Part shown: positions 1-64,000 of the stretch, piece by piece
Position numbering within the stretch: the stretch's first letter is position 1
Layout: every line of letters begins with the position of its first letter
Assembly: GCA_964600165.1 (NCBI GenBank)
Contig: CAZRIP010000005.1
Location: 48 to 64,047 of the forward strand
Reading direction: 5' to 3'
DNA from: an uncultured Elusimicrobia bacterium
GTDB lineage: Bacteria > Elusimicrobiota > Elusimicrobia > UBA1565 > UBA9628
Length of the DNA stretch: 64,000 nucleotides
Program-made: the position numbers and the translations under genes
Notes under the pieces: generated by a model
Databases searched by the model: none
What the model saw: the letters and a program-made list of their open reading frames with translations, nothing else
What the model was told of the DNA's origin: nothing

Positions 1-1
1 C

Positions 2-619
2 GCCGGCGCGTTCCACGATCCGGCCGCCGTCGTCTGCGACGCGGCGCTTCTTTCGCGCCTTCCGCCCGCCGAGCGCGCGGCGGGCTTGGCCGAGGCGCTC
101 AAGATCGGCCTCGTCTTCGAGCCCGCGCTCTGGCGCGCGATCAGCGGGAACTGGCTTTCGCTCGCGGCCGGGCGCGCGCCGGAACTGCTCGAGAACGTCG
201 TGCGGCGCACGGCGGTTTGGAAGCTCAAGGTCGTCGCGCGCGATCCTTTAGAAAAAGCCGGAGCGCGCGAGCTGCTCAATTTCGGGCACACGATCGGGCA
301 CGCGTTCGAGTCGGCGGCGGGGTACGGCCGGCTGCGCCACGGCGAGGCCGTCGTCTGGGGCCTTCGCGCCGCGGTCCGGCTGTCGACGGTCCTCGCGGGG
401 CTTCCTTTAAAGGAAGCCGACGCCGTCGAGGGCTTCCTCGAGAAGATCTCCGTGCCGCTGCCGCGGCTGTCCGCCGACCGCGTGCTGGCGGCGGCGGCCA
501 AGGACAAGAAGGCGCGCGCCGGCGTCCTGCGCTTCGTGCTGCTGCGCGCGTTGGGAAAGCCGGTCACGCGGCCCGTCGACGCGCGGCTCGTCCGCAAGGT
601 CGTGGAGGACCTGCTATGA
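2..619 (+). CDS. aroB: 3-dehydroquinate synthase, C-terminal portion (5' end lies outside window)
   Basis: Translation contains the AroB metal-binding region [11 protein letters not shown] and the GEAVVWG motif. Reading frame is open to the window edge. The stop overlaps the next start (ATGA). Confidence 0.8.
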
Positions 620-1038
620 AGATCCTGGTGCTGCACGGTCCGAACTTGAACCTGCTCGGCGAGCGCGAGCCCGAGGTCTACGGGACGACGACGCTCGCCC
701 AGCTCAACGCGCGGCTGCGCGCCCACGCGCGGCGGAAGAAGATCGCGCTTAAGATCTTCCAATCGAACTCGGAAGGGCGCCTGATCGACTTGATCCACGC
801 CCACCGCAAGTGGGCCGACGGGTTGGTGTTCAACCCCTGCGCCTACACGCACTACTCCTACGCGCTGCGCGACGCCGTCGCCGGCGCGCAGCTCCCGACG
901 ATCGAGGTCCATCTCTCGAACATCAAAAAACGCGAGCCGTTCCGCAGGATCTCCGTGATCGCGCCGGTCTGCTTGAGGCAGATCTCCGGCAAGGGCGTCC
1001 GCGGCTACCTCGAGGCGATCGACCGTCTCAGCGCTTAG
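616..1038 (+). CDS. aroQ: type II 3-dehydroquinate dehydratase
   Basis: 140 aa beginning [23 protein letters not shown] and containing the HLSN and HxR motifs typical of AroQ. Translationally coupled to aroB. Confidence 0.85.
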
Positions 1039-1130
1039 GTCACTCGGCGGGCGCCTGGGCCTTGAGGTCTCTCAATGGTCCGGGGCTTTTACGCCCGCGG
1101 GCTGGCGCGGCGAGAGGACGGACTGCGGCG

Positions 1131-1159
1131 TTGACAAAAGCGGACTCTCCGGGAATAAT
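1131..1159 (+). promoter_or_regulatory. sigma70-like promoter: TTGACA, 17-bp spacer, AATAAT, ending 6 nt before the moxR ATG (leaderless or near-leaderless transcript)
   Basis: Hexamers read directly from the sequence: TTGACA at 1131-1136 and AATAAT at 1154-1159. The ATG is at 1166. Confidence 0.4.
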
Positions 1160-1165
1160 GGGGGG

Positions 1166-2122
1166 ATGAAAGACTCCGCGGTGGCCGGGCGCGCCGGCGA
1201 GAAAATCGCGGCGCTGACCTCGAGCATCGGCTCGGTGTTCGTCAGCAAGCCCGAGGTCGTGCAGCTGACGGCGGCGACGCTCGTCGCGCGGGGCCATCTT
1301 CTCATCGAGGACGTCCCGGGCATCGGCAAGACCCTGCTCGGCGTGGCGCTCGCCCGCGCGATCGACGCCTCCTTTAGGCGCATCCAATTCACCAACGACC
1401 TGCTTCCATCCGACATCCTCGGGCTGTCGGTCTTCAACCAGCGCGAGACGCAGTTCGAGTTCAAGCCGGGGCCGATCTTCTCGCACGTGATCCTCGCCGA
1501 CGAGATCAACCGCTCGACGCCGAAGACCCAGTCCGCGCTGCTCGAGGCCATGAACGACGGGCAGGTGACGATCGACGGCAAGACGCACGTCCTGCCCTCG
1601 CCCTTCTTGGTGATCGCGACGCAAAACCCGGTCGAGTATCACGGCACCTTCCCGCTGCCGGAGGCGCAGCTCGACCGTTTCCTCATGCGCGTGCAGATCG
1701 GCTATCCCTCGGCCGAGGACGCCAAGAAGATCTTGCGCGAGAAGGACCTCGCCGGCCAGGTCAAGGCGATGAAGCCGGCCTTGACCAAGGACGAGGTGCA
1801 AAGCCTGCAGGACTCAGCCGAGGAGGTCGGCGTGGAGGAAGACATCCTCGATTACATCGTGCGGATCGCCGAGGCCACGCGCGAGGACAAGCGCTTCAAG
1901 CTCGGGCTCTCGCCGCGCGGCGCCCTGGCGCTGTGCCGCGCGGCCAAGGCCTACGCGCTCGTCGCCGGGCGCGGCTATTGCGTGCCCGATGACGTCAAGG
2001 CGGTGCTGGTGCCCGTGGCCGCGCACCGCGTCGTTCTCGATAGTTCTTTATACGGCGTCGCGCGCATCGCTGAATCCGAGGAGGCCGTCTCCTCGGTGCT
2101 GCGCGGCGTGCGCGCGCCTTAA
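1166..2122 (+). CDS. moxR: MoxR-family AAA+ ATPase
   Basis: Walker A GIGKT, then ADEINRSTPKTQSALLEAM and VIATQNP motifs, characteristic of MoxR/RavA ATPases. Confidence 0.9.
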   Translation: MKDSAVAGRAGEKIAALTSSIGSVFVSKPEVVQLTAATLVARGHLLIEDVPGIGKTLLGVALARAIDASFRRIQFTNDLLPSDILGLSVFNQRETQFEFKPGPIFSHVILADEINRSTPKTQSALLEAMNDGQVTIDGKTHVLPSPFLVIATQNPVEYHGTFPLPEAQLDRFLMRVQIGYPSAEDAKKILREKDLAGQVKAMKPALTKDEVQSLQDSAEEVGVEEDILDYIVRIAEATREDKRFKLGLSPRGALALCRAAKAYALVAGRGYCVPDDVKAVLVPVAAHRVVLDSSLYGVARIAESEEAVSSVLRGVRAP

Positions 2123-2125
2123 GCC

Positions 2126-5038
2126 GTGCGTCCGACCCGGCTCGGCGCGGGGGCGGCGGCGATGGCCTTCCTGACGCTTCTCGCGGCGGCCTCGACGGGC
2201 AACAACCTGCTCTATCTCCTCTACGGCGCGACGACGGCGGCGCTCTTGATCTCGGCCGTCGCGGGGCGCTGGAACTTGCGCGGGCTGCGCGTCTCCCTCG
2301 ACGCCGCTCAGGCCTTTCGCGGGCGCGATTTTCCGCTGAGCGTGCGCGTCGAGAACCCGCGGCGCTTTTCCGCGCGCGGCGTGGTCGTCAGCTGGGGCGA
2401 GCGGCGCGCGCGGCTGGGCGCGCTGCCCGGCGGAGGACGCGCCGCGGGGCGGCTCTCGTGCGCGGCGCCGCATCGCGGCCGCAACCGCCTCGAAGGCCTC
2501 GCGCTCGAGAGCGTCTTCCCCTTCGGGTTGCTGCGGCACCGGGCGCCGATCCGAGACGCCGTCGTCGTCGCGCTGCCGCAGACGTCGCCGGCCCGCTCCG
2601 AGGCCGAGCTTTCGGCCGACGCCGAGCCGTCCGGCCGCCCCGGCGTGCGGCGCGGGCGCGGCGAGGAGCTTTTCGGCGTGCGCGCCTACGACCCCGGCGA
2701 CGAGGCGCGGGTCATCAATTGGAAGCTCTCGGCGCGCGCGGGAAAGCTGCTCGTCAACGAGTACTGCGAGGCCGGACCCGCGCACGTGACGGTGCGCGCC
2801 GCGGGCGGGCGCGGAGCGGCGGCGGAGAAGGCGATCGAGGCCGCGGCTACGGCCTGCCGTTTCTACAGCGACGGCGGCGCGGCCGTCGAGCTCGTGACGC
2901 CGCAGGAGCGCATCGGCCCGGCGCGCGGGCTGCGCCATCTCGACCGCATGCTCCAGGCCCTCGCGCTGCTCGGGGAAGGGGCGAGCGAGAGGCCGGCGCC
3001 GGCCCCGGCCGAGCCGCCGGAGCCCGAGGCCGAGGACGGCGCGCTGCGCGCGCTGACTTTCGCGGGCCTCGTCTTTTCCTTCGCGGCGACCTTCTTGATC
3101 GACGAGATCAGCCCGCGGGTCTTGTGGACGCTCGCGCCCGTGCTGCCGCTCGGCTGGTGGGTGCAGCGGCGGGGCCGCTCGCCGCTGCCCGAGTGGCTGT
3201 GGCGGCTGATGTCCGTTTTCGCGCTGCTTTACCTCGTCACGTTCGACTGGCGCGTCTCGGGCGTGACCGTCGCCAACGCTCACCTGCTTCTCTATCTTCT
3301 GGCCAATCGCGCGCTGCATCCGCTTTCGCGCAAGGACTTGCCGCAGACGTTTTTGATCGAGTTCCTCGCGTTCTTCCTCGCGTCGGGCTTGACGATCAGC
3401 CTGTGGTATTTCGCGTTCTTCCTGGTCTACGTCGCCTTCGCCTCTTGGTGGCTGCTCGCGGCGGCGCGGCCCGGCGGCGCGGCGCGCGAAAAAGCGGGCG
3501 TCGTCGCAGTCCTCGCGGCGGCGGCGCTGCCTTTGACCGCGCTCGTTTTCGTCGCCACGCCGCGCGTCGAGGGCCTGCGCCGCATCAACCCCTTCCTCGC
3601 CGCGGGCATCGACAAGCTCTCGGTCGCGCCGTCCCAGTTCACCGGCTACACCGAGAACGTGACCCTGGGCTACTACGGCTTGCTCAAGAAATCGTCGGCG
3701 CGCGTCATGCAGCTGCGGCCCTTGGCCGCCGCGGACGCGCAGCGCCCAGCGAGCGTCTACGTCCGAGGCGCCGCTTATGACGTCTTCGCCGGCAACCGCT
3801 GGGGCCGCGCGCCGGGGGATTTCGCGTTCCGCATGCGGGGCCTGCGCTATCCGAGCCGGGGCGGCAGCGCCTGGGCCGTGCCGCGGGGCCGGGAGCTGTA
3901 CTTGCCGGCGCGACTCTCGGGCCGAAGCGAGGCTTACGACGTCATGATCTATCCGATGGGCTTGAACGTCGTGTTCTCCGTCGGGACGCCCTGGAAGATC
4001 GAGACCGAGCAGCCCGTGTCGCTCGACCACAACGGCAGCCTGCGCTTCGCCCAGCCTTACGGCGCGCGCGGCGCGCGCTACAAGATCCACGGCACCGACG
4101 CGGGCGGCGGGCTCGCTCTCGACTTATCGCCGGCGCAGCGCGCGGCGGCGCTCAGCCCCTTGAGCGCCGATCCGCGCGTGGCGCGGCTCGCGGCCAAAGC
4201 GACCGCGGGCGCGCGCGCCGAGCTCGACAAGATCGCGGCCGTCGAGATCTTTCTGCGGCGCGACTATCGTTATTCTCTTTTCGGCGACGAGTCCGGCCGC
4301 ACCTTGGAGGATTTTCTTTTCAAGACGCGCAGGGGCAACTGCGAGTTTTTCGCGACGGCGGGCGTCGCGCTCTTGCGGGCGTCCGGCGTCCCGTCGCGCC
4401 TGGCGACGGGCTTTCTCGCCTCCGATTGGAACGAGTACGGCCGCTTCTACGACGTCAGGCAGAGCGAGGCGCACGCCTGGGCCGAGGCGTTCGTGCCCGG
4501 TCGCGGCTGGGTGCTCGTCGATCCGACGCCGCCGCAGGGCGCGTTCTCGGCGGCCTTCGACGATCTCGGCCACAAGCTCTCGCGCTGGGCGGACGCGATG
4601 CAGGTGGAATGGTACCGCCACGTGATCGGCTACGACCAATACGTCCAAGGCAACACGTTCCGCCGGCTGAGCTTGGCGCTCTCGCCCAAGGCGCTCGCGC
4701 GCGGCCTGGGCTTTGGCGCGTGGGCGCTGGGCTTGGCCGCGCTCGGCGTCGTTTTGTGGGCCGCGGCGGGCGGCGCGGCCCGCCGGTCCAAGAAAAGAGC
4801 GCCGAGCCTTTGGGATCGCGCCGAGACGCTGCTCGCCAAGGCCGGTCTCGAGCGCTCGCCGTGGCTGACCGCGCGGGAGTTCTCGCGCTCGCTCGCGGCG
4901 CGCGGCGAGCCCGCGTTCACCGCGCTTCCGCTGCTCTCCGAGCTTCACTACGCCCAGGTCTACGCGCGGCGCGCGCTTTCGGCCGAAGAACGCGAGACGG
5001 CGGAAAGAATCCTCATGGAGCTCTCGCGCCGCCGATGA
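2126..5038 (+). CDS. fused DUF58 (vWA-like, MoxR partner) plus multi-pass membrane region plus transglutaminase-like cysteine protease domain
   Basis: The N-terminal DUF58 signature reads YDPGDEARVINWKLSARAGKLLVNEY. The central region holds hydrophobic helices. The C-terminal part has a transglutaminase core, GNCEFFATAG...HAWAEAF...VDPT, carrying the Cys, His and Asp residues. The start is GTG at 2126, with an alternative ATG at 2162. Confidence 0.8.
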   Translation: MRPTRLGAGAAAMAFLTLLAAASTGNNLLYLLYGATTAALLISAVAGRWNLRGLRVSLDAAQAFRGRDFPLSVRVENPRRFSARGVVVSWGERRARLGALPGGGRAAGRLSCAAPHRGRNRLEGLALESVFPFGLLRHRAPIRDAVVVALPQTSPARSEAELSADAEPSGRPGVRRGRGEELFGVRAYDPGDEARVINWKLSARAGKLLVNEYCEAGPAHVTVRAAGGRGAAAEKAIEAAATACRFYSDGGAAVELVTPQERIGPARGLRHLDRMLQALALLGEGASERPAPAPAEPPEPEAEDGALRALTFAGLVFSFAATFLIDEISPRVLWTLAPVLPLGWWVQRRGRSPLPEWLWRLMSVFALLYLVTFDWRVSGVTVANAHLLLYLLANRALHPLSRKDLPQTFLIEFLAFFLASGLTISLWYFAFFLVYVAFASWWLLAAARPGGAAREKAGVVAVLAAAALPLTALVFVATPRVEGLRRINPFLAAGIDKLSVAPSQFTGYTENVTLGYYGLLKKSSARVMQLRPLAAADAQRPASVYVRGAAYDVFAGNRWGRAPGDFAFRMRGLRYPSRGGSAWAVPRGRELYLPARLSGRSEAYDVMIYPMGLNVVFSVGTPWKIETEQPVSLDHNGSLRFAQPYGARGARYKIHGTDAGGGLALDLSPAQRAAALSPLSADPRVARLAAKATAGARAELDKIAAVEIFLRRDYRYSLFGDESGRTLEDFLFKTRRGNCEFFATAGVALLRASGVPSRLATGFLASDWNEYGRFYDVRQSEAHAWAEAFVPGRGWVLVDPTPPQGAFSAAFDDLGHKLSRWADAMQVEWYRHVIGYDQYVQGNTFRRLSLALSPKALARGLGFGAWALGLAALGVVLWAAAGGAARRSKKRAPSLWDRAETLLAKAGLERSPWLTAREFSRSLAARGEPAFTALPLLSELHYAQVYARRALSAEERETAERILMELSRRR

Positions 5039-6558
5039 AAAGAAGACTCGAGTCGGGAGCCCTCGTCTTCTGCGCCGTCTTCGCGGCGGCGCTGCTCGTC
5101 TACGGGCCGCTCTTCTTCGCGGCGGTCTTCGGAGACGACCCGCGCCTGCCGCATGACGTCCTGCGGGGCGTTCTCTCGACGCGGTATTTCGCCTTGACCG
5201 GGGAGGCGACCTATCAGCCGCTGGTCACGCTCCTCAACCACCTCACTCGCGGAGAGCCCGTCTTCTCCCGTCTGATTAGTATCCTCCTCCACGCGGTGAA
5301 CGCGCTGCTGCTGTGGGCGCTGGCGCGCCGCGCCGGCGTCGCTTCCAAAACCGCGCTCGCGGCGGCCGTGGCCTTCGCGGTCTTTCCGACGAACACGGAG
5401 ACCCTGGCCTTCTCGAGCTACAAGGGCCACGTGCTCGCCTTCGGCGCGGCCGAGGCCGCGGTCTTGTGCTGGGCGGCGATGCTCGAGTCCGCGGTTCCCG
5501 CGCCGTGGCTCGCCGGCGCGGCGGCGGCGCTGCTCTTCGGGCTTTTATGCAAAGAGTCGGCGCTCGTCGCGCTGCCGCTGTGCGCGGCGTGGTCGGTTTG
5601 CTTCGCGCGCGCGAAGCCGCGGAGACGTCAGTGGACGGGCGCGGCCGTCCTGGCGCTCGTCGCGTGGGCCTACCTCGTCTGGCGCTTCGGCGTCCTCGAG
5701 CCGGCCGACTTCGTCCGGCGCCCGATGCCCGGGCCGCTCGCCGTTCTCGGCTGGTATTTCAAGACGCTGCTTCTTCCCTATCCGCTTTGCCGCGAGCGCG
5801 TGTGGACGAGCGACACCGTCTGGGACGTGCTCGGGGCCGCGTATTTCGCGCTGCTTTGGGCCGCGCGCCGCAAGCCGCGCGCGCTTTTCGCCTCGCTTTG
5901 GATCGGCGCCTGCTGTCTTCCTTTCCTGAGGCTCGTGCCGTTCGCCGGCGACAACGCCGTGGCCGACCGCTTCGTCTACGGCGCCTCGGCGGGCTTCGCG
6001 CTGCTGGCGTCGCTGGCGCTGTCGCAGGGCCGCGGGCCGCTCGTTTTATACGGCCTGATCGCGCTGTGGGCGGGGGAGGGCGCGCGGCGCGACGTGCTCT
6101 ATACCTCGGCGCGCGCGTTCTGCGAGCAGACGGTCGCCTGCGCGCCGGATCATCCGCGCGCGCATGCGGCGCTCGCGCGGGAGATGATCGTCAGCGGAGA
6201 GTTCGAGCCGGGCAAGACCGAGGCGCTCAAGGCCCTCTCGTTGGACCCGAGGTCTCCCGGCGCTTACAATCTGCTGGGCGTATCCGAGTTCAATCTCGGC
6301 GACGCCGACGGAGCGCAGGACGCGCTCGACCACGCGCTCGTCTTCGATCCCGGCTCGGCCGAGGCGCGCAACAACATCGCCAACGTGCTGCTCGCGCGCG
6401 GGTTCGAGGACGAGGCGCTCGAAGACTACGAGATGGCCGCGCAGCTGCGGCCGGATTGGGACGCGCCGCGGCAGAAGGCGGAGGAATTACGCGCGAAGAT
6501 CGCGTCGGAGCCGAAGACCAGGACGCCGAGGCGCCGCCGCAGGCCTCGTCATCGCTGA
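5035..6558 (+). CDS. TPR-repeat-containing PMT/TMTC-like GT-C membrane glycosyltransferase (paralog 1)
   Basis: The ATG overlaps the upstream stop (ATGA). The N-terminal two thirds form a multi-pass membrane region with a loop YQPLVTLLNHLTRGE and a helix LLHAVNALLLWALARR. The C-terminus has TPR repeats. It is paralogous to 17210-18751. Confidence 0.7.
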   Translation: MKRRLESGALVFCAVFAAALLVYGPLFFAAVFGDDPRLPHDVLRGVLSTRYFALTGEATYQPLVTLLNHLTRGEPVFSRLISILLHAVNALLLWALARRAGVASKTALAAAVAFAVFPTNTETLAFSSYKGHVLAFGAAEAAVLCWAAMLESAVPAPWLAGAAAALLFGLLCKESALVALPLCAAWSVCFARAKPRRRQWTGAAVLALVAWAYLVWRFGVLEPADFVRRPMPGPLAVLGWYFKTLLLPYPLCRERVWTSDTVWDVLGAAYFALLWAARRKPRALFASLWIGACCLPFLRLVPFAGDNAVADRFVYGASAGFALLASLALSQGRGPLVLYGLIALWAGEGARRDVLYTSARAFCEQTVACAPDHPRAHAALAREMIVSGEFEPGKTEALKALSLDPRSPGAYNLLGVSEFNLGDADGAQDALDHALVFDPGSAEARNNIANVLLARGFEDEALEDYEMAAQLRPDWDAPRQKAEELRAKIASEPKTRTPRRRRRPRHR

Positions 6559-6644
6559 AGCGAACGTGTCTAGGATGGGGGGCGGACTTCGCGTGCCTGC
6601 AAGTAGAATGGCAAAGCTTCTAATCCCCTGTTACAATTCGTGGC

Positions 6645-7307
6645 ATGAGCTCAATTCCTGAGGAAATCGAAAGGATCGGCAAACAGTTGGTGGCGTGTGT
6701 AGACTGTTGCCTTGGCATCTGCCAAAAGCAAGCAGAAGGAATTTTGCCTCGGGGTCTTTTTCTTGAACGACCAAACAGCCCCGGTCGAGGATGCGTCGCA
6801 GTGGGGCTGAACCCCGGAATTTCATCAATCGAAGAAAGGGATTATTTCCGCAAGAATGGAACCTCCTACGATATGGTCAAAGCCCACCGTGAATCTATTA
6901 ATGGCATACCGTATTTTAAACGGACACGCCGCGTCATCGACCAACTGGGACTCAGTGGACCGATTCTTTGGTCCAACCTAGCAAAGTGTGAAAATTTAAA
7001 AGAGCGAAAACGGTTCACACCACCACTTCAGACACTGAGGCACTGTGCCAACAAGTTTCTGCTTCGGGAGTTGAAAATAGTTCCAAGAGATTGGGCCATT
7101 CTCGGGTTGGGCCGCGAAGCATTTCGCACACTTGCCTACATGCTCCCGGATCATGCCGTTCTGGGAATTCCGCATCCAACCGGAGCTAACCCAGAATACA
7201 GCAAGATGTTCGAGAATGATGCACTTCGCTCGGATTTGCGGAAGCGGGCGGAAAAAGCATGGGATAAATCAGAAGTAGCATGGTTGGGAACGGCCGGGAA
7301 CGGTTGA
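6645..7307 (+). CDS. uracil-DNA glycosylase superfamily protein (family-4-like scaffold with a MUG-like motif A), carried on a low-GC island
   Basis: Motif A reads GLNPG and motif B reads GIPHPTGANP. The family-4-like segment LWSNLAKCEN...PPLQTLRHC and an N-terminal Cys cluster CVDCCLGIC are present. The local GC is about 47% against about 70% in the flanks. Confidence 0.55.
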   Translation: MSSIPEEIERIGKQLVACVDCCLGICQKQAEGILPRGLFLERPNSPGRGCVAVGLNPGISSIEERDYFRKNGTSYDMVKAHRESINGIPYFKRTRRVIDQLGLSGPILWSNLAKCENLKERKRFTPPLQTLRHCANKFLLRELKIVPRDWAILGLGREAFRTLAYMLPDHAVLGIPHPTGANPEYSKMFENDALRSDLRKRAEKAWDKSEVAWLGTAGNG

Positions 7308-7345
7308 TGGTGGGAAAACTCCTGTTGTAGCGCGCCAGGAAATCG

Positions 7346-8128
7346 TCAATAGCTTTCCACGCAGTAAGATTTGCTCGCATCTGTCGCGCCACAGTAAATG
7401 AGATCTATCGCAAATTTTCCTTCCAAATAATAAAGATCTAGTAATGCCCTCTGGTCGTTTTGGCCCCGAAAAAGAACCGCGCCGCGTGGTCCAAGACAAT
7501 CGGTAACTTTCAGATAAGGACTAGGCTTGTCGAACTCCTCGGTGACTGCATAAGTTGAAGATAAATACTGTTGAGCATCATCCAATGCGTTACGGAAGTC
7601 CTGACAGTTGTCCGTAAACTCCTGAAGGTGGACGTAAAGAAGCTTATCTTTCACGGCGTCATCGACTGTTCGGATGGGGAAAAACGCGCTGAGTTCAGAG
7701 GGATGAAATCGCCCATATGCGAGCTTTTTGGATATTGGCCAGGATAAAAAGCCCGTTTGCGACGTTGCGGGCTTATCGCCAAGTGCTTTTCCGGTTTCGT
7801 TGCGCGACATTCCCATGGTCAGGTGAAATGGGAATTCTAATTGGATTTTTTCTGTCGTAGAAGTGGTCTTGTCTTCATGGGAACTTTTCCCGCAGCTTCC
7901 GACGATAAGAATGAGCCCCAGAATGGAAGCTAAGAGTGTGAGAGGAAGAACAATAAGCATCCCAACACCCAGTTTAACGCCGTCAAGAACGGTGTTTCCG
8001 GGCCTGTTTGATTGTGCGGGTTCGTTGGTACCGTGGATGTCGCGCTTGCAGAACCGACAAACGATCGCTTCGCGCCTTATCGTTTCAGCGCAGAACGGAC
8101 ATTTCTTGTTGCCGGTCGGAGCGTCCAC
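7346..8128 (-). CDS. hypothetical membrane protein with N-terminal zinc ribbon (CPFC...CRFC), one TM helix and a Cys-containing extracytoplasmic domain, on a low-GC island
   Basis: The ORF is 260 aa. It contains the CxxC-X13-CxxC motif and a hydrophobic segment GVGMLIVLPLTLLASILGLILIVG. The local GC is low. Confidence 0.5.
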   Translation of the reverse strand: MDAPTGNKKCPFCAETIRREAIVCRFCKRDIHGTNEPAQSNRPGNTVLDGVKLGVGMLIVLPLTLLASILGLILIVGSCGKSSHEDKTTSTTEKIQLEFPFHLTMGMSRNETGKALGDKPATSQTGFLSWPISKKLAYGRFHPSELSAFFPIRTVDDAVKDKLLYVHLQEFTDNCQDFRNALDDAQQYLSSTYAVTEEFDKPSPYLKVTDCLGPRGAVLFRGQNDQRALLDLYYLEGKFAIDLIYCGATDASKSYCVESY

Positions 8129-8174
8129 TTAAATTTGATCCCTATCCGGAACTAATTTTTAAGAAATAGTCCGA

Positions 8175-9833
8175 TTACATCTTCTCTGGCGCGCTGACGC
8201 CTAAGAGGCCGAGGCCTTCGGCGATCACGTCGCGCACGCCGGCGCAGAGGAGCAGGCGCGCTCTCGATTGCTCCGGCTCGGCGGCGTCGACGACGCGGCA
8301 CTTCTCGTAGAAGGGGTGATACAAGCCCGCCAGCTCAAGGAGATAATTCGCGAGCGGGTGCGGGGCCAGGTCGCGCTCGCAGATCTTCAAGACCTCGGGA
8401 AACCACGCGACTTTGACGAGCAGCGCGCGCTCTTCGGGCTTCTCGAGCAGGCGGGCGTTCGGTCCGGGCAATTGATCGCCTTCCGCCAAGATGCCCGCCT
8501 TCGCGGCCTCGCGGAAGATCGAGCAGATGCGCGCGTGGACGTATTGGCAGTAATAGACCGGATTCTCGCTCGACTGCTTCTTGGCTAGCTCGAGGTCGAA
8601 GTTCAAGTGGGAGTCCGGCGTGCGCATCGCGAAGAAGAAGCGGCAGGCGTCCTTGCCGACTTCGGAAACGACCTCGGATAACCGGACAAATTCCCCCGCG
8701 CGCTTGCTCATCTTGACCGCTTCCTGCCCGCGGTAGAGATGGATCAGCTGGTGGACGATGGCGTGGAAGTTCTCGGGCGGAAAGCCGAGCGCGGCGATCG
8801 CCGCCTTCATGCGCGGGACGTAGCCGTGATGGTCGGCGCCGAGGATGTCGATGAGCTCGGTATAACCACGGTCGAACTTGTCCTTGTGATAGGCGATGTC
8901 CGGAAGGAAATAGGTCGGCTTGCCGTCGGATTTGACGAGCACGCGGTCCTTGTCGTCCTCGGAGCCCTCGGCCGACGCCGTGCCGAGCCACACGGCCCCG
9001 TCCTTCTCGTAGACCATGCCGCGGCTCTTCAAGAAGTCGAGCGTCTTCTGCACGGCGCCGCTGGCGTGGAGCTCGGATTCGAGGTACCAGCGGTCGAAAT
9101 GGGTGTCGAAGGAGCGCATGTCGGATTTGTGGGAAGCGAGCAGCGTCTCCATCGCGTACTTGCCCCACGCTTGAGCGTCCCACGCGGAAGCCTCGGCGGG
9201 AGCCTGCGCGGCGACTTCGAATAAATACTCGCCCTGGTAGCCCTTCTCGGGCACCTGGGCGTCGGGCTTGCCGCGGGCCTGGTCGTAGCGGGCTTTGACC
9301 GATTCGCCGAGCAGCACGACGCGCCCGCCGGCGTCGTTGACGTAATATTCCGTCGCCACCTTGCGGCCCAGGCGCCGCAAGATGCGCGCGAGCGAGTCGC
9401 CGAGCGTCGCGCCGCGCCCGGACGCCAGGTGAAGCGGGCCGGTCGGATTGGCCGAGACGAACTCGATCAAGATCGCGCGCTTCGGGCCGTGCGGATCGGC
9501 GCCGTAAGAGGAGCGGCTCAAAGTGAGCGCCTTGAGGTTCGCCGACAGGGCCGAGGCGCGCAGCTTCAGATTCACGAAGCCGGGGGGCGCGGCGTTGGCC
9601 TCGGCGATCTCGGGGATCTGCGCGAAGGACGCGGCGAGCGCCTTGGCGACCTCCATCGGGTTCTTCTTCGACGCCTTGGCGAGCGCGAGCGGCCAGGGGA
9701 CGCTGACCTCCGCGCCCACGTGGGCGGGCGGCGAGGCGAGCGGGGCGAGGCTTTCCGGCGGCGCGACGCCGGCCTCCTTGGCCCAGGCGGCGGTCTTTTC
9801 GACGAGCGTCTTGCGCAGCGAGGCGAGGACCAT
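8175..9833 (-). CDS. argS: arginine--tRNA ligase
   Basis: 552 aa containing the class I HIGH-like region ANPTGPLHLASGRG, the KMSKR motif and a DALR anticodon-binding C-terminus. Confidence 0.95.
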   Translation of the reverse strand: MVLASLRKTLVEKTAAWAKEAGVAPPESLAPLASPPAHVGAEVSVPWPLALAKASKKNPMEVAKALAASFAQIPEIAEANAAPPGFVNLKLRASALSANLKALTLSRSSYGADPHGPKRAILIEFVSANPTGPLHLASGRGATLGDSLARILRRLGRKVATEYYVNDAGGRVVLLGESVKARYDQARGKPDAQVPEKGYQGEYLFEVAAQAPAEASAWDAQAWGKYAMETLLASHKSDMRSFDTHFDRWYLESELHASGAVQKTLDFLKSRGMVYEKDGAVWLGTASAEGSEDDKDRVLVKSDGKPTYFLPDIAYHKDKFDRGYTELIDILGADHHGYVPRMKAAIAALGFPPENFHAIVHQLIHLYRGQEAVKMSKRAGEFVRLSEVVSEVGKDACRFFFAMRTPDSHLNFDLELAKKQSSENPVYYCQYVHARICSIFREAAKAGILAEGDQLPGPNARLLEKPEERALLVKVAWFPEVLKICERDLAPHPLANYLLELAGLYHPFYEKCRVVDAAEPEQSRARLLLCAGVRDVIAEGLGLLGVSAPEKM

Positions 9834-9834
9834 G

Positions 9835-10917
9835 CTACGGCTGCGGAGGCTGCGCGCCCATGGTCACGAGCTGCTTGACCGTCCCGGGATCGTGGGCGAT
9901 CGCGCAGGCCTCGTTGAGGTCGACGAGGTTTTGCTTGATGAGGAAAGCGAGGTACTGGTCCATCGAGATCATCCCGAACTTGCTGCCGGCCTCGATGGCG
10001 GAGTAAAGCAGATGGGTCTTGCCGTCGCGGATGATGCTGCCGATGGCGGACGTCATGCGCATGAACTCCCGCGCGCAGACGCGGCCTTTGCCGTCCTTGC
10101 GCGGCAGCAAGGTCTGGCAGATGACGGCCTGCAGCACGGTCGAGACCTGGATGCGCACTTGCTGCTGCTGGTGCGCGGGGAAGACGTCGATGATGCGGTC
10201 GATGGTCGACGGCGCGTCCTGGGTGTGCAGCGTGCCGAAGCAGAGGTGCCCGGTCTCCGCGGCGGTGATGGCGAGCTGGATCGTCTCCAGGTCGCGCATC
10301 TCGCCGATCAAGATCACGTCGGGGTCTTGGCGCAAGCTGTGCTTGAGGGCCTCGGCGAAGGACTTGGTCTGCTGGCCGACCTCTCTCTGCAGAATGATCG
10401 AGTTTTTGTCTTCATACACGAATTCGATCGGGTCCTCGACGGTCAGGACGTGCTTCTGGTACTTCTGGTTGATGAGCTCGATGAGGCAGGCGAGCGTCGT
10501 CGACTTGCCGGAGCCCGTCGGGCCGGTCACGAGCACGAGCCCGCGCGGCAGATCGACCAAGTTGCGCATCGCCGGCATCAGGCCCAGCTCGTCCGGCGTC
10601 GGGATCCGCGACGAGATCGTGCGCAGCACGGCGGCCACGCCGAGCTTCTGCATGAACACGTTCACGCGAAAGCGCGAGACGCCGGAGAGCGCGATCGAGC
10701 AATCGAGCTCCCAGCGGTCCTCGAAGCGGGCGCGCTGGTCCTCGGTGAGGATCGAGTAGATGAGGTTCTTGCACTCATCGGCGGCGAGCTTCGTCGTGCC
10801 GGGGATCGGCTGGATGGCGCCGTTCAAGCGCACCATCGGCGGCTTGCCGATGACCAGATGAAGGTCCGACGCGCCCATTTGGGCGGTCGACTTCAGGATT
10901 TCAACGAGATCGGGCAT
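9835..10917 (-). CDS. pilT: type IV pilus twitching-motility (retraction) ATPase PilT
   Basis: Walker A GPTGSGKST, the Asp box, Walker B ILIGEMRD and the His box TLHT, with the typical PilT length and N-terminus. Confidence 0.9.
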   Translation of the reverse strand: MPDLVEILKSTAQMGASDLHLVIGKPPMVRLNGAIQPIPGTTKLAADECKNLIYSILTEDQRARFEDRWELDCSIALSGVSRFRVNVFMQKLGVAAVLRTISSRIPTPDELGLMPAMRNLVDLPRGLVLVTGPTGSGKSTTLACLIELINQKYQKHVLTVEDPIEFVYEDKNSIILQREVGQQTKSFAEALKHSLRQDPDVILIGEMRDLETIQLAITAAETGHLCFGTLHTQDAPSTIDRIIDVFPAHQQQQVRIQVSTVLQAVICQTLLPRKDGKGRVCAREFMRMTSAIGSIIRDGKTHLLYSAIEAGSKFGMISMDQYLAFLIKQNLVDLNEACAIAHDPGTVKQLVTMGAQPPQP

Positions 10918-11272
10918 GAGTCTTCCGCTCCCAGGCCACCTTGGGCGAGTCGAAGTAGAGCTTGTCCAGCGCGTAGAAATCGCGGGTCTCGCGCGTCATC
11001 ACGTGCACGAGCAGCCCGCCGAAGTCGAGCACGCGCCACTGATCGCTGCGCGGCCGCGCGCGATGCAGGCAGGCGACGTTGAAGTCCGCCGCGGCGCGCT
11101 CGACCTCGTGCTCCAAGGTCTCCAGGTGCGGGCGCGAGTTGGCGGTGACGATCAGCAGATAATCGGTGATCGGGCTCGTCTTGCTCACGTGGAGCAAGGC
11201 GATGTCCTCTCCCTTCTTGTCGTCGGCGGCTCGCGCCGCCGCGACCGCGACGCCCTTAAATGCCCGTGCCAT
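10901..11272 (-). CDS. rsfS: ribosomal silencing factor RsfS (Iojap family)
   Basis: 123 aa containing DIALLHVSKTSPITDYLLIVTANS. It overlaps pilT by 17 nt. Confidence 0.85.
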   Translation of the reverse strand: MARAFKGVAVAAARAADDKKGEDIALLHVSKTSPITDYLLIVTANSRPHLETLEHEVERAAADFNVACLHRARPRSDQWRVLDFGGLLVHVMTRETRDFYALDKLYFDSPKVAWERKTHARSR

Positions 11273-12164
11273 ATTTCAGGGTGGACTTCGAGAGCCGGTC
11301 GCGCAAGCTGTCCTCGGTCCTGAAGTTGATGTTTTCCAGCGCCGAGGTCAGCAGGCGCGCGACGGTCGTCAGCGTGCGGCCGGTCTCGTTGCGCTCCTCT
11401 TCGCCGAGCGGCGTCGCGGAATGAAAGATCAGGTAGCCGTGCGGGCGCTTGGGTCCAGGCAGCGACACGTAATAAGCCGCGTCGTCGAGCCAGAGGTTGC
11501 GCGTCTCCGTGGCGGGGGGTAGCTTGCCCTTCATGGAAGAAAAATCGAAGTCCCCGCGCCCGGCCACGAAGTCCATCTCGTCGTTGAACAGGTTGTAGAG
11601 GTGGGCCTGCGCCGACCAGGAGCCGACCAAATGGGGGACGATGCGCTCGAGCACGCTCAGGAGCAGCTCCTTGCCCGAGCCGTGGGCCTCGAGCAGGAGG
11701 CTCGAGAGATCGAAGAGGAGCGTGAGCTCGTTGGAGGTCCGGCGCAGGCGGCCGGACTGCACTTGCACGAGGTGCGCGAAGAAGCTCATCGCGAGCTCGG
11801 GGTTCGACTTGAGCCAGCGGTTGAGATCGTCGCGGCCGAGCTCGAAGAGGCTCGCCTCGCCGGAGGCGGACGCGCGCGCCGAGCGCGGCTGCGGCTCGAT
11901 GACCGCCATCTCGCCGAACGAGTCGCCGGCCCCGAGGATCGCCAGGTCCTTCGAGACGTTCTTGGCCATCTTCTTCGAGATCCTGACGTGGCCGGACGCG
12001 ATGAAATAGAGGCTGTCGCCGGTCGTGCCTTCCTCGAAGACGATCTCGCCGTCCTTCAGGGACTTGGCCTTGAGGAAGTCGCCGAGCGTCGCCAGCCGGT
12101 CCTCGGGAATCTGGCCCAGCAATCGCAGCGACTTGAGCAGCTGAATCTTGTCTTTGTCGGCCAT
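11256..12164 (-). CDS. cyclic-nucleotide-binding domain protein with an uncharacterised C-terminal domain
   Basis: The N-terminal CAP/cNMP-binding fold includes the phosphate-binding cassette GDSFGEMAVIEPQPRSARASA. The C-terminal roughly 170 aa have no motif I recognise. Confidence 0.75.
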   Translation of the reverse strand: MADKDKIQLLKSLRLLGQIPEDRLATLGDFLKAKSLKDGEIVFEEGTTGDSLYFIASGHVRISKKMAKNVSKDLAILGAGDSFGEMAVIEPQPRSARASASGEASLFELGRDDLNRWLKSNPELAMSFFAHLVQVQSGRLRRTSNELTLLFDLSSLLLEAHGSGKELLLSVLERIVPHLVGSWSAQAHLYNLFNDEMDFVAGRGDFDFSSMKGKLPPATETRNLWLDDAAYYVSLPGPKRPHGYLIFHSATPLGEEERNETGRTLTTVARLLTSALENINFRTEDSLRDRLSKSTLKYGTGI

Positions 12165-12165
12165 G

Positions 12166-13251
<1,086 letters not shown>

Positions 13252-13264
13252 GCGTGCGTGTCTC

Positions 13265-14206
13265 CTAGAAGCAGTCGTCCGCGAGAATGACCGTCACGTC
13301 GACCAGCCGCTTCTCGTCCGGCCGGCTGACCTCTTCGGCGTCCCGGCAGCCGAGCATACGCTTGACCGTCGAGGCGTTCTCGAAGGCGCCGGAGCGGTCG
13401 TAGATCACCGTCTTGTCCTGCCGGCTCGGCGCGTTCGACGACGCCATGACGTCGGCGCCGCCTGATCTTAGAATTTTTGTGGCCTCGAGCGCGATACCGT
13501 GGCGCCCCGTCGCGTTGAGGACCTCGACCGTGAGGCGCTCGGGCTTGGCCGGGGGCGCCTCCGTGGCGAGGCGGCCGAGGAACGCCCGCCGCGCGCCGTC
13601 GTCCTCAGGCAGCCAGGCGGGACGCAGCCCCGCGCGGCCCAGGCGGTGGAGCTCCACCGCGGCGACGAGCCGCTCGGCGCGGCCGATATCGGCGCGCAGC
13701 CCTTTCGTCGAGAAAGCCAGGCGCCATGGCAGCCTCCGCGTCCACGCCGCGCCCTGCAGGGCCGGGTCGGGCTCGTCGGACGGCGCGGCCTGGACGTACA
13801 CGAACCGGCCGGCGCCGCCGTCGGCGTCGAGGCCGAGCAGGGGCCGGAGGAGCTCGCGCGCGGCGTCGGCCTCGTCTTTCGCGGCGCCGGCCGGATCGGC
13901 GTCGTTGGCCAGCGAGTCCTCGCGCGCCGCCGAAAGCGGGCGGCCGTCGGTCATTTTCGTCGAGTCGGGGATATACACGAGATCGGCCGCGCGCTTGGCG
14001 GGGTGAAAGAGCGCGAGGTAGAGGCGCGGAGGCTCGGGCGCGGCCTCGAAAGCGATGAGCGTCGCCCACGGCTTGCCCGCGCGCACGCAGGCCGCCGCCG
14101 TCGAGCGGCTCTCGAGCCAGGCCGCTAGCGCGACGACCGCGAAGACGGCGAGCGTCAGCGCGCGCTCCACCCTCACGCTCTTCGCGCTTATCGGAGAGAT
14201 TTCCAT
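13265..14206 (-). CDS. membrane-anchored protein with a LytR_C-like C-terminal domain
   Basis: Start assigned at MEISPISAK by frame arithmetic. One N-terminal TM helix. The C-terminus LTVEVLNATGRHGIALEATKILRSGGADV...KTVIYD resembles the LytR C-terminal domain. The longer track ORF overlaps nadD in another frame and was trimmed. Confidence 0.55.
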   Translation of the reverse strand: MEISPISAKSVRVERALTLAVFAVVALAAWLESRSTAAACVRAGKPWATLIAFEAAPEPPRLYLALFHPAKRAADLVYIPDSTKMTDGRPLSAAREDSLANDADPAGAAKDEADAARELLRPLLGLDADGGAGRFVYVQAAPSDEPDPALQGAAWTRRLPWRLAFSTKGLRADIGRAERLVAAVELHRLGRAGLRPAWLPEDDGARRAFLGRLATEAPPAKPERLTVEVLNATGRHGIALEATKILRSGGADVMASSNAPSRQDKTVIYDRSGAFENASTVKRMLGCRDAEEVSRPDEKRLVDVTVILADDCF

Positions 14207-15300
14207 AGTAAATCGGTCAAAGGATGCGCCCAAGCGCCGTCTTCGCGGACGAAATGCCGCTTGAAAGCGACGGTCTCGCGGAACGCGGCCGACAGATCGC
14301 GGCGCGCGAGCCGGCGGACTCTTTTTGCCTCGCGATAGCCGCGGTCTTCCGAAGAGAAATCGGCGACGTAGAGCGCTCGTTCGAGCGGGCCCATGCCCGG
14401 GCGGCCGAGCGTGTGGTTGCGGATCGCCGCGAGCACCTCGGGATCGCGCACGCCGTAAACGCGCCGCGCGACGTCCTCGCCGACGAAAGCGTGGAGCAAG
14501 ATCGGGTTGTTCGCGACGATCCCGGAGAAATTCGGGATTTTCAAGCGGCGGCGCCGCGCATAGGCCGGCATCGCGTCGACGCGCAGCGCGCGGCCGCAAT
14601 CGTGAAGCAGCCCCGCCAGTCGCGCGCGCTCGCGGTCGAGCGCGTGGCGCGCGGCGAGCTCGTCGGCCAGGCGCGCGACGCAGACGGTGTGCTCGAAGCG
14701 GCTTTCTTTGAGAGAGCGCGAAAGCCGGGCCAACGTTCTCGTGCCGTAGAGGCCGCGGCGGCGGATGAAGCCCTCGATTCTCGGCGAGAGAAGGTCCGAG
14801 ACGGGCTCGCCGAGCGCGAGCCGGCGCCGCGCCTCGGTCGACGAGGCGTCCGGCATCTTGCCGGGGAGCCGATGAAAGAAATCCGGCGGCTTCGCTCCGA
14901 CGGGACGGCGCGCCGTCCACCAGGTCGCGAGCGCGCGCAGCCTCGCCGGATTCCGCCACTTGTAAAATTGAGCGGCGGAGTCCGAGCCGACGGCGAAACA
15001 CAGCTCCGCGGACGGGAATTTTTTCTTGAGACGAGAAAGCGTCTCGACGGTATAGACTCTGCGGCGGCTGCGGAATTCGACGGCATCGATCGTCGCGCGA
15101 TCACCGAACGCGAGCTTGGCCAGGGCGAGCCGGTCGGCGGCCGAAGCGCTGTGCGTTCCTTTTAAAGGGGCCTGAAAGGCGGGCACGACGATCACTTTGT
15201 TCGGTCGGGTCGCCTTGATCGCGGTTTTGAGCAGTGCCGTGTGGCCTTTGTGCGGCGGGTCGAACGAGCCGCCGAAAACGAGGACGCGCATGGCCCCCAT
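14188..15300 (-). CDS. nadD: bifunctional nicotinate-nucleotide adenylyltransferase NadD fused to an HD-domain (YqeK-like) hydrolase
   Basis: The N-terminal (H/T)xGH motif reads VLVFGGSFDPPHKGH. The C-terminal HD motifs read HTVCVARLA...LLHDCGR. NadD and YqeK are usually adjacent genes, and here they are fused. Confidence 0.85.
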   Translation of the reverse strand: MGAMRVLVFGGSFDPPHKGHTALLKTAIKATRPNKVIVVPAFQAPLKGTHSASAADRLALAKLAFGDRATIDAVEFRSRRRVYTVETLSRLKKKFPSAELCFAVGSDSAAQFYKWRNPARLRALATWWTARRPVGAKPPDFFHRLPGKMPDASSTEARRRLALGEPVSDLLSPRIEGFIRRRGLYGTRTLARLSRSLKESRFEHTVCVARLADELAARHALDRERARLAGLLHDCGRALRVDAMPAYARRRRLKIPNFSGIVANNPILLHAFVGEDVARRVYGVRDPEVLAAIRNHTLGRPGMGPLERALYVADFSSEDRGYREAKRVRRLARRDLSAAFRETVAFKRHFVREDGAWAHPLTDLLWKSLR

Positions 15301-15362
15301 CTTAGCTTTTCGGCCTCGCGGCGCGCTTGGAGGCGCCGCCCGGATTTGGTACTTTGGTGTCC

Positions 15363-16523
15363 ATGGCCGACGTCAGACCGTTTCGCGGCATCCGATTCGA
15401 TCCCAAGAAGCTCGGGCTCGGAAAGGCGCTTTGCCCGCCTTACGACGTGATCGACCCCGCCGAGGCCGAACGGCTGCGCCGGGAGGCGCGTAACGCCATT
15501 CACCTCGAGCTGCCCGCCGGAGCGGGCGAGGAGCGCTACGAGAACGCGGCGCTCGCCTGGTCCGATTGGCGCGCGCAGGGCCTGCTGCTCCAAGACGAAA
15601 AGCCGGCTTTTTACGCGGTCGAGGAGCGCTTCGCTTTCGCGGGCAAAGCCTGCCGGCGGCTCGGCTTTCTGGCCGCGCTTTCAGTCGCCGACAACGGCGA
15701 CGTCGTGGCCCATGAGCGCACGCTCTCCAAGCCCAAGGCCGACCGGCTCGAGTTGCTCAAGGCGGTCTGGGCGAACGTGAGCCCGATCTTCGGCCTCTTC
15801 GCGGATTCGGCGGGCGCCGCGCGACGCGTCTTCGCCGCGGCGGCGAAAGCCCCGCCCGCGGCCTCCGGGCGCATGGCGTCGGGCGTTTCGTACAAGCTTT
15901 GGAAGGTCGACGACGAGGCCGACGTGGAGACCTTGCGCCGCGCGTTGGCGCCGGCGAAGATCCTGATCGCCGACGGCCATCACCGCTTCGAGGTCAGCCG
16001 CGCGTTCCACGAGCTGCACCCCGCGGCGGCCACGGAGACCGTGCTCGCCTACCTCTGCCCCGAGGAAGACAAGGGCTTGGTGGCGCTCTCGACGCACCGG
16101 ATCGTCTCGAGCGGCATGTCGGATTACTCCGCGCTTTGCCGCGTCGACGGCTGCAAGAGTCGCGCCGAGCTGCTGACGAAGCTCGAAAAAGCGAAGAGCC
16201 CTTACGCCTTCGGCGTGCTCGAGCGCGGCCGGTATCGGCTCGCCCAGCCGAAGTCGCCGGACGGCTGCGCGAGCGGCCTGTGCGTCGAGTGGATCGGCAA
16301 GCATCTGCTCTCGGCCGTGCCGCCCGACCAGATCAAATACACCCCGGACGCCGGCAAGGCCGTCTCCATGGCCAAGGAGACCGGCGCCGCCGTCGTCTTC
16401 GTCAAGCCGTTCAAGGTCGAACAGATCCGCAAAGCCGTCGCCGCGGTCGGGCTTTTGCCGCCCAAGTCGACCTATTTCTTTCCGAAGATCGCCACCGGGC
16501 TGGTCTTCAAGAGCCTCAAATGA
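15363..16523 (+). CDS. DUF1015 family protein
   Basis: Start chosen at MADVRPFRGIRF. Conserved motifs PPYDVI and ADGHHR are present. The stop overlaps the next start. Confidence 0.8.
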   Translation: MADVRPFRGIRFDPKKLGLGKALCPPYDVIDPAEAERLRREARNAIHLELPAGAGEERYENAALAWSDWRAQGLLLQDEKPAFYAVEERFAFAGKACRRLGFLAALSVADNGDVVAHERTLSKPKADRLELLKAVWANVSPIFGLFADSAGAARRVFAAAAKAPPAASGRMASGVSYKLWKVDDEADVETLRRALAPAKILIADGHHRFEVSRAFHELHPAAATETVLAYLCPEEDKGLVALSTHRIVSSGMSDYSALCRVDGCKSRAELLTKLEKAKSPYAFGVLERGRYRLAQPKSPDGCASGLCVEWIGKHLLSAVPPDQIKYTPDAGKAVSMAKETGAAVVFVKPFKVEQIRKAVAAVGLLPPKSTYFFPKIATGLVFKSLK

Positions 16524-17209
16524 AATTTTCCGTCGTCATCGCGACCTGGAACGAGGGCTCGCAGATCTCGTCGTATTTGAAGCGCCTGAGGCAAATCTCG
16601 CAGCAGAGCCCGATGGAGGTCATCGTCGCCGACGGCGGCTCCGACGACGGCACGGCCGGACTGGCGCGCGAGTGGGCCGACCACGTGATCACGCTGCCCC
16701 AGACCAATCGCGGGGCGCAGCTCGACGCCGGCGCCAAGATCGCGACCGGCGATCTGCTGTTCTTCCTGCGCGCCGACGCGCAGCCGCCCGGCAACTGGCA
16801 GCAGGCGCTCGAGCACTTCTGGCTCTCCACGCACCGCAAAAAAGTCGCGGCCTCGACGTTCACCGTCGATTACGGCACGGGCTGGAAGTTGCGGCTATCC
16901 TCTCGGGTCGCCAACGCCGCCGTCGGCTGGGGCGTGGCTTACGGCGATCACGGCCTGGCCACGACGCCGGAGATTTACAAGGAGAGCGGCGGCTACCCGC
17001 CGATCGCTTATCGCGAGGACGTCGAGTTCTGCAAGCGCCTCGCGCGCTTCGGGCGGATCGCCCGGCATTCCGAGGTCATCTGGCCCGCCGGGCGCCGCCT
17101 GCGCCGCGACGGCCCCGTGCGCTGCGGCGTCGAGCACGCCTGGCTGGCGCTGCGTCATAAGCTCGGGTCCTCGCCCGACGAGCTCTGGCGCAGCTACGCC
17201 GGCGCTTAG
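16520..17209 (+). CDS. family 2 glycosyltransferase
   Basis: MKFSVVIATWNEG...VIVADGGSDDGT with a DxD-type motif, GT-A fold. The ATG overlaps the DUF1015 stop. Confidence 0.75.
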   Translation: MKFSVVIATWNEGSQISSYLKRLRQISQQSPMEVIVADGGSDDGTAGLAREWADHVITLPQTNRGAQLDAGAKIATGDLLFFLRADAQPPGNWQQALEHFWLSTHRKKVAASTFTVDYGTGWKLRLSSRVANAAVGWGVAYGDHGLATTPEIYKESGGYPPIAYREDVEFCKRLARFGRIARHSEVIWPAGRRLRRDGPVRCGVEHAWLALRHKLGSSPDELWRSYAGA

Positions 17210-18751
17210 TTACTTCCGGCCCAGCGCGCGGTAGACCAGATCCAGGTTCTTGCGCACTCCCGCGGCGTCGGGATTGAGCCGAGCGGCCTGCTCGAGAGAA
17301 GCCGCGGCTTCCTTCAGCTTGTTCTCGCGCGCCAGCGCGAGGCCGAGATTGCTGTAGGCCTCCCAATAGTCCGGCTTGAGCGCGATCGCGGCGCGGTATT
17401 CGGCCTCGGCTTCGGGGAGCTTTCTCTCGGAATCGAGAAGGAGGCCTAGATTGTTGTGCGGCAGCTCGTAGGACGGATCGAGCGCGAGGGCGCGGCGATA
17501 TTCCGATTCGGCGCGCGCGGGATCTTTGCGCGCGAGCGCGTACCCGAGGCTGTTGTGCGGCATCGCCTGGTCGGGCTCGACTTGGGCGACGCGGGACCAA
17601 AAACTCGCGCTGTCATGCCACACCGGGATCTGGGACCAGGTCAGCCCGATCAAGACGAGGCAAGCCGCCGCGGCGAGCACGGGCGCCGTCCCGTTTTTCC
17701 AACGCGCGCGCAGCGCCGCGCCCGCGAGAAGCGCCAGCGGCAGGCAAGGGAGATAGGAGTAGCGGTCGGCCGCGAGCTGGCGGCCGAACGGCACGAGCCC
17801 GAGCACCGGGATGAGCGCCGCGGCGTAGCAGAACGCCGCCGTCGCGAGCGCGGGCCGCTTTTTTCTAACGAACAACAGAGCCGGCGCCGCCAGCAAGACG
17901 ACGACGGCGCAGACCGCGAACGGCCCGCCGGCGAGCGGCAGGTCTTTCGGGCGCAGATAGAGCGGAGATAAAGCCCACGGAACGAGCGTCTTCTCGACGT
18001 AGAAAACGAGCCCGTACGCGGCTTGCGCGAGGCGCCCGGCGAGATCGGGATACGGAAAGCGCCCTTGGTCCGACTTCCGCTGGGCGAGCGCGCCGACGAC
18101 GCCGAAGACGGCCGACAGCGCGAAGAACGGGGCTTTCTCGGCCCACGCCTTGCGCTTGAGCGGATAATAGTCAAGCGCGAGCAGCGTCAGCGGCAGCGTG
18201 ACCGCCATGCCCTTCGACAGCAGGGCCGCGGCGAAGGCGAAAAGCGCGGCTTTCGCTCGCCCCCTGATATAGAGCAGGACGCTCGAGAGATAGAAGAAGC
18301 CGCAGAGCACGTCGCGGCGCTCGCTCGCCCAGGCGACCGATTCCACGCGCAGCGGGTGCAGCGCGAAGACGAGCGCCGCGAACAGCGCGGCGGGCGTCAG
18401 CGCGCCGTCCTTGTCGTCGGGCCGGGCTTTATTAAGCAGCTCTCTCGCCACGAGGAAAAAGAGCGCGGCGTTGGCGGCGTGGATCAGCGCGCTCGTCAAA
18501 TGAAACGCCCAGGCCTGCGCGCCGAAGAGCTGGTAATCGAGCGCGAGCGAGGCCCACGACAGGGGCTGGTAAGGCCCCGAAAGAGTCGTCGTGAACATCC
18601 ATCGGAGCTGGCTCAAAGAAAAACCAAGATGCTCGCGGCTGGCGAGCAGATAGCGCAGGTCGTCGAAGTCGACGAAGCCGTTGCCGAGCGCCGGTAGGAA
18701 AGCGATGAAAGCCGCCGCGGCCGCGAGCCAAGCCGCGGTCTTTCGCCTCAT
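17210..18751 (-). CDS. TPR-repeat-containing PMT/TMTC-like GT-C membrane glycosyltransferase (paralog 2)
   Basis: Start assigned at MRRKTAAW; the ATG overlaps the dusB stop. The membrane region contains LDYQLFG...AFHLTSALIHAANAALFFLVAREL. The C-terminus has TPR repeats. Confidence 0.7.
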   Translation of the reverse strand: MRRKTAAWLAAAAAFIAFLPALGNGFVDFDDLRYLLASREHLGFSLSQLRWMFTTTLSGPYQPLSWASLALDYQLFGAQAWAFHLTSALIHAANAALFFLVARELLNKARPDDKDGALTPAALFAALVFALHPLRVESVAWASERRDVLCGFFYLSSVLLYIRGRAKAALFAFAAALLSKGMAVTLPLTLLALDYYPLKRKAWAEKAPFFALSAVFGVVGALAQRKSDQGRFPYPDLAGRLAQAAYGLVFYVEKTLVPWALSPLYLRPKDLPLAGGPFAVCAVVVLLAAPALLFVRKKRPALATAAFCYAAALIPVLGLVPFGRQLAADRYSYLPCLPLALLAGAALRARWKNGTAPVLAAAACLVLIGLTWSQIPVWHDSASFWSRVAQVEPDQAMPHNSLGYALARKDPARAESEYRRALALDPSYELPHNNLGLLLDSERKLPEAEAEYRAAIALKPDYWEAYSNLGLALARENKLKEAAASLEQAARLNPDAAGVRKNLDLVYRALGRK

Positions 18752-19773
18752 GCCTCGGCGAGCTGTAAAAACGACGCCGGCCCCGCGACGTCCGGGGGAA
18801 GCGCGGCGAAATAATCCTCGAGCAGCCGGCGGACCACGGCGACGTCGAAGGTGCGGCAGACCTCGCCGCGCAGCGTCTTCGAGTTCGGCAGGCCGAAGGT
18901 GTACCACGTCGTCACGCGGCGCATCATCACGGCCGCCTGGCGCTCGCCGTTGTGCTCGATCTCGAGGGCGAGGTGGCGCAGCGCCGTGTCGCGCCGCTCG
19001 GCGATGGAAGGCACGTACGGGCGTTCGTCGCGGCCCGAGAGCGCGAGTTGGAGATTGCGATAGACCCACGGGTTGCCCAGGCCGGCGCGGCCGATCATGA
19101 TCCCGTCGCAGCCGCTGATTTCGCGGATGCGCCGCGCGTCCTCGCCGGTCACGACGTCGCCGTTGCCGATCACGGGAATCTTGACCGCGCGCTTGACCTT
19201 GCCGATCGCCTCGTAATCCGAGCGGCCGGTGTAGAGCTGATCGCGCGTGCGGCCGTGGATCGTGACGGCGTTCAAGCCCTGCGCCTGGGCGCGGAGCGCG
19301 AGCGCCACGGCTTCGTCTCCGGAGCCGTCCGAGAACCCCTTGCGCGTCTTGAACGTGACCGGGATCTTCTTGACGGCTCGCCGCACGGCCTTGAAGACGG
19401 CCTCGGCCTTGTCGGGCTCTTTGAGCAGCGCCGAGCCCTCGCCGTTGGTCGTCACCTTGCGGACCGGGCAGCCCAGGTTCAAGTCGATGAGGTCAAAGCC
19501 CATCCCCTCGAGGCGCGCCGCGGCCTCGCCCATCTGCGCCGGGTCGCAGCCGAGGAGCTGGGCGCCGAGCGGCCGGTCCGCGGGCACGGTCTTGAGCATC
19601 CGCAGCGTCTTCGCGTTATCGCGCACCAAAGCCTGGGCCGAGACCATTTCGAGAAACGAGAAAGCCAAGCCTTTCTCGCGCGCCACCAGGCGAAACGGCA
19701 GGTCGCTGCAAGCGGCCAGCGGCGATTGGATGACGAGCGAGGGAAGCGTCAGGCTTCCCAGACGGAGCTGCAT
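18748..19773 (-). CDS. dusB: tRNA-dihydrouridine synthase
   Basis: Dus TIM-barrel motifs LNLGCP and HGRTR; the size is typical for the family. Confidence 0.9.
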   Translation of the reverse strand: MQLRLGSLTLPSLVIQSPLAACSDLPFRLVAREKGLAFSFLEMVSAQALVRDNAKTLRMLKTVPADRPLGAQLLGCDPAQMGEAAARLEGMGFDLIDLNLGCPVRKVTTNGEGSALLKEPDKAEAVFKAVRRAVKKIPVTFKTRKGFSDGSGDEAVALALRAQAQGLNAVTIHGRTRDQLYTGRSDYEAIGKVKRAVKIPVIGNGDVVTGEDARRIREISGCDGIMIGRAGLGNPWVYRNLQLALSGRDERPYVPSIAERRDTALRHLALEIEHNGERQAAVMMRRVTTWYTFGLPNSKTLRGEVCRTFDVAVVRRLLEDYFAALPPDVAGPASFLQLAEA

Positions 19774-19794
19774 TATTATATTTTACCACTTCAT

Positions 19795-20790
19795 ATGAAG
19801 CCCAAGCTCCTGATCACGCGCGCGATCCCCGACGAGGCCAAGAAGCTCCTGACGCCCCACTTCGAGATCGACCAATACGACAAGCACACGGCGATCCCGC
19901 GCCCGCTGCTGCTCAAGAAGATCAAGGACAAAGACGGCCTGTTGTGCATCCTGACCGAGAAAGTTAATCAAGAGCTCTTGGACGCGGCGCCCAAGCTCAA
20001 GGCCGTCGCGACTTATTCGGTCGGCTTCGACCACGTCGACGTGAAGGCCTGCTCGGCGCGCGGCGTCGCCGTCGTCAACACGCCGGGCGTGCTGACCGAG
20101 ACGACCGCCGATTTCACGTGGGCGCTGCTGATGGCGGCGGCGCGCCGCGTCGTCGAGGGCGACAAGTTCATGCGCGCGGGCAAGTACGAGGCGTGGGACC
20201 CGATGATGATCCTGGGCGTCGACGTGTTCGGCAAGACCCTCGGCGTCGTCGGCTTCGGCCGCATCGGCCAGGCCGTCGCCCGGCGCGCCGCCGGCTTCGG
20301 CATGCGCGTCCTCTATTACGACACGCAGCGCCTGTTTCCAGAGGTCGAGAAGCAGTTCGGCGCTTCTTTCCGCGATTTCAACGACCTGCTGCGCGAGTCA
20401 GACTTCGTGAGCTTGCACACCGTCCTCGACTCGACGACACATCACCTCATCGACGACCGCGCCTTCGGCTTCATGAAGCGCTCGGCGATCCTCATCAACG
20501 CGGCGCGCGGTCCCATCGTCGATGAGAAAGCGCTCGTCAAGGCGCTCAAGTCCGGCCGCATCCGCGGCGCCGGACTCGACGTTTACGAGTTCGAGCCGAA
20601 GATGGTCCCGGGCCTGTCCAAGCTGCCGAACCTAGTGCTCGCGCCGCATCTGGCGAGCGCCTCCTTGGAGACGCGCACCAAGATGGGCACGATGGCCGCG
20701 CAGGGCCTCGTCGACGCGCTCGTGCACAAGAAAAAGCCGCAGCACCCGGTCAATCCCGAGGTCTGCGACAAGATCGGCGTCGCGGCATGA
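19795..20790 (+). CDS. D-isomer-specific 2-hydroxyacid dehydrogenase (glyoxylate/hydroxypyruvate reductase-like)
   Basis: NAD-binding motif GVVGFGRIGQAV and the catalytic region LINAARGPIVDE...LDVYEFEP. It is divergent from dusB across a 21-bp AT-rich gap. Confidence 0.85.
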   Translation: MKPKLLITRAIPDEAKKLLTPHFEIDQYDKHTAIPRPLLLKKIKDKDGLLCILTEKVNQELLDAAPKLKAVATYSVGFDHVDVKACSARGVAVVNTPGVLTETTADFTWALLMAAARRVVEGDKFMRAGKYEAWDPMMILGVDVFGKTLGVVGFGRIGQAVARRAAGFGMRVLYYDTQRLFPEVEKQFGASFRDFNDLLRESDFVSLHTVLDSTTHHLIDDRAFGFMKRSAILINAARGPIVDEKALVKALKSGRIRGAGLDVYEFEPKMVPGLSKLPNLVLAPHLASASLETRTKMGTMAAQGLVDALVHKKKPQHPVNPEVCDKIGVAA

Positions 20791-21296
20791 AGAAGATCGC
20801 CGTCTTGATCGAGCAGCAGTACCAGGAGACGGAAGTCTGGGTCCCCTACTACCGTTTGAAGGAGGCGGGCCACCAAGCGATCCTCGTCGGGCCTGAAAAG
20901 GGCAAGACCTATCCGAGCAAGTTCGGCTACCCCGCCGTCGCCGAGGCCGACTACAAGTCCATCAAGGCGAAAGACCTCGCCGGAGTCGTCGTTCCCGGCG
21001 GCTTCGCGCCCGACTTCATGCGCCGCTCGCCCGACGCGGCCAAGCTCGTCGCCGAGGTCTTCAAAGCCGGGAAAATGACGGCGTCGATCTGCCATGGCGC
21101 GTGGATCTTGTGCTCCGCGGGGGTACTAAAAGGTAGGAGAGCGACTTGCTTCTACGCGATCGCCGACGACGTGAAGAACGCCGGCGCCAAATACGTCGAC
21201 GAGGAGTGCGTCGTCGACGGGAACCTGATCACCTCGCGCAAGCCCGAGGACCTTCCTGCCTTCTGCGCCGCGCTCGTCCAAGCGCTCGCGCGCTAG
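20787..21296 (+). CDS. DJ-1/PfpI family protein
   Basis: 169 aa with the nucleophile elbow ICHGAW. ATGA overlap with the upstream gene. Confidence 0.85.
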   Translation: MKKIAVLIEQQYQETEVWVPYYRLKEAGHQAILVGPEKGKTYPSKFGYPAVAEADYKSIKAKDLAGVVVPGGFAPDFMRRSPDAAKLVAEVFKAGKMTASICHGAWILCSAGVLKGRRATCFYAIADDVKNAGAKYVDEECVVDGNLITSRKPEDLPAFCAALVQALAR

Positions 21297-21300
21297 CCCG

Positions 21301-21375
21301 AGGCTCGACTCTCCTCAAAGAGAGTTGAGACTTTCAACCATCGCTGGCGATAGTTGAGATTTGAATCATGATCCG
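21301..21375. repeat. copy A of a roughly 70-bp intergenic sequence motif (copy B lies at 63344-63450)
   Basis: Alignment of the two copies shows two conserved blocks. One block, CATCGCTGG-GATAGT-GAG-T-GAAT-T-GATCC, matches at 29 of 35 positions. The other, CTC-ACTCTCC..AAAG....TTTCAAC, matches at about 75%. Confidence 0.45.
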
Positions 21376-21394
21376 CCGCGCGGCGGATGCCGAG

Positions 21395-22054
21395 CTAGCG
21401 GTACTTATTCAAAAACCGCAGGTTCGCCGCGACGATGGCCTCGACGCGCGGCAGCATGAAGGGCGTGAAGGTGTCCCCCGAGTCGAGCGGGACGTGGACG
21501 ACGGTGCAGTATTCGGCGACGTCGGCGCGCAGGCGCCGCAGCACGTAGCGCTTGCGCCGCGGCGTGCGCGGCTTGCGCGAGAGGATTTTGCCGAGCACGT
21601 CGAGCCGCAGGCGCTGCGTGAGCTCCCCGACGAGCTTTTCCCAGGAAGGGCTCCGCTCTGAAACGTGCTTGCGCTCCTCGACGAAGAGGGTATTGGGCTG
21701 GAGCTTGCGAACGATCCCTTCGATCCACGCCGCGTCCGGCCGAGGCTCCGCGGAGAGATGGATCGCGAGGTCGGCGAAGTCCCCGCGCGAGAGGAGCTTC
21801 TCGTAGAGGGTGCGGTAATCGGCGAAGCGCTCCTCGGCGACCGGGCCGGCCTTGAGCTCTCTCAAAAGCTGCCGCGAGGTCTTTTGGAACAGCTCGGTCT
21901 TGAGCGCGGCCAGGGGCTCCTCGATCTGCAGCAGCTTGTCGCGCATGTAGAGCCAGGGGTCTCGCTCGCGCGTGAGGTGCGACCCGCGCCACTGGCAGAA
22001 CTCGGCCAGGCGCGCGACGATGACGAGCTGATGCGAGGTCGTCGCCTCGCTCAA
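21395..22054 (-). CDS. hypothetical protein (start uncertain: TTG overlapping the upstream stop as TTGA, or ATG at 21946)
   Basis: Coding-like codon usage from LSEATTSHQLVIVARLAEF to the stop. The 5' extension in the track overlaps the upstream gene in another frame. Confidence 0.4.
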   Translation of the reverse strand: MSEATTSHQLVIVARLAEFCQWRGSHLTRERDPWLYMRDKLLQIEEPLAALKTELFQKTSRQLLRELKAGPVAEERFADYRTLYEKLLSRGDFADLAIHLSAEPRPDAAWIEGIVRKLQPNTLFVEERKHVSERSPSWEKLVGELTQRLRLDVLGKILSRKPRTPRRKRYVLRRLRADVAEYCTVVHVPLDSGDTFTPFMLPRVEAIVAANLRFLNKYR

Positions 22055-22779
22055 GAGCCTTCGTCCTCGGGGAGGTGGTGAAGAAAGAACTCGGGGGCGA
22101 TGCGTCCGTCGAAGGAGCCCTGGTCCCAGCTGTCGAACTCGTAGACGTCCGCCGCGCCGTTTTTCCACGGGTCGAAGGCCAGGCAGATCGTCGGGACCTC
22201 GGCGCCCGCGGGGGCGCAGGCGATGGCGGCGGTGTGCCAGGGCCGGGTCTGGCGCGGACCATCGCGGAGGTCCCAGCCTTGCGGCTTGAGCTTGAGCAGC
22301 TCCGCCCACACCGCGTCGGACCAGTCCGCGCAGGTGCCCTTCGCGCGCGCGAGCTGGCGTCGCAGCTTCTTGAGCTCGGAGGTCTTGTCGTCGACGGCCT
22401 CTTCGAGGCGGTCGGCGTCGGCCATGGTCTTCGCTTTGGCCTTCAGGTCTTTGAGGCGCTGGAGCTCGGTCTCCCGCTGGGCGACCGACTCCTCCAGCTG
22501 GCGTCCCGGCAGGCGCGCTTCCTCGGGGTGCTCGATGAGCTCGCCGCTTTCCAGACCGGCGCGCCAGCCGTCGTCGAGGCGTTTTTGCACGAGCTCGGCG
22601 TAGCGCCCATAGAGCTTTCGCAGCTCGACGAGCTCGGGTTTGGAGAGAAGCGAGATCTCGCGTACGGCCTCATCGGCCGGGTCGGTCTTCTTCGGCAGGT
22701 TCAGCGGATCGGCGTTGAGATCGAAAATGCCCGCCTGTGAGACGGGGGCCAGCAGCAGGGCCAAACACAAGACCGTCAT
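22051..22779 (-). CDS. hypothetical secreted coiled-coil protein
   Basis: Signal-peptide-like N-terminus MTVLCLALLLAPVSQA. Central charged region with a heptad pattern, RLKDLKAKAKTMADADRLEEAVDDKTSELKKLRRQLARAK. Confidence 0.5.
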   Translation of the reverse strand: MTVLCLALLLAPVSQAGIFDLNADPLNLPKKTDPADEAVREISLLSKPELVELRKLYGRYAELVQKRLDDGWRAGLESGELIEHPEEARLPGRQLEESVAQRETELQRLKDLKAKAKTMADADRLEEAVDDKTSELKKLRRQLARAKGTCADWSDAVWAELLKLKPQGWDLRDGPRQTRPWHTAAIACAPAGAEVPTICLAFDPWKNGAADVYEFDSWDQGSFDGRIAPEFFLHHLPEDEGS

Positions 22780-22847
22780 AGGATCAGCATAGCAGGTTTG
22801 TCCCTCAAGTCAAGCGGCGGGCCGTCGATTTTTGTAGAATTTGAAAC

Positions 22848-24989
22848 ATGACCGATCATTCCGCGCAGTGGCACGTTCCCGAGCGTCTTTCTCGCCTCAA
22901 AGACCTCGCCTACAACCTCTGGTGGAGCTGGCATCCCGAGGCCCGCGCCTTGTTCAAGGAGATCGATCTGGCGCTGTGGTCCGAAAGCCACCACAACCCC
23001 GTTTACCTGCTTCAGCGCTCGCAGACCCGACTGGCGGCCCTCGCCAACGACCCCCTGTTCCTCGCGCGCTACGACGCGGTCATCCGGACCTTCGAGCAAT
23101 ACCTGGCCGGCGAGGACACCTGGTTCAAGCGCCGCCATCCGGAGTTCGCCGGCAAGTCCGTGGCCTACTTCTCGGCCGAGTTCGGCCTGCACAACTCGCT
23201 CAAGATCTACTCGGGCGGCCTGGGCATCCTCGCGGGCGACCACTGCAAGACGGCCTCGGACCTCGGCGTGCCGCTCGTCGGCGTCGGCTTCATGTATCCG
23301 CAAGGCTACGGCGCCCAGCGCATCAGCGTCGACGGCTGGCAGCAGAACGTCTACGAGCAGATCGACTGGAACGTCTCGCCGGTGCGGCCGCTGATGAACC
23401 CCGACGGGTCGCGGCTGATCATCGACGTCGGCTGGGGCGGCTGGAAGCTGCACGTCGGCGTCTGGGAGGTCGTGGTCGGGCGCGTCAAGCTGCTGTTGAT
23501 GGACACCAACGTCGACGGCAACTCGCCCAACGACCGCGAGATCAGCGGCAGGCTCTATGGGGGGGACAGAACGACTCGTCTCAGGCAAGAGATCGTGCTC
23601 GGGATCGGCGGCGTCCGCCTGCTGCGCGCTCTTAAGGTTCCGGCCGCCGTCTTCCATGCCAACGAGGGCCACTCCTCGTTTCTTTTCGTCGAGATCCTGC
23701 GCGAGAAGATCAAGGAAGGCAAGAGCTACGATCTGGCCGCGCGCGAGGTGGCCGAGGCGTCGGTCTTCACGACGCACACCCCCGTCGAGGCCGGTCACGA
23801 CGTCTTCGACGAGCAGCTGGTCGCCGAGTACTTCAAGGCCTATTGGGCGGAGCTCGGCATGGATCAGGAGCGCTTCCTCGCGCTGGCCCGCGCGCCGGGC
23901 GAGCACGGCTGGAACATGACGGCCCTCGCGCTCAAGCTCGCGGGACGGCGCAACGCGGTCTCGCGCCGGCATGGCTTTGTCTCGCGCAAGATGTGGCACA
24001 AGCTTTGGCCCGACAAGGCGGAAGACGACGTGCCCGTGTCGCACGTCACCAACGGCGTCCATATGGCGACCTGGGTCCAGGCCGATCTCGGGCGCTCGTT
24101 CTCCAAGCACCTCGGCGAGGGCTTCTGGGACAGCCAGGACGACCCGGCGATCTGGTCGAAGGTGGCCGCGATCCCCGACGACGAGCTTTGGACGCTCCAT
24201 CAGCGCAACAAGACGGAGCTCTTTCGCCTCTTGCGCTTTCGAGCGCGCGAGCGCTGGACGCGCGGCCAGGCCGACGCCGCGCAGATGGTCGCGTCCGGAG
24301 CGCTGCTCGACCACGGCGCGCTGACGATCGGCTTCGCGCGGCGCTTCGCGGGCTACAAGCGCGCGACGCTCATCCTGCGCGACCTCGACCGCCTCAAGAG
24401 GCTCCTGCTCGACGCGCAGCGTCCCGTGCAGATCGTCTTCGCGGGCAAGGCTCATCCCGCCGACGACGGCGGCAAGGCGCTGATCCAGCAGGTCTATCGC
24501 GTCGCGCGCGATCCCGCGTTCGGCGGCCGCATCGGCTTCATCGAGGACTACGACATGCACGTGGCGCGCTATCTCGTGCAGGGCTGCGATCTTTGGCTCA
24601 ACAATCCGCTCGCGCCCATGGAAGCCTGCGGGACGTCCGGCGAGAAGGCCGCGATGAACGGCGTGCCGAACTTCTCCGTGCTCGACGGCTGGTGGGAGGA
24701 GGGCTTCAACGGGTCGAACGGCTGGGCGATCGGCCAGGCGGGCGGCAGAGGCTCGGGCGACGCGGCCGACGCCGCCGACGCCGCCGACGCCGAGGACATC
24801 TACCGCGCTCTCGAGGAAAAGATCGTCCCCTTATATTACGACCGCAGCGACCGCGTGCCGCGCGGCTGGGTCAAGGTGATGAAGGAGTCGATCCGCTCGG
24901 TGGCGCCGCGCTTCTGCGGCAACCGCATGGTCAAGGACTACGTGGAGCAGCTCTACGTTCCTTCGGCTGCGGCGACGGCCGCGCGCTAG
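22848..24989 (+). CDS. glgP: alpha-glucan family phosphorylase (GT35; GlgP/maltodextrin phosphorylase-like)
   Basis: 713 aa containing conserved blocks FSAEFGLHNSLKIYSGGLGILAGDH, FTTHTPVEAGHD and the PLP region FAGKAHPADDGGK. Confidence 0.9.
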   Translation: MTDHSAQWHVPERLSRLKDLAYNLWWSWHPEARALFKEIDLALWSESHHNPVYLLQRSQTRLAALANDPLFLARYDAVIRTFEQYLAGEDTWFKRRHPEFAGKSVAYFSAEFGLHNSLKIYSGGLGILAGDHCKTASDLGVPLVGVGFMYPQGYGAQRISVDGWQQNVYEQIDWNVSPVRPLMNPDGSRLIIDVGWGGWKLHVGVWEVVVGRVKLLLMDTNVDGNSPNDREISGRLYGGDRTTRLRQEIVLGIGGVRLLRALKVPAAVFHANEGHSSFLFVEILREKIKEGKSYDLAAREVAEASVFTTHTPVEAGHDVFDEQLVAEYFKAYWAELGMDQERFLALARAPGEHGWNMTALALKLAGRRNAVSRRHGFVSRKMWHKLWPDKAEDDVPVSHVTNGVHMATWVQADLGRSFSKHLGEGFWDSQDDPAIWSKVAAIPDDELWTLHQRNKTELFRLLRFRARERWTRGQADAAQMVASGALLDHGALTIGFARRFAGYKRATLILRDLDRLKRLLLDAQRPVQIVFAGKAHPADDGGKALIQQVYRVARDPAFGGRIGFIEDYDMHVARYLVQGCDLWLNNPLAPMEACGTSGEKAAMNGVPNFSVLDGWWEEGFNGSNGWAIGQAGGRGSGDAADAADAADAEDIYRALEEKIVPLYYDRSDRVPRGWVKVMKESIRSVAPRFCGNRMVKDYVEQLYVPSAAATAAR
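24768..24794 (+). repeat. perfect 9-bp tandem repeat (GACGCCGCC) x3 inside glgP, encoding DAADAADAA
   Basis: Read directly from the sequence; it is in frame within an acidic linker. Confidence 0.5.
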
Positions 24990-24995
24990 CGGCCG

Positions 24996-25313
24996 TCAGC
25001 TGTCGATCCAGTCGAGCGTCTCGCCCTTGTCGTTGAGGACGATGAACGCGGCCTTGAGCTTGTCTTCTCGCGCCCGCTTGCGCGCGGCGTAGATCGCGTC
25101 GACGGCTTCCTCGTGGGTCTCGAAGTCGCCGAGCTTGATTAATCCGTTATCGCGCCGCGCCGCGCGGTAGAAGCGCTTCTCGACGGGATCGACGGCGAGC
25201 AGCGCCGTGACGTCGGCCGGGATCTGGCTCGCGCCGTGCTTCTTGATGAAGCGGATGACGAACGCGGCGAGGATGAACGGCAAGACAAGATAGAAAAAGA
25301 GGATCTGAAGCAT
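24996..25313 (-). CDS. small membrane-anchored hypothetical protein
   Basis: 105 aa with an N-terminal hydrophobic helix LQILFFYLVLPFILAAFVIRFI and a coding-like GC3 bias. Confidence 0.5.
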   Translation of the reverse strand: MLQILFFYLVLPFILAAFVIRFIKKHGASQIPADVTALLAVDPVEKRFYRAARRDNGLIKLGDFETHEEAVDAIYAARKRAREDKLKAAFIVLNDKGETLDWIDS

Positions 25314-25347
25314 CCTGCCGGGATTTTACAACTTTGTAGAATGGGCC

Positions 25348-26898
25348 ATGGCGGCACGGCGATTGTTTTGGGCAGCGCTGCTCATCGGCGGGGGCGCGCT
25401 GCTGCTGACGGGCCTGGGGCGGCGCGACCTGTGGCAAGACGAAGCCGAGACGGCCCTGCTCGCGCGCAGCGTCCTGGTCCACGGCAAGCCGGTCGCTTTC
25501 GACGGCCTCAACGTCGTCTCGGGCGAGACGAGCCACGAGTTCGGACCTGATTACGTCTGGCGCTGGTCGCCGTGGCTGCAGATCTACGTCGTCGCCGGCG
25601 CGTTCAAGACGCTCGGCGAGGGCGCGGCCCAAGCGCGCCTTCCCTTCGCGCTCATCGGGCTCTGCTGCCTGCCGCTGACCTTTTGGTGGGTGCGCCGTCT
25701 GTTCGAAGACGAGCGGCTCGCGCGGCTTTCGGCGGGCTTGCTCGCCGTCCACGTGCCTTTTCTCTTGCACATGCGCCAAGCCCGCTGGTACGCCCTCGCG
25801 GCGGCCGCCGCGTGCGGGCTGCTGGGCTTTGGCCCCGCGCTGCTCAAGGGAGGCCGGCGCCGCGACGTCATCGGGGCCGCGCTGTGCGCCGCCGTCTTGT
25901 TCTACGCGAATTTCCTCGTGGCGGCGGCGCTGTTCGTCGCGTTCGCGCTCGGAGCCCTCGCGCTCGGCGTCGACCGGAAGGGCCTTAAGGCGCTGGGCGC
26001 GGCGCTGGCGCTGGCGGCGCTCTTGTGCCTGCCCGGCATCCTGCTCCATCGCGGGATGGCGGGCCAGGAAGCGGCGCGGTTTCTGGTCATGAAGACGGTG
26101 CGGCAGGCCTTCGGCTACGGCGCGTGGACGCTGCTTTGGATCTGCCCGCTGCCGGTCTTCGCGCTCGCGCTCTGGCACGGCCGCGGCGACCGGCGCGCGA
26201 GGTTTCTCGCGCTCTCGCTCGGCGGGCTCGTCTTGGCGCTGGCGCTCGGGCCGTGGAGATTTTTTCGCTACTTGGTGCCGCTCGCGCCGGTCGGCGCCGC
26301 GCTCGAGGCCTACGCGCTGTCGAGCCTGTGGAAAAAAAGCCGCGCGGGCGCCGTCCTGCTCGGCGCCGTCCTCGTCTGCACGGACCTGCTCAGCGCGCCG
26401 CTTTACCTCACCTTGCCCAAGAAGCTCGGCACCTTCGACCGAAACAAGATCGTCGGGGAGATCGGCTCGCCTCTTTTGGGCTACTTCCGCGAGCTCGGGC
26501 ACGAGCTCGACGCGTGCGAGCGCGCCGCCGCCGCCTATCTCAACGCGAACGCCCGTCCCGGCGACGTCGTGCTCGCGACCTACGGCGACCTCGTGCTGCA
26601 GTTCTATACCAAGGGCCTGAAGATCGTCGGCGGCTTCCAGGGGCTCAAGCTGCCGCCCGAGCCGGACTGGATCGTCGTCCAGCCGAACATCCTCTCGTTC
26701 GAGCCCGGCAAGGACGCCGACGTGTTCCGCTTCCTCGCCGCCCGCGTCGACGTGCGCGCCTATGAGCGCGTGCCGCTGTCTTGCGAGAGCGCGATGCTCG
26801 CCGCCTGCCCCGAGCCGTGGACGCACGAATACGTCCCGAGCGACAAGCCCGCCCTCAAGCTCTTGAAACGGATTAAACCGCGGCCTGCTCGCTTTTGA
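25348..26898 (+). CDS. GT39/GT83-type (ArnT/PMT-like) GT-C glycosyltransferase
   Basis: Multi-pass membrane protein with the conserved first-loop motif LWQDEAETAL (DE motif of the ArnT/PMT family). Confidence 0.75.
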   Translation: MAARRLFWAALLIGGGALLLTGLGRRDLWQDEAETALLARSVLVHGKPVAFDGLNVVSGETSHEFGPDYVWRWSPWLQIYVVAGAFKTLGEGAAQARLPFALIGLCCLPLTFWWVRRLFEDERLARLSAGLLAVHVPFLLHMRQARWYALAAAAACGLLGFGPALLKGGRRRDVIGAALCAAVLFYANFLVAAALFVAFALGALALGVDRKGLKALGAALALAALLCLPGILLHRGMAGQEAARFLVMKTVRQAFGYGAWTLLWICPLPVFALALWHGRGDRRARFLALSLGGLVLALALGPWRFFRYLVPLAPVGAALEAYALSSLWKKSRAGAVLLGAVLVCTDLLSAPLYLTLPKKLGTFDRNKIVGEIGSPLLGYFRELGHELDACERAAAAYLNANARPGDVVLATYGDLVLQFYTKGLKIVGGFQGLKLPPEPDWIVVQPNILSFEPGKDADVFRFLAARVDVRAYERVPLSCESAMLAACPEPWTHEYVPSDKPALKLLKRIKPRPARF

Positions 26899-28261
26899 GC
26901 GCGGCGAGCATGTCGCCCTCGCGCGTGAACTTCTCGCGGATCTTGCCGAGCAGCTTGCCTTTCGCGAGCTCGAGCCCGTCGAGCGTCTTCCACTCGCGGA
27001 AAGTCACGTAGCGCACGCCGCGCCCGCTCAATAGCGCCGGCAGGGCCTCGCGATCCGGCAGAGCGCGGTCGGCGGCTCCCGCCGCGTCCTCGAGCATGAG
27101 CTTGACCGTGGCGACGGAGTCCGCGCGATTGGTGCCGATGAGTCCCGACGGCCCGCGCTTGGCCCAGCCGACCACGTATTGCCCCGCGGCGGGCTTGCCG
27201 CCTTCGACGACCCGGCCGTCGACGTTGGCGATCTTGCCGGCCTTGTCGTCGAAGGCCACGCCCGGAATCGGCACGCCGCGATAGCCCACGGAACGGAACG
27301 TCAAGCCGACCGGGATCGTCTCGAATTTGCCGGAGCCCTTCGCTTTCACGGAGCCTTTTTCATCGGCGACGAGCCGGTTCTTCTCGAGCTTCAGGCCGGC
27401 GAGGCGCCCGTCCCCGGCGACCGCCTCGACCGGAGAGACGCAGAAGCGCAGCCGCACTTTCTTGGCGCGCGAGCCCTCTCCGCGCTTGGCGATCTCCTGC
27501 ACGTAATCGACGTTTTTCTTGTTCTCGGGATCGGCATAGTCCTTTTGGGACTCGGGGCCGAGGGCGGTCTCGGCGGGATCGACGACGAGGTCGGCGCTTG
27601 AAAGCTCGCCGATCTCCCGGATCTCGGCGGGCGAATACGCGGCCTGCGCCGGCCCGCGCCGGCCGAGAAGCCAGATCGTCTTGACGCGGCTTTTTCTCAA
27701 AGCGTCGAGCGCGTGAGAGGCGATGTCCGTGCCCCTGAGATTCTCGGGGTCTTCGGCGAGGATGCGGGTGACGTCCATCGCGACGTTGCCGATGCCGATG
27801 ACGGCGACGCTTTCTTGCGAAAGGTCGAAGTCCAGATCGCGGTAATCCGGATGCCCGTTGTACCAGCCGACGAACGCCGTCGCGGAGTGGTTGCCCGCGA
27901 GTTCTTCGCCGGGGATGCCGAGATGCCGGTCGCTTTCGTTGCCGACGGCGTAGACGATCTGGTCGTAGTGCTGGGTCAAATCGGCGACTTGGAGATCTTG
28001 GCCGAGCTTGACGTGGCCGAAGAAGCGGAACGCGGGCTGCTGCGCGACGCGCTCGTAGACGGCCGTGACGCCCTTGATCTTCTGGTGGTCGGGCGCGACG
28101 CCGCCGCGCACGAGCCCGTAGGGGGTCGGCAGCCGGTCGAACATGTCGAGCTGGACGGCGACGTCTTTTTGCTTGAGCAGCGCCTCGGCCGCGTAGAAGC
28201 CGGAAGGGCCGGAGCCGATCACGGCGACGCGCAGCGGACGCTCGGGAGAGCCGATCTTCAT
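26873..28261 (-). CDS. fprA: FprA-type NADPH:ferredoxin (adrenodoxin-like) reductase
   Basis: Start assigned at MKIGSPERPLRVAVIGSGPSGFYAA, the FAD GxGxxG motif, with a second dinucleotide-binding motif VAVIGIGNVAMD. Confidence 0.8.
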   Translation of the reverse strand: MKIGSPERPLRVAVIGSGPSGFYAAEALLKQKDVAVQLDMFDRLPTPYGLVRGGVAPDHQKIKGVTAVYERVAQQPAFRFFGHVKLGQDLQVADLTQHYDQIVYAVGNESDRHLGIPGEELAGNHSATAFVGWYNGHPDYRDLDFDLSQESVAVIGIGNVAMDVTRILAEDPENLRGTDIASHALDALRKSRVKTIWLLGRRGPAQAAYSPAEIREIGELSSADLVVDPAETALGPESQKDYADPENKKNVDYVQEIAKRGEGSRAKKVRLRFCVSPVEAVAGDGRLAGLKLEKNRLVADEKGSVKAKGSGKFETIPVGLTFRSVGYRGVPIPGVAFDDKAGKIANVDGRVVEGGKPAAGQYVVGWAKRGPSGLIGTNRADSVATVKLMLEDAAGAADRALPDREALPALLSGRGVRYVTFREWKTLDGLELAKGKLLGKIREKFTREGDMLAALKSEQAAV

Positions 28262-28359
28262 GGGTTGACCTCGCTCGCAGTATAACAGCCTCGAAAGACC
28301 CATGCAAGCCGGGGCCGAAGGGCCCCCGCGCGGCTTTCGGGTTCCGTCTATCCTTTAGT

Positions 28360-38471: not shown

Positions 38472-40016
38472 ATGAAGCGCCCGCTCGGCGTGCTACTTTT
38501 GGCGGCCTCGGCCTTGGCCGCCTGCGGCCCGCAGAGAGAGAAAGAGCCCAACCACGATTTCTCGCAGGCGACGCCGATCCACGCGGGCAAGGTCGTCGGG
38601 ACGATCTCCTCCCCGGATGAAGCCGATTTCTTCCGCCTCGACGTCGCGCAGCAGCAGACCCTCTCGGTCCACGTCGCGGGCATCCGGGACGTCGATTTCG
38701 TTCTGTCCGTTTATGACGGCAATCGGGTCGAGCTTCTGCGCGCCGACGAGACGGCCGCCGGCGGCGACGAGGAGCTGCTCGACGTCGGCGTCGCGCCGCC
38801 CGGGCCTTACTACATCGTCTTGCGCAACAAGAACCCCAACGCGAACAACCCGAAGCAAGAGTACGAGTTGGACGTCAAGCTCGAGCGGGCGACGAGCCGC
38901 GAGCGCAAGCCCGATTCCTCGGTACAAACCGCGAGTCCTTTGGAGCTTCCGGGCGTCACGCGCGGGCACTTCTGGCCTTCGCAGAATCTCTTGTCCGGAA
39001 GCACCGACTACCTCGCCGAGGATTGGTTCCGCATCGAGGTTTCGACGGGCATCTTCCTCTTGAACATCGACCTGTCCGAGGTCCCGAAGGTCGACTCCGT
39101 GATGGAGGTCTTCGACACCAACGGCTACAAGCTCAAGCAGGTCGACTCCGGCGGCGTCGGCGAGGGGGAGAGCCTCAAGAGCTTCGGCGTGCGCGGTCCC
39201 GCCCTCTACTATCTTCGGCTCTTCGCGAAGAACCGGGCCGGAAATCCCGACGCGCCTTTCGAGCTGTTGACCGAGCTGATCCCGTATCAAGGCCGCACCG
39301 AGTTCGAGCCCAACGACCAGCGCCAAGACGCGACGCCCTTCGAGGGCGATACGATCACCGGCGCGATCGCGCCCGAGGGCGACGCCGATTGGTACAAGGT
39401 CTCCGTGCGCGACCCTCAGCGCCAGCTCTTGCGCGCCTCGGTCACGGGCGTCGAGGGGCTCGATCTGACGTTGACCCTCGCGGACTCGTTCGGCAATCCA
39501 CTCGTGACCGTCGACAACATGGGCGCGGGCCAGCCGGAAGTCTTGACCGGCTACGGCGTGACGGCGGGGGACTACTATCTCGTCGTGCAGGAAAAGTCCG
39601 GGCGCAAGGCCAACCCGCGCGAGCCTTACACGCTGGCCAAGAGCCTGACGCCTTGGCAGCCGGGCCTCGAATGGGAGCCCAACGAGTCGACGGCGACGGC
39701 GCAGGCCCTCAAGGTCGGCGAGTCGGCGGACGGCTACGTGGCGCCCAGCGGCGACGTCGACTATTATCAGTTCAACGTCTATCAAAAGGGCTCTGTCTCC
39801 TTCGAGCTCGCGGGCGTGCTCAACGTCCAGTTCGTCGTCGACCTCTACGATCAGGACGGAAAGCCCGTCCAGGAGTGGACGGCGCCCAAGGCCGGGGAGT
39901 CCATGGCCTTCGATAAGGATTTGGACGCGGGCACTTACTACCTGAAGCTTTCCGGCAAGGAGCCGTCCCAGAACAATGTCCGCGACAAATACAGCCTGCG
40001 GCTCAAGGTCCGTTAA
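38472..40016 (+). CDS. lipoprotein with four tandem pre-peptidase C-terminal (PPC)-like domains
   Basis: Lipobox LAACG. The EPN(D/E)...A....G...(D/E)(A/V)D(W/Y/F)(Y/F) pattern is repeated four times, about 120 aa apart. Confidence 0.7.
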   Translation: MKRPLGVLLLAASALAACGPQREKEPNHDFSQATPIHAGKVVGTISSPDEADFFRLDVAQQQTLSVHVAGIRDVDFVLSVYDGNRVELLRADETAAGGDEELLDVGVAPPGPYYIVLRNKNPNANNPKQEYELDVKLERATSRERKPDSSVQTASPLELPGVTRGHFWPSQNLLSGSTDYLAEDWFRIEVSTGIFLLNIDLSEVPKVDSVMEVFDTNGYKLKQVDSGGVGEGESLKSFGVRGPALYYLRLFAKNRAGNPDAPFELLTELIPYQGRTEFEPNDQRQDATPFEGDTITGAIAPEGDADWYKVSVRDPQRQLLRASVTGVEGLDLTLTLADSFGNPLVTVDNMGAGQPEVLTGYGVTAGDYYLVVQEKSGRKANPREPYTLAKSLTPWQPGLEWEPNESTATAQALKVGESADGYVAPSGDVDYYQFNVYQKGSVSFELAGVLNVQFVVDLYDQDGKPVQEWTAPKAGESMAFDKDLDAGTYYLKLSGKEPSQNNVRDKYSLRLKVR

Positions 40017-40473
40017 GAGGCTGTTGGCGGTCGGCGCCGCGGCGCTGTTTTGCGGCTGCGCGGCCAAGCCGCTCGTCGACTTGCCCGCCCCGCAGCCGCG
40101 GGCCGTGCCGTTCGTCGTGCCGCCGGCGGCCAACGCCGAGGTCGTGGTGACCGAGGCCGTCGCCGGGCCCGAGGAAGACACGGCGAGCTTCACCAGGATA
40201 TTCATCGACGGCAAGCCGGCCGAGCAGACGCCGGTCGCGCCGCGCTCGCAGCCCCACCGTTGGGCCGACCGCATCCCCGCGGGCAACCATCTCTTCAGAT
40301 TCGAGCAATGGTATCTCCCGCAGGCCGGCGAGTGGGGCGTCCTCGACGCCCAGTGGCAGCCGACGGAGCGCTTCGTCCGCGTGTCGGACGGCGAGCGCAC
40401 GACGATCGGCCTGAAGTTCTCCGACGGCGGACGCCGCTTCGAGCTCGCCGTCTCGCGCCGGTCGCTCCCTTAG
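39976..40473 (+). CDS. hypothetical lipoprotein
   Basis: Signal peptide plus lipobox LFCGCA. The ATG at 39976 overlaps the upstream gene by 41 nt. Coding-like composition. Confidence 0.5.
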   Translation: MSATNTACGSRSVKRLLAVGAAALFCGCAAKPLVDLPAPQPRAVPFVVPPAANAEVVVTEAVAGPEEDTASFTRIFIDGKPAEQTPVAPRSQPHRWADRIPAGNHLFRFEQWYLPQAGEWGVLDAQWQPTERFVRVSDGERTTIGLKFSDGGRRFELAVSRRSLP

Positions 40474-40490
40474 CGGTCGAGAAAATCGGG

Positions 40491-40520
40491 ATGACTGGAG
40501 CCTGGGCTAAGTCTTATAAT
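40491..40520 (+). promoter_or_regulatory. sigma70-like promoter (ATGACT, 18-bp spacer, TATAAT) 10 nt upstream of the mini-ORF
   Basis: TATAAT at 40515-40520, read directly from the sequence. Confidence 0.35.
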
Positions 40521-40530
40521 CGCGGCTGCC

Positions 40531-40668
40531 ATGTCCGATGCGACGCCGGCGCCGCGGTTGCTGATCATCGATGACGACGACTCCTTGCGCGAGCTCTTCG
40601 CGAAGCCGATCCATTACGCCGACCTCGCCGACTCGATCCGCAAGCTCCTCGCGGGGCGCGCCACGTGA
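40531..40668 (+). pseudogene. 45-codon internally deleted copy of a receiver domain (N-terminal 23 aa plus C-terminal 20 aa only), ending in a GTGA overlap with the intact receiver gene
   Basis: The translation is MSDATPAPRLLIIDDDDSLRELFAKPIHYADLADSIRKLLAGRAT. The downstream gene reads LLVVDDDESLRELF ... KKPINYAALAAFIRGRLK. The phospho-acceptor region is missing. Confidence 0.45.
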
Positions 40669-41048
40669 CCGAGCTCGGTCGGGCCAAGAGACGGCTGCTC
40701 GTCGTCGACGACGACGAATCGCTGCGCGAGCTTTTCCGTTTCTCGATGGAGAAGGAAGGCTTCGCCGTGGGCGAGGCCTGCGACGGGCTCGAAGGGCTGC
40801 AGAAGACCCCTGAGTTCGAGCCCGACTTGATCGTGGTCGATCTCATGATGCCCAACCTCGGCGGCTTCGAGATGGTGCGCAACCTGCAGGCTCTCGGCTT
40901 CGGCAAGATCCCGGTCGTCGTCATCACCGCCTACTCCGACGAGTCGAGCGAGCAGATGATCCGCCAGGAGCGCAACGTCGTCGACTTCGTCAAGAAGCCG
41001 ATCAACTACGCCGCCTTGGCGGCTTTCATCCGCGGCCGGCTCAAGTAA
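40665..41048 (+). CDS. single-domain response regulator (CheY-like receiver)
   Basis: Acidic pocket VVDDDE, phospho-acceptor LIVVDLMMP, conserved Thr/Ser and Lys (VKKP). Confidence 0.8.
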   Translation: MTELGRAKRRLLVVDDDESLRELFRFSMEKEGFAVGEACDGLEGLQKTPEFEPDLIVVDLMMPNLGGFEMVRNLQALGFGKIPVVVITAYSDESSEQMIRQERNVVDFVKKPINYAALAAFIRGRLK

Positions 41049-41635
41049 GCGGGGTCCTTGACGCGCTCGCGCAGCCGGCGCGCGGCCTTTTTCCGGGAGA
41101 GCCGATCGGACGGGTTGTCGCCGAGCAGCGTCTCCCGCACCGGGCGCTCGGGCATGACGCTCAAGGTCAGCGCCTCGCTGAGGGTCAGTTGGTCGGCGTG
41201 CTTGTCGAAATAAACGAAGCTCGCCGCCTCGGCGCCCGAGATCTCCGCGCCGTAAGGCGCGAGGTTGAGGTAAGCTTCCAAAAGCTCGCTCTCGCCGGCG
41301 CTCGCGCGCAGCCAAAGGCGCTCGAGCCCGCAGGGCCACCCTTCTCCGCATAGGATGGCGCTCAGGCGCCGGGCGAGGATCTTCTTGCGGCCGTCGGCCG
41401 GCCCGAGCTCGGCGCGCGCGGCGTCGAGCAGGAGCGGCGACATCGCCGAAAGCGGCCGCCATACGCGGTAGCGTCCGTCGGCGGCCGGCGCCATGGAGAG
41501 ACGGCCTTGCCCGTCGCGCGTCTCCACGGATTGCGGGATCTTCTCGCGCAAAGCGCTCGGGTCGAAGGAGAACGCCGCCATGGCCGAGCCCGCCAGGATC
41601 AGAAGCCCCGTTCCCGCGAGCAGCGCCGGTCTCAT
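41006..41635 (-). CDS. secreted protein resembling the C-terminal half of a GT51 transglycosylase domain (PBP1C/MtgA-like), apparently lacking the catalytic EDxxF motif
   Basis: Signal peptide followed by LLEAYLNLAPYGAEISGAEAASFVYFDK...LTLSEALTLSVMPERP, which matches GT51 motifs IV-V. No motif I-II is recognisable. Confidence 0.5.
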   Translation of the reverse strand: MRPALLAGTGLLILAGSAMAAFSFDPSALREKIPQSVETRDGQGRLSMAPAADGRYRVWRPLSAMSPLLLDAARAELGPADGRKKILARRLSAILCGEGWPCGLERLWLRASAGESELLEAYLNLAPYGAEISGAEAASFVYFDKHADQLTLSEALTLSVMPERPVRETLLGDNPSDRLSRKKAARRLRERVKDPAYLSRPRMKAAKAA

Positions 41636-41677
41636 GGCCTAGATACCGCTATGGCGGCTTGAAACTTACGCCCGCGC

Positions 41678-43261
41678 TTATAAATTCGTTTTCTTTTTCG
41701 CCTGGGGTCGGCGGACGTGACGCTCGCCGCGTCGCGCCGCGTCGCGCGCGTTTTTTTCGCGCAGCGCGATGTCCGAGAGCGCGAGCCAATGAGCGGGGTC
41801 CTTCGGCTCGAGGGCGATCGCCGAAAGCGCGGCTTGGCGCGCGCGCGTAAAGTCGCCGCGCATCTTGGCGGCGACGGCGAGGCGCTCGAGGTTTGAAACG
41901 TCGCCGGGCCGCAGGGCGCGGGCGCGCTCGTGGCAGGCGAGCGCGCGCGTCCAATCGCCGAGCTTGCCGTAGGCCAAGCCCTCGCGATAGGCGAGCCCGG
42001 GATAATCCGGGGCGTCGCCGTCGAGCCGCAGCAGCCGCGCGAGCGCTTCGGCGGGCCGTCCTTGCGCCAGCAAGGCGTCGCCGGCCAAGAGCTGGGCGGC
42101 GGGCCAGCTCGGCGACGTGTTCAAGACCTCGTCGAGTCGGCTCACTGCGTCGCTCTCGGAGCCGGCCAACGCCAGCAAGCGCCGCGCGCCGGCGACCTTG
42201 AAATCGTCGGCGAGCCAGCGCGCGGGAAAGACGGCGAGAAGCGCCAGGCAGGCCGCGAAGGCCGCCGCGAGCGCGCGGCGCGGGATTCTTTCGAAAGGCA
42301 AGGCGGCCGTCGCGAAAGGCTCGCCCGAGGAGGCGAGCGCGCAGAGCCCGCAGGCGGCTCCCGCGCAGAGCCAGGCCGCGGCCGCGAGCGCCGGGAGCGA
42401 CGTCCACGCGACGGCGGCCAAGGCGAGCGCCGCGCCGAGGAGCGCCGCGAGGACGCCGCGCTCCTCCGGCGCGCCGAGCCGGCCGAACGCTCTGAAAGCG
42501 CGCGCGGCCTCGACGAGCACGGCCGCCGCGAGCAAAATCGTGAGCGCCGCGCCGACGGGCTCGAAGCGCTCGATGGAGGGGAGAGGCGAGACGCGGCCGC
42601 CCGCGACGAGCGCCGCGAGGGCCAGGCCCGCCGCCGACGCGGCCGCGGCCTTGAGCAGCCGCTTGGCCTCGCCGCCGCCGCCGAGGGCGAACGCGGAGGT
42701 GAGAAACAGCGCGGGGCCCGCGGCGCGATCGAGCGCGGAGGGCAGCGCGAAGGCGGGCCCGACGGCGCCGACGCACGCCTCCCAGGCGATGAGCGCGCCG
42801 GCGATCCAGATCGCCGGAAGAAGACGCCGCGGCGCGCTCAGGCGGCCGGACAGCAGGCCGTGAAGAAGAAGGGCGCCGATTCCGGCGAGCGTTCCAAGGC
42901 GCAGCGCGGCGCCGAGGCCGGCATCCGGGTCCCAGGCGCCGACGAGCGAGGCGAAAGGAAGGCAGAGCGCGAGGGCGACGAGCGCGGCCGATGAGAATGA
43001 GAGCGCCGACGGCGGCTCGGGCTCAGGAGCGGCTTCGGGGGCGTCCGGCGCCGGCTGCGCCTTGAGCAGCGCCTGCCGCAGCTTCTCTTTGAGCTCGGGG
43101 GGCATCGGCGCGGGCCCGGCCTTCGCCGGGCGCAGCGCGCGCGCGAGGCGCGCGCATTCGGCGCAGCCTTTCAAATGCTCCGCGACGGCGCGGCTTCGCG
43201 CCTCCGGCAGCCGGTCCTCGAGGTGAAGATCGAGCAAGGCGCGTGTGCTTGCGCAGTTCAT
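41678..43261 (-). CDS. anti-sigma factor: N-terminal zf-HC2 zinc finger, multi-pass membrane region, C-terminal TPR repeats
   Basis: H-x3-C-x2-C motif HLKGCAECA, several hydrophobic helices and C-terminal TPR-like repeats. ATGA overlap with the ECF sigma gene. Confidence 0.7.
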   Translation of the reverse strand: MNCASTRALLDLHLEDRLPEARSRAVAEHLKGCAECARLARALRPAKAGPAPMPPELKEKLRQALLKAQPAPDAPEAAPEPEPPSALSFSSAALVALALCLPFASLVGAWDPDAGLGAALRLGTLAGIGALLLHGLLSGRLSAPRRLLPAIWIAGALIAWEACVGAVGPAFALPSALDRAAGPALFLTSAFALGGGGEAKRLLKAAAASAAGLALAALVAGGRVSPLPSIERFEPVGAALTILLAAAVLVEAARAFRAFGRLGAPEERGVLAALLGAALALAAVAWTSLPALAAAAWLCAGAACGLCALASSGEPFATAALPFERIPRRALAAAFAACLALLAVFPARWLADDFKVAGARRLLALAGSESDAVSRLDEVLNTSPSWPAAQLLAGDALLAQGRPAEALARLLRLDGDAPDYPGLAYREGLAYGKLGDWTRALACHERARALRPGDVSNLERLAVAAKMRGDFTRARQAALSAIALEPKDPAHWLALSDIALREKNARDAARRGERHVRRPQAKKKTNL

Positions 43262-43830
43262 CGCACTCCCTCCCGCGACAAGATCCCGCGTAATTGCGCG
43301 CGCGCGCGGTGCAGCCTCACGTCGAAAGCGGCCAGCGAGCAGCCGAGCGTCCGCGCGCAGTCCTCGCGCGCCATCCCCTCCAGGTCGGCCAGGACGACGG
43401 CCATGCGCAGCGTGGGGGAAAGCCCGGCGACGGCCTTGCGCACGGACTCGCTGTCGGCTTGCGCTTGAGCGAGGCGCTCGGGCCCCGGCTCGTCGTCTCG
43501 CAGCACGTCTTCCAAGGAGGCCGAGTCCTCGTCGTCGCCGCGCGGCGCGGAGAGAGAGACGGAGCGGCGCCGAGACTCGACGCCGAGGCTGCTCAAATAG
43601 ACGTTGCGGATGATCTGATTGAGCCAGCCCTCGAACGGCAGCGAGGCGTCATAGGAACCCATGTACTTGATCGCGCGCAAGAAGGCCTCCTGGACGACGT
43701 CGCCCGCGTCGGCCGCGTTGCCGGTCATGCGCAGCGCCACCGCGTAGGCGCGGTCGGCGTTCTGCTCGATGAGTCGGTTGATCTGGTCGGTGCGGGCGTC
43801 CACGGAGGCCGGCGCGCTCTCCTTAGCCAT
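43258..43830 (-). CDS. ECF-type RNA polymerase sigma-70 factor
   Basis: Region 2 reads YAVALRMTGNAADAGDVVQEAFLRAIKYM...FEGWLNQIIRN. Region 4 reads VVLADLEGMAREDCARTLGCSLAAFDVRLHRAR. Confidence 0.85.
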   Translation of the reverse strand: MAKESAPASVDARTDQINRLIEQNADRAYAVALRMTGNAADAGDVVQEAFLRAIKYMGSYDASLPFEGWLNQIIRNVYLSSLGVESRRRSVSLSAPRGDDEDSASLEDVLRDDEPGPERLAQAQADSESVRKAVAGLSPTLRMAVVLADLEGMAREDCARTLGCSLAAFDVRLHRARAQLRGILSREGVR

Positions 43831-43996
43831 GATACCGCGCGCTCCCGGCGAAACTTACAGGCAAGCGGGACAGATCATACCAAACCGGCGATCCCCGAGG
43901 CCGGCTGGGGGGCTGTCGTTAGGTCCTTTGACTGGGCGGCGCTGGGCCCAAGGACACGGCCGGGCGGGGCTCCTTCCCCTTATAATAGCAGCGTCG

Positions 43997-45514
43997 ATGA
44001 AAAGCGTCGGGCGCGCGTCGTCGGCTGTCCTGCTCGCGGCGAGCTTGGTCCTGCCGCCGTCGGCCGTTTTTGGGGTCGAGATCGACGGCCCCTCCGACCT
44101 TCCCTCGGCCGTCTCGCCGGTCGTTCCCGCGCTGACTCCGGCGTCGGCGGCGCTGACGTCGGTCGAGGCCGTCCTCCCGGGCCAAGAGAGCGCTCCGCTT
44201 CCGGCGCTCGAGACGGCCTTGGCCGAGAAAGCCGCGACGGCGGCCGCGGCGCCGGCCGCCTCCGTTTCGGCGGCGGGCCGCGCGCAAATCCTTCAGGCGC
44301 TTTCTCCCCAGAACGCGGAGCAGGTCTCCGACTCCCAGGCCAAGGATCTGTCGGCCGAGCTTATCGAGGGAAAAGCCGCGGCGCCGGACTCCGCGGTCGA
44401 GCCCGTCGCCGCCGGCCCGGCGCTCTTTCCGGGCCCGGTCTTCGCGAAGCCCTCCGAGGCGCGCGACTTCGCGCGGCGCGCGGAGCCCGCGCGTCCGGCC
44501 GTCGTTCGCGCCGCGGCGCGCCTGCGCGACGCCGTCCTCGACCGCGCCGCTTACGCGCGGTTGTGGGTGGATCATCTCCATTTCTACGTCGTGCGCAACA
44601 TCGTCAACAAGTGGGGCGCTTATCAGCGCGACCGCGGCGAGGCGCTGGCCAAGGGCGTCACGCCCGCCGTCACGAGCCCGCGCGCCTTTTTCGGCCATAT
44701 GCGCGTGATGGGGCAGACGGGCTACTACTACCCGCTGGGGTTCACGCCGCGCGACAACGAGGGCGTGATGAAGGAGGCCCGCGCGAGCTTCAGAAAATAT
44801 TTCGACGGTCCGGGCGTGGGGCAGAAGGAGTACGACGCCTTCGAGCGCTTCATGAAGCGCGCTCTCACGTACAACGCGGAGAAGCGCGCGAAGTCCAACT
44901 TCAACAAGCGCCTGCGCGACAAGATGCTCGAGGCGTCCCTGTTGCCGGCCGGTCAGATCGCGGATTTCTTCGACGCGCGCGTCAAAGACGACGGCTACAT
45001 CAAGGACTTCCAGAAAAACGGCGGGGCCGATCAAGTCCTCGAGCAGTTCCGCGGCATCGCCCTCGACCTGCTCCTTAAGGAGCCCGAGAAGGCCGACGGC
45101 AAGGTGCTCGGCGTCCTCTTGATCGGCAGCTTCGCCAACGGCGGCGCGACGCCCGGCAGCGATTTCGACGTGAGCATCATCACCCAAGACGGCTCTCACG
45201 CGCGCGCGAAGGGCTTCATGGACGAGTTCATCGCGCGGTGGGGCAAGGATCGGCAGAAGCAGCACACGGTCACCTTCCACGAGTCGCCGCTGCGGCCTTC
45301 GCGCTGGCTCGTCGACGCGATCCACGATTGCCCGTATCTCATTATCTCGCCGGACAAGGCGCTCGTCGAGGTCCTCCAGCGCAAGCCCGGCGAGGCGCCC
45401 GCTTTCGTCACGGGCAAAGAGTTGACCGCGCGCGGCCGCGTCGACCGCGTCCTGCAGTACTTGGCCGTGGAGACGACGATGCTCTTCACGCGTCCCGCGC
45501 CTCCCCGCAAATAG
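43997..45514 (+). CDS. secreted protein with an Ala/Pro-rich linker and a C-terminal minimal nucleotidyltransferase (Pol-beta-like NTase) domain
   Basis: Start assigned at MKSVGRASSAVLLAASLVLPPSAVFG (signal peptide). The NTase signature is GVLLIGSFANGGATPGSDFDVSII (GS...DxD). Confidence 0.6.
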   Translation: MKSVGRASSAVLLAASLVLPPSAVFGVEIDGPSDLPSAVSPVVPALTPASAALTSVEAVLPGQESAPLPALETALAEKAATAAAAPAASVSAAGRAQILQALSPQNAEQVSDSQAKDLSAELIEGKAAAPDSAVEPVAAGPALFPGPVFAKPSEARDFARRAEPARPAVVRAAARLRDAVLDRAAYARLWVDHLHFYVVRNIVNKWGAYQRDRGEALAKGVTPAVTSPRAFFGHMRVMGQTGYYYPLGFTPRDNEGVMKEARASFRKYFDGPGVGQKEYDAFERFMKRALTYNAEKRAKSNFNKRLRDKMLEASLLPAGQIADFFDARVKDDGYIKDFQKNGGADQVLEQFRGIALDLLLKEPEKADGKVLGVLLIGSFANGGATPGSDFDVSIITQDGSHARAKGFMDEFIARWGKDRQKQHTVTFHESPLRPSRWLVDAIHDCPYLIISPDKALVEVLQRKPGEAPAFVTGKELTARGRVDRVLQYLAVETTMLFTRPAPPRK

Positions 45515-45563
45515 GGAAGCCCCCCGGCGCCGTCGGGGGGCTTCCGGACTTCTACGCTTTGGG

Positions 45564-46661
45564 CTACTGCTGCTTCGGCTGATTCTCGGGTCCGGGCAGT
45601 TGAGCCTTGAGCACGGGCGCCGCCGGCGCGGCCGGATGCTCGGCCAGGAGCTTCTCGGCGGCGCTTTCGTCGAACGTCTTCGCCATGACCGCCTTCTTGA
45701 CGGCCTCGGCGGCGATGCGCCGCGTCTCCTCGTCGCCCTTTTCAAAAGCGCGCTCGAAGATCGCCGCGCCGCGCTTGGCGAGGCCGGGACGGGCGCGGAG
45801 GATCTTGACGCCGCGGGTTAAAGCCGAGCCCTCGGCGGTCTCGATGTGCTTGTTGAGGAGAGCCGAGCTGATCCAGGGAAGCTTGACCGAATCTTCGATC
45901 AAGCCCGTTTGCTCGAGGCGCTCGAGAGCCGGGCCCATGAGAGCCGGGTCGCGGTAATCCTCGAGCGCGATCACGCAGGAGACGACGGTGGCGGGATCGC
46001 CCGTCGAGCGCATGAGCGCCAAGATCGGCTCGATCGCCTTCTTGCCGCCGGTGCGCCGCAGCGCGGCGACATAGATGGACGGCTCGATCTTGCCCGCGCC
46101 CGACGCCTGGAGCTTGAGGAAGACCGCCTTGCCGCCCACGCCTTCCGGCCGGCCGAGCTCGGAGGCGGCGGCGTCGCGCAGGTCCGACGGCCCCTCGTCG
46201 AGCGCCTTGAGCGCGAGCTCGCGGGCCGCGGGGCTCTTCGTGCGGCCGATCAGCAGTCTGCTCGCGCGGATCTTGAGCTGCCAGGTTTCCTTGGGCTCGC
46301 CGGTCGACTCATGGACGAGCGGCGCGATCGCCTCGCCCAGCGCGTCCGCGTTCTCCTTGCCGAGCGGGCTCTTGCCGTACTCCGGCCCGTCGAGCACGTC
46401 CATGAGCCCGCCGAGCGCGACGAGGCGGCTTTGCTCCTCGCCGTCCTTGACGCTCGGCAGGAAGGTTCCGACGACCTCGTCGGCCGAGACGGGCTGGGTC
46501 TCGGCCTGCGTCGCGGCTTGGCTCTGGGCTTCCTGCGCGGAGGGCGTTTGCTCGGGCCGCGGCGGGGACTTCTGCGGCGGCGCGTCGAGCATCATTTGGC
46601 CGATGCACGCGGCGGCGAGGACGACGAAGGTGCTGCCGACGATCACTTTGGCGCGTTTCAT
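45564..46661 (-). CDS. exported HEAT/PBS-lyase-like repeat protein
   Basis: Start assigned at MKRAKVIVGSTFVVLAAAC. Repeated helical units carry D/E-x-R-x-x-A-A signatures. Confidence 0.5.
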   Translation of the reverse strand: MKRAKVIVGSTFVVLAAACIGQMMLDAPPQKSPPRPEQTPSAQEAQSQAATQAETQPVSADEVVGTFLPSVKDGEEQSRLVALGGLMDVLDGPEYGKSPLGKENADALGEAIAPLVHESTGEPKETWQLKIRASRLLIGRTKSPAARELALKALDEGPSDLRDAAASELGRPEGVGGKAVFLKLQASGAGKIEPSIYVAALRRTGGKKAIEPILALMRSTGDPATVVSCVIALEDYRDPALMGPALERLEQTGLIEDSVKLPWISSALLNKHIETAEGSALTRGVKILRARPGLAKRGAAIFERAFEKGDEETRRIAAEAVKKAVMAKTFDESAAEKLLAEHPAAPAAPVLKAQLPGPENQPKQQ

Positions 46662-46757
46662 AAATCTTGTTCTCCGTGGCGGGGGCGGGCCTCTCGAGGG
46701 GCCCGGCGCCTGAGTCGGAATACCTAGGTGGGAGTGAAAACTTACAAACGATTCAAC

Positions 46758-47576
46758 AGCGGTGCCAGGCACTGAAGTGAATCGTTTGTTGAAAAGGAAG
46801 CGTGTCAGCGCGGCCGGCGGGAAAGAACGACGAGGCGGTTTGAGTCTTTCGTCAGGGTGAGGCCGTCGAGGGAGCCCCAGCGCCGGACCGGCCTGAGCCC
46901 GGCTTGCTTGAGTATCGTTGAAAGGCGGCGCCAATCGTACTGGCGAACCATGAGCATCGCGCGCGCGGGCGCTCGACCCTTACGGAGGATGGTCCATTCC
47001 GATTCGACTCGGGGGTCTCGTCCTTCGACGAGGCGGCTGTCCTCGAGAAGGTAGCTGCCGTCGCCGCGCCGCTGCCATTTCTTCGGCTGGAAGTGTCGGC
47101 GCAGCCAGGCCGCGTTCATGAGATCGATCAGAAATAGGCCTCCCGGTCGCAGCGCGTTGCGAACCTTGCGAAGCGTCCTCAGGTCGTCCCGCGGATCGGC
47201 GAAATAGCCGAAGCTCGTCCAAAGGTTGATGGCTGCGTCGAACTCGGCGTGGAACGGAAGATTGCGCATATCGCCGAGGCGGAAGGAGAGTCGAGGTCCG
47301 GCAAGGCGTTTCGCGGCGGCCAGGTATTCGGGAGTCGAATCGACGCCTAGAACTAAAGCGCCCTTGCGCGCGAGGGCGGCGCTGTGCCGTCCGGTCCCGC
47401 AACAAAGATCCAACACGCGCTGCCCGCGCCGCAGCCCGAGAGCGCGCCAAACGAAGGAAGCCTCTCGGGGAGCCGCCGCGATCGCCTCGGGCTGGCCGGG
47501 CGTGAATATTTCCTCTCGAAAGAATCGACGCCGCCAACTTTTCAATAAACGAGTCACTTTAGTGCCTGGCACCGCT
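46758..47576. mobile_element. putative transposase-less mobile insertion cassette: 36-bp terminal inverted repeats (33/36 identical) flanked by a 5-bp direct repeat TCAAC, carrying one SAM methyltransferase gene
   Basis: IR-L at 46758-46793 reads AGCGGTGCCAGGCACTGAAGTGAATCGTTTGTTGAA. The reverse complement of IR-R at 47541-47576 reads AGCGGTGCCAGGCACTAAAGTGACTCGTTTATTGAA. TCAAC sits at 46753-46757 and again at 47577-47581. Confidence 0.4.
46805..47572 (-). CDS. class I SAM-dependent methyltransferase (passenger of the IR-flanked cassette)
   Basis: SAM motif I VLDLCCGTGRHS and motif post-I LVLGVDS. The GTG start lies inside IR-R. Confidence 0.8.
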   Translation of the reverse strand: MPGTKVTRLLKSWRRRFFREEIFTPGQPEAIAAAPREASFVWRALGLRRGQRVLDLCCGTGRHSAALARKGALVLGVDSTPEYLAAAKRLAGPRLSFRLGDMRNLPFHAEFDAAINLWTSFGYFADPRDDLRTLRKVRNALRPGGLFLIDLMNAAWLRRHFQPKKWQRRGDGSYLLEDSRLVEGRDPRVESEWTILRKGRAPARAMLMVRQYDWRRLSTILKQAGLRPVRRWGSLDGLTLTKDSNRLVVLSRRPR

Positions 47577-47582
47577 TCAACA

Positions 47583-50500
47583 TCAGAACTGGAACGTGAG
47601 GGTGGTGCCGAATTGGTACGAGATGAAGTCTTCCTCCGGGAGGAACTTATGCCATTCGCGCGATAACGCGCCGTTGATCGTCATGCGCAGGTTCTTGGCC
47701 AGCTCGTAATCGGCGCTGGTGTTGAACGTGGCGAGCTTGAAGTTATCCGCCACCGTCACCGGCGAGGAGCGCAGCGCGAGGGACAGCGTCGTCGTCCAGA
47801 TGATCCGGTTCGAGAACAGGATCGTCTTGGTCGAGCCGGGCAGCAGCAGGCCGCGCGGCAGCGCGAGGTCGGCGCGGACGAGAACGCTGGGCGTGATGAC
47901 AGTGACGTTCTGCGAGTAGGTGCCGAAGCCGTCTTGGGTGGTGTCCTTCGAGTAGTCCACCTTGGGCGTGAAGCGGAACTTTTTTACGTCGAAGGTCGTT
48001 TGGACGGTCGCGTCTTGATGCCCGGTCGCTTGGGTGTTCGCGTCGACGAGCAGGTTCTTGTTGGTCGACGAGCGCTGGTTGAAGCTGATCAGGCTGTCGA
48101 AGCGCTTAAAAAGGATCGAGCGCAGGTCCGTGCCGAACGAGGAGTCGGTCAGGATCGACTGACCCTCGTTGTTCGTGCGGTGCGCGGAGTACTTGTAGTT
48201 CATCTGCGTGCTGTTCATCCACTTGAACGTGCCGAAGAGCTTCTCGAGCTGGCTGATGCTCGCGACGAGGTCCGGCAGCGTCGTGGAGACCGTGCGCGAT
48301 TGGGTGTCCGTCGCGTTCGTGCGTTGGATGCTTTCGACGAAGTTGTTCGAGATCGAGATCGTCTTGAGCGAGGCCCAACGCCCGCGCAGGTCGTACGCGT
48401 CGAGCGGCGACCAGCGCTGGGTCGAGTTGAACGTGTCGCGCAGGGTCTGCGTCTGCATTTGGGCCGCCGGCCCCTGCGCGTGGAGCGGCGTGCGGATCCA
48501 CAGCGCGCCCATCGTGTCGAGATCTTTTTCGACCTGATTCCAGACGTCGCCGTCTTGCAGCTGATAGCCGGAGACGATGTTGAGCGTGCGGAAGAGCTTC
48601 GTGCGCCTGGTGATCTCGCCGATGGTGATCGGCAGGCTGATCGAGCCGTTCGAGTTGCGGTTGACGGTCTTGATGTCGCCGACGTTGAAGACGTAGGTCG
48701 AGTTGCCGACCACGAAGGTCGAGATGTTGAGTATGTTGTTCTCTAGCACGTCGATCGAGTAGTTGACCTGGGGATTGAGCCAGGACAGCAGGCGATAGTT
48801 CGATGTAAAGCCTACGGTCTCGCTTTGGGACTTCGGATAGCGGCTGTCGAGCTCGACGCCCGAGGTGAGGTCGTTGCGGTGCTCGGTGACCTTGGTCAGC
48901 GAGTAGTTGGGATTGAAGGTCGAGCCGGTCCACGGGACGAAGGTCAGCCGCGCGCCGACGGTCTGCGTGAGCTCGTTGGTGTTGAAGTCGCCCGGCAACA
49001 GGCGCGACTCGAGCGAGTCGAAGGTGATGTCGTATTTCGAGTAGCTGTAGTTGAGGTCGACGGTCTTCGGCAGGTAGCGGCGCGTGATCGGGACGCCGTA
49101 CTGCAGCGTGCCCGAGTAGGTCTTGCGGTCGTCGGTCCGCGTGAGGAAATCGTAGTTGATCCGATTGCGCGCGTAGTTGAGGTTCAAGCGCGGATAGGCG
49201 CCCAGGCTGAAGTTGCCTTGGGCCGTGCCGGTGAAGTTGACGACCTTGCCCTGTTGGAGCAGGTTGACGCTGTTCGTGAGCCCGCCCGTCAGATTGGTGG
49301 CCGGCGTGTCGGTGACGATGCGCGAGACGTTGAAGGTCAGCGGGAAATACTGCAGCCTGGTGAAGTTGAGGAATCCCGTGTCTTGCTCGTTGTCCTGATT
49401 GAGCACCACGGAGGTCGGCGTCTGGAAGTTACGGTCGACGGAGCGGAATTTCCCGCCGAACGTGGCCCAGCCCGGCACCTCGAAAGTCGCCTCGAGCTTC
49501 TCGGCGTTGCCGACGCGCGGGAGCGGCTGGGCGACGTGGATCTCGTTGAGGTAGACGATGCCCGCGCTCTGGTTGTCGCCGGTGATGCTGTTGCCGTTGC
49601 CGCCGGACGTCGTGTCGGTCGTCTTGCGGACGCCGGCCACGATCTCGGAGACTTGCTGAAGGCTCGGCGTGCCTGAGCTGATGATCGTGGTGCCGGGCGT
49701 GCTGGCCTGCCAGGTATCGGCGACGGCGTTGTGTCCCGAGTCGTTCTGGTAGACCCTGATCTCGCGCCAGCCGACGTAGTTCAGCGGGACGTCGACCTCC
49801 CAGAAGTTGGTGTCGTTGCCGACGCGCAGGAAGAACGTGTGGTCCGTGCAGTTGATCGCGCCGTTGCTCCCGTTGGCGGGCGAGCACGTCGCGCCTTGAC
49901 TATTAGGCGCGTTGGAATAGAGCAGGAAGTTGAAATAGCGGTGCTGGCTGATGTCGATCGCCGTCGTGTATTGCCGCTTGGTCGTCACGACGGCCCCGAC
50001 GCCGTTGACGATCGTCATGCTGGAGAACGCGAGCTCGAGGGCCTGCTCCGAGACGTTCGTGGTGTTCGACTGCTTCTGGAGGTTGCTCAGGCTGCCGTAG
50101 AGGTCGTTGAAGACCTGCGTCGCGTCGCCGCCGGCGTTGTAGATCGGGGTGTAGGTCGGGTTGTCGACGTTGTTGATCGGCGTGACGGTCAGGTTCTCGG
50201 GGCCGACGGGGTTATTGTTGAGAGCCGGGTCGATGGGCTGGCCGTTGAGCCACGTGTTGCCGACCACCGAGATGTTGGCGAATTTGAGCTGTCCGGCGAC
50301 CGGGCTTCCCGCGTGGTGTCGTACGGAGACGCGCAGCTGCTTGATGTTCGTCCAGCGGCTGAGCGTCGCCGTCGAGATGGCGAGCGGGATCTGGAACGTG
50401 TACCAGTTCGTGCCGCCGCCGAAGTCGATGACGGTGTGGACCTTCTGGTCGGTGGTGGCGAAGAGCTGCGTGCTCGTCGGGTTGAAGCCGGTGATGTCGC

Positions 50501-53384
50501 CCGCGTAGCCGAAGTTGTTGCCGTTGCCGTCGTCTTGGTCGAGGCGCGCGTTGACGTTGAGATCCTCGCTGTCGAGGCGGCCGTTGTTGGCGCCGAAGAC
50601 CGTCGAGGGCGTCAGGGAGCCAGCCGGGTTGGTGTAGGTCCAGCCGACGTCCTTGGCCGGCGACAAGATGCCGGTGCAGTCCGTGTCCTCGGTCTTCGGG
50701 ACGTTGTTGACCGTGACGCCGTTGGCGCAGGTCAGCGTCGTGCCGCCCGTCGCGTCCGCGTCCTCGGAGATGCCTCCCAGGCGGAAGTTGATGTCGTTGC
50801 CGGAGACGTCGCCGAGCATCGTGATCTGTAGGATCGTGCGCTGCGAGAAGTCGTTGCCGGCTGACGAGAACGGGAAGACGATCGACTGCTCCTGCGAGGC
50901 CGCGTTCGAGAAGTCGTAGTTGAAGTCGAGCACCTGCTGCGGCTGGTTGTTCGTCGCGGGGGCGCTCGGGTTGATCTGCAAGGCCGGCACGTTCTCGCTC
51001 GTCCACTGCATGCGGGAGGAGTCGCTCGGATCTTGGCTGCCGGTGAACGACGTGCAGGGCGTGGCGGCGGAGCAGCCGGCGCCGCCGGGGTTCGAGGCGA
51101 TGAACCACGCGGAGGCCAAAGTCGAGGCGCCGTCCGACTGCTTGATCCCCTCCATGTTGTCGACGATGGCGAAGGCGTTGAGGTTCAAGTCTTGGCGGCT
51201 CTGGGCGAACTCCCCGCCGAGGAGCTTGACCTTGAACTTCTTGCCGATCTGGAAGTCCTGCCCGTGGGCGTCGAAGTCGTAGACGAGCAGGCTGCGGGAG
51301 AGCTCGGTGATCGAGGGCGTCGTCTGGGACTTGATCCCCGACTCATAAAGCAGGGTCGAGCCCACCTCGTAGTGCTTGCCCCATTCGTAGGACACGCGGG
51401 TGCCGAGCAGCGAGTCGTTGGTCGTCGCGCCGGCGAAGGGCGCCACCTCGTAGCTGATGTCGATCTCGGAGTTCGCGCGGATGCGGTCCTGGTTGAAGAA
51501 CGTCACGAAGCCGGCGTCGTAGTCGATGAAGTAGTCGACGTTGCGGTTGAGCTTGACGTTGTCGAGCAGCACGATCTCCGATTGAGGCACGAGGTTCGGC
51601 TCGAGGAAGAAGGTCTTGAAGCGGTAGTTGTACTCGACGTGGATGATCCGATTGGGGATCGGCGTCGGCGCGTAGATGTTCGGGTCGGGCGTCGAGGGCG
51701 AGCTGTTCGAGACCGAGAACGGCACCAGCAGGTTGAAAAGGCCGTTGGCGAAGTCGACGTTGATCGTGTCCGGATACTTCTGGATCGGGTTCAAGCCCGA
51801 GCCGACCTCGTTGCGGTTCTGGTCCAAGACCTTCAGGATGAAGTTGCCCCGGCCGTTGTCGCCCACGATCTGGGTCTGGCCGATGCTGTAGAAGGTCTTG
51901 AGCTCGCGGTTGTAGCCCACTTCGTCGAGCGTGCAGCTCGAGCACTCGATCGGCTGGTCGCCCGCCGTCTTGATCAGCTTGAAATTGCCGGTGCCGCCGC
52001 CGATGGTCGTCATCGAGGAAGTCTCGACGTCGACGTGCTGATTGGAATTGTCGATGTAGTCGACGGCGACGACGAACTGCGGCTGGAGCTGGTTGCGGAA
52101 GGTGATGATGCCGCGCACGTAGTCGATCGTGTAGTCGAGGCCCGCCTGCATCTGAGCGAACGTGCCCGTGAAGGTCGAGGTGTGCAGCTGCAGGTCGTCG
52201 GCCGTCAGCGCCACGTTGTTCGTGTTGACCAAGCCGGGCTGATTCTGCGAGAGGAAGACGCGCTCGCTGCCGACCTTGATCGGCAGGCGGCTCGGGTTGC
52301 CGAACGTCAGATCGTAATAAGTGCGGCGGACGTAGGACGTGTCCTGAAGGTCGATGGAGGCGAACTGCTGGTTGCCGAAGAACTGCTTCGACTTCGTCGT
52401 GCCCTTGGTGCGGCTGCCGATGAAGCTGCCCTTGAAGCCCTTGTACTTGATGTCGGCGCGGATGCCGAAGAGCTGCTTGTTGTACGAGACGAACTCGGTG
52501 GCGGGCAATGAGAGGTCGATGTCGCCGAAGCTGACGTTTTGGACGACCTCGTTGGGATCTCCGGTGTAGACGACGGAGATGTCCTGGTGGTTCTGCTTCG
52601 TGTCGTCGTAGTCGACGTTGACCGTGATCTTCGGGCCGACTTTGCCCTGCATGCGCAGCTGGAGCTGCTGGGTGATGTCGATGAGGTTGGTCGTCTGCGG
52701 GCGGCCGGAGGTGACCTGCGGGTTGAGGAACTTCTTCTCGGAGTAGGTCACGCCGAGGACCTTGCGGCCGGTCACCGAGAGGCTCGTGCCGTAGGTCGGC
52801 AGCTCGACTTCGGGCGGCGGCGGCTTGGGCGCCGTAGTCGAGGAGATCGAGACCGCCTCGCCGAGGAGGATCGGGATGATCTCGTTCTCGTTGGGCTCGC
52901 GGCCCTCGTCGACGTCGGTCTTCGCGTGCTCGTATTTGTCGAGCGTGTAGTGGAACTCTTGGGTCGACTCGGCGATCTCCCAGTCCAGGAACTCCGGGGT
53001 CTCGGAGGAGACGCCCGCGGCCACCTCGGTCGACTCCTGCTGCTCGAAGATGTGGTCCTTGTCCGTCCGGTCGAGAAGCAGGAACTTGCCCGAGTACGAC
53101 GGCATCAAGATCGGCACCGGCGGCTCGCTGGGCAGATTCTCCGGCGCGGCCGAAGGCTGGCTGGAAGGCTCCTCGGGCTGGGTCGATTCCTGCGGCGCCG
53201 GCGCGGGGGCCTCGGGCGCCTCGGGGGCCGGCTTTTGCGGGGTCTTCGACGGCTCCTGTTGGGGGGCGAAATCCGGGTCGTACGGCGTGGAAAATTGGGC
53301 GTAAGCCGGCACGTTCGCGGGCGCGAGCGTAACTAATAGTGCCAGCCAGAGACAAAACCGCCGATGGGCGCGCTGTAGATTCAA
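47583..53384 (-). CDS. giant (1933 aa) secreted protein, predicted outer-membrane beta-barrel (possibly SprA-like)
   Basis: TTG start. Signal peptide LWLALLVTLAPANVPAYA. Pro/Glu-rich linker. About 1700 aa rich in N/T/S/G/Q/Y with alternating hydrophobic patterns. The C-terminus TLTFQF ends in Phe. Confidence 0.75.
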   Translation of the reverse strand: MNLQRAHRRFCLWLALLVTLAPANVPAYAQFSTPYDPDFAPQQEPSKTPQKPAPEAPEAPAPAPQESTQPEEPSSQPSAAPENLPSEPPVPILMPSYSGKFLLLDRTDKDHIFEQQESTEVAAGVSSETPEFLDWEIAESTQEFHYTLDKYEHAKTDVDEGREPNENEIIPILLGEAVSISSTTAPKPPPPEVELPTYGTSLSVTGRKVLGVTYSEKKFLNPQVTSGRPQTTNLIDITQQLQLRMQGKVGPKITVNVDYDDTKQNHQDISVVYTGDPNEVVQNVSFGDIDLSLPATEFVSYNKQLFGIRADIKYKGFKGSFIGSRTKGTTKSKQFFGNQQFASIDLQDTSYVRRTYYDLTFGNPSRLPIKVGSERVFLSQNQPGLVNTNNVALTADDLQLHTSTFTGTFAQMQAGLDYTIDYVRGIITFRNQLQPQFVVAVDYIDNSNQHVDVETSSMTTIGGGTGNFKLIKTAGDQPIECSSCTLDEVGYNRELKTFYSIGQTQIVGDNGRGNFILKVLDQNRNEVGSGLNPIQKYPDTINVDFANGLFNLLVPFSVSNSSPSTPDPNIYAPTPIPNRIIHVEYNYRFKTFFLEPNLVPQSEIVLLDNVKLNRNVDYFIDYDAGFVTFFNQDRIRANSEIDISYEVAPFAGATTNDSLLGTRVSYEWGKHYEVGSTLLYESGIKSQTTPSITELSRSLLVYDFDAHGQDFQIGKKFKVKLLGGEFAQSRQDLNLNAFAIVDNMEGIKQSDGASTLASAWFIASNPGGAGCSAATPCTSFTGSQDPSDSSRMQWTSENVPALQINPSAPATNNQPQQVLDFNYDFSNAASQEQSIVFPFSSAGNDFSQRTILQITMLGDVSGNDINFRLGGISEDADATGGTTLTCANGVTVNNVPKTEDTDCTGILSPAKDVGWTYTNPAGSLTPSTVFGANNGRLDSEDLNVNARLDQDDGNGNNFGYAGDITGFNPTSTQLFATTDQKVHTVIDFGGGTNWYTFQIPLAISTATLSRWTNIKQLRVSVRHHAGSPVAGQLKFANISVVGNTWLNGQPIDPALNNNPVGPENLTVTPINNVDNPTYTPIYNAGGDATQVFNDLYGSLSNLQKQSNTTNVSEQALELAFSSMTIVNGVGAVVTTKRQYTTAIDISQHRYFNFLLYSNAPNSQGATCSPANGSNGAINCTDHTFFLRVGNDTNFWEVDVPLNYVGWREIRVYQNDSGHNAVADTWQASTPGTTIISSGTPSLQQVSEIVAGVRKTTDTTSGGNGNSITGDNQSAGIVYLNEIHVAQPLPRVGNAEKLEATFEVPGWATFGGKFRSVDRNFQTPTSVVLNQDNEQDTGFLNFTRLQYFPLTFNVSRIVTDTPATNLTGGLTNSVNLLQQGKVVNFTGTAQGNFSLGAYPRLNLNYARNRINYDFLTRTDDRKTYSGTLQYGVPITRRYLPKTVDLNYSYSKYDITFDSLESRLLPGDFNTNELTQTVGARLTFVPWTGSTFNPNYSLTKVTEHRNDLTSGVELDSRYPKSQSETVGFTSNYRLLSWLNPQVNYSIDVLENNILNISTFVVGNSTYVFNVGDIKTVNRNSNGSISLPITIGEITRRTKLFRTLNIVSGYQLQDGDVWNQVEKDLDTMGALWIRTPLHAQGPAAQMQTQTLRDTFNSTQRWSPLDAYDLRGRWASLKTISISNNFVESIQRTNATDTQSRTVSTTLPDLVASISQLEKLFGTFKWMNSTQMNYKYSAHRTNNEGQSILTDSSFGTDLRSILFKRFDSLISFNQRSSTNKNLLVDANTQATGHQDATVQTTFDVKKFRFTPKVDYSKDTTQDGFGTYSQNVTVITPSVLVRADLALPRGLLLPGSTKTILFSNRIIWTTTLSLALRSSPVTVADNFKLATFNTSADYELAKNLRMTINGALSREWHKFLPEEDFISYQFGTTLTFQF

Positions 53385-53467
53385 GCTGTCGTCGGTACTT
53401 CGCGCCCCCGGCGAGGCGCTTCGGCGGGCAGTTTAACAGGGGGGTATTACCCTGTCAAGACTTTGGA

Positions 53468-53538
53468 GCTCTATTAGTTAACGAATCCTTAATAGCGAAA
53501 GGCGGCCGCGCTATTAGGCAACGTTATTCTTAATAGCG
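53468..53538. repeat. two tandem AT-rich hairpin repeats (CTATTAG-N13/14-CTTAATAGCG) between the GT4 stop and the giant-OMP gene start
   Basis: Repeat 1 at 53471-53497 and repeat 2 at 53511-53538, each an imperfect palindrome with a 6-8 bp stem. A TTGACA hexamer (minus-strand orientation) lies at about 53453-53458. Confidence 0.45.
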
Positions 53539-54651
53539 TCACAGGGAGAGCGCGTCGTAGGCGTTCTGGTAGGACTCGATCATGCGCAGCAGCCCGAAGC
53601 GCTCGGCGACGGCCTTTTGGGCCGCGGCGCCCAGGCGCGCGCGCAGCGCGGCGTCGCCGGCGAGAGTCGCCAGAGCCTGGGCGAGCGCGGCCGAGTCTTT
53701 CGGCGGCACGAGCAGGCCGCTTTTCCCGTCGTCGACGACCTCGGGCACGCCGTCGACGTCGGAAGCGACGGGCGGCACGCCCAAGGCCATCGCCTCGAGC
53801 AGCGCGTTCGGCAGCCCTTCCCAAAACGAAGGCAGCGCGAAGACGTCGAAAGCCGAGAGCCAGGAGATCACGTCGTCGCGCTCGCCGAGCAGCCGGACGT
53901 GGTCTTGAAGGCCCCGGCGCCGGACTTGCGCCTCGAGCGCGGCGCGGCGCGGGCCGCCGCCGATGATCGCGCAGCGCGCCGGCAGGCGGCCCTTGATCTT
54001 GGCCATCGCGTCGATGAGCGTGCCGTGGCCTTTCTGGGCGTCCAGGCGCCCGACGCAGCCGATCAGCGCGTCGCCCGGCGCCAGCTTCAGCTCGAGGCGC
54101 TTCTGCGCGCGGTCAGCCTTCGAGACCGGCCAGTTCGCGACGTCGACGCCGTTGTAGATCGTGATGACTTTGTCCGGGGCGTAGCCCAGGCGCTTCAAGA
54201 GATAGCCGCGGCTCGCCTCGCACTCGGCGATCAGGAGGTCGTCGGCCGACTTGAGCGCGCGGTCGACGAAGAGGGTCAAGACCGAGCGCGTGCGGTAGCT
54301 CACGCGCGGCGAGCTCACGAGCTTGAATTTGACCCGGCAGCGGCGCTTGGCCAGGCGCGCGAGCTGGATCGCCTGGTACATGACGGCGTGGACGATGTCC
54401 GGCTTCCGGCTGTCGATGATCCGGGCGAGCGCGTCGACGTGCTTGAGCGTCGGTCGTCCCTTGAGCTCGAGGCTCTCTACCTTGAAGCCGGCCTGGGTCA
54501 GCTTGTGGGCGTAATGACCCGCCGGCTTGAGGCTGACGACGTCGCAGACCTCGAAGCGCTTGGGGTCGAGGAGCGTCGCCAGCGAGTACAGCGTCTTCTC
54601 GGCGCCCCCGAGCGTCGTCGAGGTGCCGACGAAGAGGACGCGGGTCAGTAC
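53539..54651 (-). CDS. family 4 glycosyltransferase (start codon unresolved)
   Basis: GT-B motifs EGLPNALLEAMALGVPPVASDVDGVPEVV (EX7E). The N-terminus LTRVLFVGTSTTLGGAEK has no in-frame ATG/GTG/TTG after the upstream stop; a possible CTG at the CTGA overlap is noted. Confidence 0.75.
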   Translation of the reverse strand, partial: VLTRVLFVGTSTTLGGAEKTLYSLATLLDPKRFEVCDVVSLKPAGHYAHKLTQAGFKVESLELKGRPTLKHVDALARIIDSRKPDIVHAVMYQAIQLARLAKRRCRVKFKLVSSPRVSYRTRSVLTLFVDRALKSADDLLIAECEASRGYLLKRLGYAPDKVITIYNGVDVANWPVSKADRAQKRLELKLAPGDALIGCVGRLDAQKGHGTLIDAMAKIKGRLPARCAIIGGGPRRAALEAQVRRRGLQDHVRLLGERDDVISWLSAFDVFALPSFWEGLPNALLEAMALGVPPVASDVDGVPEVVDDGKSGLLVPPKDSAALAQALATLAGDAALRARLGAAAQKAVAERFGLLRMIESYQNAYDALSL

Positions 54652-56144
54652 GCCCCCCGCGCCGACACCATGGCCGGGACGGTTTTCAGGATGATCTCGA
54701 GGTCGAGGCCGAGCGACCAATGCTCGATGTAGAAGAGATCGAGCGAGAAGCGCTGCTCGCTCGAGACGTCCGAGCGGCCCGAGACCTGCCAGAGCCCGGT
54801 GATGCCGGGCAGGATGTTCATGCGCTTCTTGGCCGTCGCGCCGAACTCCTTTTCGAGCGCCTCGAGCTCGCCCGTGGTCAGAGCGAGCGGGCGCGGGCCG
54901 ACGACGCTCATCTCGCCGCGGATCACGTTCAAAAACTGCGGGAACTCGTCGAGCGAGAAGCGCCGCAGCCATTTGCCGACGCGGGTCACGCGCGGGTCGC
55001 TCTTGGCCTTGAAGAACGCTCCTTTCTGGTCGTTCAAGCCCTGCACGGCGGAGATCTTCGACTCGGCGTTGGCGACCATCGTGCGGAACTTGAAAGCCTC
55101 GAAGACCTTGCCGCGCAGGCCGTAGCGCTTCTGCTTGTAGAGCACGGGCCCGTCGCTGTCGAGCTTGATGAGCGCCGCGACGATCAGAAACGGAATACCC
55201 GTTACCGCCAGCACCAGTCCCGCGAAGGCGAGGTCGAAAATCCTTTTCGCCAGAAAGTTCGTGCGCGTCATGGACGTGTGCTGGATCCGGTAGGCGGGCA
55301 GCCCCAGGCTGCGGTCCATCTGGACCTCGCCTAGGCGGATCTCGAGAAGGTCCGGCACCATCTTGAAGCCGACGCCTGCGGCGTCGCAGACCTCGGCCGC
55401 GGCGAGGATCCGCTCGTGGCCGAGCGACGAGCGCAAGAGGATCATCTCGAAGTAGCGGCGCTCGGAGAACGCGCGCTCGAGCTCATGGGGCGCCGGCAGC
55501 TCCGCGAACTCGCGGATGAAGGCGCCGGGGTGCCGAACGCTGATGCGCTGCTTGATCTCGTCGGCGACGGCTCCGGTCCCGACGATAACGACCGGCAGCG
55601 CGGCCTCGAGAGTCGAGAGGAAAGAGTCGACCGCCAAGACGAACGCCTGGCTCACGCAGAGGAACGCGCAGCCCAGCGGCATCGCCAGGACGAGCATCAT
55701 GCGCGAGTATTCGAGGCGAGAGTAAACATAGGCCGCGAGCAGCGCCGCTCCCGCGCCCATGATCGAGCCCTTGACGATCTGCAAGAAGCGGTCGGCCGCG
55801 CCCATCCACGGATCGCTGTAGAGGCGGCACGAGTACCAGAAGATGCCGAGCCAGAGGGGCACGATGGCGTAGAGCAGCTTGTGGTAGAGCTCCCAACTCG
55901 GGACGTTGCCGACGATGGGGAACCGAACGATCACCGCGTCCAAGCCGAAGCGCAGCAGGTACGCGGCGTAGTAGGCGAGCGCCACGGCGGCGGCGTCGAG
56001 CGTCAAGTGAAGCGTCGTGCGCAGCGCGTGGCGCAGCCACGGGGGCAGCGCTCCGGCCGTGGCGGGGACGAGCCGGGGAGCCGACGGCGCGGCCTTGGCC
56101 TGGATGCGGTGGCCCATGAGGCCGATTATATCAATTTGGCCCAA
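54645..56144 (-). CDS. polyprenyl-phosphate hexose-1-phosphate transferase (WbaP/WcaJ-like initiating sugar transferase)
   Basis: Five TM helices and a C-terminal bacterial sugar transferase domain, KFRTM...DEFPQFLNVIRGEMSVVGPRP. Confidence 0.85.
   Translation of the reverse strand: MGQIDIIGLMGHRIQAKAAPSAPRLVPATAGALPPWLRHALRTTLHLTLDAAAVALAYYAAYLLRFGLDAVIVRFPIVGNVPSWELYHKLLYAIVPLWLGIFWYSCRLYSDPWMGAADRFLQIVKGSIMGAGAALLAAYVYSRLEYSRMMLVLAMPLGCAFLCVSQAFVLAVDSFLSTLEAALPVVIVGTGAVADEIKQRISVRHPGAFIREFAELPAPHELERAFSERRYFEMILLRSSLGHERILAAAEVCDAAGVGFKMVPDLLEIRLGEVQMDRSLGLPAYRIQHTSMTRTNFLAKRIFDLAFAGLVLAVTGIPFLIVAALIKLDSDGPVLYKQKRYGLRGKVFEAFKFRTMVANAESKISAVQGLNDQKGAFFKAKSDPRVTRVGKWLRRFSLDEFPQFLNVIRGEMSVVGPRPLALTTGELEALEKEFGATAKKRMNILPGITGLWQVSGRSDVSSEQRFSLDLFYIEHWSLGLDLEIILKTVPAMVSARGAY

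Positions 56145-64000: not shown

Follow-up and report, generated by a model that had tools for sequence, protein, structure and literature searches.

The question raised by this locus is how approximately 1.6 kb of low-GC DNA came to lie between GC-rich genes in an Elusimicrobia metagenome-assembled genome (MAG), and what its two genes may do there. The window analysed is the whole stretch of 64,000 nucleotides. A preliminary description had put the island at about 47% GC against about 70% around it; this contrast holds, the island (positions 6560-8174) being measured slightly higher at 49.3%, with 70.5% in the left flank (1-6558) and 66.4% in the right flank (8175-64000). Sliding windows of 1615 bp outside the island have a mean GC content of 66.8% (sd 2.7%) and a minimum of 60.4%, and the island lies about 6.5 sd under the remainder of the window at this window size. 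Windowed GC, the check suggested with that description, singled out the island as the only place in the 64 kb where a 500-bp window falls below 58% GC. Its edges proved as sharp as claimed: in 60-bp windows the GC switch occurs within approximately 30-60 bp of the stop codon of the upstream plus-strand gene (6556-6558) and of the argS stop codon (8175-8177). Two convergent ORFs fill the island, gene 1 (6645-7307, plus strand, 220 aa) and gene 2 (7346-8128, minus strand, 260 aa), with GC contents of 50.2% and 48.8%. Their codon usage is indeed atypical, with a GC3 of 0.49 and 0.51, respectively, against 0.72-0.95 (mean 0.87) in 34 host-like ORFs. The island retains a donor-like composition (~49% GC, GC3 near 0.5), and since GC3 is little constrained at the protein level, the value of approximately 0.5 in both genes points to a foreign origin.

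The left edge of the island is the stop codon of a gene encoding a polytopic membrane protein of 507 aa with C-terminal TPR repeats (5035-6558, plus strand, supported by ORF and gene calls and by Pfam), with a GC content of 70.6% and a GC3 of 0.89. This gene had been described as a core glycosyltransferase gene; Pfam backs the C-terminal TPR repeats only, so that the glycosyltransferase label is unverified, and the word "core" does not fit a gene with a homologue at the same position in only one relative (L034). On the right side lies argS (8175-9833, minus strand, 552 aa, GC3 0.89; Pfam Arg_tRNA_synt_N, tRNA-synt_1d and DALR_1), which is intact through its conserved C-terminus (...GVSAPEKM).

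ORF, tRNA and repeat searches agreed with the initial observation that neither integrase, tRNA nor direct repeats mark the borders. No tRNA gene was found in the whole 64 kb, and a search for Rfam families at E up to 1 gave nothing. A search for border direct or inverted repeats, terminal inverted repeats and target duplications between 6300 and 8500, using 7-nt seeds, returned chance-level short matches only, the longest inverted pair (19 nt, 84%) lying within the GC-rich coding flanks. An integrative island and a transposon were both considered and rejected, as there is no tRNA, there are no credible border repeats and neither of the two ORFs encodes a recombinase.

Borders lacking a mobility gene or repeat, together with the origin of the sequence from a MAG, might also suggest that the low-GC segment is an assembly chimera, or else an old conserved locus held at low GC by selection. 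Separate samples (ENA and Logan) yielded eight contigs of the same population that match the window at 99.95-100% identity, four of them crossing both junctions; since these contigs reproduce the junctions, the island is not a chimera. The argS neighbourhood was further compared with 47 related loci (26 species genomes and 21 metagenome loci) in which ArgS is 58-81% identical. The UDG-like and zinc-ribbon genes of the island were found in none of the 47, in a comparison of the kind that the preliminary description had suggested. No sister strain with an empty site was present among them, the best ArgS being 78% identical in the genome collection and 81% identical in the metagenomes, there on a partial contig. 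In six relatives (L009, L012, L017, L023, L034 and L106) argS faces the same transglutaminase-like or TPR gene without the island, and in three of these six the convergent flanking genes overlap or lie 19-28 bp apart. At the argS junction of L017 a different, lower-GC ORF is found, the site being variable among the relatives. The absence of the segment from all relatives, several of which have the flanking genes side by side or overlapping, and the foreign GC3 of both genes argue against an old locus as the contigs do against a chimera, and we consider this pair of explanations highly improbable.

The island is approximately 1.6 kb of foreign DNA between the convergent genes for the TPR membrane protein (plus strand) and argS (minus strand). 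Its horizontal acquisition, already proposed, is well supported, because its genes are absent from all 47 relatives, in six of which the flanking genes converge without it; composition and reproduced junctions add to this. Insertion probably occurred by illegitimate recombination, or by recombination via the flanks, the mechanism having left no trace, and would have been tolerated at the convergent spacer because no promoter was disrupted.

Gene 1 (6645-7307) encodes a predicted Fe-S DNA glycosylase of the UDG superfamily. The earlier assignment to this superfamily stands, as the protein shows the UDG fold of the PF03167 clan with motif A (G54-L-N56-P-G58) and motif B (P176-H177-P-T-G180) lining the base pocket, and it carries Asn111 at the base-recognition position. 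Its Pfam UDG score is barely over the cut-off. In fold it is closest to UDG repair enzymes (families 4 and 5, UdgX and SMUG1), with an identity of 17-21% and a TM-score of only ~0.5 to the family 4/5 enzymes. The BFVD viral fold library gave weak matches only, to phage UDG domains, and no match was found in PADLOC (PADLOC-DB 2.0), NCBIfam or PHROGs. The family is rare, with 107 clusters among 5.8 billion proteins, and consists of about a hundred uncharacterised UDG-fold proteins in which the catalytic-looking residues are fully conserved; one of them is annotated at NCBI as 'uracil-DNA glycosylase family protein'. Of 101 members, 100 have the motif A Asn, the motif reading GLNPG or GINPG. Cys18, Cys22, Cys115 and Cys134 are kept in 98-101 of the 101 members, and the last two correspond to the KC...C of 1ui0 in the alignment; from this cysteine pattern and the fold similarity the four cysteines are predicted to be Fe-S ligands. 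The gene 1 clade unites the fold of the Fe-S families 4/5 and their four-cysteine pattern with an Asn motif A (GLNPG) and an invariant motif B His (HPTG). The gene 1 subclade has Asn at position 111; the other subclade, nearly half of the family, has Glu or Asp there.

The gene 1 protein would be an active monofunctional DNA glycosylase. The target base would be flipped into the pocket, where Tyr67/Phe68 would stack on it and residue 111 would read its Watson-Crick face, while Asn56 would position the attacking water and His177 would stabilise the leaving base. Asn111 in the gene 1 subclade would then select a uracil- or thymine-type base, and Glu/Asp111 in the other subclade a cytosine-type base.

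A tblastn search with gene 1 matched none of 50,697 phage and 72,556 plasmid records, and a search of IMG/VR returned a single locus. Each examined family member lies in a GC trough, in a different host, the GC content of the homologue gene being 2-13 points below its surroundings in the eleven contexts measured, or ~15 points below in L100. The L100 contig is prophage-like, and the gene there is flanked by those for a Big_13 protein and a GH108 lysin. Other homologues lie near Abi_C, a methyltransferase and a serine recombinase (L095), HNH and Hypoth_Ymh (L094), transposases and a serine recombinase (L092, L093), HicAB and BrnT (L096, L097), an integrase, rve and Mrr (L102), Mrr, HNH, FRG, RHS and an integrase (L103), or VapBC (L105). 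Toxin-antitoxin, Abi, restriction or recombinase genes were present in approximately seven of the 11 contexts, and three of about 11 were housekeeping or uninformative (L104; L098, where the gene follows ftsY among housekeeping genes; and L089, among nitrate-assimilation genes). No neighbour of the glycosylase gene is conserved over 11 contexts, the sole cross-context similarity being a weak HNH-HNH match. The preliminary description had proposed to look for co-occurrence in defence islands; in this window the island has no other defence-related or mobile gene nearby. Frequent neighbours of the gene 1 family are toxin-antitoxin, Abi, Mrr/HNH, methyltransferase, transposase and recombinase genes.

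Three single-gene anti-phage glycosylases of the UDG superfamily, Brig1, Brig2 and Brig3, have been described (PMC11078745; 10.1101/2025.10.29.685425; 10.64898/2026.02.25.707755). We favour the reading, with a probability of roughly 0.5, that the island is a foreign islet carrying an anti-phage-type glycosylase of the Brig1/2/3 type together with an independent passenger, gene 2. Since the gene 1 family is patchy, always found in a GC trough, without fixed partner and often near defence or mobile genes, gene 1 would most likely be a single-gene, horizontally traded anti-phage effector of this type. Such an enzyme would excise a modified base from invading DNA, leaving replication-blocking abasic sites. 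More tentatively, the family may form a so far unrecognised, seventh type of UDG branch (Fe-S, Asn motif) acting as an anti-phage effector, with residue 111 as a switch between thymine/uracil-derived and cytosine-derived hypermodified bases.

The same acquired islet might alternatively carry an accessory Fe-S UDG that plays no part in immunity but repairs host DNA, removing uracil, hydroxymethyluracil or some other base altered by deamination or oxidation. Canonical uracil glycosylases have Asn at the base-recognition position, and Asn111 on a scaffold resembling family 4 would also be compatible with ordinary repair of uracil or hydroxymethyluracil; the closest folds are repair enzymes, and the NCBI label of one member names a uracil-DNA glycosylase. 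Some homologues reside amid housekeeping genes (L098, L089), the island has no adjoining defence gene here, and the nearness of other homologues to toxin-antitoxin or recombinase genes may reflect mere residence in the accessory genome. A repair function sits poorly, however, with a gene missing in all 47 relatives, a family of such rarity, a GC trough in each context measured and the company of toxin-antitoxin, Abi, restriction or recombinase genes in about seven of 11 contexts. The N204D mutant of human UNG excises cytosine, and by analogy with this mutant and with Glu147 of Brig1, the Glu/Asp111 found in nearly half of the family predicts a cytosine-type target, which would be dangerous to unmodified host DNA. 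We therefore regard the repair function as possible but doubtful, and prefer the anti-phage reading of gene 1.

Gene 2 (7346-8128, minus strand) encodes the zinc-ribbon membrane protein that had been announced: an N-terminal CPFC...CRFC zinc ribbon (residues ~8-34, weak Pfam DZR_2 match) is followed by one transmembrane helix (~47-76) and a C-terminal domain of 170 aa with a conserved Cys pair, which is probably located outside the cytoplasm. A signal peptide is present in P0241, the one remote relative of this domain. In the AF2 model only the ribbon and helix are confidently predicted, and the single-sequence structure (mean pLDDT 40.9) was too poor for a fold search. Besides P0241, an exhaustive HMMER search gave 1358 matches confined to residues 4-92, the zinc-ribbon/transmembrane module, and only a chance-level match to LmuB (E 0.044) was found in PADLOC-DB 2.0. 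The two genes are adjacent and share the same foreign composition, for which reason they probably arrived as one block, and they might be taken for one system transferred together, for example a DNA-sensing glycosylase with a membrane effector or anchor. They are convergent, however, and hence not an operon, and in the 11 other contexts the 4 kb around the glycosylase gene contain neither a gene 2 homologue nor any other conserved gene. Moreover, no full-length relative of gene 2 was found among 1.84 billion representative proteins, versus more than 100 members of the glycosylase family, and a population variant (L003) has a stop at codon 15 of gene 2 with the glycosylase gene unchanged. A joint system is largely refuted by this lack of co-occurrence and appears very unlikely; gene 2 is an independent passenger, a zinc-ribbon/transmembrane anchor displaying a near-orphan domain.

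Expression of the two genes was considered from the spacers. The left junction (6559-6644, 86 bp), over which the GC content drops from ~0.68 to ~0.5, contains a site of sigma-70 type whose -10 is extended (ATGGCA-18-TG-TACAAT; 6608-6637, plus strand), ending 7 nt upstream of the glycosylase gene's ATG; this is a consensus match only, two sites being found versus 1.2 expected. As no Shine-Dalgarno sequence is evident ahead of this gene, a leaderless or near-leaderless mRNA is possible. None of the three island spacers gave a fold that beat shuffled sequence: no significant RNA structure was detected in the left spacer, no convincing terminator hairpin in the 38 bp between the convergent stop codons (7308-7345; z-scores -0.88 and -0.07), and a z-score of 0.19 was obtained for the AT-rich right junction (8129-8174, 46 bp), where the GC content recovers at the argS stop codon. 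Each island gene is oriented like the host gene upstream of it, gene 2 starting 46 bp past the argS stop on the same strand. Judging only from this orientation and from the absence of detectable terminators, read-through from a host operon could transcribe each island gene, and gene 1 may additionally use the promoter-like site at 6608-6637.

As a small horizontal acquisition the island is a textbook case, real but fairly ordinary, and marks the convergent argS junction as an insertion-tolerant spot in this Elusimicrobia clade. Its cargo is more interesting: a family of about a hundred members with a probable Fe-S cluster and a clean split between Asn and Glu/Asp at the base-reading position. 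Because Brig1-3 were recently shown to act against phages with modified DNA, this family is a cheap and well-defined candidate for testing. If the defence role is true, it would bring a new glycosylase lineage, possibly with new base specificities, into bacterial immunity, extend Brig-type defence to this lineage and to little-studied phyla, Elusimicrobia among them, and add to the toolbox for modified-base mapping.

Among known systems, the island resembles the small islets of atypical composition ('morons') found between convergent genes in its sharp GC drop, unadapted GC3, absence from relatives, insertion without disruption of a promoter and accessory- or defence-type cargo. It differs from them in having two genes only and neither integrase, tRNA, direct repeats nor transposase, and its insertion mechanism is not classifiable for lack of these.

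Gene 1 was compared with families 4 (UdgA) and 5 (UdgB), represented by Thermotoga maritima TM0511 (1l9g/1vk2) and Thermus thermophilus 1ui0 and 2d3y. Motif A is GE(A/G)PG in family 4 and GLAPG in family 5. The gene 1 family, with G-L/I-N-P-G, has Asn as the catalytic-water residue where families 4/5 have Glu or Ala, and it also differs from them in its cysteine spacing (Cx3C...Cx18C). Membership in family 4 was rejected on the motif A Asn in place of Glu and the lack of a match to the NCBIfam family-4 model. The motif A Asn is shared with SMUG1 and MUG (GMNPG/GINPG), and the motif B His with SMUG1. Gene 1 belongs neither to family 2 MUG/TDG (GINPG, motif B without His, no Fe-S cluster) nor to family 3 SMUG1 (GMNPG, motif B HPSPRN, no Fe-S cluster). 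The literature searched gave no description of an Fe-S UDG family whose motif A carries Asn.

Membership in the Brig1 family, a PSI-BLAST family whose tested members share about 50% identity, was likewise rejected, the hhalign probability being 2.8% over 13 aligned columns (motif A) and the BLASTP E value 0.18, with a Brig1 sequence that is approximate, as it was extracted from the PDF text of the paper's supplement and may contain small errors. Brig1 has one Cys where the gene 1 family has four invariant ones, an Fe-S cluster is not mentioned in the Brig3 paper, and the PDB fold matches of gene 1 include no Brig structure; Brig2 and Brig3 were compared by description only. The motif A of Brig1 (GLNPG) is identical to that of gene 1, and the closest fold of both is a family-4 UDG, the best structural match reported for Brig1, which carries Glu147 where canonical UDGs carry Asn (PMC11078745). 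This position is the one taken by the Glu/Asp/Asn111 of the gene 1 family. Brig2 homologues occur in A/T-rich regions of recent acquisition, close to mobile elements (10.1101/2025.10.29.685425; 10.64898/2026.02.25.707755), and Brig1-3 resemble the gene 1 family in being patchily distributed, stand-alone UDG-fold genes that lie close to mobile or defence genes in recently acquired, AT-rich DNA.

The segment from 6560 to 8174 has a GC content of 49.3%, against 70.5% for positions 1-6558 and 66.4% for positions 8175-64000. Windows of 1615 bp taken outside the block never fell below 60.4% (mean 66.8%, sd 2.7%), and all 500-bp windows with less than 58% GC lay inside it, none being found elsewhere in the 64 kb. 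When followed in 60-bp steps, the switch in GC lay no more than a few tens of bases from the stop codon of the upstream plus-strand gene (6556-6558) and of that of argS (8175-8177). The block bears two convergent ORFs, gene 1 (6645-7307, plus strand, 220 aa), which encodes a predicted glycosylase of the UDG superfamily, and gene 2 (7346-8128, minus strand, 260 aa), which encodes a zinc-ribbon membrane protein. Third-position GC in these two ORFs is 0.49 and 0.51, compared with 0.72-0.95 (mean 0.87) in 34 host-like ORFs of the window. The sharply bounded low-GC island and the two convergent genes with atypical codon usage of the preliminary description were thus borne out. Its report that no integrase, tRNA or direct repeat marks the borders held as well: there is no recombinase in the block and no tRNA gene in the whole 64-kb window, neither border has a credible direct or inverted repeat, and Rfam gave no match in 6000-8700. 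The label 'core TPR glycosyltransferase' for the upstream gene (5035-6558, plus strand) did not fare as well, since Pfam backs only C-terminal TPR repeats; the product ends in an Arg-rich tail (...PRRRRRPRHR). Elsewhere, GC peaks of 0.75-0.80 (window mean 0.66) were observed at 2250-3150 and 13500-14100, where long spurious ORFs occur in several frames.

A binning or assembly chimera is very unlikely to account for the island, since the identical glycosylase protein is encoded by eight contigs that come from different samples (ENA and Logan); these contigs are 99.95-100% identical to the window DNA, and four of them (L001, L003, L004 and L007) cross both junctions. The nearest relatives of ArgS are found in Elusimicrobia MAGs, with a best identity of 78% in the species-genome collection and 77-81% in the metagenome collection. 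The comparison with related genomes by tblastn of the window proteins showed that the rsfS-pilT-argS neighbourhood is conserved, and that both island genes are missing from 26 related Elusimicrobia loci and 21 metagenome loci. The pilT-like gene next to argS (9835-10917) has two paralogues in the window (12292-13245 and 34630-35378), with DNA identities of 77% and 73%.

In six of the related loci (L009, L012, L017, L023, L034 and L106) the homologue of the transglutaminase-like gene (window 2126-5038) converges on argS, as does, in L034, the TPR gene, whose only homologue at the same position is found in this relative (37% identity). The convergent genes are separated by 19-28 bp in L012 (3290-3318) and L106 (2577-2596), the TPR gene ORF overlaps the 3' end of argS in L034 (9595-9644), and 790 bp of high-GC sequence lie between them in L009 (3454-4240). 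A different, unrelated ORF of 318 aa occupies the junction in L017 (9654-11500; same as L114), where GC is somewhat lowered (0.51-0.60). Because spacing and content differ among relatives and the island genes are absent there, the convergent junction at argS is a variable, insertion-tolerant spot among related Elusimicrobia, and the 1.6-kb block is specific to the lineage of the window. The same two genes in syntenic position in all relatives would have spoken for an ancient locus; the opposite was found, which supports the earlier proposal of a horizontal acquisition, here an ordinary small one at a convergent-gene junction. Its composition, unadapted to the host, and its absence at genus or family distance suggest that it is recent. 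Nothing in the sequence marks its route of entry, the block containing no recombinase, tRNA, duplication or terminal repeats.

Both foreign genes are oriented like their own upstream host gene, gene 1 starting 86 bp after the TPR gene and gene 2 46 bp after argS. No island spacer has a fold that surpasses those of shuffled sequence, and a terminator-like site was found only inside gene 2 (7914-7931) and in none of the spacers. It is thus plausible that both genes are transcribed by read-through from the host operons. Gene 1 is also preceded by a promoter-like site with an extended -10, whose end is 7 nt from the ATG; it is a consensus match only (2 found, 1.2 expected). The ATG has no obvious ribosome-binding site, and a leaderless mRNA would be compatible with this arrangement.

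The gene 2 product carries a CPFC...CRFC zinc ribbon (residues 8-34) and a transmembrane helix (47-76), the only parts modelled with confidence by single-sequence AF2. When 1.84 billion representative proteins were searched exhaustively with HMMER, 1358 matches emerged, nearly all restricted to residues 4-92 and joined to unrelated C-terminal parts; judged by these matches, ribbon and helix form a widespread N-terminal anchor module. Five PHROG families of unassigned function share the ribbon. The only relative of the 170-aa C-terminal domain is a remote one, P0241 (169 residues aligned at 24% identity, with two cysteines in register; E 1.4e-7 for the whole library), and since this protein starts with a classical signal peptide, the domain most likely lies outside the cytoplasm, anchored by ribbon and helix. 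One of the same-population contigs, L003 (ENA ERZ27245396), has a C-to-A substitution at window position 8086 (L003 3458) that converts gene 2 codon 15 from GAA to TAA, leaving a called product of 204 aa (P0268). All eight contigs, L003 included, agree in the sequence of the glycosylase gene. The L003 variant hints that gene 2 is dispensable, the stop reflecting either decay of the gene or a sequencing error. No relative of gene 2 was found near any other glycosylase-family gene in the contexts compared, and this lack of co-occurrence, together with the convergent orientation, argues against a two-gene system; the two genes are best seen as co-transferred passengers.

The gene 1 protein matches the Pfam UDG family with 25.2 bits (cut-off 24.3) and has no match in PADLOC, NCBIfam or PHROGs. 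A word-indexed search of 5.8 billion proteins yielded 107 clusters of relatives (best non-self identity 57%), nearly all without a name, one of them including an NCBI 'uracil-DNA glycosylase family protein'. One cluster (P0075/P0263, 90% identity) combines proteins under the labels 'candidate division WOR-3 bacterium' and 'Euryarchaeota archaeon', as a result of either mis-binning or a transfer between domains in the very recent past. Among 101 aligned full-length members, Cys18, Cys22, Cys115 and Cys134 are kept in 98-101, and motif A (GLNPG or GINPG) is nearly invariant (Gly54 and Asn56 100/101, Pro57 101/101, Gly58 95/101). Glu64 is found in 98 members, Thr130 in 100, positions 67/68 are an aromatic pair, and Trp109, Lys114, Cys115, Arg132, Gly174, Pro176, His177 and Thr179 are invariant. 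As every residue needed for catalysis is conserved, the natural inference is that the product would be an active monofunctional glycosylase.

Structural comparison gave, in figures that carry no label, 11.6 for T. maritima 1l9g (family 4), 10.8 for T. thermophilus 2d3y (family 5), 10.4 for UdgX, 10.1 for BdiUng, 8.2 for SMUG1 (family 3) and 6.2 for MUG (family 2), and Foldseek concurred (1ui0, E 7e-6, TM-score about 0.5). Alignment and structure together indicate that the protein shares its scaffold and cysteine pattern with the Fe-S UDGs and its Asn-type motif A with MUG, SMUG1 and Brig1, and has a His-type motif B; the clade is probably Fe-S-bearing. To our knowledge, this combination matches none of the six classical UDG families, nor UdgX, and no description of it was found in the literature. 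The protein is assigned to the superfamily but to no named family within it, and the clade, which is uncharacterised, looks catalytically intact.

In a profile search of PDB sequences, the W-t-E/N-L-v-K-C...C segment aligned with I-T-N-I-V-K-C...C of 1ui0, the T. thermophilus family-4 enzyme, which matches the last two cysteines to its KC...C segment and residue 111 to the base-reading Asn (Asn82 in the S. tokodaii family-4 UDG; PMC11078745). Position 111 (alignment of P0001-P0107) splits cleanly, with 54 members carrying Asn, 37 Glu and 10 Asp, and the division tracks the two sequence subclades, Asn being present in essentially the whole subclade nearest the window protein and Glu or Asp in more distant members. 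In canonical UDGs the equivalent Asn recognises uracil, and the N204D mutant of human UNG gains cytosine excision. The equivalent in Brig1, Glu147, is required for excising a glucosyl-hydroxymethylcytosine (PMC11078745). By analogy, the split suggests that targets are of uracil or thymine type in the Asn111 subclade of the window and of cytosine type in the Glu/Asp subclade, so that residue 111 may be a specificity switch.

Eleven independent contexts of gene 1 homologues were read. In L095 a large N6/N4 methyltransferase gene and Abi_C precede the glycosylase gene, which is followed by a serine recombinase with DUF2924; in L094 it is followed by HNH and Hypoth_Ymh genes. DDE transposases, DUF6308, a serine recombinase and a D5_N primase occur in L092 and L093, HicAB and BrnT toxin-antitoxin genes in L096 and L097, a tyrosine integrase, rve and Mrr/NA-iREase1 in L102, and Mrr, HNH, FRG, an RHS toxin and an integrase in L103, while in L105 the gene directly follows a PIN/antitoxin pair. 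The only IMG/VR match, L100 (IMGVR_UViG_2892966740_000007), has its homologue (7998-8708) between a Big_13 protein and a GH108/PG_binding_3 lysin, at a GC of 0.43 in surroundings of about 0.58, a setting that resembles a prophage moron. Surroundings are housekeeping or uninformative in L089, L098 and L104. The GC of the homologue is below that of its surroundings in all eleven measured contexts, by 2-13 points and by about 15 in L100. No neighbour is common to different contexts among the eleven, and searches of 50,697 phage genomes and 72,556 plasmids with gene 1 found nothing. HNH nuclease genes lie less than 2 kb from the glycosylase gene in the unrelated contexts L094 (5492-6157) and L103 (5706-6257); their 27% identity over 80 aa is the only cross-context likeness among neighbours.

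This genomic pattern is the same as that reported for the Brig-type anti-phage glycosylases. Brig1 occurs on its own in defence islands, with toxin-antitoxin, BREX and transposase genes as neighbours, and the structure it matches best is that of a family-4 UDG (PMC11078745). Of the Brig2 homologues, 41% have mobile elements or defence systems no more than 20 kb away, and the preferred location of the homologues is in A/T-rich, recently acquired regions (10.1101/2025.10.29.685425). Brig3 is the third experimentally proven UDG-fold defence enzyme, and its paper mentions no iron-sulfur cluster (10.64898/2026.02.25.707755). Membership of gene 1 in the Brig1 family was rejected (hhalign probability 2.8%, BLASTP E 0.18): only motif A aligns, GLNPG in both, and Brig1 has one cysteine only. 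An accessory repair glycosylase is a serious rival as to the role of gene 1. Because of the matching genomic pattern, an activity like that of the Brig enzymes appears, by analogy, to be the single most likely function. That the clade represents a new lineage of defence glycosylases with a one-residue specificity switch is a more tentative proposal, to which we give a probability of roughly 0.3. The one interesting feature of the island is its cargo, a UDG-superfamily clade whose genomic settings resemble those of the anti-phage glycosylases described recently.

Follow-up and report, generated by a model that had tools for sequence, protein, structure and literature searches.

The 64-kb stretch of an Elusimicrobiota genome that we analysed (the window) carries a low-GC islet of 1.6 kb with two genes, the first of which encodes a 220-aa protein with a predicted UDG fold (Table 1). 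The bounds of the islet are sharp: the GC content falls from 0.70 to ~0.50 at position ~6555 and returns at ~8180, and GC3 is 0.49-0.51 in the islet compared with 0.88-0.91 in the flanking TgpA gene, TPR gene and argS. A previous reading of this DNA from its sequence alone had placed the gene on a foreign island. A foreign-looking composition is indeed found for these two genes, but the islet is the sole compositional anomaly within the window, with no larger island around it. We found neither a tRNA in the window nor an integrase gene in the islet, and the glycosylase gene has no further defence or mobility genes nearby in the window. The repeats at the islet are short, imperfect and at chance level, none of them convincingly marking its ends.

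Table 1. Features of the islet and of the predicted glycosylase gene, in window coordinates
Feature	Position	Strand	Remarks
Low-GC islet of two convergent genes, glycosylase and ORFan	6559..8174	.	Step in GC and GC3
Promoter-like site, ATGGCA-18-TACAAT with TG	6608..6637	+	Ends 7 nt before the ATG; consensus scan, background frequency, weak
Predicted UDG-fold glycosylase gene of the putative Fe-S, Asn-type family	6645..7307	+	ATG start, 220 aa
C18-x3-C22 codons, proposed first two Fe-S ligands	6696..6710	+	After the N-terminal helix; 96% each
Motif A, G54-L55-N56-P57-G58, proposed water-positioning catalytic Asn	6804..6818	+	Aligns on GEGPG
Motif 3, W109-S-N111-L-A-K114-C115-E116, proposed base-reading N111 and third Cys ligand	6969..6992	+	Aligns on Y-I-C-N-V-V-K-C-R
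C134 codon, proposed fourth Fe-S ligand	7044..7046	+	Start of helix 128-145; 98% conserved; aligns on the Cys of family 4 'AAC'
Motif B, G174-I-P-H177-P-T-G180, proposed leaving-group-stabilising His	7164..7184	+	G 98%, P 92%, H177 99%
Second islet gene, 260-aa protein	7346..8128	-	N-terminal zinc ribbon, one predicted membrane helix, unknown C-terminal domain

The identical islet arrangement is present in six independent metagenome contigs at 99.9-100% nucleotide identity, with the glycosylase ORF intact. Every named ArgRS homolog at 69-73% identity is labelled as Elusimicrobiota, which identifies the host as an uncultured bacterium of this group. In the relative L059 (GCA_027452025.1), whose ArgRS is 78% identical, MoxR-TgpA lies close to argS, the interval between them consisting of 107 nt and an unrelated gene whose GC resembles that of the host; L059 has neither the islet nor a homolog of either islet gene. 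Based on its absence from this syntenic region, the islet is a lineage-specific recent insertion. Relatives retrieved from metagenomes with a degenerate argS pattern, in a search for empty sites, were too distant and did not keep the synteny. The second islet gene was considered as a partner of the glycosylase and rejected, as it is an ORFan with a zinc-ribbon match only. Its product has full-length matches within its own cluster only, the others covering the zinc ribbon alone, and the gene does not recur beside other members of the glycosylase family; it is probably functionally unlinked to the glycosylase.

The 220-aa protein contains the strings CVDCCLGIC (residues 18-26), GLNPG (54-58), SNLAKCEN (110-117), PPLQTLRHC (126-134) and HPTGANP (177-183). 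Its match to the Pfam profile PF03167 is marginal (25.2 bits against a cut-off of 24.3 bits, E 1.9e-5), and 26 of 42 family members match this profile at E<=0.01; NCBIfam models match neither the protein nor any of the 42. Searches of the PDB sequences with the protein (phmmer) and with the family profile (hmmsearch) returned nothing significant. No family 4 entry was recovered with the profile, and the best phmmer match, itself not significant, joins the motif B stretch to the HPSPRNP of SMUG1. Using a 42-sequence alignment, we obtained a confident AlphaFold2 model (mean pLDDT 93.2, pTM 0.90), in which the predicted structure has the four-stranded parallel-sheet fold of the UDG superfamily. 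Foldseek ranked the family 4 UDGs of S. tokodaii and T. maritima first among the PDB structures, followed by UdgX, BdiUng, Geobacter SMUG1 and SMUG2, with TM-scores of ~0.49 and identities of 14-18%. In a second fold comparison, the scores were 11.9 for the family 4 structure 1l9g (22% identity over 152 residues), 11.2 for family 5 (2d3y), 10.8 for UdgX, 10.3 for BdiUng, 8.6 for Geobacter SMUG1 (family 3), 8.3 for SMUG2, 6.0-6.5 for MUG/TDG (family 2) and 6.0 for 2l3f, a putative UDG from M. acetivorans. The predicted scaffold is nearest to those of the Fe-S-bearing families, at a distance typical between different families of the superfamily. A fold search of viral proteins (BFVD) gave generic UDG and polymerase-fused matches only.

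The sequence-only reading had proposed a UDG-fold protein, to be checked by structure prediction, and had named two findings that would speak against its proposal: no UDG-fold similarity in profile searches, or membership of a housekeeping family with syntenic conservation. The marginal PF03167 match, the structure prediction and the fold search agree on the fold, with families 4, 5 and UdgX as the top fold matches. Profile similarity is present, and we found no NCBIfam match, no place for the protein in a characterised housekeeping family and no conserved synteny.

A word-indexed search yielded 107 homolog clusters (E 1e-33 to 1e-77, 34-57% identity), nearly all of them unnamed metagenome proteins, and an exhaustive profile search of 1.84 billion representative proteins yielded 570 at E<=1e-3, 268 of which are at E<=1e-30. 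These clusters and representatives show that the ORF is a genuine gene rather than a product of chance. The exhaustive-search counts also delimit a small and discrete family, with a profile that stops short of families 4 and 5, both of which are very large. In a scan of one genome per species, 33 of ~185,000 species carry the gene. The bacterial carriers include Methylomirabilota, Acidobacteriota, Chloroflexota, Elusimicrobiota, Bacteroidota, Bacillota, Planctomycetota, Patescibacteria and Nitrospirota, and the archaeal ones Hadesarchaea, Thermoplasmatales, Micrarchaeota and Nitrososphaeria; the only cultured isolate among the 33 loci is Paludibacterium denitrificans. No fused domains were detected in the N-terminal extensions of the longer members. 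Text searches of the literature retrieved no UDG paper with GLNPG and no account of an Fe-S Asn-type family. The 220-aa protein belongs to a rare, so far undescribed UDG-fold family.

Residue conservation was counted over a 231-member alignment of this family. In motif A, G54 and P57 are found in 100% of the members, N56 in 99% and G58 in 95%, while position 55 is occupied by L, I or M (Met in 19 of the 231). A usable profile-profile alignment to family 4 came from hhalign in local but not in global mode, and with E 6e-4 and a probability of 28% it is weak. This weak local alignment places VGLNPG on VGEGPG, that is, L55 on the Glu and N56 on the Gly. The assignment of GLNPG to the Asn type of MUG/TDG and SMUG, made previously from the single sequence, thus extends to the family and fits the definitions of families 2 (GINPG) and 3 (GMNPG). 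The Glu of the family 4 GEGPG was likewise correctly reported as absent, with L/I/M aligned at that position throughout the family.

In motif 3, W109 (100%), K114 (98%) and C115 (100%) are nearly invariant, and position 111 varies by clade: Glu in 54% of the members (124), Asn in 29% (66) and Asp in 17% (39). The 220-aa protein falls in the clade with Asn-111, a coherent group (mean identity 0.53) with a motif B loop of its own; shared ancestry confounds this covariation with position 111. The same weak local alignment places LWSNLAKCEN on YICNVVKCRPP, with N111 on the uracil-reading Asn and K114-C115 on the K-C pair, and Y67 on the stacking Phe; positions 67 and 68 are aromatic in 68% and 87% of the members, respectively. 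Additionally, E142 is conserved in 100% of the members. According to the Brig1 paper, the equivalents of residue 111 are E147 in Brig1 and N82 in the S. tokodaii (Sto) UDG, and UDGs usually have Asn there.

Four cysteines are conserved in the family: C18 and C22 (96% each), C115 (100%) and C134 (98%). C18 and C22 follow the N-terminal helix, at the position of C18/C21 in T. maritima TM0511, and the local alignment places C115 on the Cys ligand of K-C and C134, in RHC, on the fourth Cys, in AAC. The TM0511 sequence was checked against the PDB, where it is an exact match to 1l9g; the T. thermophilus (Tth) and Sto family 4 sequences come from the same output. The N-terminal cluster CVDCCLGIC, cited earlier as a family-4-like trait, is present as a string and holds C18 and C22, but its other two cysteines, C21 and C26, are not conserved. 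The other segments cited as family-4-like (SNLAKCEN, PPLQTLRHC and HPTGANP) are all present, with C115 and C134 falling on family 4 cysteines in the local alignment. Four mutually divergent members that have Asp at position 134 also lack C18 and C22, yet keep N56 and H177. This joint loss of C18, C22 and C134 is what is expected if these cysteines form one metal site. Based on this residue pattern, which agrees with the four Cys ligands of family 4, C18, C22, C115 and C134 would be the ligands of a [4Fe-4S]-type cluster like that of families 4 and 5.

The UDG families have been defined by their motifs A and B as follows: GQDPY and HPSPLS in family 1; GINPG and MPSSSAR in family 2; GMNPG and HPSPRN in family 3; GE(A/G)PG and HPAAVL, with a 4Fe-4S cluster, in family 4; GLAPA and HPSPLN, also with a 4Fe-4S cluster, in family 5; and GEQPG and HPSSLLR, with a KRRIH loop, in UdgX (PMC10359453). 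The third position of motif A is mostly Q, A or G in 5,000 family 4 sequences (PMC10359453). The catalytic Asp/Asn at this position is missing from families 4, 5 and 6, and families 2 and 6 have no motif B His; in family 4, the motif A Glu defines a tight uracil pocket and the motif 3 Asn (N89) positions the water, a task that the motif 3 Asn also has in the family 5 UDGb (PMC5387724).

The new family resembles the family 4 UDGs (TM0511, 1L9G; T. thermophilus, 1UI0; S. tokodaii, 4ZBY) in the pattern of its four cysteines, with a pair behind the N-terminal helix, a third in the K-C that follows strand 2 and the last in the next helix, as well as in the His-Pro of motif B and, in the clade of the 220-aa protein, in the Asn at the base-reading position. 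It differs from them in motif A, where G-[LIM]-N-P-G stands in place of GE(A/G)PG, with loss of the pocket-gating Glu and gain of a catalytic-type Asn, and in motif B, with HPTG(A/S/G) instead of HP(A/S)xx(L/V)R; no conserved residue takes the place of the motif 3 Asn (N89 of Tth UDGa). Neither motif is therefore that of family 4, and no curated model matches. With SMUG1 and SMUG2 (Geobacter SMUG1, 5H93; Pedobacter SMUG2, 5H0K), the family shares the Asn of motif A, G-[LIM]-N-P-G agreeing with GMNPG, and the His of motif B (HPSPRN). In contrast, the SMUG motif definitions include no Cys set, no sequence-profile relationship to SMUG was found, and both the HPSPRN motif and the overall sequence and fold fall outside SMUG1.

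The remaining families agree less well. The family 5 UDGb (T. thermophilus, 2D3Y) has Ala rather than Asn at the third position of motif A and no final Gly, and the GLAPA-HPSPLN-4Fe-4S combination that defines family 5 is not that of the protein; MUG/TDG, with GINPG and no catalytic His in motif B, differs from it in having no counterpart of H177; and family 6 (HDG) has neither the catalytic residue of motif A nor the His of motif B. Neither GEQPG nor the KRRIH loop of UdgX occurs in the 220-aa sequence. With Asn and His on a four-Cys scaffold, no Glu gate and no N89 counterpart, the family fails the defining features of families 2-6 and UdgX while sharing parts of several of them. The conserved residues point to the Asn and His combination of SMUG1 (N56 and H177), which families 4-6 lack, on a four-Cys scaffold. 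The fold matches, the motif alignment and the literature thus support the mixed character seen in the single sequence, a family-4-like scaffold and Cys set with a motif A Asn of the MUG/SMUG type.

Taking these residues together with the established chemistry of UDGs, we propose that the protein adopts the UDG alpha/beta fold and is a monofunctional DNA glycosylase. Once flipped into the pocket, the pyrimidine would stack against the two aromatic residues at positions 67/68, and residue 111 would read its Watson-Crick edge. N56 would position the attacking water, the task of the Asn in MUG and SMUG1, and H177 would stabilise the leaving base, a role that the motif B His has in UNG, SMUG1 and family 4 (PMC5387724). 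We take N56, N111 and H177 to correspond to N85, N163 and H239 of human SMUG1. The Asn at position 111 of the 220-aa protein suggests uracil or a 5-substituted uracil as the target, and the replacement of the pocket-narrowing Glu of family 4 by L, I or M could leave room for a 5-substituent. The N204D mutation turns human UNG into a cytosine glycosylase. Considering this change and Glu147 of Brig1, the clades with Glu or Asp at position 111 may read cytosine-type bases and the Asn clade uracil-type bases, and the E/N/D variation would then mark clades with different targets; this reading of position 111 is weakened by the confounding of its covariation with shared ancestry. Based on its conserved residues, the protein is likely to be active as a glycosylase and to represent a new UDG family of the Fe-S, Asn type, and it probably acts on uracil-type pyrimidines, even though the weakness of the profile alignment to family 4 counts against this explanation. 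A non-hydrolytic protein of this fold, which would bind or cross-link lesions like UdgX or be an inactive relic, seems very improbable: the KRRIH loop and GEQPG are absent, the catalytic-type Asn and His are each 99% conserved, and the ORF is intact and identical in the six contigs.

For the biological role of this predicted glycosylase, we examined where the gene occurs. An annotation-free, all-against-all clustering of the neighbouring ORFs revealed no conserved partner in more than 6 of 38 loci, and a single neighbour cluster reaches 6 loci; in Pfam and PADLOC scans of 111 neighbours, no family was found in more than 2 loci. Among 31 long loci, 24 have a gene whose GC content is more than 3 points below that of the flanks, and 2 have one above it (mean difference -0.068). 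At some loci, the neighbours belong to defence or conflict systems, i.e., an MmeI-type IIG R-M enzyme, a methyl-directed REase, MADS components, SoFic, PDC-S04/S15, HNH, PIN and HicAB/BrnT proteins and a Mrr/HNH/FRG/integrase/RHS island. At many others, they are housekeeping genes, such as those for fumarase, shikimate kinase, IspF and a nitrate-assimilation operon, and in three metagenomes (L012-L014) ftsY lies directly upstream.

Transposases and a recombinase flank the gene at two loci (L007 and L008), and integrase and RHS genes lie near it at a third (L017). The Paludibacterium gene (GC 0.39 versus 0.55-0.60) is an insert in a provirus called by IMG/VR, with weak phage signals around it. 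These loci would fit a gene in the service of a mobile element or prophage, which might, for example, clean uracil from the DNA of the element or act in conflict between elements, and which would have arrived in the host as cargo. Nevertheless, we consider this improbable: the Paludibacterium locus is the single match in 2.9 million IMG/VR viral contigs, the family is absent from 50,697 phage genomes and 72,556 plasmids, and neither a mobility gene nor a tRNA lies in the Elusimicrobiota islet, whose ends carry no convincing repeats. We propose that the gene is a single-gene mobile accessory module, recently acquired in this Elusimicrobiota genome within the islet.

Such a module may serve the host in accessory base-excision repair, as a broad-specificity Fe-S enzyme similar to SMUG1 that removes uracil, hydroxymethyluracil and other damaged bases from host DNA and spreads horizontally like UdgX and family 5. 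This role is conceivable, although we incline against it. The active-site set of uracil type (N56, N111 and H177) is complete, the gene stands alone, as most glycosylases of base-excision repair do, and the many homologs amid housekeeping genes, including those after ftsY, together with the lack of a PADLOC match for the glycosylase, suit a repair enzyme; UdgX is likewise called sporadically distributed (PMC10776899). On the other hand, the family is extremely rare and has no conserved synteny, the low GC in 24 of 31 loci suggests repeated recent acquisition rather than stable retention, and a base-reading residue that alternates between E, N and D would be unusual for a repair enzyme of a fixed lesion.

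The role that we favour, with slightly less than even confidence and by analogy with Brig1-3, is the excision of non-canonical pyrimidines from invading phage DNA. The precedents invoked in the sequence-only reading are real: Brig1, Brig2 and Brig3 are single-gene anti-phage enzymes of the UDG superfamily. The best fold match of Brig1 is also the Sto UDG 4ZBY, and Brig1 has Glu147 where UDGs have Asn, the same alternation as at position 111 of the new family. Brig1 homologs are mainly actinobacterial, Brig2 was obtained from Vibrio integrons and has homologs in AT-rich, mobile contexts, and an Asn in an N-P motif of Brig3 (N50) acts in catalysis. Similarly, the new family consists of divergent single-gene UDG-fold enzymes that are horizontally mobile and occur in AT-rich contexts. 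The neighbourhoods with R-M, REase, MADS, SoFic, HNH, PIN, HicAB/BrnT or the Mrr/HNH/integrase island, as well as the low-GC insert in the Paludibacterium provirus, are in line with a defence function. Against it stand the lack of a match in PADLOC v2.0.0 (2023), a database that predates Brig1-3, the many members amid housekeeping genes or directly after ftsY, the lack of plasmid and phage matches and the absence of other defence or mobility genes nearby in the window. The earlier proposal of a candidate defence or atypical repair enzyme rather than a housekeeping UDG agrees with the rarity, patchiness, low GC and lack of synteny, a role in defence being a candidate function.

The family is distinct from Brig1 in its local sequence. 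The segment of Brig1 that we rebuilt from primers AA954-AA961 (HRDILN145FE147LYPWHS), which allows a local comparison only, reads N145-F-E147-L-Y-P-W-H where the family has W-[ST]-[END]-L-x-K-C, without the invariant Trp and the K-C ligand; identity with Brig1 was rejected based on this primer-derived local sequence and on taxonomy. Iron and Fe-S clusters go unmentioned in the Brig1 and Brig3 papers, and in the 185,000-species scan the family was found neither in the actinobacterial range of Brig1 nor in the Vibrio range of Brig2. Brig3, compared by its description, has residues N50, E55, W100, H125, D127 and N225 in another spacing, which cannot be mapped onto the family. The family may thus work like the Brig enzymes, yet it differs from Brig1 in local sequence, from Brig2 in taxonomic range and from Brig3 in the spacing of the key residues. 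A more specific proposal, which we regard as rather unlikely, is an Fe-S-dependent family of anti-phage glycosylases that spreads as a single gene in bacteria and archaea, in which the Glu-, Asn- and Asp-111 clades would excise different hypermodified pyrimidines, 5-substituted uracils in the case of Asn and modified cytosines in the case of Glu and Asp.

UDG families are defined by the chemistry of motifs A and B, and the known pairing is broken here, as the predicted Fe-S scaffold of families 4 and 5 is combined with the Asn/His pair of SMUG1. If active, the protein would add a further family to the UDG superfamily and would represent a natural experiment on the shift of the water-positioning residue between motif 3 and motif A. 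The E/N/D switch and the mobile, AT-rich distribution would then make the family a testable candidate for glycosylase-based anti-phage defence, one that reaches archaea, CPR bacteria and Elusimicrobiota, whose defence repertoires are poorly known. A glycosylase specific for modified bases could also serve as a reagent for mapping DNA modifications. If the Fe-S-dependent anti-phage proposal is true, the family would be, to our knowledge, the first Fe-S-bearing defence glycosylase and a natural case of specificity switching at one residue.

The sequence just past the argS stop codon differs among the three compared members of the window's Elusimicrobiota lineage, namely the window itself, L057 and L059 (GCA_027452025.1, a syntenic relative lacking the low-GC islet). 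In L057, the corresponding stretch is different from the window islet and carries unrelated ORFs, with a GC content of 0.56-0.60 versus 0.68-0.70. This interval may be a recurrent insertion spot in this lineage.

Coordinates of the islet, its counterparts and the loci compared
Feature	Coordinates	Strand	Remarks
Window islet	6559-8174		interval past argS stop
L057 counterpart interval	3400-5046		~1.6 kb, lower GC
L059 counterpart interval	3457-4235		unrelated 223-aa gene, host-like GC
Second gene of islet	window 7346-8128	-	260-aa product
Promoter-like site ATGGCA-18-TACAAT, TG upstream	window 6608-6637	+	consensus scan, background frequency only
ftsY-linked family loci	L012:7088-8684; L013:977-2573; L014:479-2075	same as ftsY	three independent metagenomes
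HicA/HicB and BrnT-type toxin-antitoxin genes beside family member	L015:1324-1739; L016:605-1127 and 2394-2809

The second islet protein carries a CPFC...CRFC zinc ribbon at its N terminus and one hydrophobic helix, and its C-terminal domain has no homologs. Full-length matches came only from its own cluster, and several PHROGs of unknown function match it through the zinc ribbon alone. Upstream of the glycosylase gene, the promoter-like site stops 7 nt short of the ATG at 6645, with no obvious Shine-Dalgarno sequence in between. Based on this consensus scan, in which the site appears at background frequency only, the glycosylase mRNA may be leaderless.

Two further compositional oddities of the window lie at 42001-43000, where 1 kb has a GC of 0.763 and an AT skew of +0.435, and at 47001-53000, where 6 kb combine a lower GC (0.61-0.65) with a strong GC skew (0.09-0.18).

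Elsewhere, the family member at three loci (L012, L013 and L014) starts 1-2 nt past the ftsY stop codon, with a GC content 12 points under that of its flanks. This arrangement looks operonic, and the linkage does not fit easily into a view of the family based on defence islands alone. Toxin-antitoxin genes flank the family member in one high-GC lineage (L015 and L016).

The sole family member from a cultured isolate is that of Paludibacterium denitrificans (L043:10001-10636, the same gene as L058:8001-8636), which forms a sharp low-GC insert (0.39 versus 0.55-0.60) in a region called viral by IMG/VR. It adjoins genes for tape-measure-like and Ig-like-domain proteins as well as PHROGs of unknown function, and this position resembles that of a prophage 'moron'. 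This strain would be tractable for genetics.

In four family members (P0176, P0190, P0209 and P0210), the proposed Fe-S ligands C18, C22 and C134 are missing together, with C134 replaced by Asp, while C115, the proposed catalytic N56 and the proposed leaving-group H177 are retained. These proteins appear to be natural variants without the cluster, useful to probe the role of the metal site.

Follow-up and report, generated by a model that had tools for sequence, protein, structure and literature searches.

The window analysed here, a 64-kb stretch of Elusimicrobia DNA, carries a gene whose 505-residue product combines a signal peptide with a nucleotidyltransferase (NTase) fold, flanked by a divergent ECF sigma factor operon and a convergent gene for a second exported protein. 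The features of the locus, in window coordinates, are as follows.

41678–43261, reverse strand: zf-HC2 anti-sigma factor fused to a polytopic membrane/TPR protein (Pfam zf-HC2 and TPR)
43258–43830, reverse strand: SigE/SigW-like ECF sigma factor, divergent from the NTase gene (Sigma70_r2 and r4_2; NCBIfam sigma70-ECF, 89 bits)
43832–43859, reverse strand: TGTAAGTT-N15-GGTAT, an ECF-type promoter preceding the sigma operon, one of two motif matches in the window
43920–43949, forward strand: two direct repeats T[AG]GGNC[CT](TTTG), TAGGNCCTTTG, preceding the NTase gene and found nowhere else in the window (0.04 matches expected)
43981–43986, forward strand: -10-like box TATAAT, 10 nt ahead of the ATG, conserved across 7 loci
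43997–45514, forward strand: gene of the exported NTase-fold protein, 505 aa, translated without internal stop
43997–44074, forward strand: signal peptide, residues 1–26 (K2, R6, hydrophobic core, VFG/VE), from sequence inspection and orthologue N-termini
44075–44509, forward strand: Ala/Pro/Ser-rich low-complexity tether, residues 27–171, mostly predicted disordered (composition, pLDDT)
44264–44371, forward strand: short conserved helical segment within the tether, residues 90–125, LSPxN...SxEQA...L (alignments A1 and A3)
44510–45076, forward strand: family-specific all-helical domain, residues 172–360, with conserved G239, G242, G248, A281, F282, R288, R297, K304 and D326
45089–45376, forward strand: MNT-type minimal nucleotidyltransferase core, residues 365–460
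45125–45172, forward strand: active-site motif GSFANGGATPGSDFDV, residues 377–392, with G377, S378, S388, D389 and D391
45428–45484, forward strand: C-terminal helix, residues 478–496, amphipathic in the target (AF2 helix, hydropathy of relatives, alignment A3)
45564–46661, reverse strand: gene of a 365-aa all-helical protein, HEAT-like and exported, convergent with that of the NTase (translation, weak HEAT_2 match)
46720–46746, reverse strand: second copy of the ECF-type promoter motif, before the HEAT-like gene
46805–47572, reverse strand: class I SAM methyltransferase (Pfam; syntenic in most orthologous loci)

The encoded protein is identical to one on record (P0001), has orthologues in Elusimicrobia MAGs and is built, from N- to C-terminus, of the signal peptide, an Ala/Pro-rich tether of ~140 residues, a helical domain of ~190 residues, the MNT-type core and the C-terminal helix. 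The original prediction had claimed a signal peptide, and one is present: the N-terminus (MKSVGRASSAVLLAASLVLPPSAVFG, followed by VEIDG) has two basic residues, a hydrophobic core, small residues at positions -3 and -1 and then acidic residues, and by inspection it reads as a Sec-type signal of N-in/C-out polarity. The signal recurs in NTase orthologues of 38–76% identity, and a simple home-made heuristic coupled with inspection, used in place of SignalP, calls one in 54 of 76 full-length family members, those without a call being mostly fragments or proteins with truncated starts. A lipoprotein reading was rejected since no cysteine lies within or after the signal peptide. The low-complexity linker that had been described is borne out by composition, with 27% Ala, 12% Pro and 10% Ser in residues 27–165 compared with 11%, 5% and 3% in the remaining protein; in the AF2 model the tether has pLDDT values below 50 at residues 22–69 and 130–163, and its helical segment (residues 90–125) reaches 85–92.

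The family alignment used to assess conservation comprises 120 copies of the module, drawn from some 100 protein clusters, with per-position counts taken over non-gap copies. The linker and the core are indeed separated by a further domain, as had been proposed, but it spans ~190 residues (172–360) rather than ~230 and is all-helical in the AF2 model. This domain is without known relative; Arg288 is found in 98 and Lys304 in 87 of 105 non-gap copies, and position 303 is Asn in the target as opposed to Arg in 86 of 105 modules.

The NTase core has the alpha-beta-alpha-beta-alpha-beta fold of such enzymes, residues 180–505 being modelled at pLDDT above 95 by AF2, and structure comparison places it nearest to MNT, ANT and GlnE types. 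Pfam NTP_transf_2 (PF01909) matches residues 368–412 (E = 1.2e-5; 26 bits, gathering cut-off 21) and also matches 22 of 29 long relatives. The minimal motif GS...DxD that had been claimed is intact, and the hG[GS]-x9-13-Dh[DE]h motif of the Pol-beta-like NTase superfamily is present as GSFANGGATPGSDFDV. The aspartate pair, whose absence from an alignment had been named as grounds against the assignment, is invariant in 113–114 of 114 aligned module copies, alongside the other active-site residues (G377 114/114, S378 112/114, S388 114/114, D389 113/114 and D391 114/114). The position of the third catalytic carboxylate is Glu429 in the target and holds E in 27, D in 13, Q in 30, S in 9 and M in 6 copies, so that, judged from the alignment, no carboxylate appears to be conserved at this position across the family. 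Assignment of the protein to the NTase fold, minimal (MNT) type, is thus supported.

The family is small and uncharacterised, and all named relatives so far are from Elusimicrobia (3 of 13 clusters looked up gave names, and a locus search with a 7-sequence alignment found 3 genomes, all Elusimicrobia). A further protein search with the family profile (word index) returned no new relatives, and neither paralogues of the module elsewhere nor Rfam or tRNA features were found in the 64-kb window. Export looks like a family trait, as topological markers independent of the signal peptide place the domain outside, by crude hydropathy. In one sister subfamily the counterpart of the C-terminal helix is a true transmembrane anchor followed by a basic Arg/Lys tail, that is, type I topology. 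In other members the module is fused upstream of an MFS permease in the order signal peptide, module, one extra hydrophobic helix and ~12 transmembrane segments, with the C-terminal helix segment standing before the MFS domain; by hydropathy this layout fits a module on the outside joined to an N-in permease. Independent fusions of the module to HD, His_Phos (histidine-phosphatase), HAD, PNP_UDP (nucleoside-phosphorylase) and macro domains, together with GlnE-like tandem duplications of the module, point to nucleotide chemistry.

The divergent ECF sigma/anti-sigma neighbour that had been proposed agrees with the profile matches, and the linkage extends to most loci examined, including those of distant relatives. 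The true start of the sigma gene is probably the GTG at 43803, which is preceded by an AAGGAG Shine-Dalgarno sequence; orthologues are 171–192 aa long. An orthologous ECF sigma (60–66% identical) adjoins the NTase gene in the window and in five related loci (L001, L005, L008, L011 and L013), in the last of which the NTase, only 30% identical, is still flanked by the orthologous sigma (62% identical) on one side and a HEAT-like gene on the other, one further gene being interposed. In L007 the orthologous sigma lies two genes from the NTase gene; an ECF sigma outside the identity comparison is adjacent at the P0006 locus, and a non-orthologous one is nearby in L014. Overall, 9 of the 14 contexts examined have an ECF sigma adjacent to the NTase gene or within two genes of it, 30%-identical members included. 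In L001 and L011 the anti-sigma and membrane/TPR parts each have a gene of their own. The HEAT-like gene, whose product has a signal peptide with an AAAC lipobox-like site, adjoins the NTase gene in L001, L005, L007 and L011 and lies three genes downstream in L013. In L002 the start of the methyltransferase gene overlaps the NTase stop; synteny of the methyltransferase, a giant protein and a PBP may reflect phylum-wide gene order rather than shared function.

Membership of the NTase gene in the ECF sigma regulon, as originally suggested from the divergent arrangement, is not supported by the promoter motifs. Searching the whole 64-kb window for the bipartite motif TGTAAG-N14-20-GTAT gave two matches, compared with 0.03 expected, both of the form TGTAAG-N17-GGTAT and located upstream of the sigma and HEAT-like genes in the orientation of those genes. 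The motif also precedes sigma in L001, L007, L008 and L013 and lies at the equivalent position upstream of the HEAT-like gene in L005, L007 and L011; in L007, where sigma is parted from the NTase gene, it remains with the sigma and HEAT-like genes. No such motif was found on the coding strand upstream of the NTase gene, where a look for a conserved ECF-type promoter had been suggested; that region instead holds the TAGGNCCTTTG repeats and the TATAAT box. In L001, L005, L007, L008, L011/L012 and L013 the repeats are confined to the region preceding the NTase gene. Of the seven loci measured, six have a distance of 38 nt from the start of the proximal repeat to the -10 box, and L011 has one of 39 nt. 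The box itself appears as TATAAT, TACAAT or TATCAT 4–11 nt before the start codon in the 7 loci. The repeats are probable activator sites, the NTase gene seems to have its own promoter, and we infer that the transcript would be near-leaderless. Two other promoter candidates were discarded: the conserved GGAACTTACA on the forward strand, considered as an RpoE-like -35 element facing the NTase gene, was rejected because both of its copies in L007 precede the relocated sigma gene, in sigma orientation, and because the bipartite motif also precedes the HEAT-like gene, and a sigma-54 promoter was dropped on inspection, there being no conserved GG-N10-GC element.

Minimal nucleotidyltransferases (PF01909) are cytoplasmic stand-alone proteins of about 100–140 aa that are paired with a HEPN partner, and the type VII antitoxin MntA poly-AMPylates its HEPN toxin. 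The Elusimicrobia protein differs from these in adding a signal peptide, a 140-residue tether, a 190-residue N-terminal helical domain and a C-terminal helix, for a total of 505 aa, and in being flanked by genes for a sigma factor and an exported HEAT-like protein; it scores 18.2 bits against the MntA model NF047752 (NCBIfam), below the cut-off of 60. Inspection showed neither a HEPN partner nor an Rx4-6H motif, and there was no HEPN profile match. The G-X11-D-X-D motif of GlnE/DrrA-type adenylyltransferases is present (G377, 11 residues, D389-F-D391), with no clear whole-domain structural or sequence homology to these enzymes. In the antibiotic nucleotidyltransferases ANT(4'), LinB and AadA the helical domain is C-terminal and the enzyme cytoplasmic, whereas the NTase here has its helical domain N-terminal to the core and stands in no resistance-gene context. 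The neighbouring sigma factor resembles SigW/SigE-type ECF modules with autoregulated promoters in carrying the motif upstream of its own operon, and TGTAAG-N17-GGTAT resembles the SigX/SigW promoters of B. subtilis (TGTAAC or TGAAAC ... CGTA); a difference is that the ECF motif is absent upstream of the NTase gene. We know of no described ECF group in which an exported NTase is a conserved neighbour; literature searches turned up neither such a group nor any account of exported NTases.

The reading that we favor, with a probability of about 0.45, is that the protein is a Sec-exported, envelope-resident MNT-type enzyme, of a small family named only in Elusimicrobia, that would nucleotidylate an extracytoplasmic acceptor. 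The signal peptide would carry the protein over the inner membrane and be cleaved, leaving a long Ala/Pro-rich tether followed by a compact two-lobed module, in which one lobe is the family-specific helical domain with its conserved Arg/Lys cluster and the other the alpha/beta lobe with a putative GS...SDxD metal/triphosphate site. The two invariant aspartates would bind Mg2+ and catalyse nucleotidyl transfer from a nucleotide donor, the group transferred most likely being AMP, to a hydroxyl on an extracytoplasmic protein or envelope component. The gene would be co-inherited with the SigW/SigE-like sigma/anti-sigma pair and the putatively ECF-controlled, exported HEAT-like protein, and be transcribed from its own, activator-dependent-looking promoter. 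The periplasm is not known to contain a nucleotide-triphosphate pool, which is why nucleotidyl transfer is seen as a reaction of the cytoplasm and why donor supply is a real problem for an exported NTase; the MFS fusions do no more than hint at a supply route.

A non-catalytic or ligand-binding extracytoplasmic sensor, relaying a nucleotide or metal signal to the anti-sigma factor or another regulator, would account for a pairing with sigma/anti-sigma genes that is conserved even at 30% identity, for the apparent variability of the third carboxylate and for the stand-alone response regulator found near the NTase gene in the window and in L015. We nevertheless consider it unlikely: G, S, S, D and D are strictly invariant across the 114 copies, as in catalytic NTases, the fusion partners are enzymes (HD, His_Phos, HAD, PNP_UDP, macro) and not signalling output domains, and no sigma lies near the family members of L002, L009, L010 and L016.

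It is similarly improbable that the protein is a LicD/fukutin-type envelope-polymer phosphotransferase, using CDP-X or NDP-X on a surface glycan or lipid instead of AMPylating protein. Neither Pfam nor NCBIfam gives a LicD match, the closest structures belong to the MNT, ANT and GlnE types and not to LicD, and donor supply outside the cytoplasm would be equally problematic. In favour of this reading, the LicD and fukutin families offer a precedent for DxD NTase-fold enzymes acting on surface glycans, the module is on the envelope side, the wider neighbourhood includes glycosyltransferase, PBP and transglycosylase genes, and an MBOAT-like gene pair (read from sequence) is inserted in L007.

Legionella DrrA/SidM, an effector that AMPylates inside another cell, is the model for a further reading in which the protein would leave the cell after Sec export and AMPylate a target inside another, ATP-containing cell. 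Such a freely secreted effector or toxin is less likely than envelope nucleotidylation, and quite unlikely overall, because the sister subfamilies are anchored by a C-terminal transmembrane helix with a basic tail or are MFS-fused, which argues that the module stays at the envelope of its producer. In addition, the gene shares with envelope genes a chromosomal cluster that is conserved vertically, no secretion-system, immunity or polymorphic-toxin features are adjacent in the loci examined, and the MAGs that carry relatives are free-living ones, from peat, forest soil and the like.

Finally, that this is a cytoplasmic MNT-like enzyme with a spurious signal peptide read from a wrong start codon, a refutation that had been raised at the outset and for which the normally cytoplasmic location of minimal NTases and a longer ORF from 43769 could be invoked, was checked and rejected as highly improbable, because the signal peptide is kept in orthologues and family-wide, the next in-frame Met is residue 235, within the conserved domain, and a conserved -10 box directly precedes the ATG at 43997, the 43769 extension being unconserved, overlapping the sigma promoter region and dismissed as a high-GC artefact. 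An antisense 608-aa ORF was dismissed on the same grounds of high GC.

A wider proposal may be sketched, though it is speculative and as a whole doubtful: that Elusimicrobia have an extracytoplasmic nucleotide-modification system with ECF envelope-stress wiring. Exported NTases would nucleotidylylate (e.g. AMPylate) envelope proteins or polymers beyond the inner membrane, associated or fused MFS permeases would deliver the donor nucleotides, exported HD, phosphatase, macro or phosphorylase domains would reverse or process the modification, and the HEAT-like lipoprotein would be an ECF-induced target and the partner or substrate of the NTase.

Should the enzyme be ordinary and mislocalised in silico only, it would be merely another 'nucleotidyltransferase domain-containing protein'. 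The exported location is unexpected for an NTase-fold enzyme, and the combination of an invariant active site, consistent export and fusions to permease and nucleotide-related domains would imply either that nucleotide donors reach the envelope through an unrecognised supply or that the NTase fold is put to a new use. For the Elusimicrobia, a phylum with almost no genetics, the locus also offers a testable regulatory unit, in which an ECF promoter motif with two targets stands beside a separate promoter that appears to be operator-controlled.

The open reading frame at 43997-45514 (+) runs uninterrupted through 505 codons, and all the features originally described for it, namely a signal peptide, an Ala/Pro-rich linker, a nucleotidyltransferase (NTase) signature and a divergent ECF sigma/anti-sigma pair, are present. 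The N-terminus reads MKSVGRASSAVLLAASLVLPPSAVFG, followed after the likely cleavage site by VEIDG; two basic residues lead into a hydrophobic core, positions -3/-1 are small and the sequence turns acidic beyond the cleavage site, so that a Sec signal of N-in/C-out polarity is predicted. Ala, Pro and Ser make up 27%, 12% and 10% of residues 27-165 versus 11%, 5% and 3% of the remainder of the protein. When 1.84 billion representatives were searched exhaustively with a profile, 107 proteins emerged, a small family (~100 clusters at 50% identity) that is publicly annotated only as 'nucleotidyltransferase domain-containing protein' and, wherever an organism is named, comes from Elusimicrobia/Elusimicrobiota MAGs.

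A mis-assigned start codon was rejected on the grounds that the full-length orthologues P0002, P0004, P0005, P0006, P0008 and P0013 (38-76% identical to the target) all carry a basic n-region and a hydrophobic h-region, that the next in-frame Met is residue 235, within the conserved domain, and that a TATAAT/TACAAT/TATCAT box is kept 4-11 nt before the start codon in seven loci. A strict home-made rule assigns a signal peptide to 54 of 76 seemingly full-length family members; those failing it are mostly fragments or proteins with a clipped n-region. Two independent topological markers agree with placement of the family's common module (helical lobe, NTase core and C-terminal helix) outside the cytoplasmic membrane. 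A sister subfamily (e.g. P0039, P0046, P0050, P0056 and P0057) ends in a C-terminal hydrophobic helix followed by an Arg/Lys tail, a predicted type I topology with the module outside, and the MFS fusions (P0032, P0036, P0053, P0087 and others) consist of a signal peptide, the module, one extra hydrophobic helix and ~12 TM segments as counted from crude hydropathy, the order required to join an outside module to an N-in permease. An extracytoplasmic location is well supported, if not proven. Directly after the predicted cleavage site, distant members (P0041, P0043, P0053-P0055, P0061, P0082, P0086 and others) share an A-x-[VI]-R-[VI]-A-P-[VI]-x-x-x-P-type motif, and the window's subfamily has [VI]-E-x-x-x-P at the same position; this shared motif may be a sorting or docking signal.

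An AlphaFold2 model built with a 47-sequence alignment has pLDDT >95 across residues 180-505 and about 90 in a short conserved helical segment of the tether (residues 90-125), the remaining tether being predicted to be disordered. The modeled elements are as follows:
Residues 172-360, helical lobe
Residues 370-376, 390-396, 425-427 and 448-450, strands of the alpha/beta lobe
Residues 478-496, C-terminal helix

Pfam NTP_transf_2 matches residues 368-412 (26 bits versus a cut-off of 21), and the top Foldseek match of the fold is MntA (7bxo; probability 0.97), with no match below E 1e-3. Searching PDB sequences with the family profile gave motif-level matches only, to ANT(4')-IIb and MntA, while the helical lobe retrieved only designed or generic helical bundles in a structure search and is matched by no Pfam or NCBIfam model. 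On this evidence the core is a minimal MNT-type NTase and the remainder of the protein is family-specific. Score, motif and fold place the target in the Pol-beta-like NTase superfamily (PF01909). Homology to GlnE/DrrA is not demonstrable, and identity as an MntA antitoxin is ruled out by a score of 18 bits versus a cut-off of 60, the lack of a HEPN partner and export.

The signature GSFANGGATPGSDFDV occupies residues 377-392 (nt 45125-45172). Alignment of 120 module copies with the HMM gave the following conservation among non-gap copies:
G377, 114 of 114
S378, 112 of 114
S388, 114 of 114
D389, 113 of 114
D391, 114 of 114

The catalytic Asp pair on which the original prediction hinged is therefore invariant in the alignment. 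Conservation does not extend to the canonical third carboxylate: residue 429 is E in 27 copies, D in 13, Q in 30, S in 9 and M in 6 (E in the target). The helical lobe carries a basic cluster comprising R288 (98/105), R297 (70/103), R303 (86/105) and K304 (87/105). Residue 303 (nt 44903-44905) is Asn in the target and its two closest relatives (SNFNKRLRD versus SNFRK...), which may reflect a substrate change or weakened binding.

Two tandem modules occur in P0009, P0010, P0011, P0017, P0045, P0054 and P0061, and longer members, in most of which a signal peptide is recognizable, add further domains:
Longer family members, MFS permease fusions
P0054 (L009, 8001-12479), HD/HDIG, histidine phosphatase and a second module
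P0049 (L013, 798-5729), multi-pass membrane domain (MFS-type in relatives) and HAD-like domain
P0060 (L014, 5001-10115), macro domain and PNP_UDP/HpnG-like nucleoside-phosphorylase-like domain
Other longer members, VWA and beta-propeller domains

Fusion to five different partners that process nucleotides or phosphoesters argues, by domain association, for nucleotide handling by the module, and the large exported multidomain relatives P0060, P0054 and P0049 together suggest extracytoplasmic nucleotide or ADP-ribose processing.

The divergent gene encodes a SigE/SigW-type ECF sigma factor and is followed by a zf-HC2 anti-sigma/TPR gene. With local rearrangements, the layout recurs as [anti-sigma, sigma] <- -> NTase <- HEAT-like, the last an exported all-helical protein; nearby lie genes for a SAM methyltransferase and for a giant protein of 1,900 aa. 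The full layout is common to the window, L001, L005 and L011, and the shorter contigs with P0006 and L008 retain its sigma-NTase part. In L007 two inserted genes (9554-11942, -) separate NTase from sigma; they encode a 462-aa polytopic protein, read from its sequence alone as MBOAT/AlgI-DltB-like, and a 347-aa partner, and an intrinsic terminator at this locus parts the HEAT-like gene from the NTase gene. The NTase of L013, only 30% identical and fused to the multi-pass membrane and HAD-like domains, still lies between the orthologous sigma gene (62% identical) and a HEAT-like gene, with one other gene intervening. In L014 the ECF sigma gene found two genes downstream of the NTase gene is a different one. 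Among the loci inspected, L002/L006, L009, L010, L015 and L016 have no sigma gene near the family member. The NTase-sigma link exceeds local synteny, yet is not universal; that to the methyltransferase, giant protein and PBP may be conserved gene order only.

Several neighboring features were also recorded. The anti-sigma and a polytopic membrane/TPR protein form one 527-aa ORF in the window (41678-43261, -) and two overlapping genes in L001 (2-1299) and L011 (3074-5205), so that the single ORF reflects either gene fusion or a frameshift in the assembly. The giant protein (47583-53384, -; 1,933 aa) has an N-terminal signal-like segment, zero Pfam matches and a C-terminus, ...LTFQF, typical of outer-membrane beta-barrels; at 62-67% identity across Elusimicrobia MAGs it is far more conserved than the NTase and probably belongs to the core envelope proteins of the phylum. 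Near the NTase cluster lies a stand-alone response regulator of 127 aa that consists of a receiver domain only (40665-41048, +), and another such regulator (L015, 7732-8115; 29% identity) directly follows the distant membrane-domain-fused (MFS-type) member P0037. A low-GC islet (6001-8000; 55% versus 65-73% elsewhere), which may be horizontally acquired, encodes a 220-aa protein with GLNPG...HPTG motifs, possibly uracil-DNA-glycosylase-like, and a 260-aa zinc-ribbon membrane protein (genes 6645-7307, +, and 7346-8128, -).

Aligning four intergenic regions revealed three conserved blocks. Block A, TGTAAGTT-N15-GGTAT in sigma orientation, resembles SigX/SigW promoters, and TGTAAG-N14-20-GTAT has exactly two matches in the 64 kb (0.03 expected):
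43832-43859 (-), ECF-type motif site 1, upstream of sigma
46720-46746 (-), ECF-type motif site 2, upstream of the HEAT-like gene

The motif is also found upstream of sigma in L001, L007, L008 and L013 and of the HEAT-like gene in L005, L007 and L011; in L007 it has moved along with sigma, away from the NTase gene. We take block A to be the ECF promoter by which sigma regulates its own operon and, as a second target, the exported HEAT-like protein; it defines a predicted two-member ECF regulon within the window, the sigma operon and the HEAT-like gene (45564-46661). With the annotated ATG (43830), the sigma gene would start a single base past the -10 element of this promoter, a position implying that sigma likely starts at the GTG at 43803, preceded by an AAGGAG Shine-Dalgarno; the resulting 181 aa fall within the 171-192 aa of the orthologues. 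The listed HEAT-like ORF, 456 aa from a TTG codon, extends too far at its 5' end; translation begins instead at the ATG at 46661, giving an N-terminus MKRAKV... and a signal peptide bearing an AAAC lipobox-like site.

Blocks B and C belong to the NTase gene, which is preceded by two or three direct repeats T[AG]GGNC[CT]TTTG about 22-31 nt apart (mostly 22-24). In seven loci the promoter-proximal repeat starts 38 nt (39 in L011) before the TATAAT-like box, a spacing that holds even at protein identities of only 30-45%. The window contains no second such repeat pair (0.04 expected), and in orthologous loci it occurs in front of the NTase gene alone. The arrangement resembles a sigma-70-type promoter that depends on an activator and yields a near-leaderless mRNA. 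Direct control of the NTase gene by the ECF sigma, to whose regulon it was proposed at the outset to belong, is therefore unlikely.

The target is exported; its MNT-type metal/triphosphate site is intact, its helical lobe is new and bears basic residues that are conserved, and its C-terminal helix is membrane-proximal. We infer that it would catalyze Mg2+-dependent nucleotidyl transfer to a hydroxyl of an extracytoplasmic acceptor, the transferred group being AMP if MntA, GlnE, DrrA and the ANT enzymes are a guide, and the candidate acceptor preferably the co-conserved HEAT-like exported protein, then another envelope protein, then a glycan or lipid. We know of no periplasmic NTP pool, which makes the donor the weak point of this mechanism; speculatively, the MFS fusions hint at a dedicated donor supply route. 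As rival explanations, the protein could act as an effector after secretion, serve the anti-sigma factor as a sensor without catalysis, or be a LicD-like phosphotransferase. Nucleotidyl transfer in the envelope, as the preferred functional role, is a prediction; the protein is surprising for its location, and its novelty lies in how family-wide export, a new helical lobe, fusions to permeases and nucleotide enzymes, and a conserved divergon with an ECF sigma factor occur together.

Follow-up and report, generated by a model that had tools for sequence, protein, structure and literature searches.

A short inverted-repeat doublet around a resident methyltransferase gene in an Elusimicrobiota envelope locus

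The methyltransferase gene and the repeat that brackets it

The 64-kb stretch of DNA analysed here, which we call the window, belongs to the core chromosome of an Elusimicrobiota genome and includes genes for arginyl-tRNA synthetase, PilT-type ATPases, a penicillin-binding protein and numerous glycan and envelope functions. Within it, a gene for a class I SAM methyltransferase lies between a giant SprA/Sov-like outer-membrane protein gene upstream and a gene for a secreted HEAT-repeat-like protein downstream (Table 1). The giant gene matched TIGR04189 at 9.2e-43, which is under the family cut-off, and its orthologues in two related loci, L005 and L007, are 61-63% identical; the HEAT-repeat gene has an orthologue adjoining the methyltransferase in L005 (43% identity). 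An earlier note on this DNA had described the methyltransferase segment as a candidate mobile insertion cassette with no transposase of its own, and on the latter point our search agreed, as the 72 ORFs of the window gave no Pfam match to a transposase, a recombinase, a Y1 transposase or a RAYT (REP-associated tyrosine transposase).

The plausible starts of the methyltransferase are GTG 47572, which would give 255 amino acids, GTG 47557, which is the start in the database entries P0001 and P0287 (M/VTRLLKSW), and TTG 47545, all of them inside the right arm of the repeat described below. The GTG start and the first four codons had been assigned to that arm; the start does lie there, but the arm takes in the first 11-12 codons. 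The inner edge of the right arm coincides exactly with W13, the first residue of the conserved core of the protein, and the residues before W13 are variable. Pfam assigned the protein to Methyltransf_25 (2.5e-19), with further matches to Methyltransf_31 and Methyltransf_11, and 1033 homologues were found, mostly in Elusimicrobiota and 52-69% identical, the best non-self match being 69% identical and the named ones all coming from Elusimicrobia. Only generic class I domains matched, with no nucleic-acid methyltransferase family above its cut-off; the best NCBIfam matches were small-molecule enzymes, all far below their cut-offs, and the nearest solved structures were uncharacterised or small-molecule methyltransferases. 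Nothing in these results suggests an orphan DNA or RNA modification enzyme or a resistance methyltransferase, both of which had been considered. The linkage of the methyltransferase to the SprA-like gene and to glycan genes is conserved, which tentatively suggests an envelope-related substrate.

A repeat search of the window revealed an inverted repeat of 39 nt around the gene, slightly longer than the 36 bp claimed before, with arms complementary at 36 of 39 positions (92%). Its outer edges enclose 819 bp (46758-47576) with a spacer of 741 nt, and, as previously stated, the methyltransferase is the only credible gene in this segment. The inverted repeat is confirmed as real and far beyond chance: at three or fewer mismatches the window holds exactly two copies, and 100 dinucleotide shuffles held none. 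GC content is 46-49% in the repeat arms, 65% in the methyltransferase cargo and 66% in the genome. Both arms contain the palindromic core GTGCC-A/T-GGCAC with A as the central base on the left and T on the right, and the repeat ends read AGCGGTGCC..., the tip being AGCGG.

The two ends are of different types, for which we use the names H unit and S unit. The H unit, ~51-53 nt long, joins the left arm to a 14-nt outer extension (46744-46757, ACAAACGATTCAAC), sits in the spacer between the methyltransferase and the HEAT-repeat gene, and folds as a two-tier hairpin. The hairpin that the left arm had been said to form with its adjoining flank is indeed present as a 12-bp stem in which 46744-46755 pairs with 46778-46789, and the DNA fold of the unit has z = -4.3 on the plus and -3.5 on the minus strand. 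The S unit is a 39-nt subset of H that lies where the giant gene meets the methyltransferase, within the first methyltransferase codons, and its fold z-scores are +1.1 and +0.6.

The pentamer TCAAC was found directly outside each arm, as reported. Because the stop codon of the giant gene occupies 47585-47583, the distance from this stop is 1 nt to the pentamer and 6 nt to the repeat, and not the 4 nt given before. A flush TCAAC pair has an a priori chance of ~1 in 1000, and reduces to a one-base difference in a TTSAA pentamer.

Table 1. Positions of the features at the methyltransferase locus of the window
Feature	Position	Strand	Remarks
HEAT-repeat-like protein gene, secreted	45564..46661	-	365 aa; HEAT_2 6.6e-05; downstream of the methyltransferase
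H unit (left arm U, 46758-46796, plus 14-nt outer extension E)	46744..46796		Hairpin-forming
Left TCAAC	46753..46757	+	Part of extension E of the H unit; inside the 51-nt block identical at the second locus
Class I SAM methyltransferase gene	46805..47557	-	250 aa from GTG 47557, as in P0001 and P0287
S unit (right arm U')	47538..47576		No outer extension, no local hairpin; carries the methyltransferase start codons
TTGAA direct repeat	47580-47576 and 47545-47541	-	The two copies enclose 30 nt of the S unit
Upstream ORF MLKRCQALK, nine codons	47554..47583	-	ATG overlaps the stop of the giant gene (TGATG)
Right TCAAC	47577..47581	+	Reads GTTGA on the minus strand, within ATG-TTG-AAG
Giant outer-membrane protein gene, SprA/Sov-like	47583..53384	-	Up to 1933 aa; ends TLTFQF-stop

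The methyltransferase in relatives and its upstream junction

The window is collinear with L005 and L007 over the genes denoted PBP, PPC, TPR, ECF sigma, nucleotidyltransferase, HEAT, methyltransferase, giant, GT4 and Bac_transf. The local order is HEAT(-), methyltransferase(+), a 333-aa gene(-) and giant(-) in L005, and methyltransferase(+), two small genes and giant(-) in L007; in a third related locus, L010, methyltransferase(+) and giant(-) are convergent with 7 nt between their stops. On the contig of entry P0002, whose methyltransferase is the one with 69% identity, a long upstream gene, the methyltransferase and the next gene are all co-directional, with 2 nt from the upstream stop to the methyltransferase start (VKDW) and 29 nt from the methyltransferase stop to the start of the next gene. 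Neither nhmmer nor a repeat search found the 39-nt repeat around the methyltransferase in L005, L007 or L010. The earlier note had taken the gene for an inserted passenger, and had named a methyltransferase standing at this position without the repeats as the observation that would speak against this; precisely that arrangement, with the methyltransferase beside the giant or HEAT genes and no repeats, is what the P0002 contig, L005, L007 and L010 display. The empty site lacking the methyltransferase that had been anticipated in relatives was seen in none of them; they have the gene without the repeats instead. A 15-nt AT-rich repeat around the L007 orthologue was considered and set aside as promoter-like and probably due to chance.

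Read on the minus strand, the sequence that joins the giant gene to the methyltransferase is TTC-TGA-TG-TTGAA-GCGG...TTTA-TTGAA-AAG-T-TGG. Deleting the 35 nt from 47575 to 47541 turns it into ATG-TTG-AAA-AGT-TGG, which encodes MLKSWRRRFF... in frame with the methyltransferase, and the restored N-terminus resembles those of the relatives (VKDW, SLKDW). Judged from these sequences, the S unit looks like an insertion of ~35 nt that broke an original ATG overlapping the upstream stop codon, in which case the repeat-free junction of the giant gene and the methyltransferase would be expected to read TTCTGATGTTGAAAAGTTGGCGG; an 8-nt tail, TTGAAAAG, is common to the repeat and the reconstructed 5' end. 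The right TCAAC, in turn, is probably a remnant of the ancestral methyltransferase 5' end. The two closest repeat-free junctions, known here from gene positions and not from DNA, are those on the P0002 contig and on the contig of entry P0252. The latter comes from a relative in which the final 211 residues of the giant protein are 92% identical and likewise end TLTFQF, and a co-directional gene of at least 233 aa starts there on the last base of the giant stop codon; this overlapping start supports the insertion of the S unit without amounting to proof.

In the present arrangement the stop of the nine-codon upstream ORF overlaps the methyltransferase GTG 47557 (GTGA). Translation probably now proceeds by a relay, from the overlap of the giant stop with the ATG through the nine codons to the GTGA overlap and into the methyltransferase, and the small ORF appears to re-create translational coupling.

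A second doublet around another resident gene

Scanning JGI metagenomes with 27 nt of the repeat (25 specified bases) returned one matching contig, L009, which holds an inverted pair of 40 nt (93%) at 1070-1109 and 1345-1384; its 235-nt spacer encodes a 69-aa protein. Positions 1396-1346 of L009 and 46746-46796 of the window are identical at 51 of 51 nucleotides. Because this 51-nt block is conserved at 100% identity, the H unit includes the outer extension together with the left TCAAC, which is therefore repeat sequence and not duplicated target. At L009 the flanks are TTCAA and GTTGA, with no direct repeat between them, and on both counts the interpretation of TCAAC as a 5-bp target-site duplication fails. 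The pentamers look like the unit's own TTCAA...TTGAA ends. Duplications at the level of the single unit (TTGAA at S, GAAAA at H) were considered as well, and were inconsistent over the four units.

An 11.3-kb version of the L009 locus, L012, comes from the same ENA sample as L002, which is a 100%-identical copy of the window locus. The tetranucleotide correlation of L012 with the window is r = 0.987, as compared with 0.966-0.995 among the window's own chunks and 0.82-0.96 for relatives, and the second doublet probably belongs to the same genome as the window. The 69-aa protein represents a conserved Elusimicrobiota family with 148 matches; at L012 its gene is found among its customary neighbours, the Mpo1-like, cold-shock and HMA genes, and in L018, L019 and L020 the gene has these neighbours without the repeats. 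Both the methyltransferase and the 69-aa gene are shown to be resident genes and not imported cargo.

Each doublet consists of one H end and one S end with TTGAARAG tails toward the cargo. The H ends of the two loci agree at every position; the S ends depart from H at 3 positions apiece and have in common an A at repeat position 31. Each H end comes after a stop codon, that of the methyltransferase in the window and that of an M13 peptidase gene in L012, and the S ends occupy tight junctions, between the giant stop and the methyltransferase in the window and between the stop of the 69-aa gene and the Mpo1 start in L012; in L019, which has no repeats, the 69-aa gene and Mpo1 overlap as ATGA. 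At both loci the H ends fold; the S ends are without the extension and show no folding. The same H+S pair thus brackets a different single gene at each locus, which bears out the dispersal of the repeats, and because the second gene too is resident we regard them as a small family of repeat doublets, known at present from these two.

Further copies of the repeat were sought with 22-27-nt core patterns in 185,579 reference genomes, where nothing was found beyond one match in a Pseudomonadota MAG (L001), and since this 22-nt match lies within a coding region and has unrelated flanks, we attribute it to chance and rejected it as a true copy. Viral contigs contained no match to the core patterns of the repeat arm, and plasmid BLAST with the repeat gave nothing relevant. 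Copies flanking a transposase, which the earlier note had recommended looking for, did not emerge as an autonomous element in the reference genomes, JGI metagenomes, viral contigs or plasmids. The portion of the genome available for a census of the repeat, ~75 kb, contains the two doublets, no solo units and no Y1 transposase.

Origin of the doublets

The reading that we favour, with moderate confidence, is that a resident, vertically inherited methyltransferase gene of an envelope locus was bracketed in situ, in this lineage only, by a short AT-rich dispersed doublet. The H unit would be the primary element, moved by an enzyme encoded elsewhere, and the S unit would be its partner end or else an inverted copy of part of it made locally, both having been added in situ to the methyltransferase gene. 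Flanked in this way by 39-bp inverted repeats, the gene may have arms that pair in its mRNA, and the repeats could allow the gene to be inverted or excised. Template switching, giving a local inverted copy of part of H, would fit both the S unit being a subset of H and the shared 8-nt tail.

Three observations on the units themselves count against this reading. Template switching is hard to square with H ends that are identical and S ends that have diverged; as the S ends each differ at 3 positions, selection on H or its homogenisation would be needed. The A that the S ends share at position 31 is somewhat easier to reconcile with an element that has two ends than with local copies made independently. 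The flush TCAAC pair counts against a doublet assembled in situ, and is not fully explained.

The principal competitor is a true mobile cassette, that is, a non-autonomous transposon composed of U, the methyltransferase and U', mobilised in trans by a DDE transposase, perhaps a Tn3-like one with ends of ~38 bp and a 5-bp duplication, and inserted at TCAAC between the giant and HEAT genes. Known cassettes include some that lack their own transposase and have 5-bp duplications (PMC4337579), and the locus resembles them in its AT-rich terminal inverted repeats of 39 bp, which a 5-nt direct repeat adjoins without a gap, in that the same ends enclose a different cargo at a second locus, and in the conservation of the end types, which are reminiscent of left and right transposon ends down to the A at position 31 of the S ends. 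The flush TCAAC and the conserved end types leave this reading some weight. We nevertheless consider it unlikely, as the cargo stands at its ancestral position with relatives carrying the methyltransferase free of repeats, the left TCAAC lies inside the conserved H unit and the second locus has no duplication. Moreover, the remnant of the methyltransferase start, ATG-TTG-AAG, is found outside the S end and a 35-nt deletion restores the ORF, the terminal 22 nt have a single chance match, inside a gene, in the 185,579 reference genomes, the ends have no Tn3-type GGGG tip, and the GC content of the cargo equals that of the genome. Among the models tested, whole-cassette insertion, replicative inversion and independent insertion, none gave a target duplication fitting all four units. 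Replicative intramolecular transposition, which would produce the inverted pair while inverting the gene, predicts a copy of the target outside one unit and its reverse complement inside the other, a pattern that is absent, and the flanks do not match the outcome of two independent insertions of single units with later recombination.

A programmed inversion of single genes, in which a recombinase encoded elsewhere would switch off the methyltransferase and the 69-aa gene by uncoupling each from its upstream gene, was attractive to us on account of the cargo being reversed in relatives: the methyltransferase is convergent with the giant gene in L005, L007 and L010, and the 69-aa ORF is reversed in L020 and L018. 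The inverted pairs also enclose exactly one gene at both loci with the same site, as in the regulons of global invertases, and the core of the repeat is palindromic. We still judge such an inversion improbable, since all four assemblies of the methyltransferase locus and all six distinct assemblies of the second locus have a single orientation, the genes run in the present direction in the closest relatives, which lack the repeats, and the remnant of the methyltransferase start beyond the S end indicates that this gene was already co-directional when the unit arrived; the 64 kb contain no recombinase, and the presence of identical sites around resident genes is left unaccounted for. Quite unlikely as the sole explanation is an RNA-level element, in which the arms, co-transcribed with the neighbouring genes, would pair into a 39-bp mRNA stem that encloses the cistron, hides the methyltransferase start and serves as an RNase III processing or translation control site, with the H hairpin as the competing structure. 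It is true that each doublet is set among genes running in one direction, that the two arms pair in the minimum-energy fold of the 881-nt sense RNA, that the start codons are in the S arm and that the H end can form its local hairpin instead; but this predicted pairing follows trivially from complementarity, no Rfam family matches, and the dispersal of an identical 51-nt unit would not be explained. Of the sense-strand mismatches, 0/3 in the window and 2/3 at L009 are G-U, and a search for compensatory changes in the stem found too few differences and no signal of covariation. An RNA function of this kind is compatible, as a secondary one, with a doublet added in situ. Finally, independent REP-like units that merely happen to flank one gene, although short, hairpin-forming and placed at gene boundaries, are a very improbable source of the pattern, because the window has two of them in 64 kb, both inverted around one gene, the second locus repeats the arrangement and the ~75 kb hold no solo unit. 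A genome-wide REP family, a possibility raised in the earlier note, was likewise judged unlikely, as the window contains only these two units at three or fewer mismatches and nhmmer found none in related loci.

Returning to doublets added in situ, one might go further and propose a trans-acting enzyme of this lineage that installs or acts on pairs of 39-bp sites flanking single resident genes, which would turn these core genes in place into excisable, invertible or mobilisable units, each with one hairpin end and one plain end. We hold this extension to be doubtful; if it were true, the two loci would show the genesis of gene cassettes in the act and a new non-autonomous element with a host gene as spacer. 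Active doublets would show how a chromosomal gene gains the ends of a cassette or a switch, and the question of how cassettes are born stands equally for integron cassettes, mobile insertion cassettes and dif modules. On a conservative view, too, a repeat family of an uncultivated phylum is tolerated in the first codons of a gene. For annotation, the locus teaches that terminal repeats plus a flush 5-nt repeat are insufficient to call a mobile cassette.

In comparison with known systems, readings of the repeat as an attC, an IS200/IS605 or a Xer site were rejected, since motifs or geometry do not fit, and a Tn3 end fits in part. For attC, ATTCAAC at 46751-57 fits R'' and GTTGAAA at 46788-94 only nearly fits R', with spacings of 4 versus 15 nt; the stable fold is in another register, the two units are inverted and not direct, and no integrase is present. 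Tn3-family ends have a length of ~38 bp, a GGGG tip and a 5-bp duplication; at the methyltransferase locus the length and the 5-nt repeat agree with this, but the tip is AGCGG and not GGGG, and BLAST showed no similarity to plasmid elements. Invertons have inverted repeats of tens of bp that flank a segment of <1 kb, at more than one locus. The doublets share with them the inverted repeats around a segment of <1 kb and the recurrence of the same repeat at more than one locus, but enclose a whole coding sequence as opposed to a promoter, with no second orientation seen in assemblies and no invertase nearby. In the dif modules of Acinetobacter plasmids, genes are bounded by short recombination sites (PMC6449649, PMC12907356); these modules too consist of single genes or small sets with varied cargo, no transposase and no target duplication, whereas here no XerC/XerD-type 11-6-11 site is recognisable, the context is core chromosomal and not plasmid accessory, and the cargo is not seen in different contexts.

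Mobile insertion cassettes (MIC231; TnXax1-type MICs, PMC4337579) likewise have a gene between inverted repeats of <100 bp with no transposase inside, different genes between the same ends, and a flush 5-nt repeat as at the methyltransferase locus. The present doublets differ from them in carrying a cargo that has kept its ancestral position and in a duplication that is not general, one copy being repeat sequence; no cognate insertion sequence or transposon was found, and the tip is not of the Tn3 type. Measured against cassettes and MITEs together, the terminal inverted repeats are there, but a target duplication of fixed length, differing genomic positions and empty sites are not, and both cargoes lie in conserved neighbourhoods. 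MITEs that are co-transcribed with genes (Correia/NEMIS, ERIC) measure 100-150 bp and have adjacent ends and a TA duplication. Like the doublets, they are small AT-rich inverted-repeat elements at gene boundaries that form RNA hairpins and can alter starts or mRNA processing; the difference is that here the ends are separated by a gene.

REPINs are doublets of REP sequences with imperfect palindromes and a non-conserved spacer, moved by a single-copy RAYT (PMC3337134). The present repeats match them in having two inverted units with an imperfect palindrome whose central base marks the orientation, a doublet organisation at two of two loci, a spacer that is not conserved, a non-autonomous character and no required target duplication. 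Their spacers of 741 and 235 nt, in contrast, each hold a whole gene and exceed the short spacer of tens to ~110 nt (~70-110 nt in REPINs) that lets a whole doublet fold as one hairpin, their units are 39-53 nt long versus ~16-25 nt, and the doublet is asymmetric, has been seen twice, and has no RAYT in the window. A genome with REPINs would be expected to carry tens to hundreds of copies and a RAYT gene, and the two doublets seen here come from ~75 kb. The best-supported classification of the H+S doublets is as a small non-autonomous repeat family whose closest kin are REPINs and MITEs, with a whole gene as the spacer.

Orientation of the two genes in relatives

Comparison of the window with the methyltransferase loci of relatives that carry no repeats (L005, L007 and L010) indicated that, across repeat-free Elusimicrobiota genomes, the methyltransferase gene is found in either orientation with respect to unchanged neighbours. 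The same holds for the 69-aa gene, when the second repeat doublet (L012) is set beside the repeat-free loci L018, L019 and L020. Judged from these gene orders, single-gene inversions thus seem to be frequent at both loci.

Assembly ends and annotation at the methyltransferase locus

Assembly comparison placed the end of the ENA contig L002 at the first cargo base adjoining the left arm, and that of the Logan contig L004 at the central A of GTGCC-A-GGCAC, so that two independent assemblies of this locus both break at special positions. These breakpoints could reflect population heterogeneity, such as the presence of repeat-free alleles, or a hairpin-related loss of coverage. On the 69,190-bp NCBI contig from which the window probably derives, the sole record of this methyltransferase, P0286, is a 154-aa product starting from M102, a shortening that evidently stems from the trouble gene callers have with the repeat-disrupted 5' end.

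Coordinates of the features discussed
Feature	Sequence	Position	Strand
End of contig L002	window	46797	
End of contig L004	window	46767	
P0286	window	46805-47269	
22-nt match	L001	3283-3304	
12-bp hairpin	L020	6234-6262	
15-nt inverted repeat	L007	9988-10002 / 10834-10848	
PilT/T2SSE-type ATPase paralogue	window	9835-10917	-
PilT/T2SSE-type ATPase paralogue	window	12166-13251	-
PilT/T2SSE-type ATPase paralogue	window	34474-35640	+
Giant gene with glycan gene run	window	47583-63351	

Repeat-like sequences in other genomes

An unrelated Pseudomonadota MAG has an exact match to the core of the repeat within one of its coding regions; we rejected this match as a further copy, considering it due to chance because its flanks are unrelated. 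Around the methyltransferase orthologue in L007 there is an AT-rich inverted repeat (13/15), the upstream arm of which holds a TATAAT-like box directly 5' of the ATG; this repeat is probably due to chance. Between the convergent 69-aa and EamA genes of L020, a perfect hairpin, TAAACAAGGGTGTCCTGACACCCTTGTTTAC, bears a loose likeness to the hairpin-forming H unit (AAAC...GGTG.C...CAC...GTTT).

Other genes of the window

Besides the SprA/Sov-like giant gene, no type IX secretion components were noted in the window. This gene heads a glycan gene run made up of GT4, Bac_transf, Wzy_C, GT4, NeuB and B12-radical SAM genes. Elsewhere, a cyclic-nucleotide-binding protein gene has PilT/T2SSE-type ATPase paralogues (two of the three) on both sides.

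What the first reader, a model, noticed from the sequence alone, without database searches (positions are those of the whole stretch)
47583..53384. 5.8 kb gene for a 1933-aa predicted giant outer-membrane beta-barrel, next to the mobile-cassette insertion
The protein has a signal peptide and a 70-aa Pro/Glu-rich linker. A very long region then shows the composition and alternating-hydrophobic pattern of transmembrane beta-strands. The C-terminus ends in Phe (TLTFQF), as in Omp85-type substrates. Few bacterial families make barrels this large. The type IX secretion translocon SprA, at about 2400 aa, is the best-known example, but no other T9SS component is visible in the window. The gene starts with TTG. 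It sits immediately downstream of the glycan gene cluster and is preceded by unusual AT-rich hairpin repeats.
Basis: partly seen in the sequence, partly recalled or inferred. Interest (0 to 1): 0.55.

Follow-up and report, generated by a model that had tools for sequence, protein, structure and literature searches.

The report
Elusimicrobial SprA-like giant outer-membrane barrel
This 5.8 kb gene encodes a shortened, very divergent relative of SprA/Sov, the giant outer-membrane pore of the type IX protein secretion system. It comes from an Elusimicrobiota bacterium, a phylum outside the group where that system is thought to occur.

Summary
Window 47583-53384 (minus strand) is one 1933-aa ORF with a TTG start. 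It has a signal peptide, a Pro/Glu-rich linker of about 55 aa, and a C-terminal ...TLTFQF.

- TIGR04189 (SprA/Sov) matches three collinear segments (E 9e-43, 146 bits), below NCBI's 200-bit cutoff.
- AlphaFold models of both halves match only F. johnsoniae SprA strongly (Foldseek E 1e-28 to 7e-49; next hits 8e-6 and 7e-4).
- A family profile aligns over 1540 columns with a protein that passes the cutoff.

The gene belongs to a short (1660-1950 aa) clade found in at least 183 species genomes; the best 80 are mostly labelled Elusimicrobia. All listed database names are "hypothetical protein".

Context:
- Neighbours in relatives are LPS or glycan genes: lptF/lptG, or Bac_transf-DegT-GT4 clusters as here.
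- In four relatives the gene lies next to PorV/PorQ-family genes. In three of them a protease with a T9SS type A C-terminal sorting domain is also there; the fourth has a borderline candidate.
- No GldK/L/M/N, PorU or PorZ gene was found, and whole genomes could not be searched.

Best reading: a T9SS-like outer-membrane protein export pore. Its energy source and its link to LPS are unknown. It is a new variant of a known kind.

The parts
47583..53384 (-). CDS of the 1933-aa SprA-like outer-membrane protein (TTG start; the stop codon is 47583-47585)
   Evidence: ORF list and translation. GC3 is 0.93. More than 120 full-length homologs. TIGR04189 E 9e-43.
53298..53384 (-). Signal peptide, aa 1-29 (…APANVPAYA|QF)
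   Evidence: Read from the sequence. The hydrophobic core and an A-x-A-Q-F consensus are conserved in the family. Assigned by inspection; no predictor was run.
53109..53297 (-). Mature N-terminus. It has the conserved motif QFSxPYDPDF (aa 30-39), then a Pro/Glu-rich linker (about aa 38-92).
   Evidence: Composition scan. D36 and P37 are at least 90% conserved, and the consensus reads AQFSxPYDPDF. A role as a periplasmic docking arm is inferred by analogy with the SprA N-terminus, which SkpA and SprE bind (PMC10994853).
52314..52820 (-). Most conserved core, aa 189-357. It matches SprA model positions 101-254.
   Evidence: Mean column identity is 0.79-0.92 in this stretch. TIGR04189 best stretch is aa 202-357 against model 99-254.
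51339..51596 (-). Second SprA-homologous segment, aa 597-682, against model positions 603-687
   Evidence: Segment scan against TIGR04189, E 5e-15.
49776..50591 (-). Third SprA-homologous segment, aa 932-1203, against model positions 1082-1332. It lies in a middle region with jelly-roll (CBM-like) domains and four Cys pairs.
   Evidence: Segment scan, E 1e-14. CBM11 and CBM30 structural sub-hits. Cys 481/484, 771/777, 886/903 and 1167/1179.
47586..49514 (-). C-terminal strand-rich region, aa 1291-1933, with about 28 long antiparallel strands. It ends in the beta-signal-like …FGTTLTFQF.
53430..53458 (-). Sigma-70-like promoter: TTGACA, 17 nt, TAAACT, with a TG upstream of the -10 element. Its -10 hexamer ends about 45 nt upstream of the TTG start.
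   Evidence: Consensus scan found one site in the region, against 0.6 expected. This is a consensus match only.
53468..53538 (.). Two ~40-nt-spaced copies of an A+T-rich inverted repeat (CGCTATTA … TAATAGCG). They start right after the stop codon of the upstream GT4 gene.
   Evidence: Repeat finder. The repeat is not conserved upstream of the orthologs in 83 relatives. Function is unknown; it could be a terminator or an operator.
46805..47572 (-). SAM-dependent methyltransferase. It starts 10 nt after the stop codon, on the same strand, so it is probably co-transcribed.
   Evidence: Pfam Methyltransf_25, E 2.5e-19. It is orthologous to a methyltransferase near the gene in L004 and L006, where the orientation is opposite.
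53539..63351 (-). Upstream same-strand glycan/O-antigen-type cluster: GT4, Bac_transf (WbaP-like), hexapeptide acyltransferase, GT2, Wzy_C, GT4, NeuB and a B12-radical SAM gene
   Evidence: Pfam scans. The equivalent Bac_transf-DegT-GT4 block precedes the ortholog in L001, L004 and L006 (DegT-GT4 in L002), and in the gene-family clusters.

Best explanation
The gene encodes a divergent, shortened member of the SprA/Sov superfamily. SprA is the single-chain giant beta-barrel that forms the outer-membrane translocon of the type IX secretion system. The host is an Elusimicrobiota bacterium.

Shown:
- The protein is homologous to SprA along its length.
- It has an SprA-like predicted fold.
- It has the sequence hallmarks of an outer-membrane protein.
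- It is the ortholog of a gene found in Elusimicrobia genomes spanning 33-70% GC.

Inferred:
- It sits in the outer membrane as a capped pore.
- Sec-exported proteins carrying a C-terminal sorting domain leave the periplasm through it. PorV/PorQ-type small barrels hand them over, as in Bacteroidota.
- The conserved mature N-terminus (QFSxPYDPDF) on its Pro/Glu-rich arm reaches into the periplasm to dock partner proteins. This parallels the SprA N-terminus, which is held by SkpA and SprE.
- The persistent placement beside lptF/lptG or O-antigen-type glycan genes suggests that export is coordinated with LPS or surface glycan. Cargo may be anchored to it, as A-LPS anchors cargo in Porphyromonas.

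Unknown: whether a GldLM/GldKN-type motor and ring drive the system.

My confidence that it is an SprA-homologous giant outer-membrane barrel is about 0.93. My confidence that it works as a T9SS-like protein export pore is about 0.6.
For: Homology to SprA:
- TIGR04189 scores E 9e-43.
- Three collinear matches: aa 204-357 to model 101-254, aa 597-682 to 603-687, and aa 932-1203 to 1082-1332.
- hhalign of family profile A1 against P0215 gives probability 100, E 1e-83 and 1540 aligned columns.
- P0215 passes the TIGR04189 cutoff at 309 bits. It also hits F. johnsoniae SprA 6H3I_A at E 2e-21.
- The C-terminal profile, which TIGR04189 cannot see, hits P0215 at E 1e-20 and P0262 at E 8e-7 (315 bits on TIGR04189).

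Fold:
- The aa 734-1933 model has pLDDT 83.6. Its top four Foldseek hits are all SprA chains at E 1e-33 to 4e-28; the next hit is 8e-6.
- The aa 185-1384 model has pLDDT 79.2. SprA chains score E 7e-49 to 1e-34; the next hit is 7e-4.

Outer-membrane targeting: a signal peptide and a near-invariant C-terminal TFQF.

T9SS partners next to orthologs:
- L010, L092 and L094 are three genomes with the same block. The order is a TraF_2-like barrel, an M6 protease, a PorV/PorQ-family protein, lptG and lptF, then the SprA-like gene.
- The M6 proteases end in a TIGR04183 type A sorting domain (24.4, 23.7 and 27.2 bits; cutoff 23).
- The PorV/PorQ proteins score 114, 123 and 124 bits (cutoff 90).
- L019 is a 68% GC relative. 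There the SprA-like gene is followed by a 178-aa gene, PorV/PorQ (144 bits), a 202-aa gene, a 1621-aa beta-propeller protein and comF. The propeller protein has a C-terminal TIGR04183-like domain at 22.3 bits.
- Jackhmmer seeded on a PorV/PorQ gene found PorV/PorQ- or TraF_2-like barrel genes within 10 kb in 8 of about 84 distinct loci.

Phylum-wide conservation: 183 species genomes encode a relative. The best 80 are labelled Elusimicrobia/Elusimicrobiota or a subgroup, except seven 'MAG: bacterium' records and one labelled Candidatus Endomicrobium trichonymphae.

LPS and glycan synteny: lptF/lptG lie at positions -1 and -2 in about 24-33 loci. GT4, DegT and Bac_transf lie at -1, -2 and -3 in the high-GC group.
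Against: - The protein scores below the curated SprA cutoff (146 bits against 200) and has no Pfam SprA_N hit.
- PDB sequence searches do not reach SprA directly, even with a profile.
- It is about 470 aa shorter than F. johnsoniae SprA.
- I could not fold the full chain, so closure of the barrel, the strand count and the lateral opening are not shown.
- The NCBIfam and Pfam scans run here, and the Pfam labels that came with the looked-up loci, showed no GldK/L/M/N, PorU, PorZ, SprE or SprT gene. Only part of the ~1.9 Mb of flanking DNA was annotated that way. The rest of any genome could not be searched.
- TXSScan found no T9SS, and no other secretion system, in Elusimicrobium minutum (PMC4793230 Table S3).
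- PorV/PorQ adjacency occurs in a minority of loci and not in this window.
- The most consistent neighbours are LPS and glycan genes, which fits a different role equally well.
Confidence: 0.62

Rival explanations
1. The protein is an SprA-fold barrel with a role in envelope biogenesis rather than protein secretion. It might act as an outer-membrane conduit or platform for LPS, O-antigen or another surface glycan, working with LptFG or the Wzy-type cluster.
For: - lptF/lptG are the commonest immediate neighbours (33 of 84 loci).
- In the high-GC group, including this window, the gene closes a Bac_transf/GT4/Wzy_C cluster on the same strand.
- In an unclassified genome the SprA homolog P0262 directly follows an LptD_2 gene.
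- No T9SS motor genes were seen anywhere.
- The gene lies among housekeeping genes, for example next to murA and fatty-acid synthesis genes in L009.
Against: - No SprA-family protein is known to carry glycan or lipid (my knowledge of the field).
- PorV/PorQ and sorting-domain cargo genes, which are specific to protein export, sit in the same lptFG-containing block in three genomes.
- Synteny with LPS genes also fits T9SS cargo being anchored to LPS.
- The structural match is to SprA (E 1e-33), not to LptD (E about 1e-3) or to polysaccharide porins.
Confidence: 0.22
2. The protein is a large general outer-membrane pore or structural protein that kept the SprA fold but lost or never had a dedicated export function. 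It could serve uptake of large substrates or act as an envelope scaffold.
For: - Weak structural similarity to TonB-dependent and SusC-type transporters and to the SlpA outer-membrane protein.
- The gene was found in at least 183 species genomes and often sits among housekeeping genes.
- No partner genes lie in this window.
Against: - Those structural hits cover only about 250-415 residues and reflect generic barrel similarity.
- There is no plug domain and no TonB-box family hit.
- Repeated linkage to PorV/PorQ and cargo genes is not expected for a passive pore.
Confidence: 0.12
3. The protein is a secreted or surface beta-helix or adhesin-type protein, not a membrane barrel. This is the refuting case the first reader named.
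For: Thr/Ser/Asn/Gln-rich composition, and jelly-roll/CBM-like subdomains in the middle region.
Against: - Both models are dominated by long antiparallel strands and match SprA, not beta-helices.
- The C-terminal aromatic beta-signal is near-invariant.
- The CBM-like domains correspond to the middle region, which also matches SprA model positions 1082-1332.
Confidence: 0.02

Closest known systems
SprA (Flavobacterium johnsoniae) / Sov (Porphyromonas gingivalis): the T9SS outer-membrane translocon (TIGR04189; PDB 6H3I, 6H3J, 8GL6, 8GL8)
   Same: - Single-chain giant outer-membrane beta-barrel fold with folded inserts.
- Collinear sequence homology in the N-terminal two thirds.
- The C-terminal third matches by structure and through intermediate sequences.
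- An extended N-terminal arm precedes the barrel.
- PorV/PorQ and sorting-domain cargo genes lie beside orthologs in some genomes.
   Different: - 1933 aa against 2403 aa. The family range is 1660-1950 aa.
- Below the curated family cutoff, with no Pfam SprA_N hit.
- No direct sequence hit to SprA in the PDB.
- The host phylum lies outside the Fibrobacteres-Chlorobi-Bacteroidetes group.
- No GldKLMN, PorU, PorZ, SprE or SkpA gene was found.
- Conserved neighbours are lptFG, comF or glycan genes.
- The N-terminal arm is a Pro/Glu-rich linker with its own conserved QFSxPYDPDF motif.
Short SprA homologs that pass TIGR04189 (P0215, 2023 aa; P0262, 1975 aa) from unclassified metagenome contigs
   Same: - Similar length.
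- Full-length alignment with the Elusimicrobia family (hhalign probability 100, 28% identity).
- They share the C-terminal region that canonical SprA profiles do not detect in this protein.
- P0262 also sits beside an LPS gene, LptD_2.
   Different: - They score 309-315 bits on TIGR04189, against 99-152 for Elusimicrobia members.
- The P0262 contig carries a SusC-type TonB receptor with a CarboxypepD_reg domain. I take this, from memory and untested here, as typical of Fibrobacteres-Chlorobi-Bacteroidetes lineages.
LptD (the LPS outer-membrane translocon)
   Same: A large outer-membrane barrel linked to LPS transport genes. The gene here is often adjacent to lptF/lptG.
   Different: Structural similarity is only generic (Foldseek E about 1e-3 against 1e-33 for SprA). 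There is no LptD family hit. The protein is more than twice the size of LptD.

Membership tests
SprA/Sov translocon family (NCBIfam TIGR04189, Pfam PF14349 SprA_N) | Whole-protein score at or above the curated TIGR04189 cutoff (200 bits) | tested here: not met
   145.8 bits, E 9e-43. Other Elusimicrobia members score 99-152 bits. P0215 and P0262 pass at 309 and 315 bits.
SprA/Sov translocon family (NCBIfam TIGR04189, Pfam PF14349 SprA_N) | Pfam SprA_N domain | tested here: not met
   No Pfam family at E up to 1. A few homologs carry a precomputed PF14349 hit, marked 'faint' for the one looked up.
SprA/Sov translocon family (NCBIfam TIGR04189, Pfam PF14349 SprA_N) | Collinear homology to bona fide SprA along the chain | tested here: met
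   Three collinear TIGR04189 segments. hhalign of A1 against the cutoff-passing P0215 gives 1540 columns at probability 100. P0215 hits 6H3I_A at E 2e-21.
SprA/Sov translocon family (NCBIfam TIGR04189, Pfam PF14349 SprA_N) | SprA three-dimensional fold | tested here: met
SprA/Sov translocon family (NCBIfam TIGR04189, Pfam PF14349 SprA_N) | Closed 36-strand barrel with an extracellular cap and a lateral opening | tested here: inconclusive
SprA/Sov translocon family (NCBIfam TIGR04189, Pfam PF14349 SprA_N) | Size of about 2300-2500 aa | tested here: not met
   1933 aa. Full-length proteins hit by the C-terminal profile are 1660-2023 aa. F. johnsoniae SprA is 2403 aa.
Type IX secretion system (as a system) | PorV/PorQ-family carrier barrel in the same genome | not testable with these tools
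   None in the 64 kb window. Present beside the ortholog in L010, L092, L094 and L019 at 114-144 bits against a cutoff of 90. NCBI already names such proteins in Elusimicrobia MAGs.
Type IX secretion system (as a system) | Cargo proteins with a type A or type B C-terminal sorting domain | tested here: inconclusive
   - In the window, lipoprotein 38472-40016 scores 27.1 bits on TIGR04183. No single domain passes, and the match lies on the fourth of four PPC repeats, so it is probably a cross-match.
- In relatives, M6 proteases in three genomes pass the cutoff at the extreme C-terminus.
- The L019 propeller protein is borderline at 22.3 bits.
Type IX secretion system (as a system) | GldL/GldM (PorL/PorM) motor and GldK/GldN (PorK/PorN) ring | not testable with these tools
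   - None in the window or among the annotated genes of the looked-up loci.
- The single GldK-model hit (120 bits, cutoff 350) is a generic FGE-sulfatase domain in a kinase fusion.
- Whole genomes could not be scanned.
- TXSScan found no T9SS in E. minutum.
Type IX secretion system (as a system) | PorU sortase and PorZ attachment complex | not tested
   I had no seed sequences and no way to scan genomes. The only PorZ-model hits are the shared sorting-domain part of the model.
Type IX secretion system (as a system) | Host in the Fibrobacteres-Chlorobi-Bacteroidetes superphylum | tested here: not met
   Every homolog that carries an organism name is from an Elusimicrobia/Elusimicrobiota MAG. 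Nearly all of the 80 related genome loci are labelled Elusimicrobia. The restriction of T9SS to that superphylum is stated in reviews (abstracts) and.
LptD / TonB-dependent transporter / BamA-type barrels | Family HMM hit or best structural match | tested here: not met
   No such Pfam or NCBIfam hit. Structural matches are 25 or more orders of magnitude weaker than SprA and cover only 250-415 residues.

The most novel reading that the evidence does not exclude
Elusimicrobiota, a phylum in which standard tools detect no protein secretion system at all, may use a minimal T9SS-like outer-membrane export pathway. It would be built on a roughly 1700-1950-aa SprA-like pore plus PorV/PorQ-type carriers. 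It would work without the GldLM/GldKN motor and ring, being energised or organised differently, possibly in concert with the LptFG LPS-export machinery beside which it is encoded. That would make it either an ancestral, simpler form of the T9SS translocon or an independent offshoot.
Probability: 0.2. Interest if true: 0.8.

Novelty: new variant of a known kind. Interest (0 to 1): 0.55.

Why it matters
- The T9SS is treated as a hallmark of Bacteroidota and their Fibrobacteres-Chlorobi-Bacteroidetes relatives. Its translocon SprA is the largest known single-chain outer-membrane barrel.
- A short SprA clade found across Elusimicrobia lineages, which curated family models miss and databases label "hypothetical protein", widens the known range of this machine.
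- In three genomes it is linked to PorV/PorQ and sorting-domain cargo genes, with a fourth carrying PorV/PorQ and a borderline cargo candidate. That gives a candidate answer to how Elusimicrobia secrete proteins. TXSScan found no secretion system in the two Elusimicrobia genomes it covered, E. minutum and the termite-group 1 phylotype Rs-D17.
- It offers a naturally trimmed version of the pore, about 20% smaller, for structural and mechanistic work.
- The recurrent linkage to lptFG and O-antigen-type clusters is a testable lead on how T9SS-type export and LPS are coupled.
- If the motor genes prove absent, it would bear on how the translocon is energised and how the system evolved.

Tried and rejected
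1. Direct PDB sequence searches gave no hit at E up to 1 or 10. I tried the full protein, the 29-sequence profile and the conserved N-terminal core. P0262 also gave nothing. The sequence link to solved SprA works only through P0215.
2. Pfam on the full protein gave nothing.
I reran it on the C-terminal 643 aa.
4. The weak NCBIfam hit to phage tail tube family 6XGR (E 0.0016, 17.9 bits against a cutoff of 60) was dismissed as a short beta-rich cross-match.
5. The window lipoprotein 38472-40016 was considered as T9SS cargo. I set it aside because the score comes from PPC repeats and no single domain passes.
6. A jackhmmer search for more sorting domains, seeded on the L010 protease tail across 1.9 Mb of loci, found only the seed.
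7. A PorV HMM found nothing in the window.
8. The upstream palindromes were searched for elsewhere in the window with one pattern whose spacing may not fit the copies, and by hexamer count upstream of the orthologs. I found no other copies and no conservation, so no claim is made about their function.
9. The FGE-sulfatase domain of the L019 kinase fusion hits the GldK model at 120 bits against a cutoff of 350. I rejected it as GldK.
10. Literature searches for T9SS or SprA in Elusimicrobia found no paper that describes it.
11. A beta-helix or adhesin fold, LptD, TonB-dependent transporters and BamA were considered and rejected on the structure searches.
Full report
**1. The observation**

Window 47583-53384 holds a single 1933-codon ORF on the minus strand that starts with TTG. 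It is clearly coding. Third-position GC is 0.93, against 0.53 and 0.43 at positions 1 and 2, in a window of about 66% GC. More than 120 full-length homologs at 50-71% identity cover it from end to end.

The product has these features:
- A typical signal peptide (…APANVPAYA|QF).
- A mature N-terminus with a family-conserved motif, QFSxPYDPDF.
- A Thr/Ser/Asn/Gln-rich body.
- Four closely spaced Cys pairs in the middle region.
- A C-terminal …FGTTLTFQF. Its last four residues are at least 90% conserved in a 29-sequence alignment and invariant in the 89-sequence alignment.

Upstream on the same strand lies a glycan cluster: GT4, Bac_transf, hexapeptide acyltransferase, GT2, Wzy_C, GT4, NeuB and a B12-radical SAM gene. 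The 154-nt spacer contains two copies of a CGCTATTA/TAATAGCG inverted repeat, followed by a sigma-70-like promoter (TTGACA, 17 nt, TAAACT). A methyltransferase gene starts 10 nt after the stop codon, on the same strand.

**2. What the protein is: sequence**

Pfam finds nothing. NCBIfam TIGR04189, "T9SS outer membrane translocon Sov/SprA", matches at E 9e-43 and 145.8 bits, below the curated cutoff of 200.

I scanned the protein in six pieces. The match consists of three collinear blocks:
- aa 204-357 to model positions 101-254
- aa 597-682 to model positions 603-687
- aa 932-1203 to model positions 1082-1332

The last 643 aa give no match.

An exhaustive HMMER search of a profile of those 643 aa against 1.84 billion cluster representatives found only 169 proteins at E up to 1e-3. 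The full-length ones are 1660-2023 aa. None has the 2300-2500 aa of canonical SprA.

Two of the weaker hits connect the family to SprA proper:
- P0215 (2023 aa, E 1e-20) and P0262 (1975 aa, E 8e-7) pass the TIGR04189 cutoff at 309 and 315 bits.
- P0215 hits F. johnsoniae SprA (PDB 6H3I chain A, 2403 aa) at E 2e-21 by plain phmmer.
- The 29-sequence family profile aligns with P0215 over 1540 columns. That spans profile positions 163-1823 against residues 220-1999, with 28% identity, probability 100 and E 1e-83.

The protein is therefore homologous to SprA-family proteins along essentially its whole length. It is too diverged for direct detection against the solved SprA sequence; searches with the protein, the profile and the conserved core all returned nothing.

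**3. What the protein is: structure**

The predictor accepts at most 1200 residues. I folded two overlapping pieces, each with an 89-row alignment.

| Piece | Mean pLDDT | Foldseek E to SprA chains (8GL6, 8GL8, 6H3I, 6H3J) | TM-score (query) | Next-best hit |
|---|---|---|---|---|
| aa 734-1933 | 83.6 | 1e-33 to 4e-28 | 0.52-0.53 | SusC, E 8e-6 |
| aa 185-1384 | 79.2 | 7e-49 to 1e-34 | 0.41-0.45 | a CBM11 domain, E 7e-4 |

What I could not show is closure of the barrel, the strand count and the lateral opening, because the chain could not be folded whole.

**4. Whose gene it is, and how widespread**

Every homolog that carries an organism name comes from an Elusimicrobia/Elusimicrobiota metagenome-assembled genome (MAG). 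All the listed names are "hypothetical protein".

More distant members include gut Elusimicrobiaceae (Candidatus Proelusimicrobium excrementi) and one MAG labelled Caldiserica.

A scan of one genome per species found 183 genomes with a relative. The best 80 are labelled Elusimicrobia/Elusimicrobiota or a subgroup, apart from seven plain 'MAG: bacterium' records and one labelled Candidatus Endomicrobium trichonymphae. Their loci range from 33 to 70% GC. The window therefore comes from a high-GC Elusimicrobiota bacterium, and the gene occurs in Elusimicrobia lineages spanning that whole GC range.

**5. Surroundings**

I clustered the predicted genes of 84 loci. This gave two recurrent arrangements.
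- In about a third of the loci, lptF and lptG (LPS-export permease genes) lie directly upstream, usually divergent. A comF-like gene lies directly downstream.
- In the high-GC group, a Bac_transf-DegT-GT4 glycan block precedes the gene, often with Wzy_C and GT2. This window follows that pattern.

In this window the comF-like gene is at 35660-36349. About 11 kb of other genes lie between it and the SprA-like gene. The methyltransferase, the HEAT-repeat protein and the 581-aa protein downstream are orthologs of genes at the same locus in L006, some inverted. They are not obviously a mobile insertion.

In an unclassified genome, the cutoff-passing SprA homolog P0262 directly follows an LptD_2 gene. 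The common theme is LPS and the envelope.

**6. T9SS partners**

The window has none. Pfam and NCBIfam scans of about 50 window ORFs (most against one of the two libraries only) gave no GldK/L/M/N, PorU, PorV, PorQ, PorZ, SprE or SprT.

One lipoprotein (38472-40016) has four PPC repeats and scores 27.1 bits on the type A sorting-domain model TIGR04183 (cutoff 23). No single domain passes, and the match lies on the fourth repeat. I read it as a cross-match.

Relatives are more informative.
- Three genomes (L010, L092, L094) share one conserved block. The order is a TraF_2-like barrel, an M6 metalloprotease, a PorV/PorQ-family protein, lptG and lptF, then the SprA-like gene.
  - The protease's last ~70 residues pass TIGR04183 (24.4, 23.7 and 27.2 bits).
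  - The PorV/PorQ protein scores 114, 123 and 124 bits against a cutoff of 90.
- In L019, a 68% GC relative, a cassette sits between the SprA-like gene and comF. It encodes a 178-aa protein, PorV/PorQ (144 bits), a 202-aa protein and a 1621-aa beta-propeller protein. The propeller protein has a C-terminal TIGR04183-like domain at 22.3 bits, just under the cutoff.
- The same PorV/PorQ plus propeller cassette occurs elsewhere away from the SprA-like gene (L093).
- Jackhmmer seeded on a PorV/PorQ gene found PorV/PorQ- or TraF_2-like barrel genes within 10 kb in 8 of about 84 distinct loci.
- NCBI already names several "PorV/PorQ family protein [Elusimicrobia bacterium]".

No motor or ring genes were seen among the loci whose genes were annotated. 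A GldK-model hit in L019 is a generic FGE-sulfatase domain fused to a Ser/Thr kinase (120 bits, cutoff 350). Whole genomes could not be searched with these tools.

**7. Literature**

Reviews place the T9SS in Bacteroidota or the Fibrobacteres-Chlorobi-Bacteroidetes superphylum (abstracts). TXSScan found T9SS only in Bacteroidetes (PMC4793230). Its Table S3 lists Elusimicrobium minutum Pei191 and the termite-group 1 phylotype Rs-D17 with zeros for every secretion system searched.

Full-text searches combining Elusimicrobia or Elusimicrobiota with T9SS or type IX secretion returned no paper that describes such a system.

In F. johnsoniae the extended SprA N-terminus is held by an SkpA trimer and contacts SprE (PMC10994853). 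This is a plausible analogy for the conserved motif-plus-linker arm seen here.

**8. Mechanism**

Shown:
- SprA-superfamily homology and fold.
- Outer-membrane targeting signals.
- Presence across Elusimicrobia lineages of 33-70% GC.
- Linkage to LPS and glycan genes.
- Linkage to PorV/PorQ genes in four genomes, and to cargo passing the sorting-domain cutoff in three of them (the fourth is borderline).

Inferred:
- The protein forms a capped outer-membrane pore.
- Sec-exported proteins with a C-terminal sorting domain leave the periplasm through it, handed to PorV/PorQ-type carriers.
- The N-terminal arm docks periplasmic partners.
- Export is coordinated with LPS or a surface glycan, possibly as the anchor for cargo. 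This would parallel A-LPS anchoring in Porphyromonas, which I cite from my own knowledge of the field.

Unknown: the energy source.

The main rival is that the SprA fold serves envelope or glycan biogenesis. I put that at about 0.2, because the most consistent neighbours are lptFG and glycan genes and no motor was found.

**9. Novelty and verdict**

This is not a new kind of machine. It is a new variant of a known one. The clade is short and strongly diverged. It fails the curated SprA model, carries only "hypothetical protein" names in the listings seen here, and sits in a phylum outside the accepted range of the T9SS.

It is of moderate interest:
- It extends the range of the translocon.
- It offers a smaller natural version of it.
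- It gives a concrete candidate for protein export in a phylum with no recognised secretion system.

The decisive missing piece is a genome-wide check for the motor, ring, sortase and cargo genes.

Noticed in passing
window 35660-36349 (-): A comF/GntX-like gene. In about 26-32 of 84 related loci comF lies directly downstream of the SprA-like gene. Here about 11 kb of other genes separate them (PBP1a, a 4xPPC lipoprotein, a response regulator, an anti-sigma/TPR protein, a 581-aa protein, a HEAT-repeat protein and a methyltransferase). This points to a local rearrangement.
   Followed up: partly
window 38472-40016 (+): A lipoprotein (lipobox LAAC) made of four PPC (pre-peptidase C-terminal) repeats. 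It scores 27.1 bits on the T9SS type A sorting-domain model (cutoff 23) with no single domain passing. This is probably a repeat-driven cross-match, but automatic annotation might label it T9SS cargo.
   Followed up: partly
window 53468-53538 and 53430-53458: Two A+T-rich CGCTATTA/TAATAGCG inverted repeats lie immediately after the GT4 stop codon. A good sigma-70-like promoter for the giant gene follows. The repeats are absent upstream of the orthologs in the other loci examined.
   Followed up: partly
window 5300-8130: A low-GC stretch (0.55 against about 0.66) with three ORFs (5313-6623, 6645-7307, 7346-8128) that hit no NCBIfam family. It may be foreign DNA.
   Followed up: no
window 9835-10917, 12166-13251, 34474-35640: Three PilT/T2SSE-type ATPase paralogs within 25 kb. 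Two of them flank a cNMP-binding protein and RsfS.
   Followed up: no
L019 15963-23004: A cassette sits between the SprA-like gene and comF: a 178-aa protein, PorV/PorQ (144 bits), a 202-aa protein, and a 1621-aa beta-propeller protein with a borderline T9SS sorting domain. The PorV/PorQ, ~205-aa and propeller part recurs in L093 away from any SprA-like gene, so it behaves as a separate unit.
   Followed up: partly
L019 5517-9779 (-): A 1420-aa fusion of TPR repeats, a Ser/Thr kinase and a C-terminal FGE-sulfatase-type domain, divergent from the SprA-like gene. The FGE part gives a sub-threshold GldK hit (120 bits against 350).
   Followed up: no
L094 10001-11398; proteins P0300, P0302-P0304: Elusimicrobial PorV/PorQ-family barrels carrying an extra C-terminal LpoB/CsgG/TolB-like domain. 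I do not know this architecture from Bacteroidota.
   Followed up: no
L002 and L004 15562-17350: In some high-GC relatives, an RcpC/CpaB-domain protein (~270 aa) and an unannotated ~292-aa protein follow the SprA-like gene after 5 nt. The window has no homolog of either.
   Followed up: partly
L007 7527-15928: In an unclassified 1.85 Mb contig, a cutoff-passing short SprA (P0262, 1975 aa) directly follows an LptD_2-family gene. This is another link between SprA-type genes and LPS transport genes.
   Followed up: no
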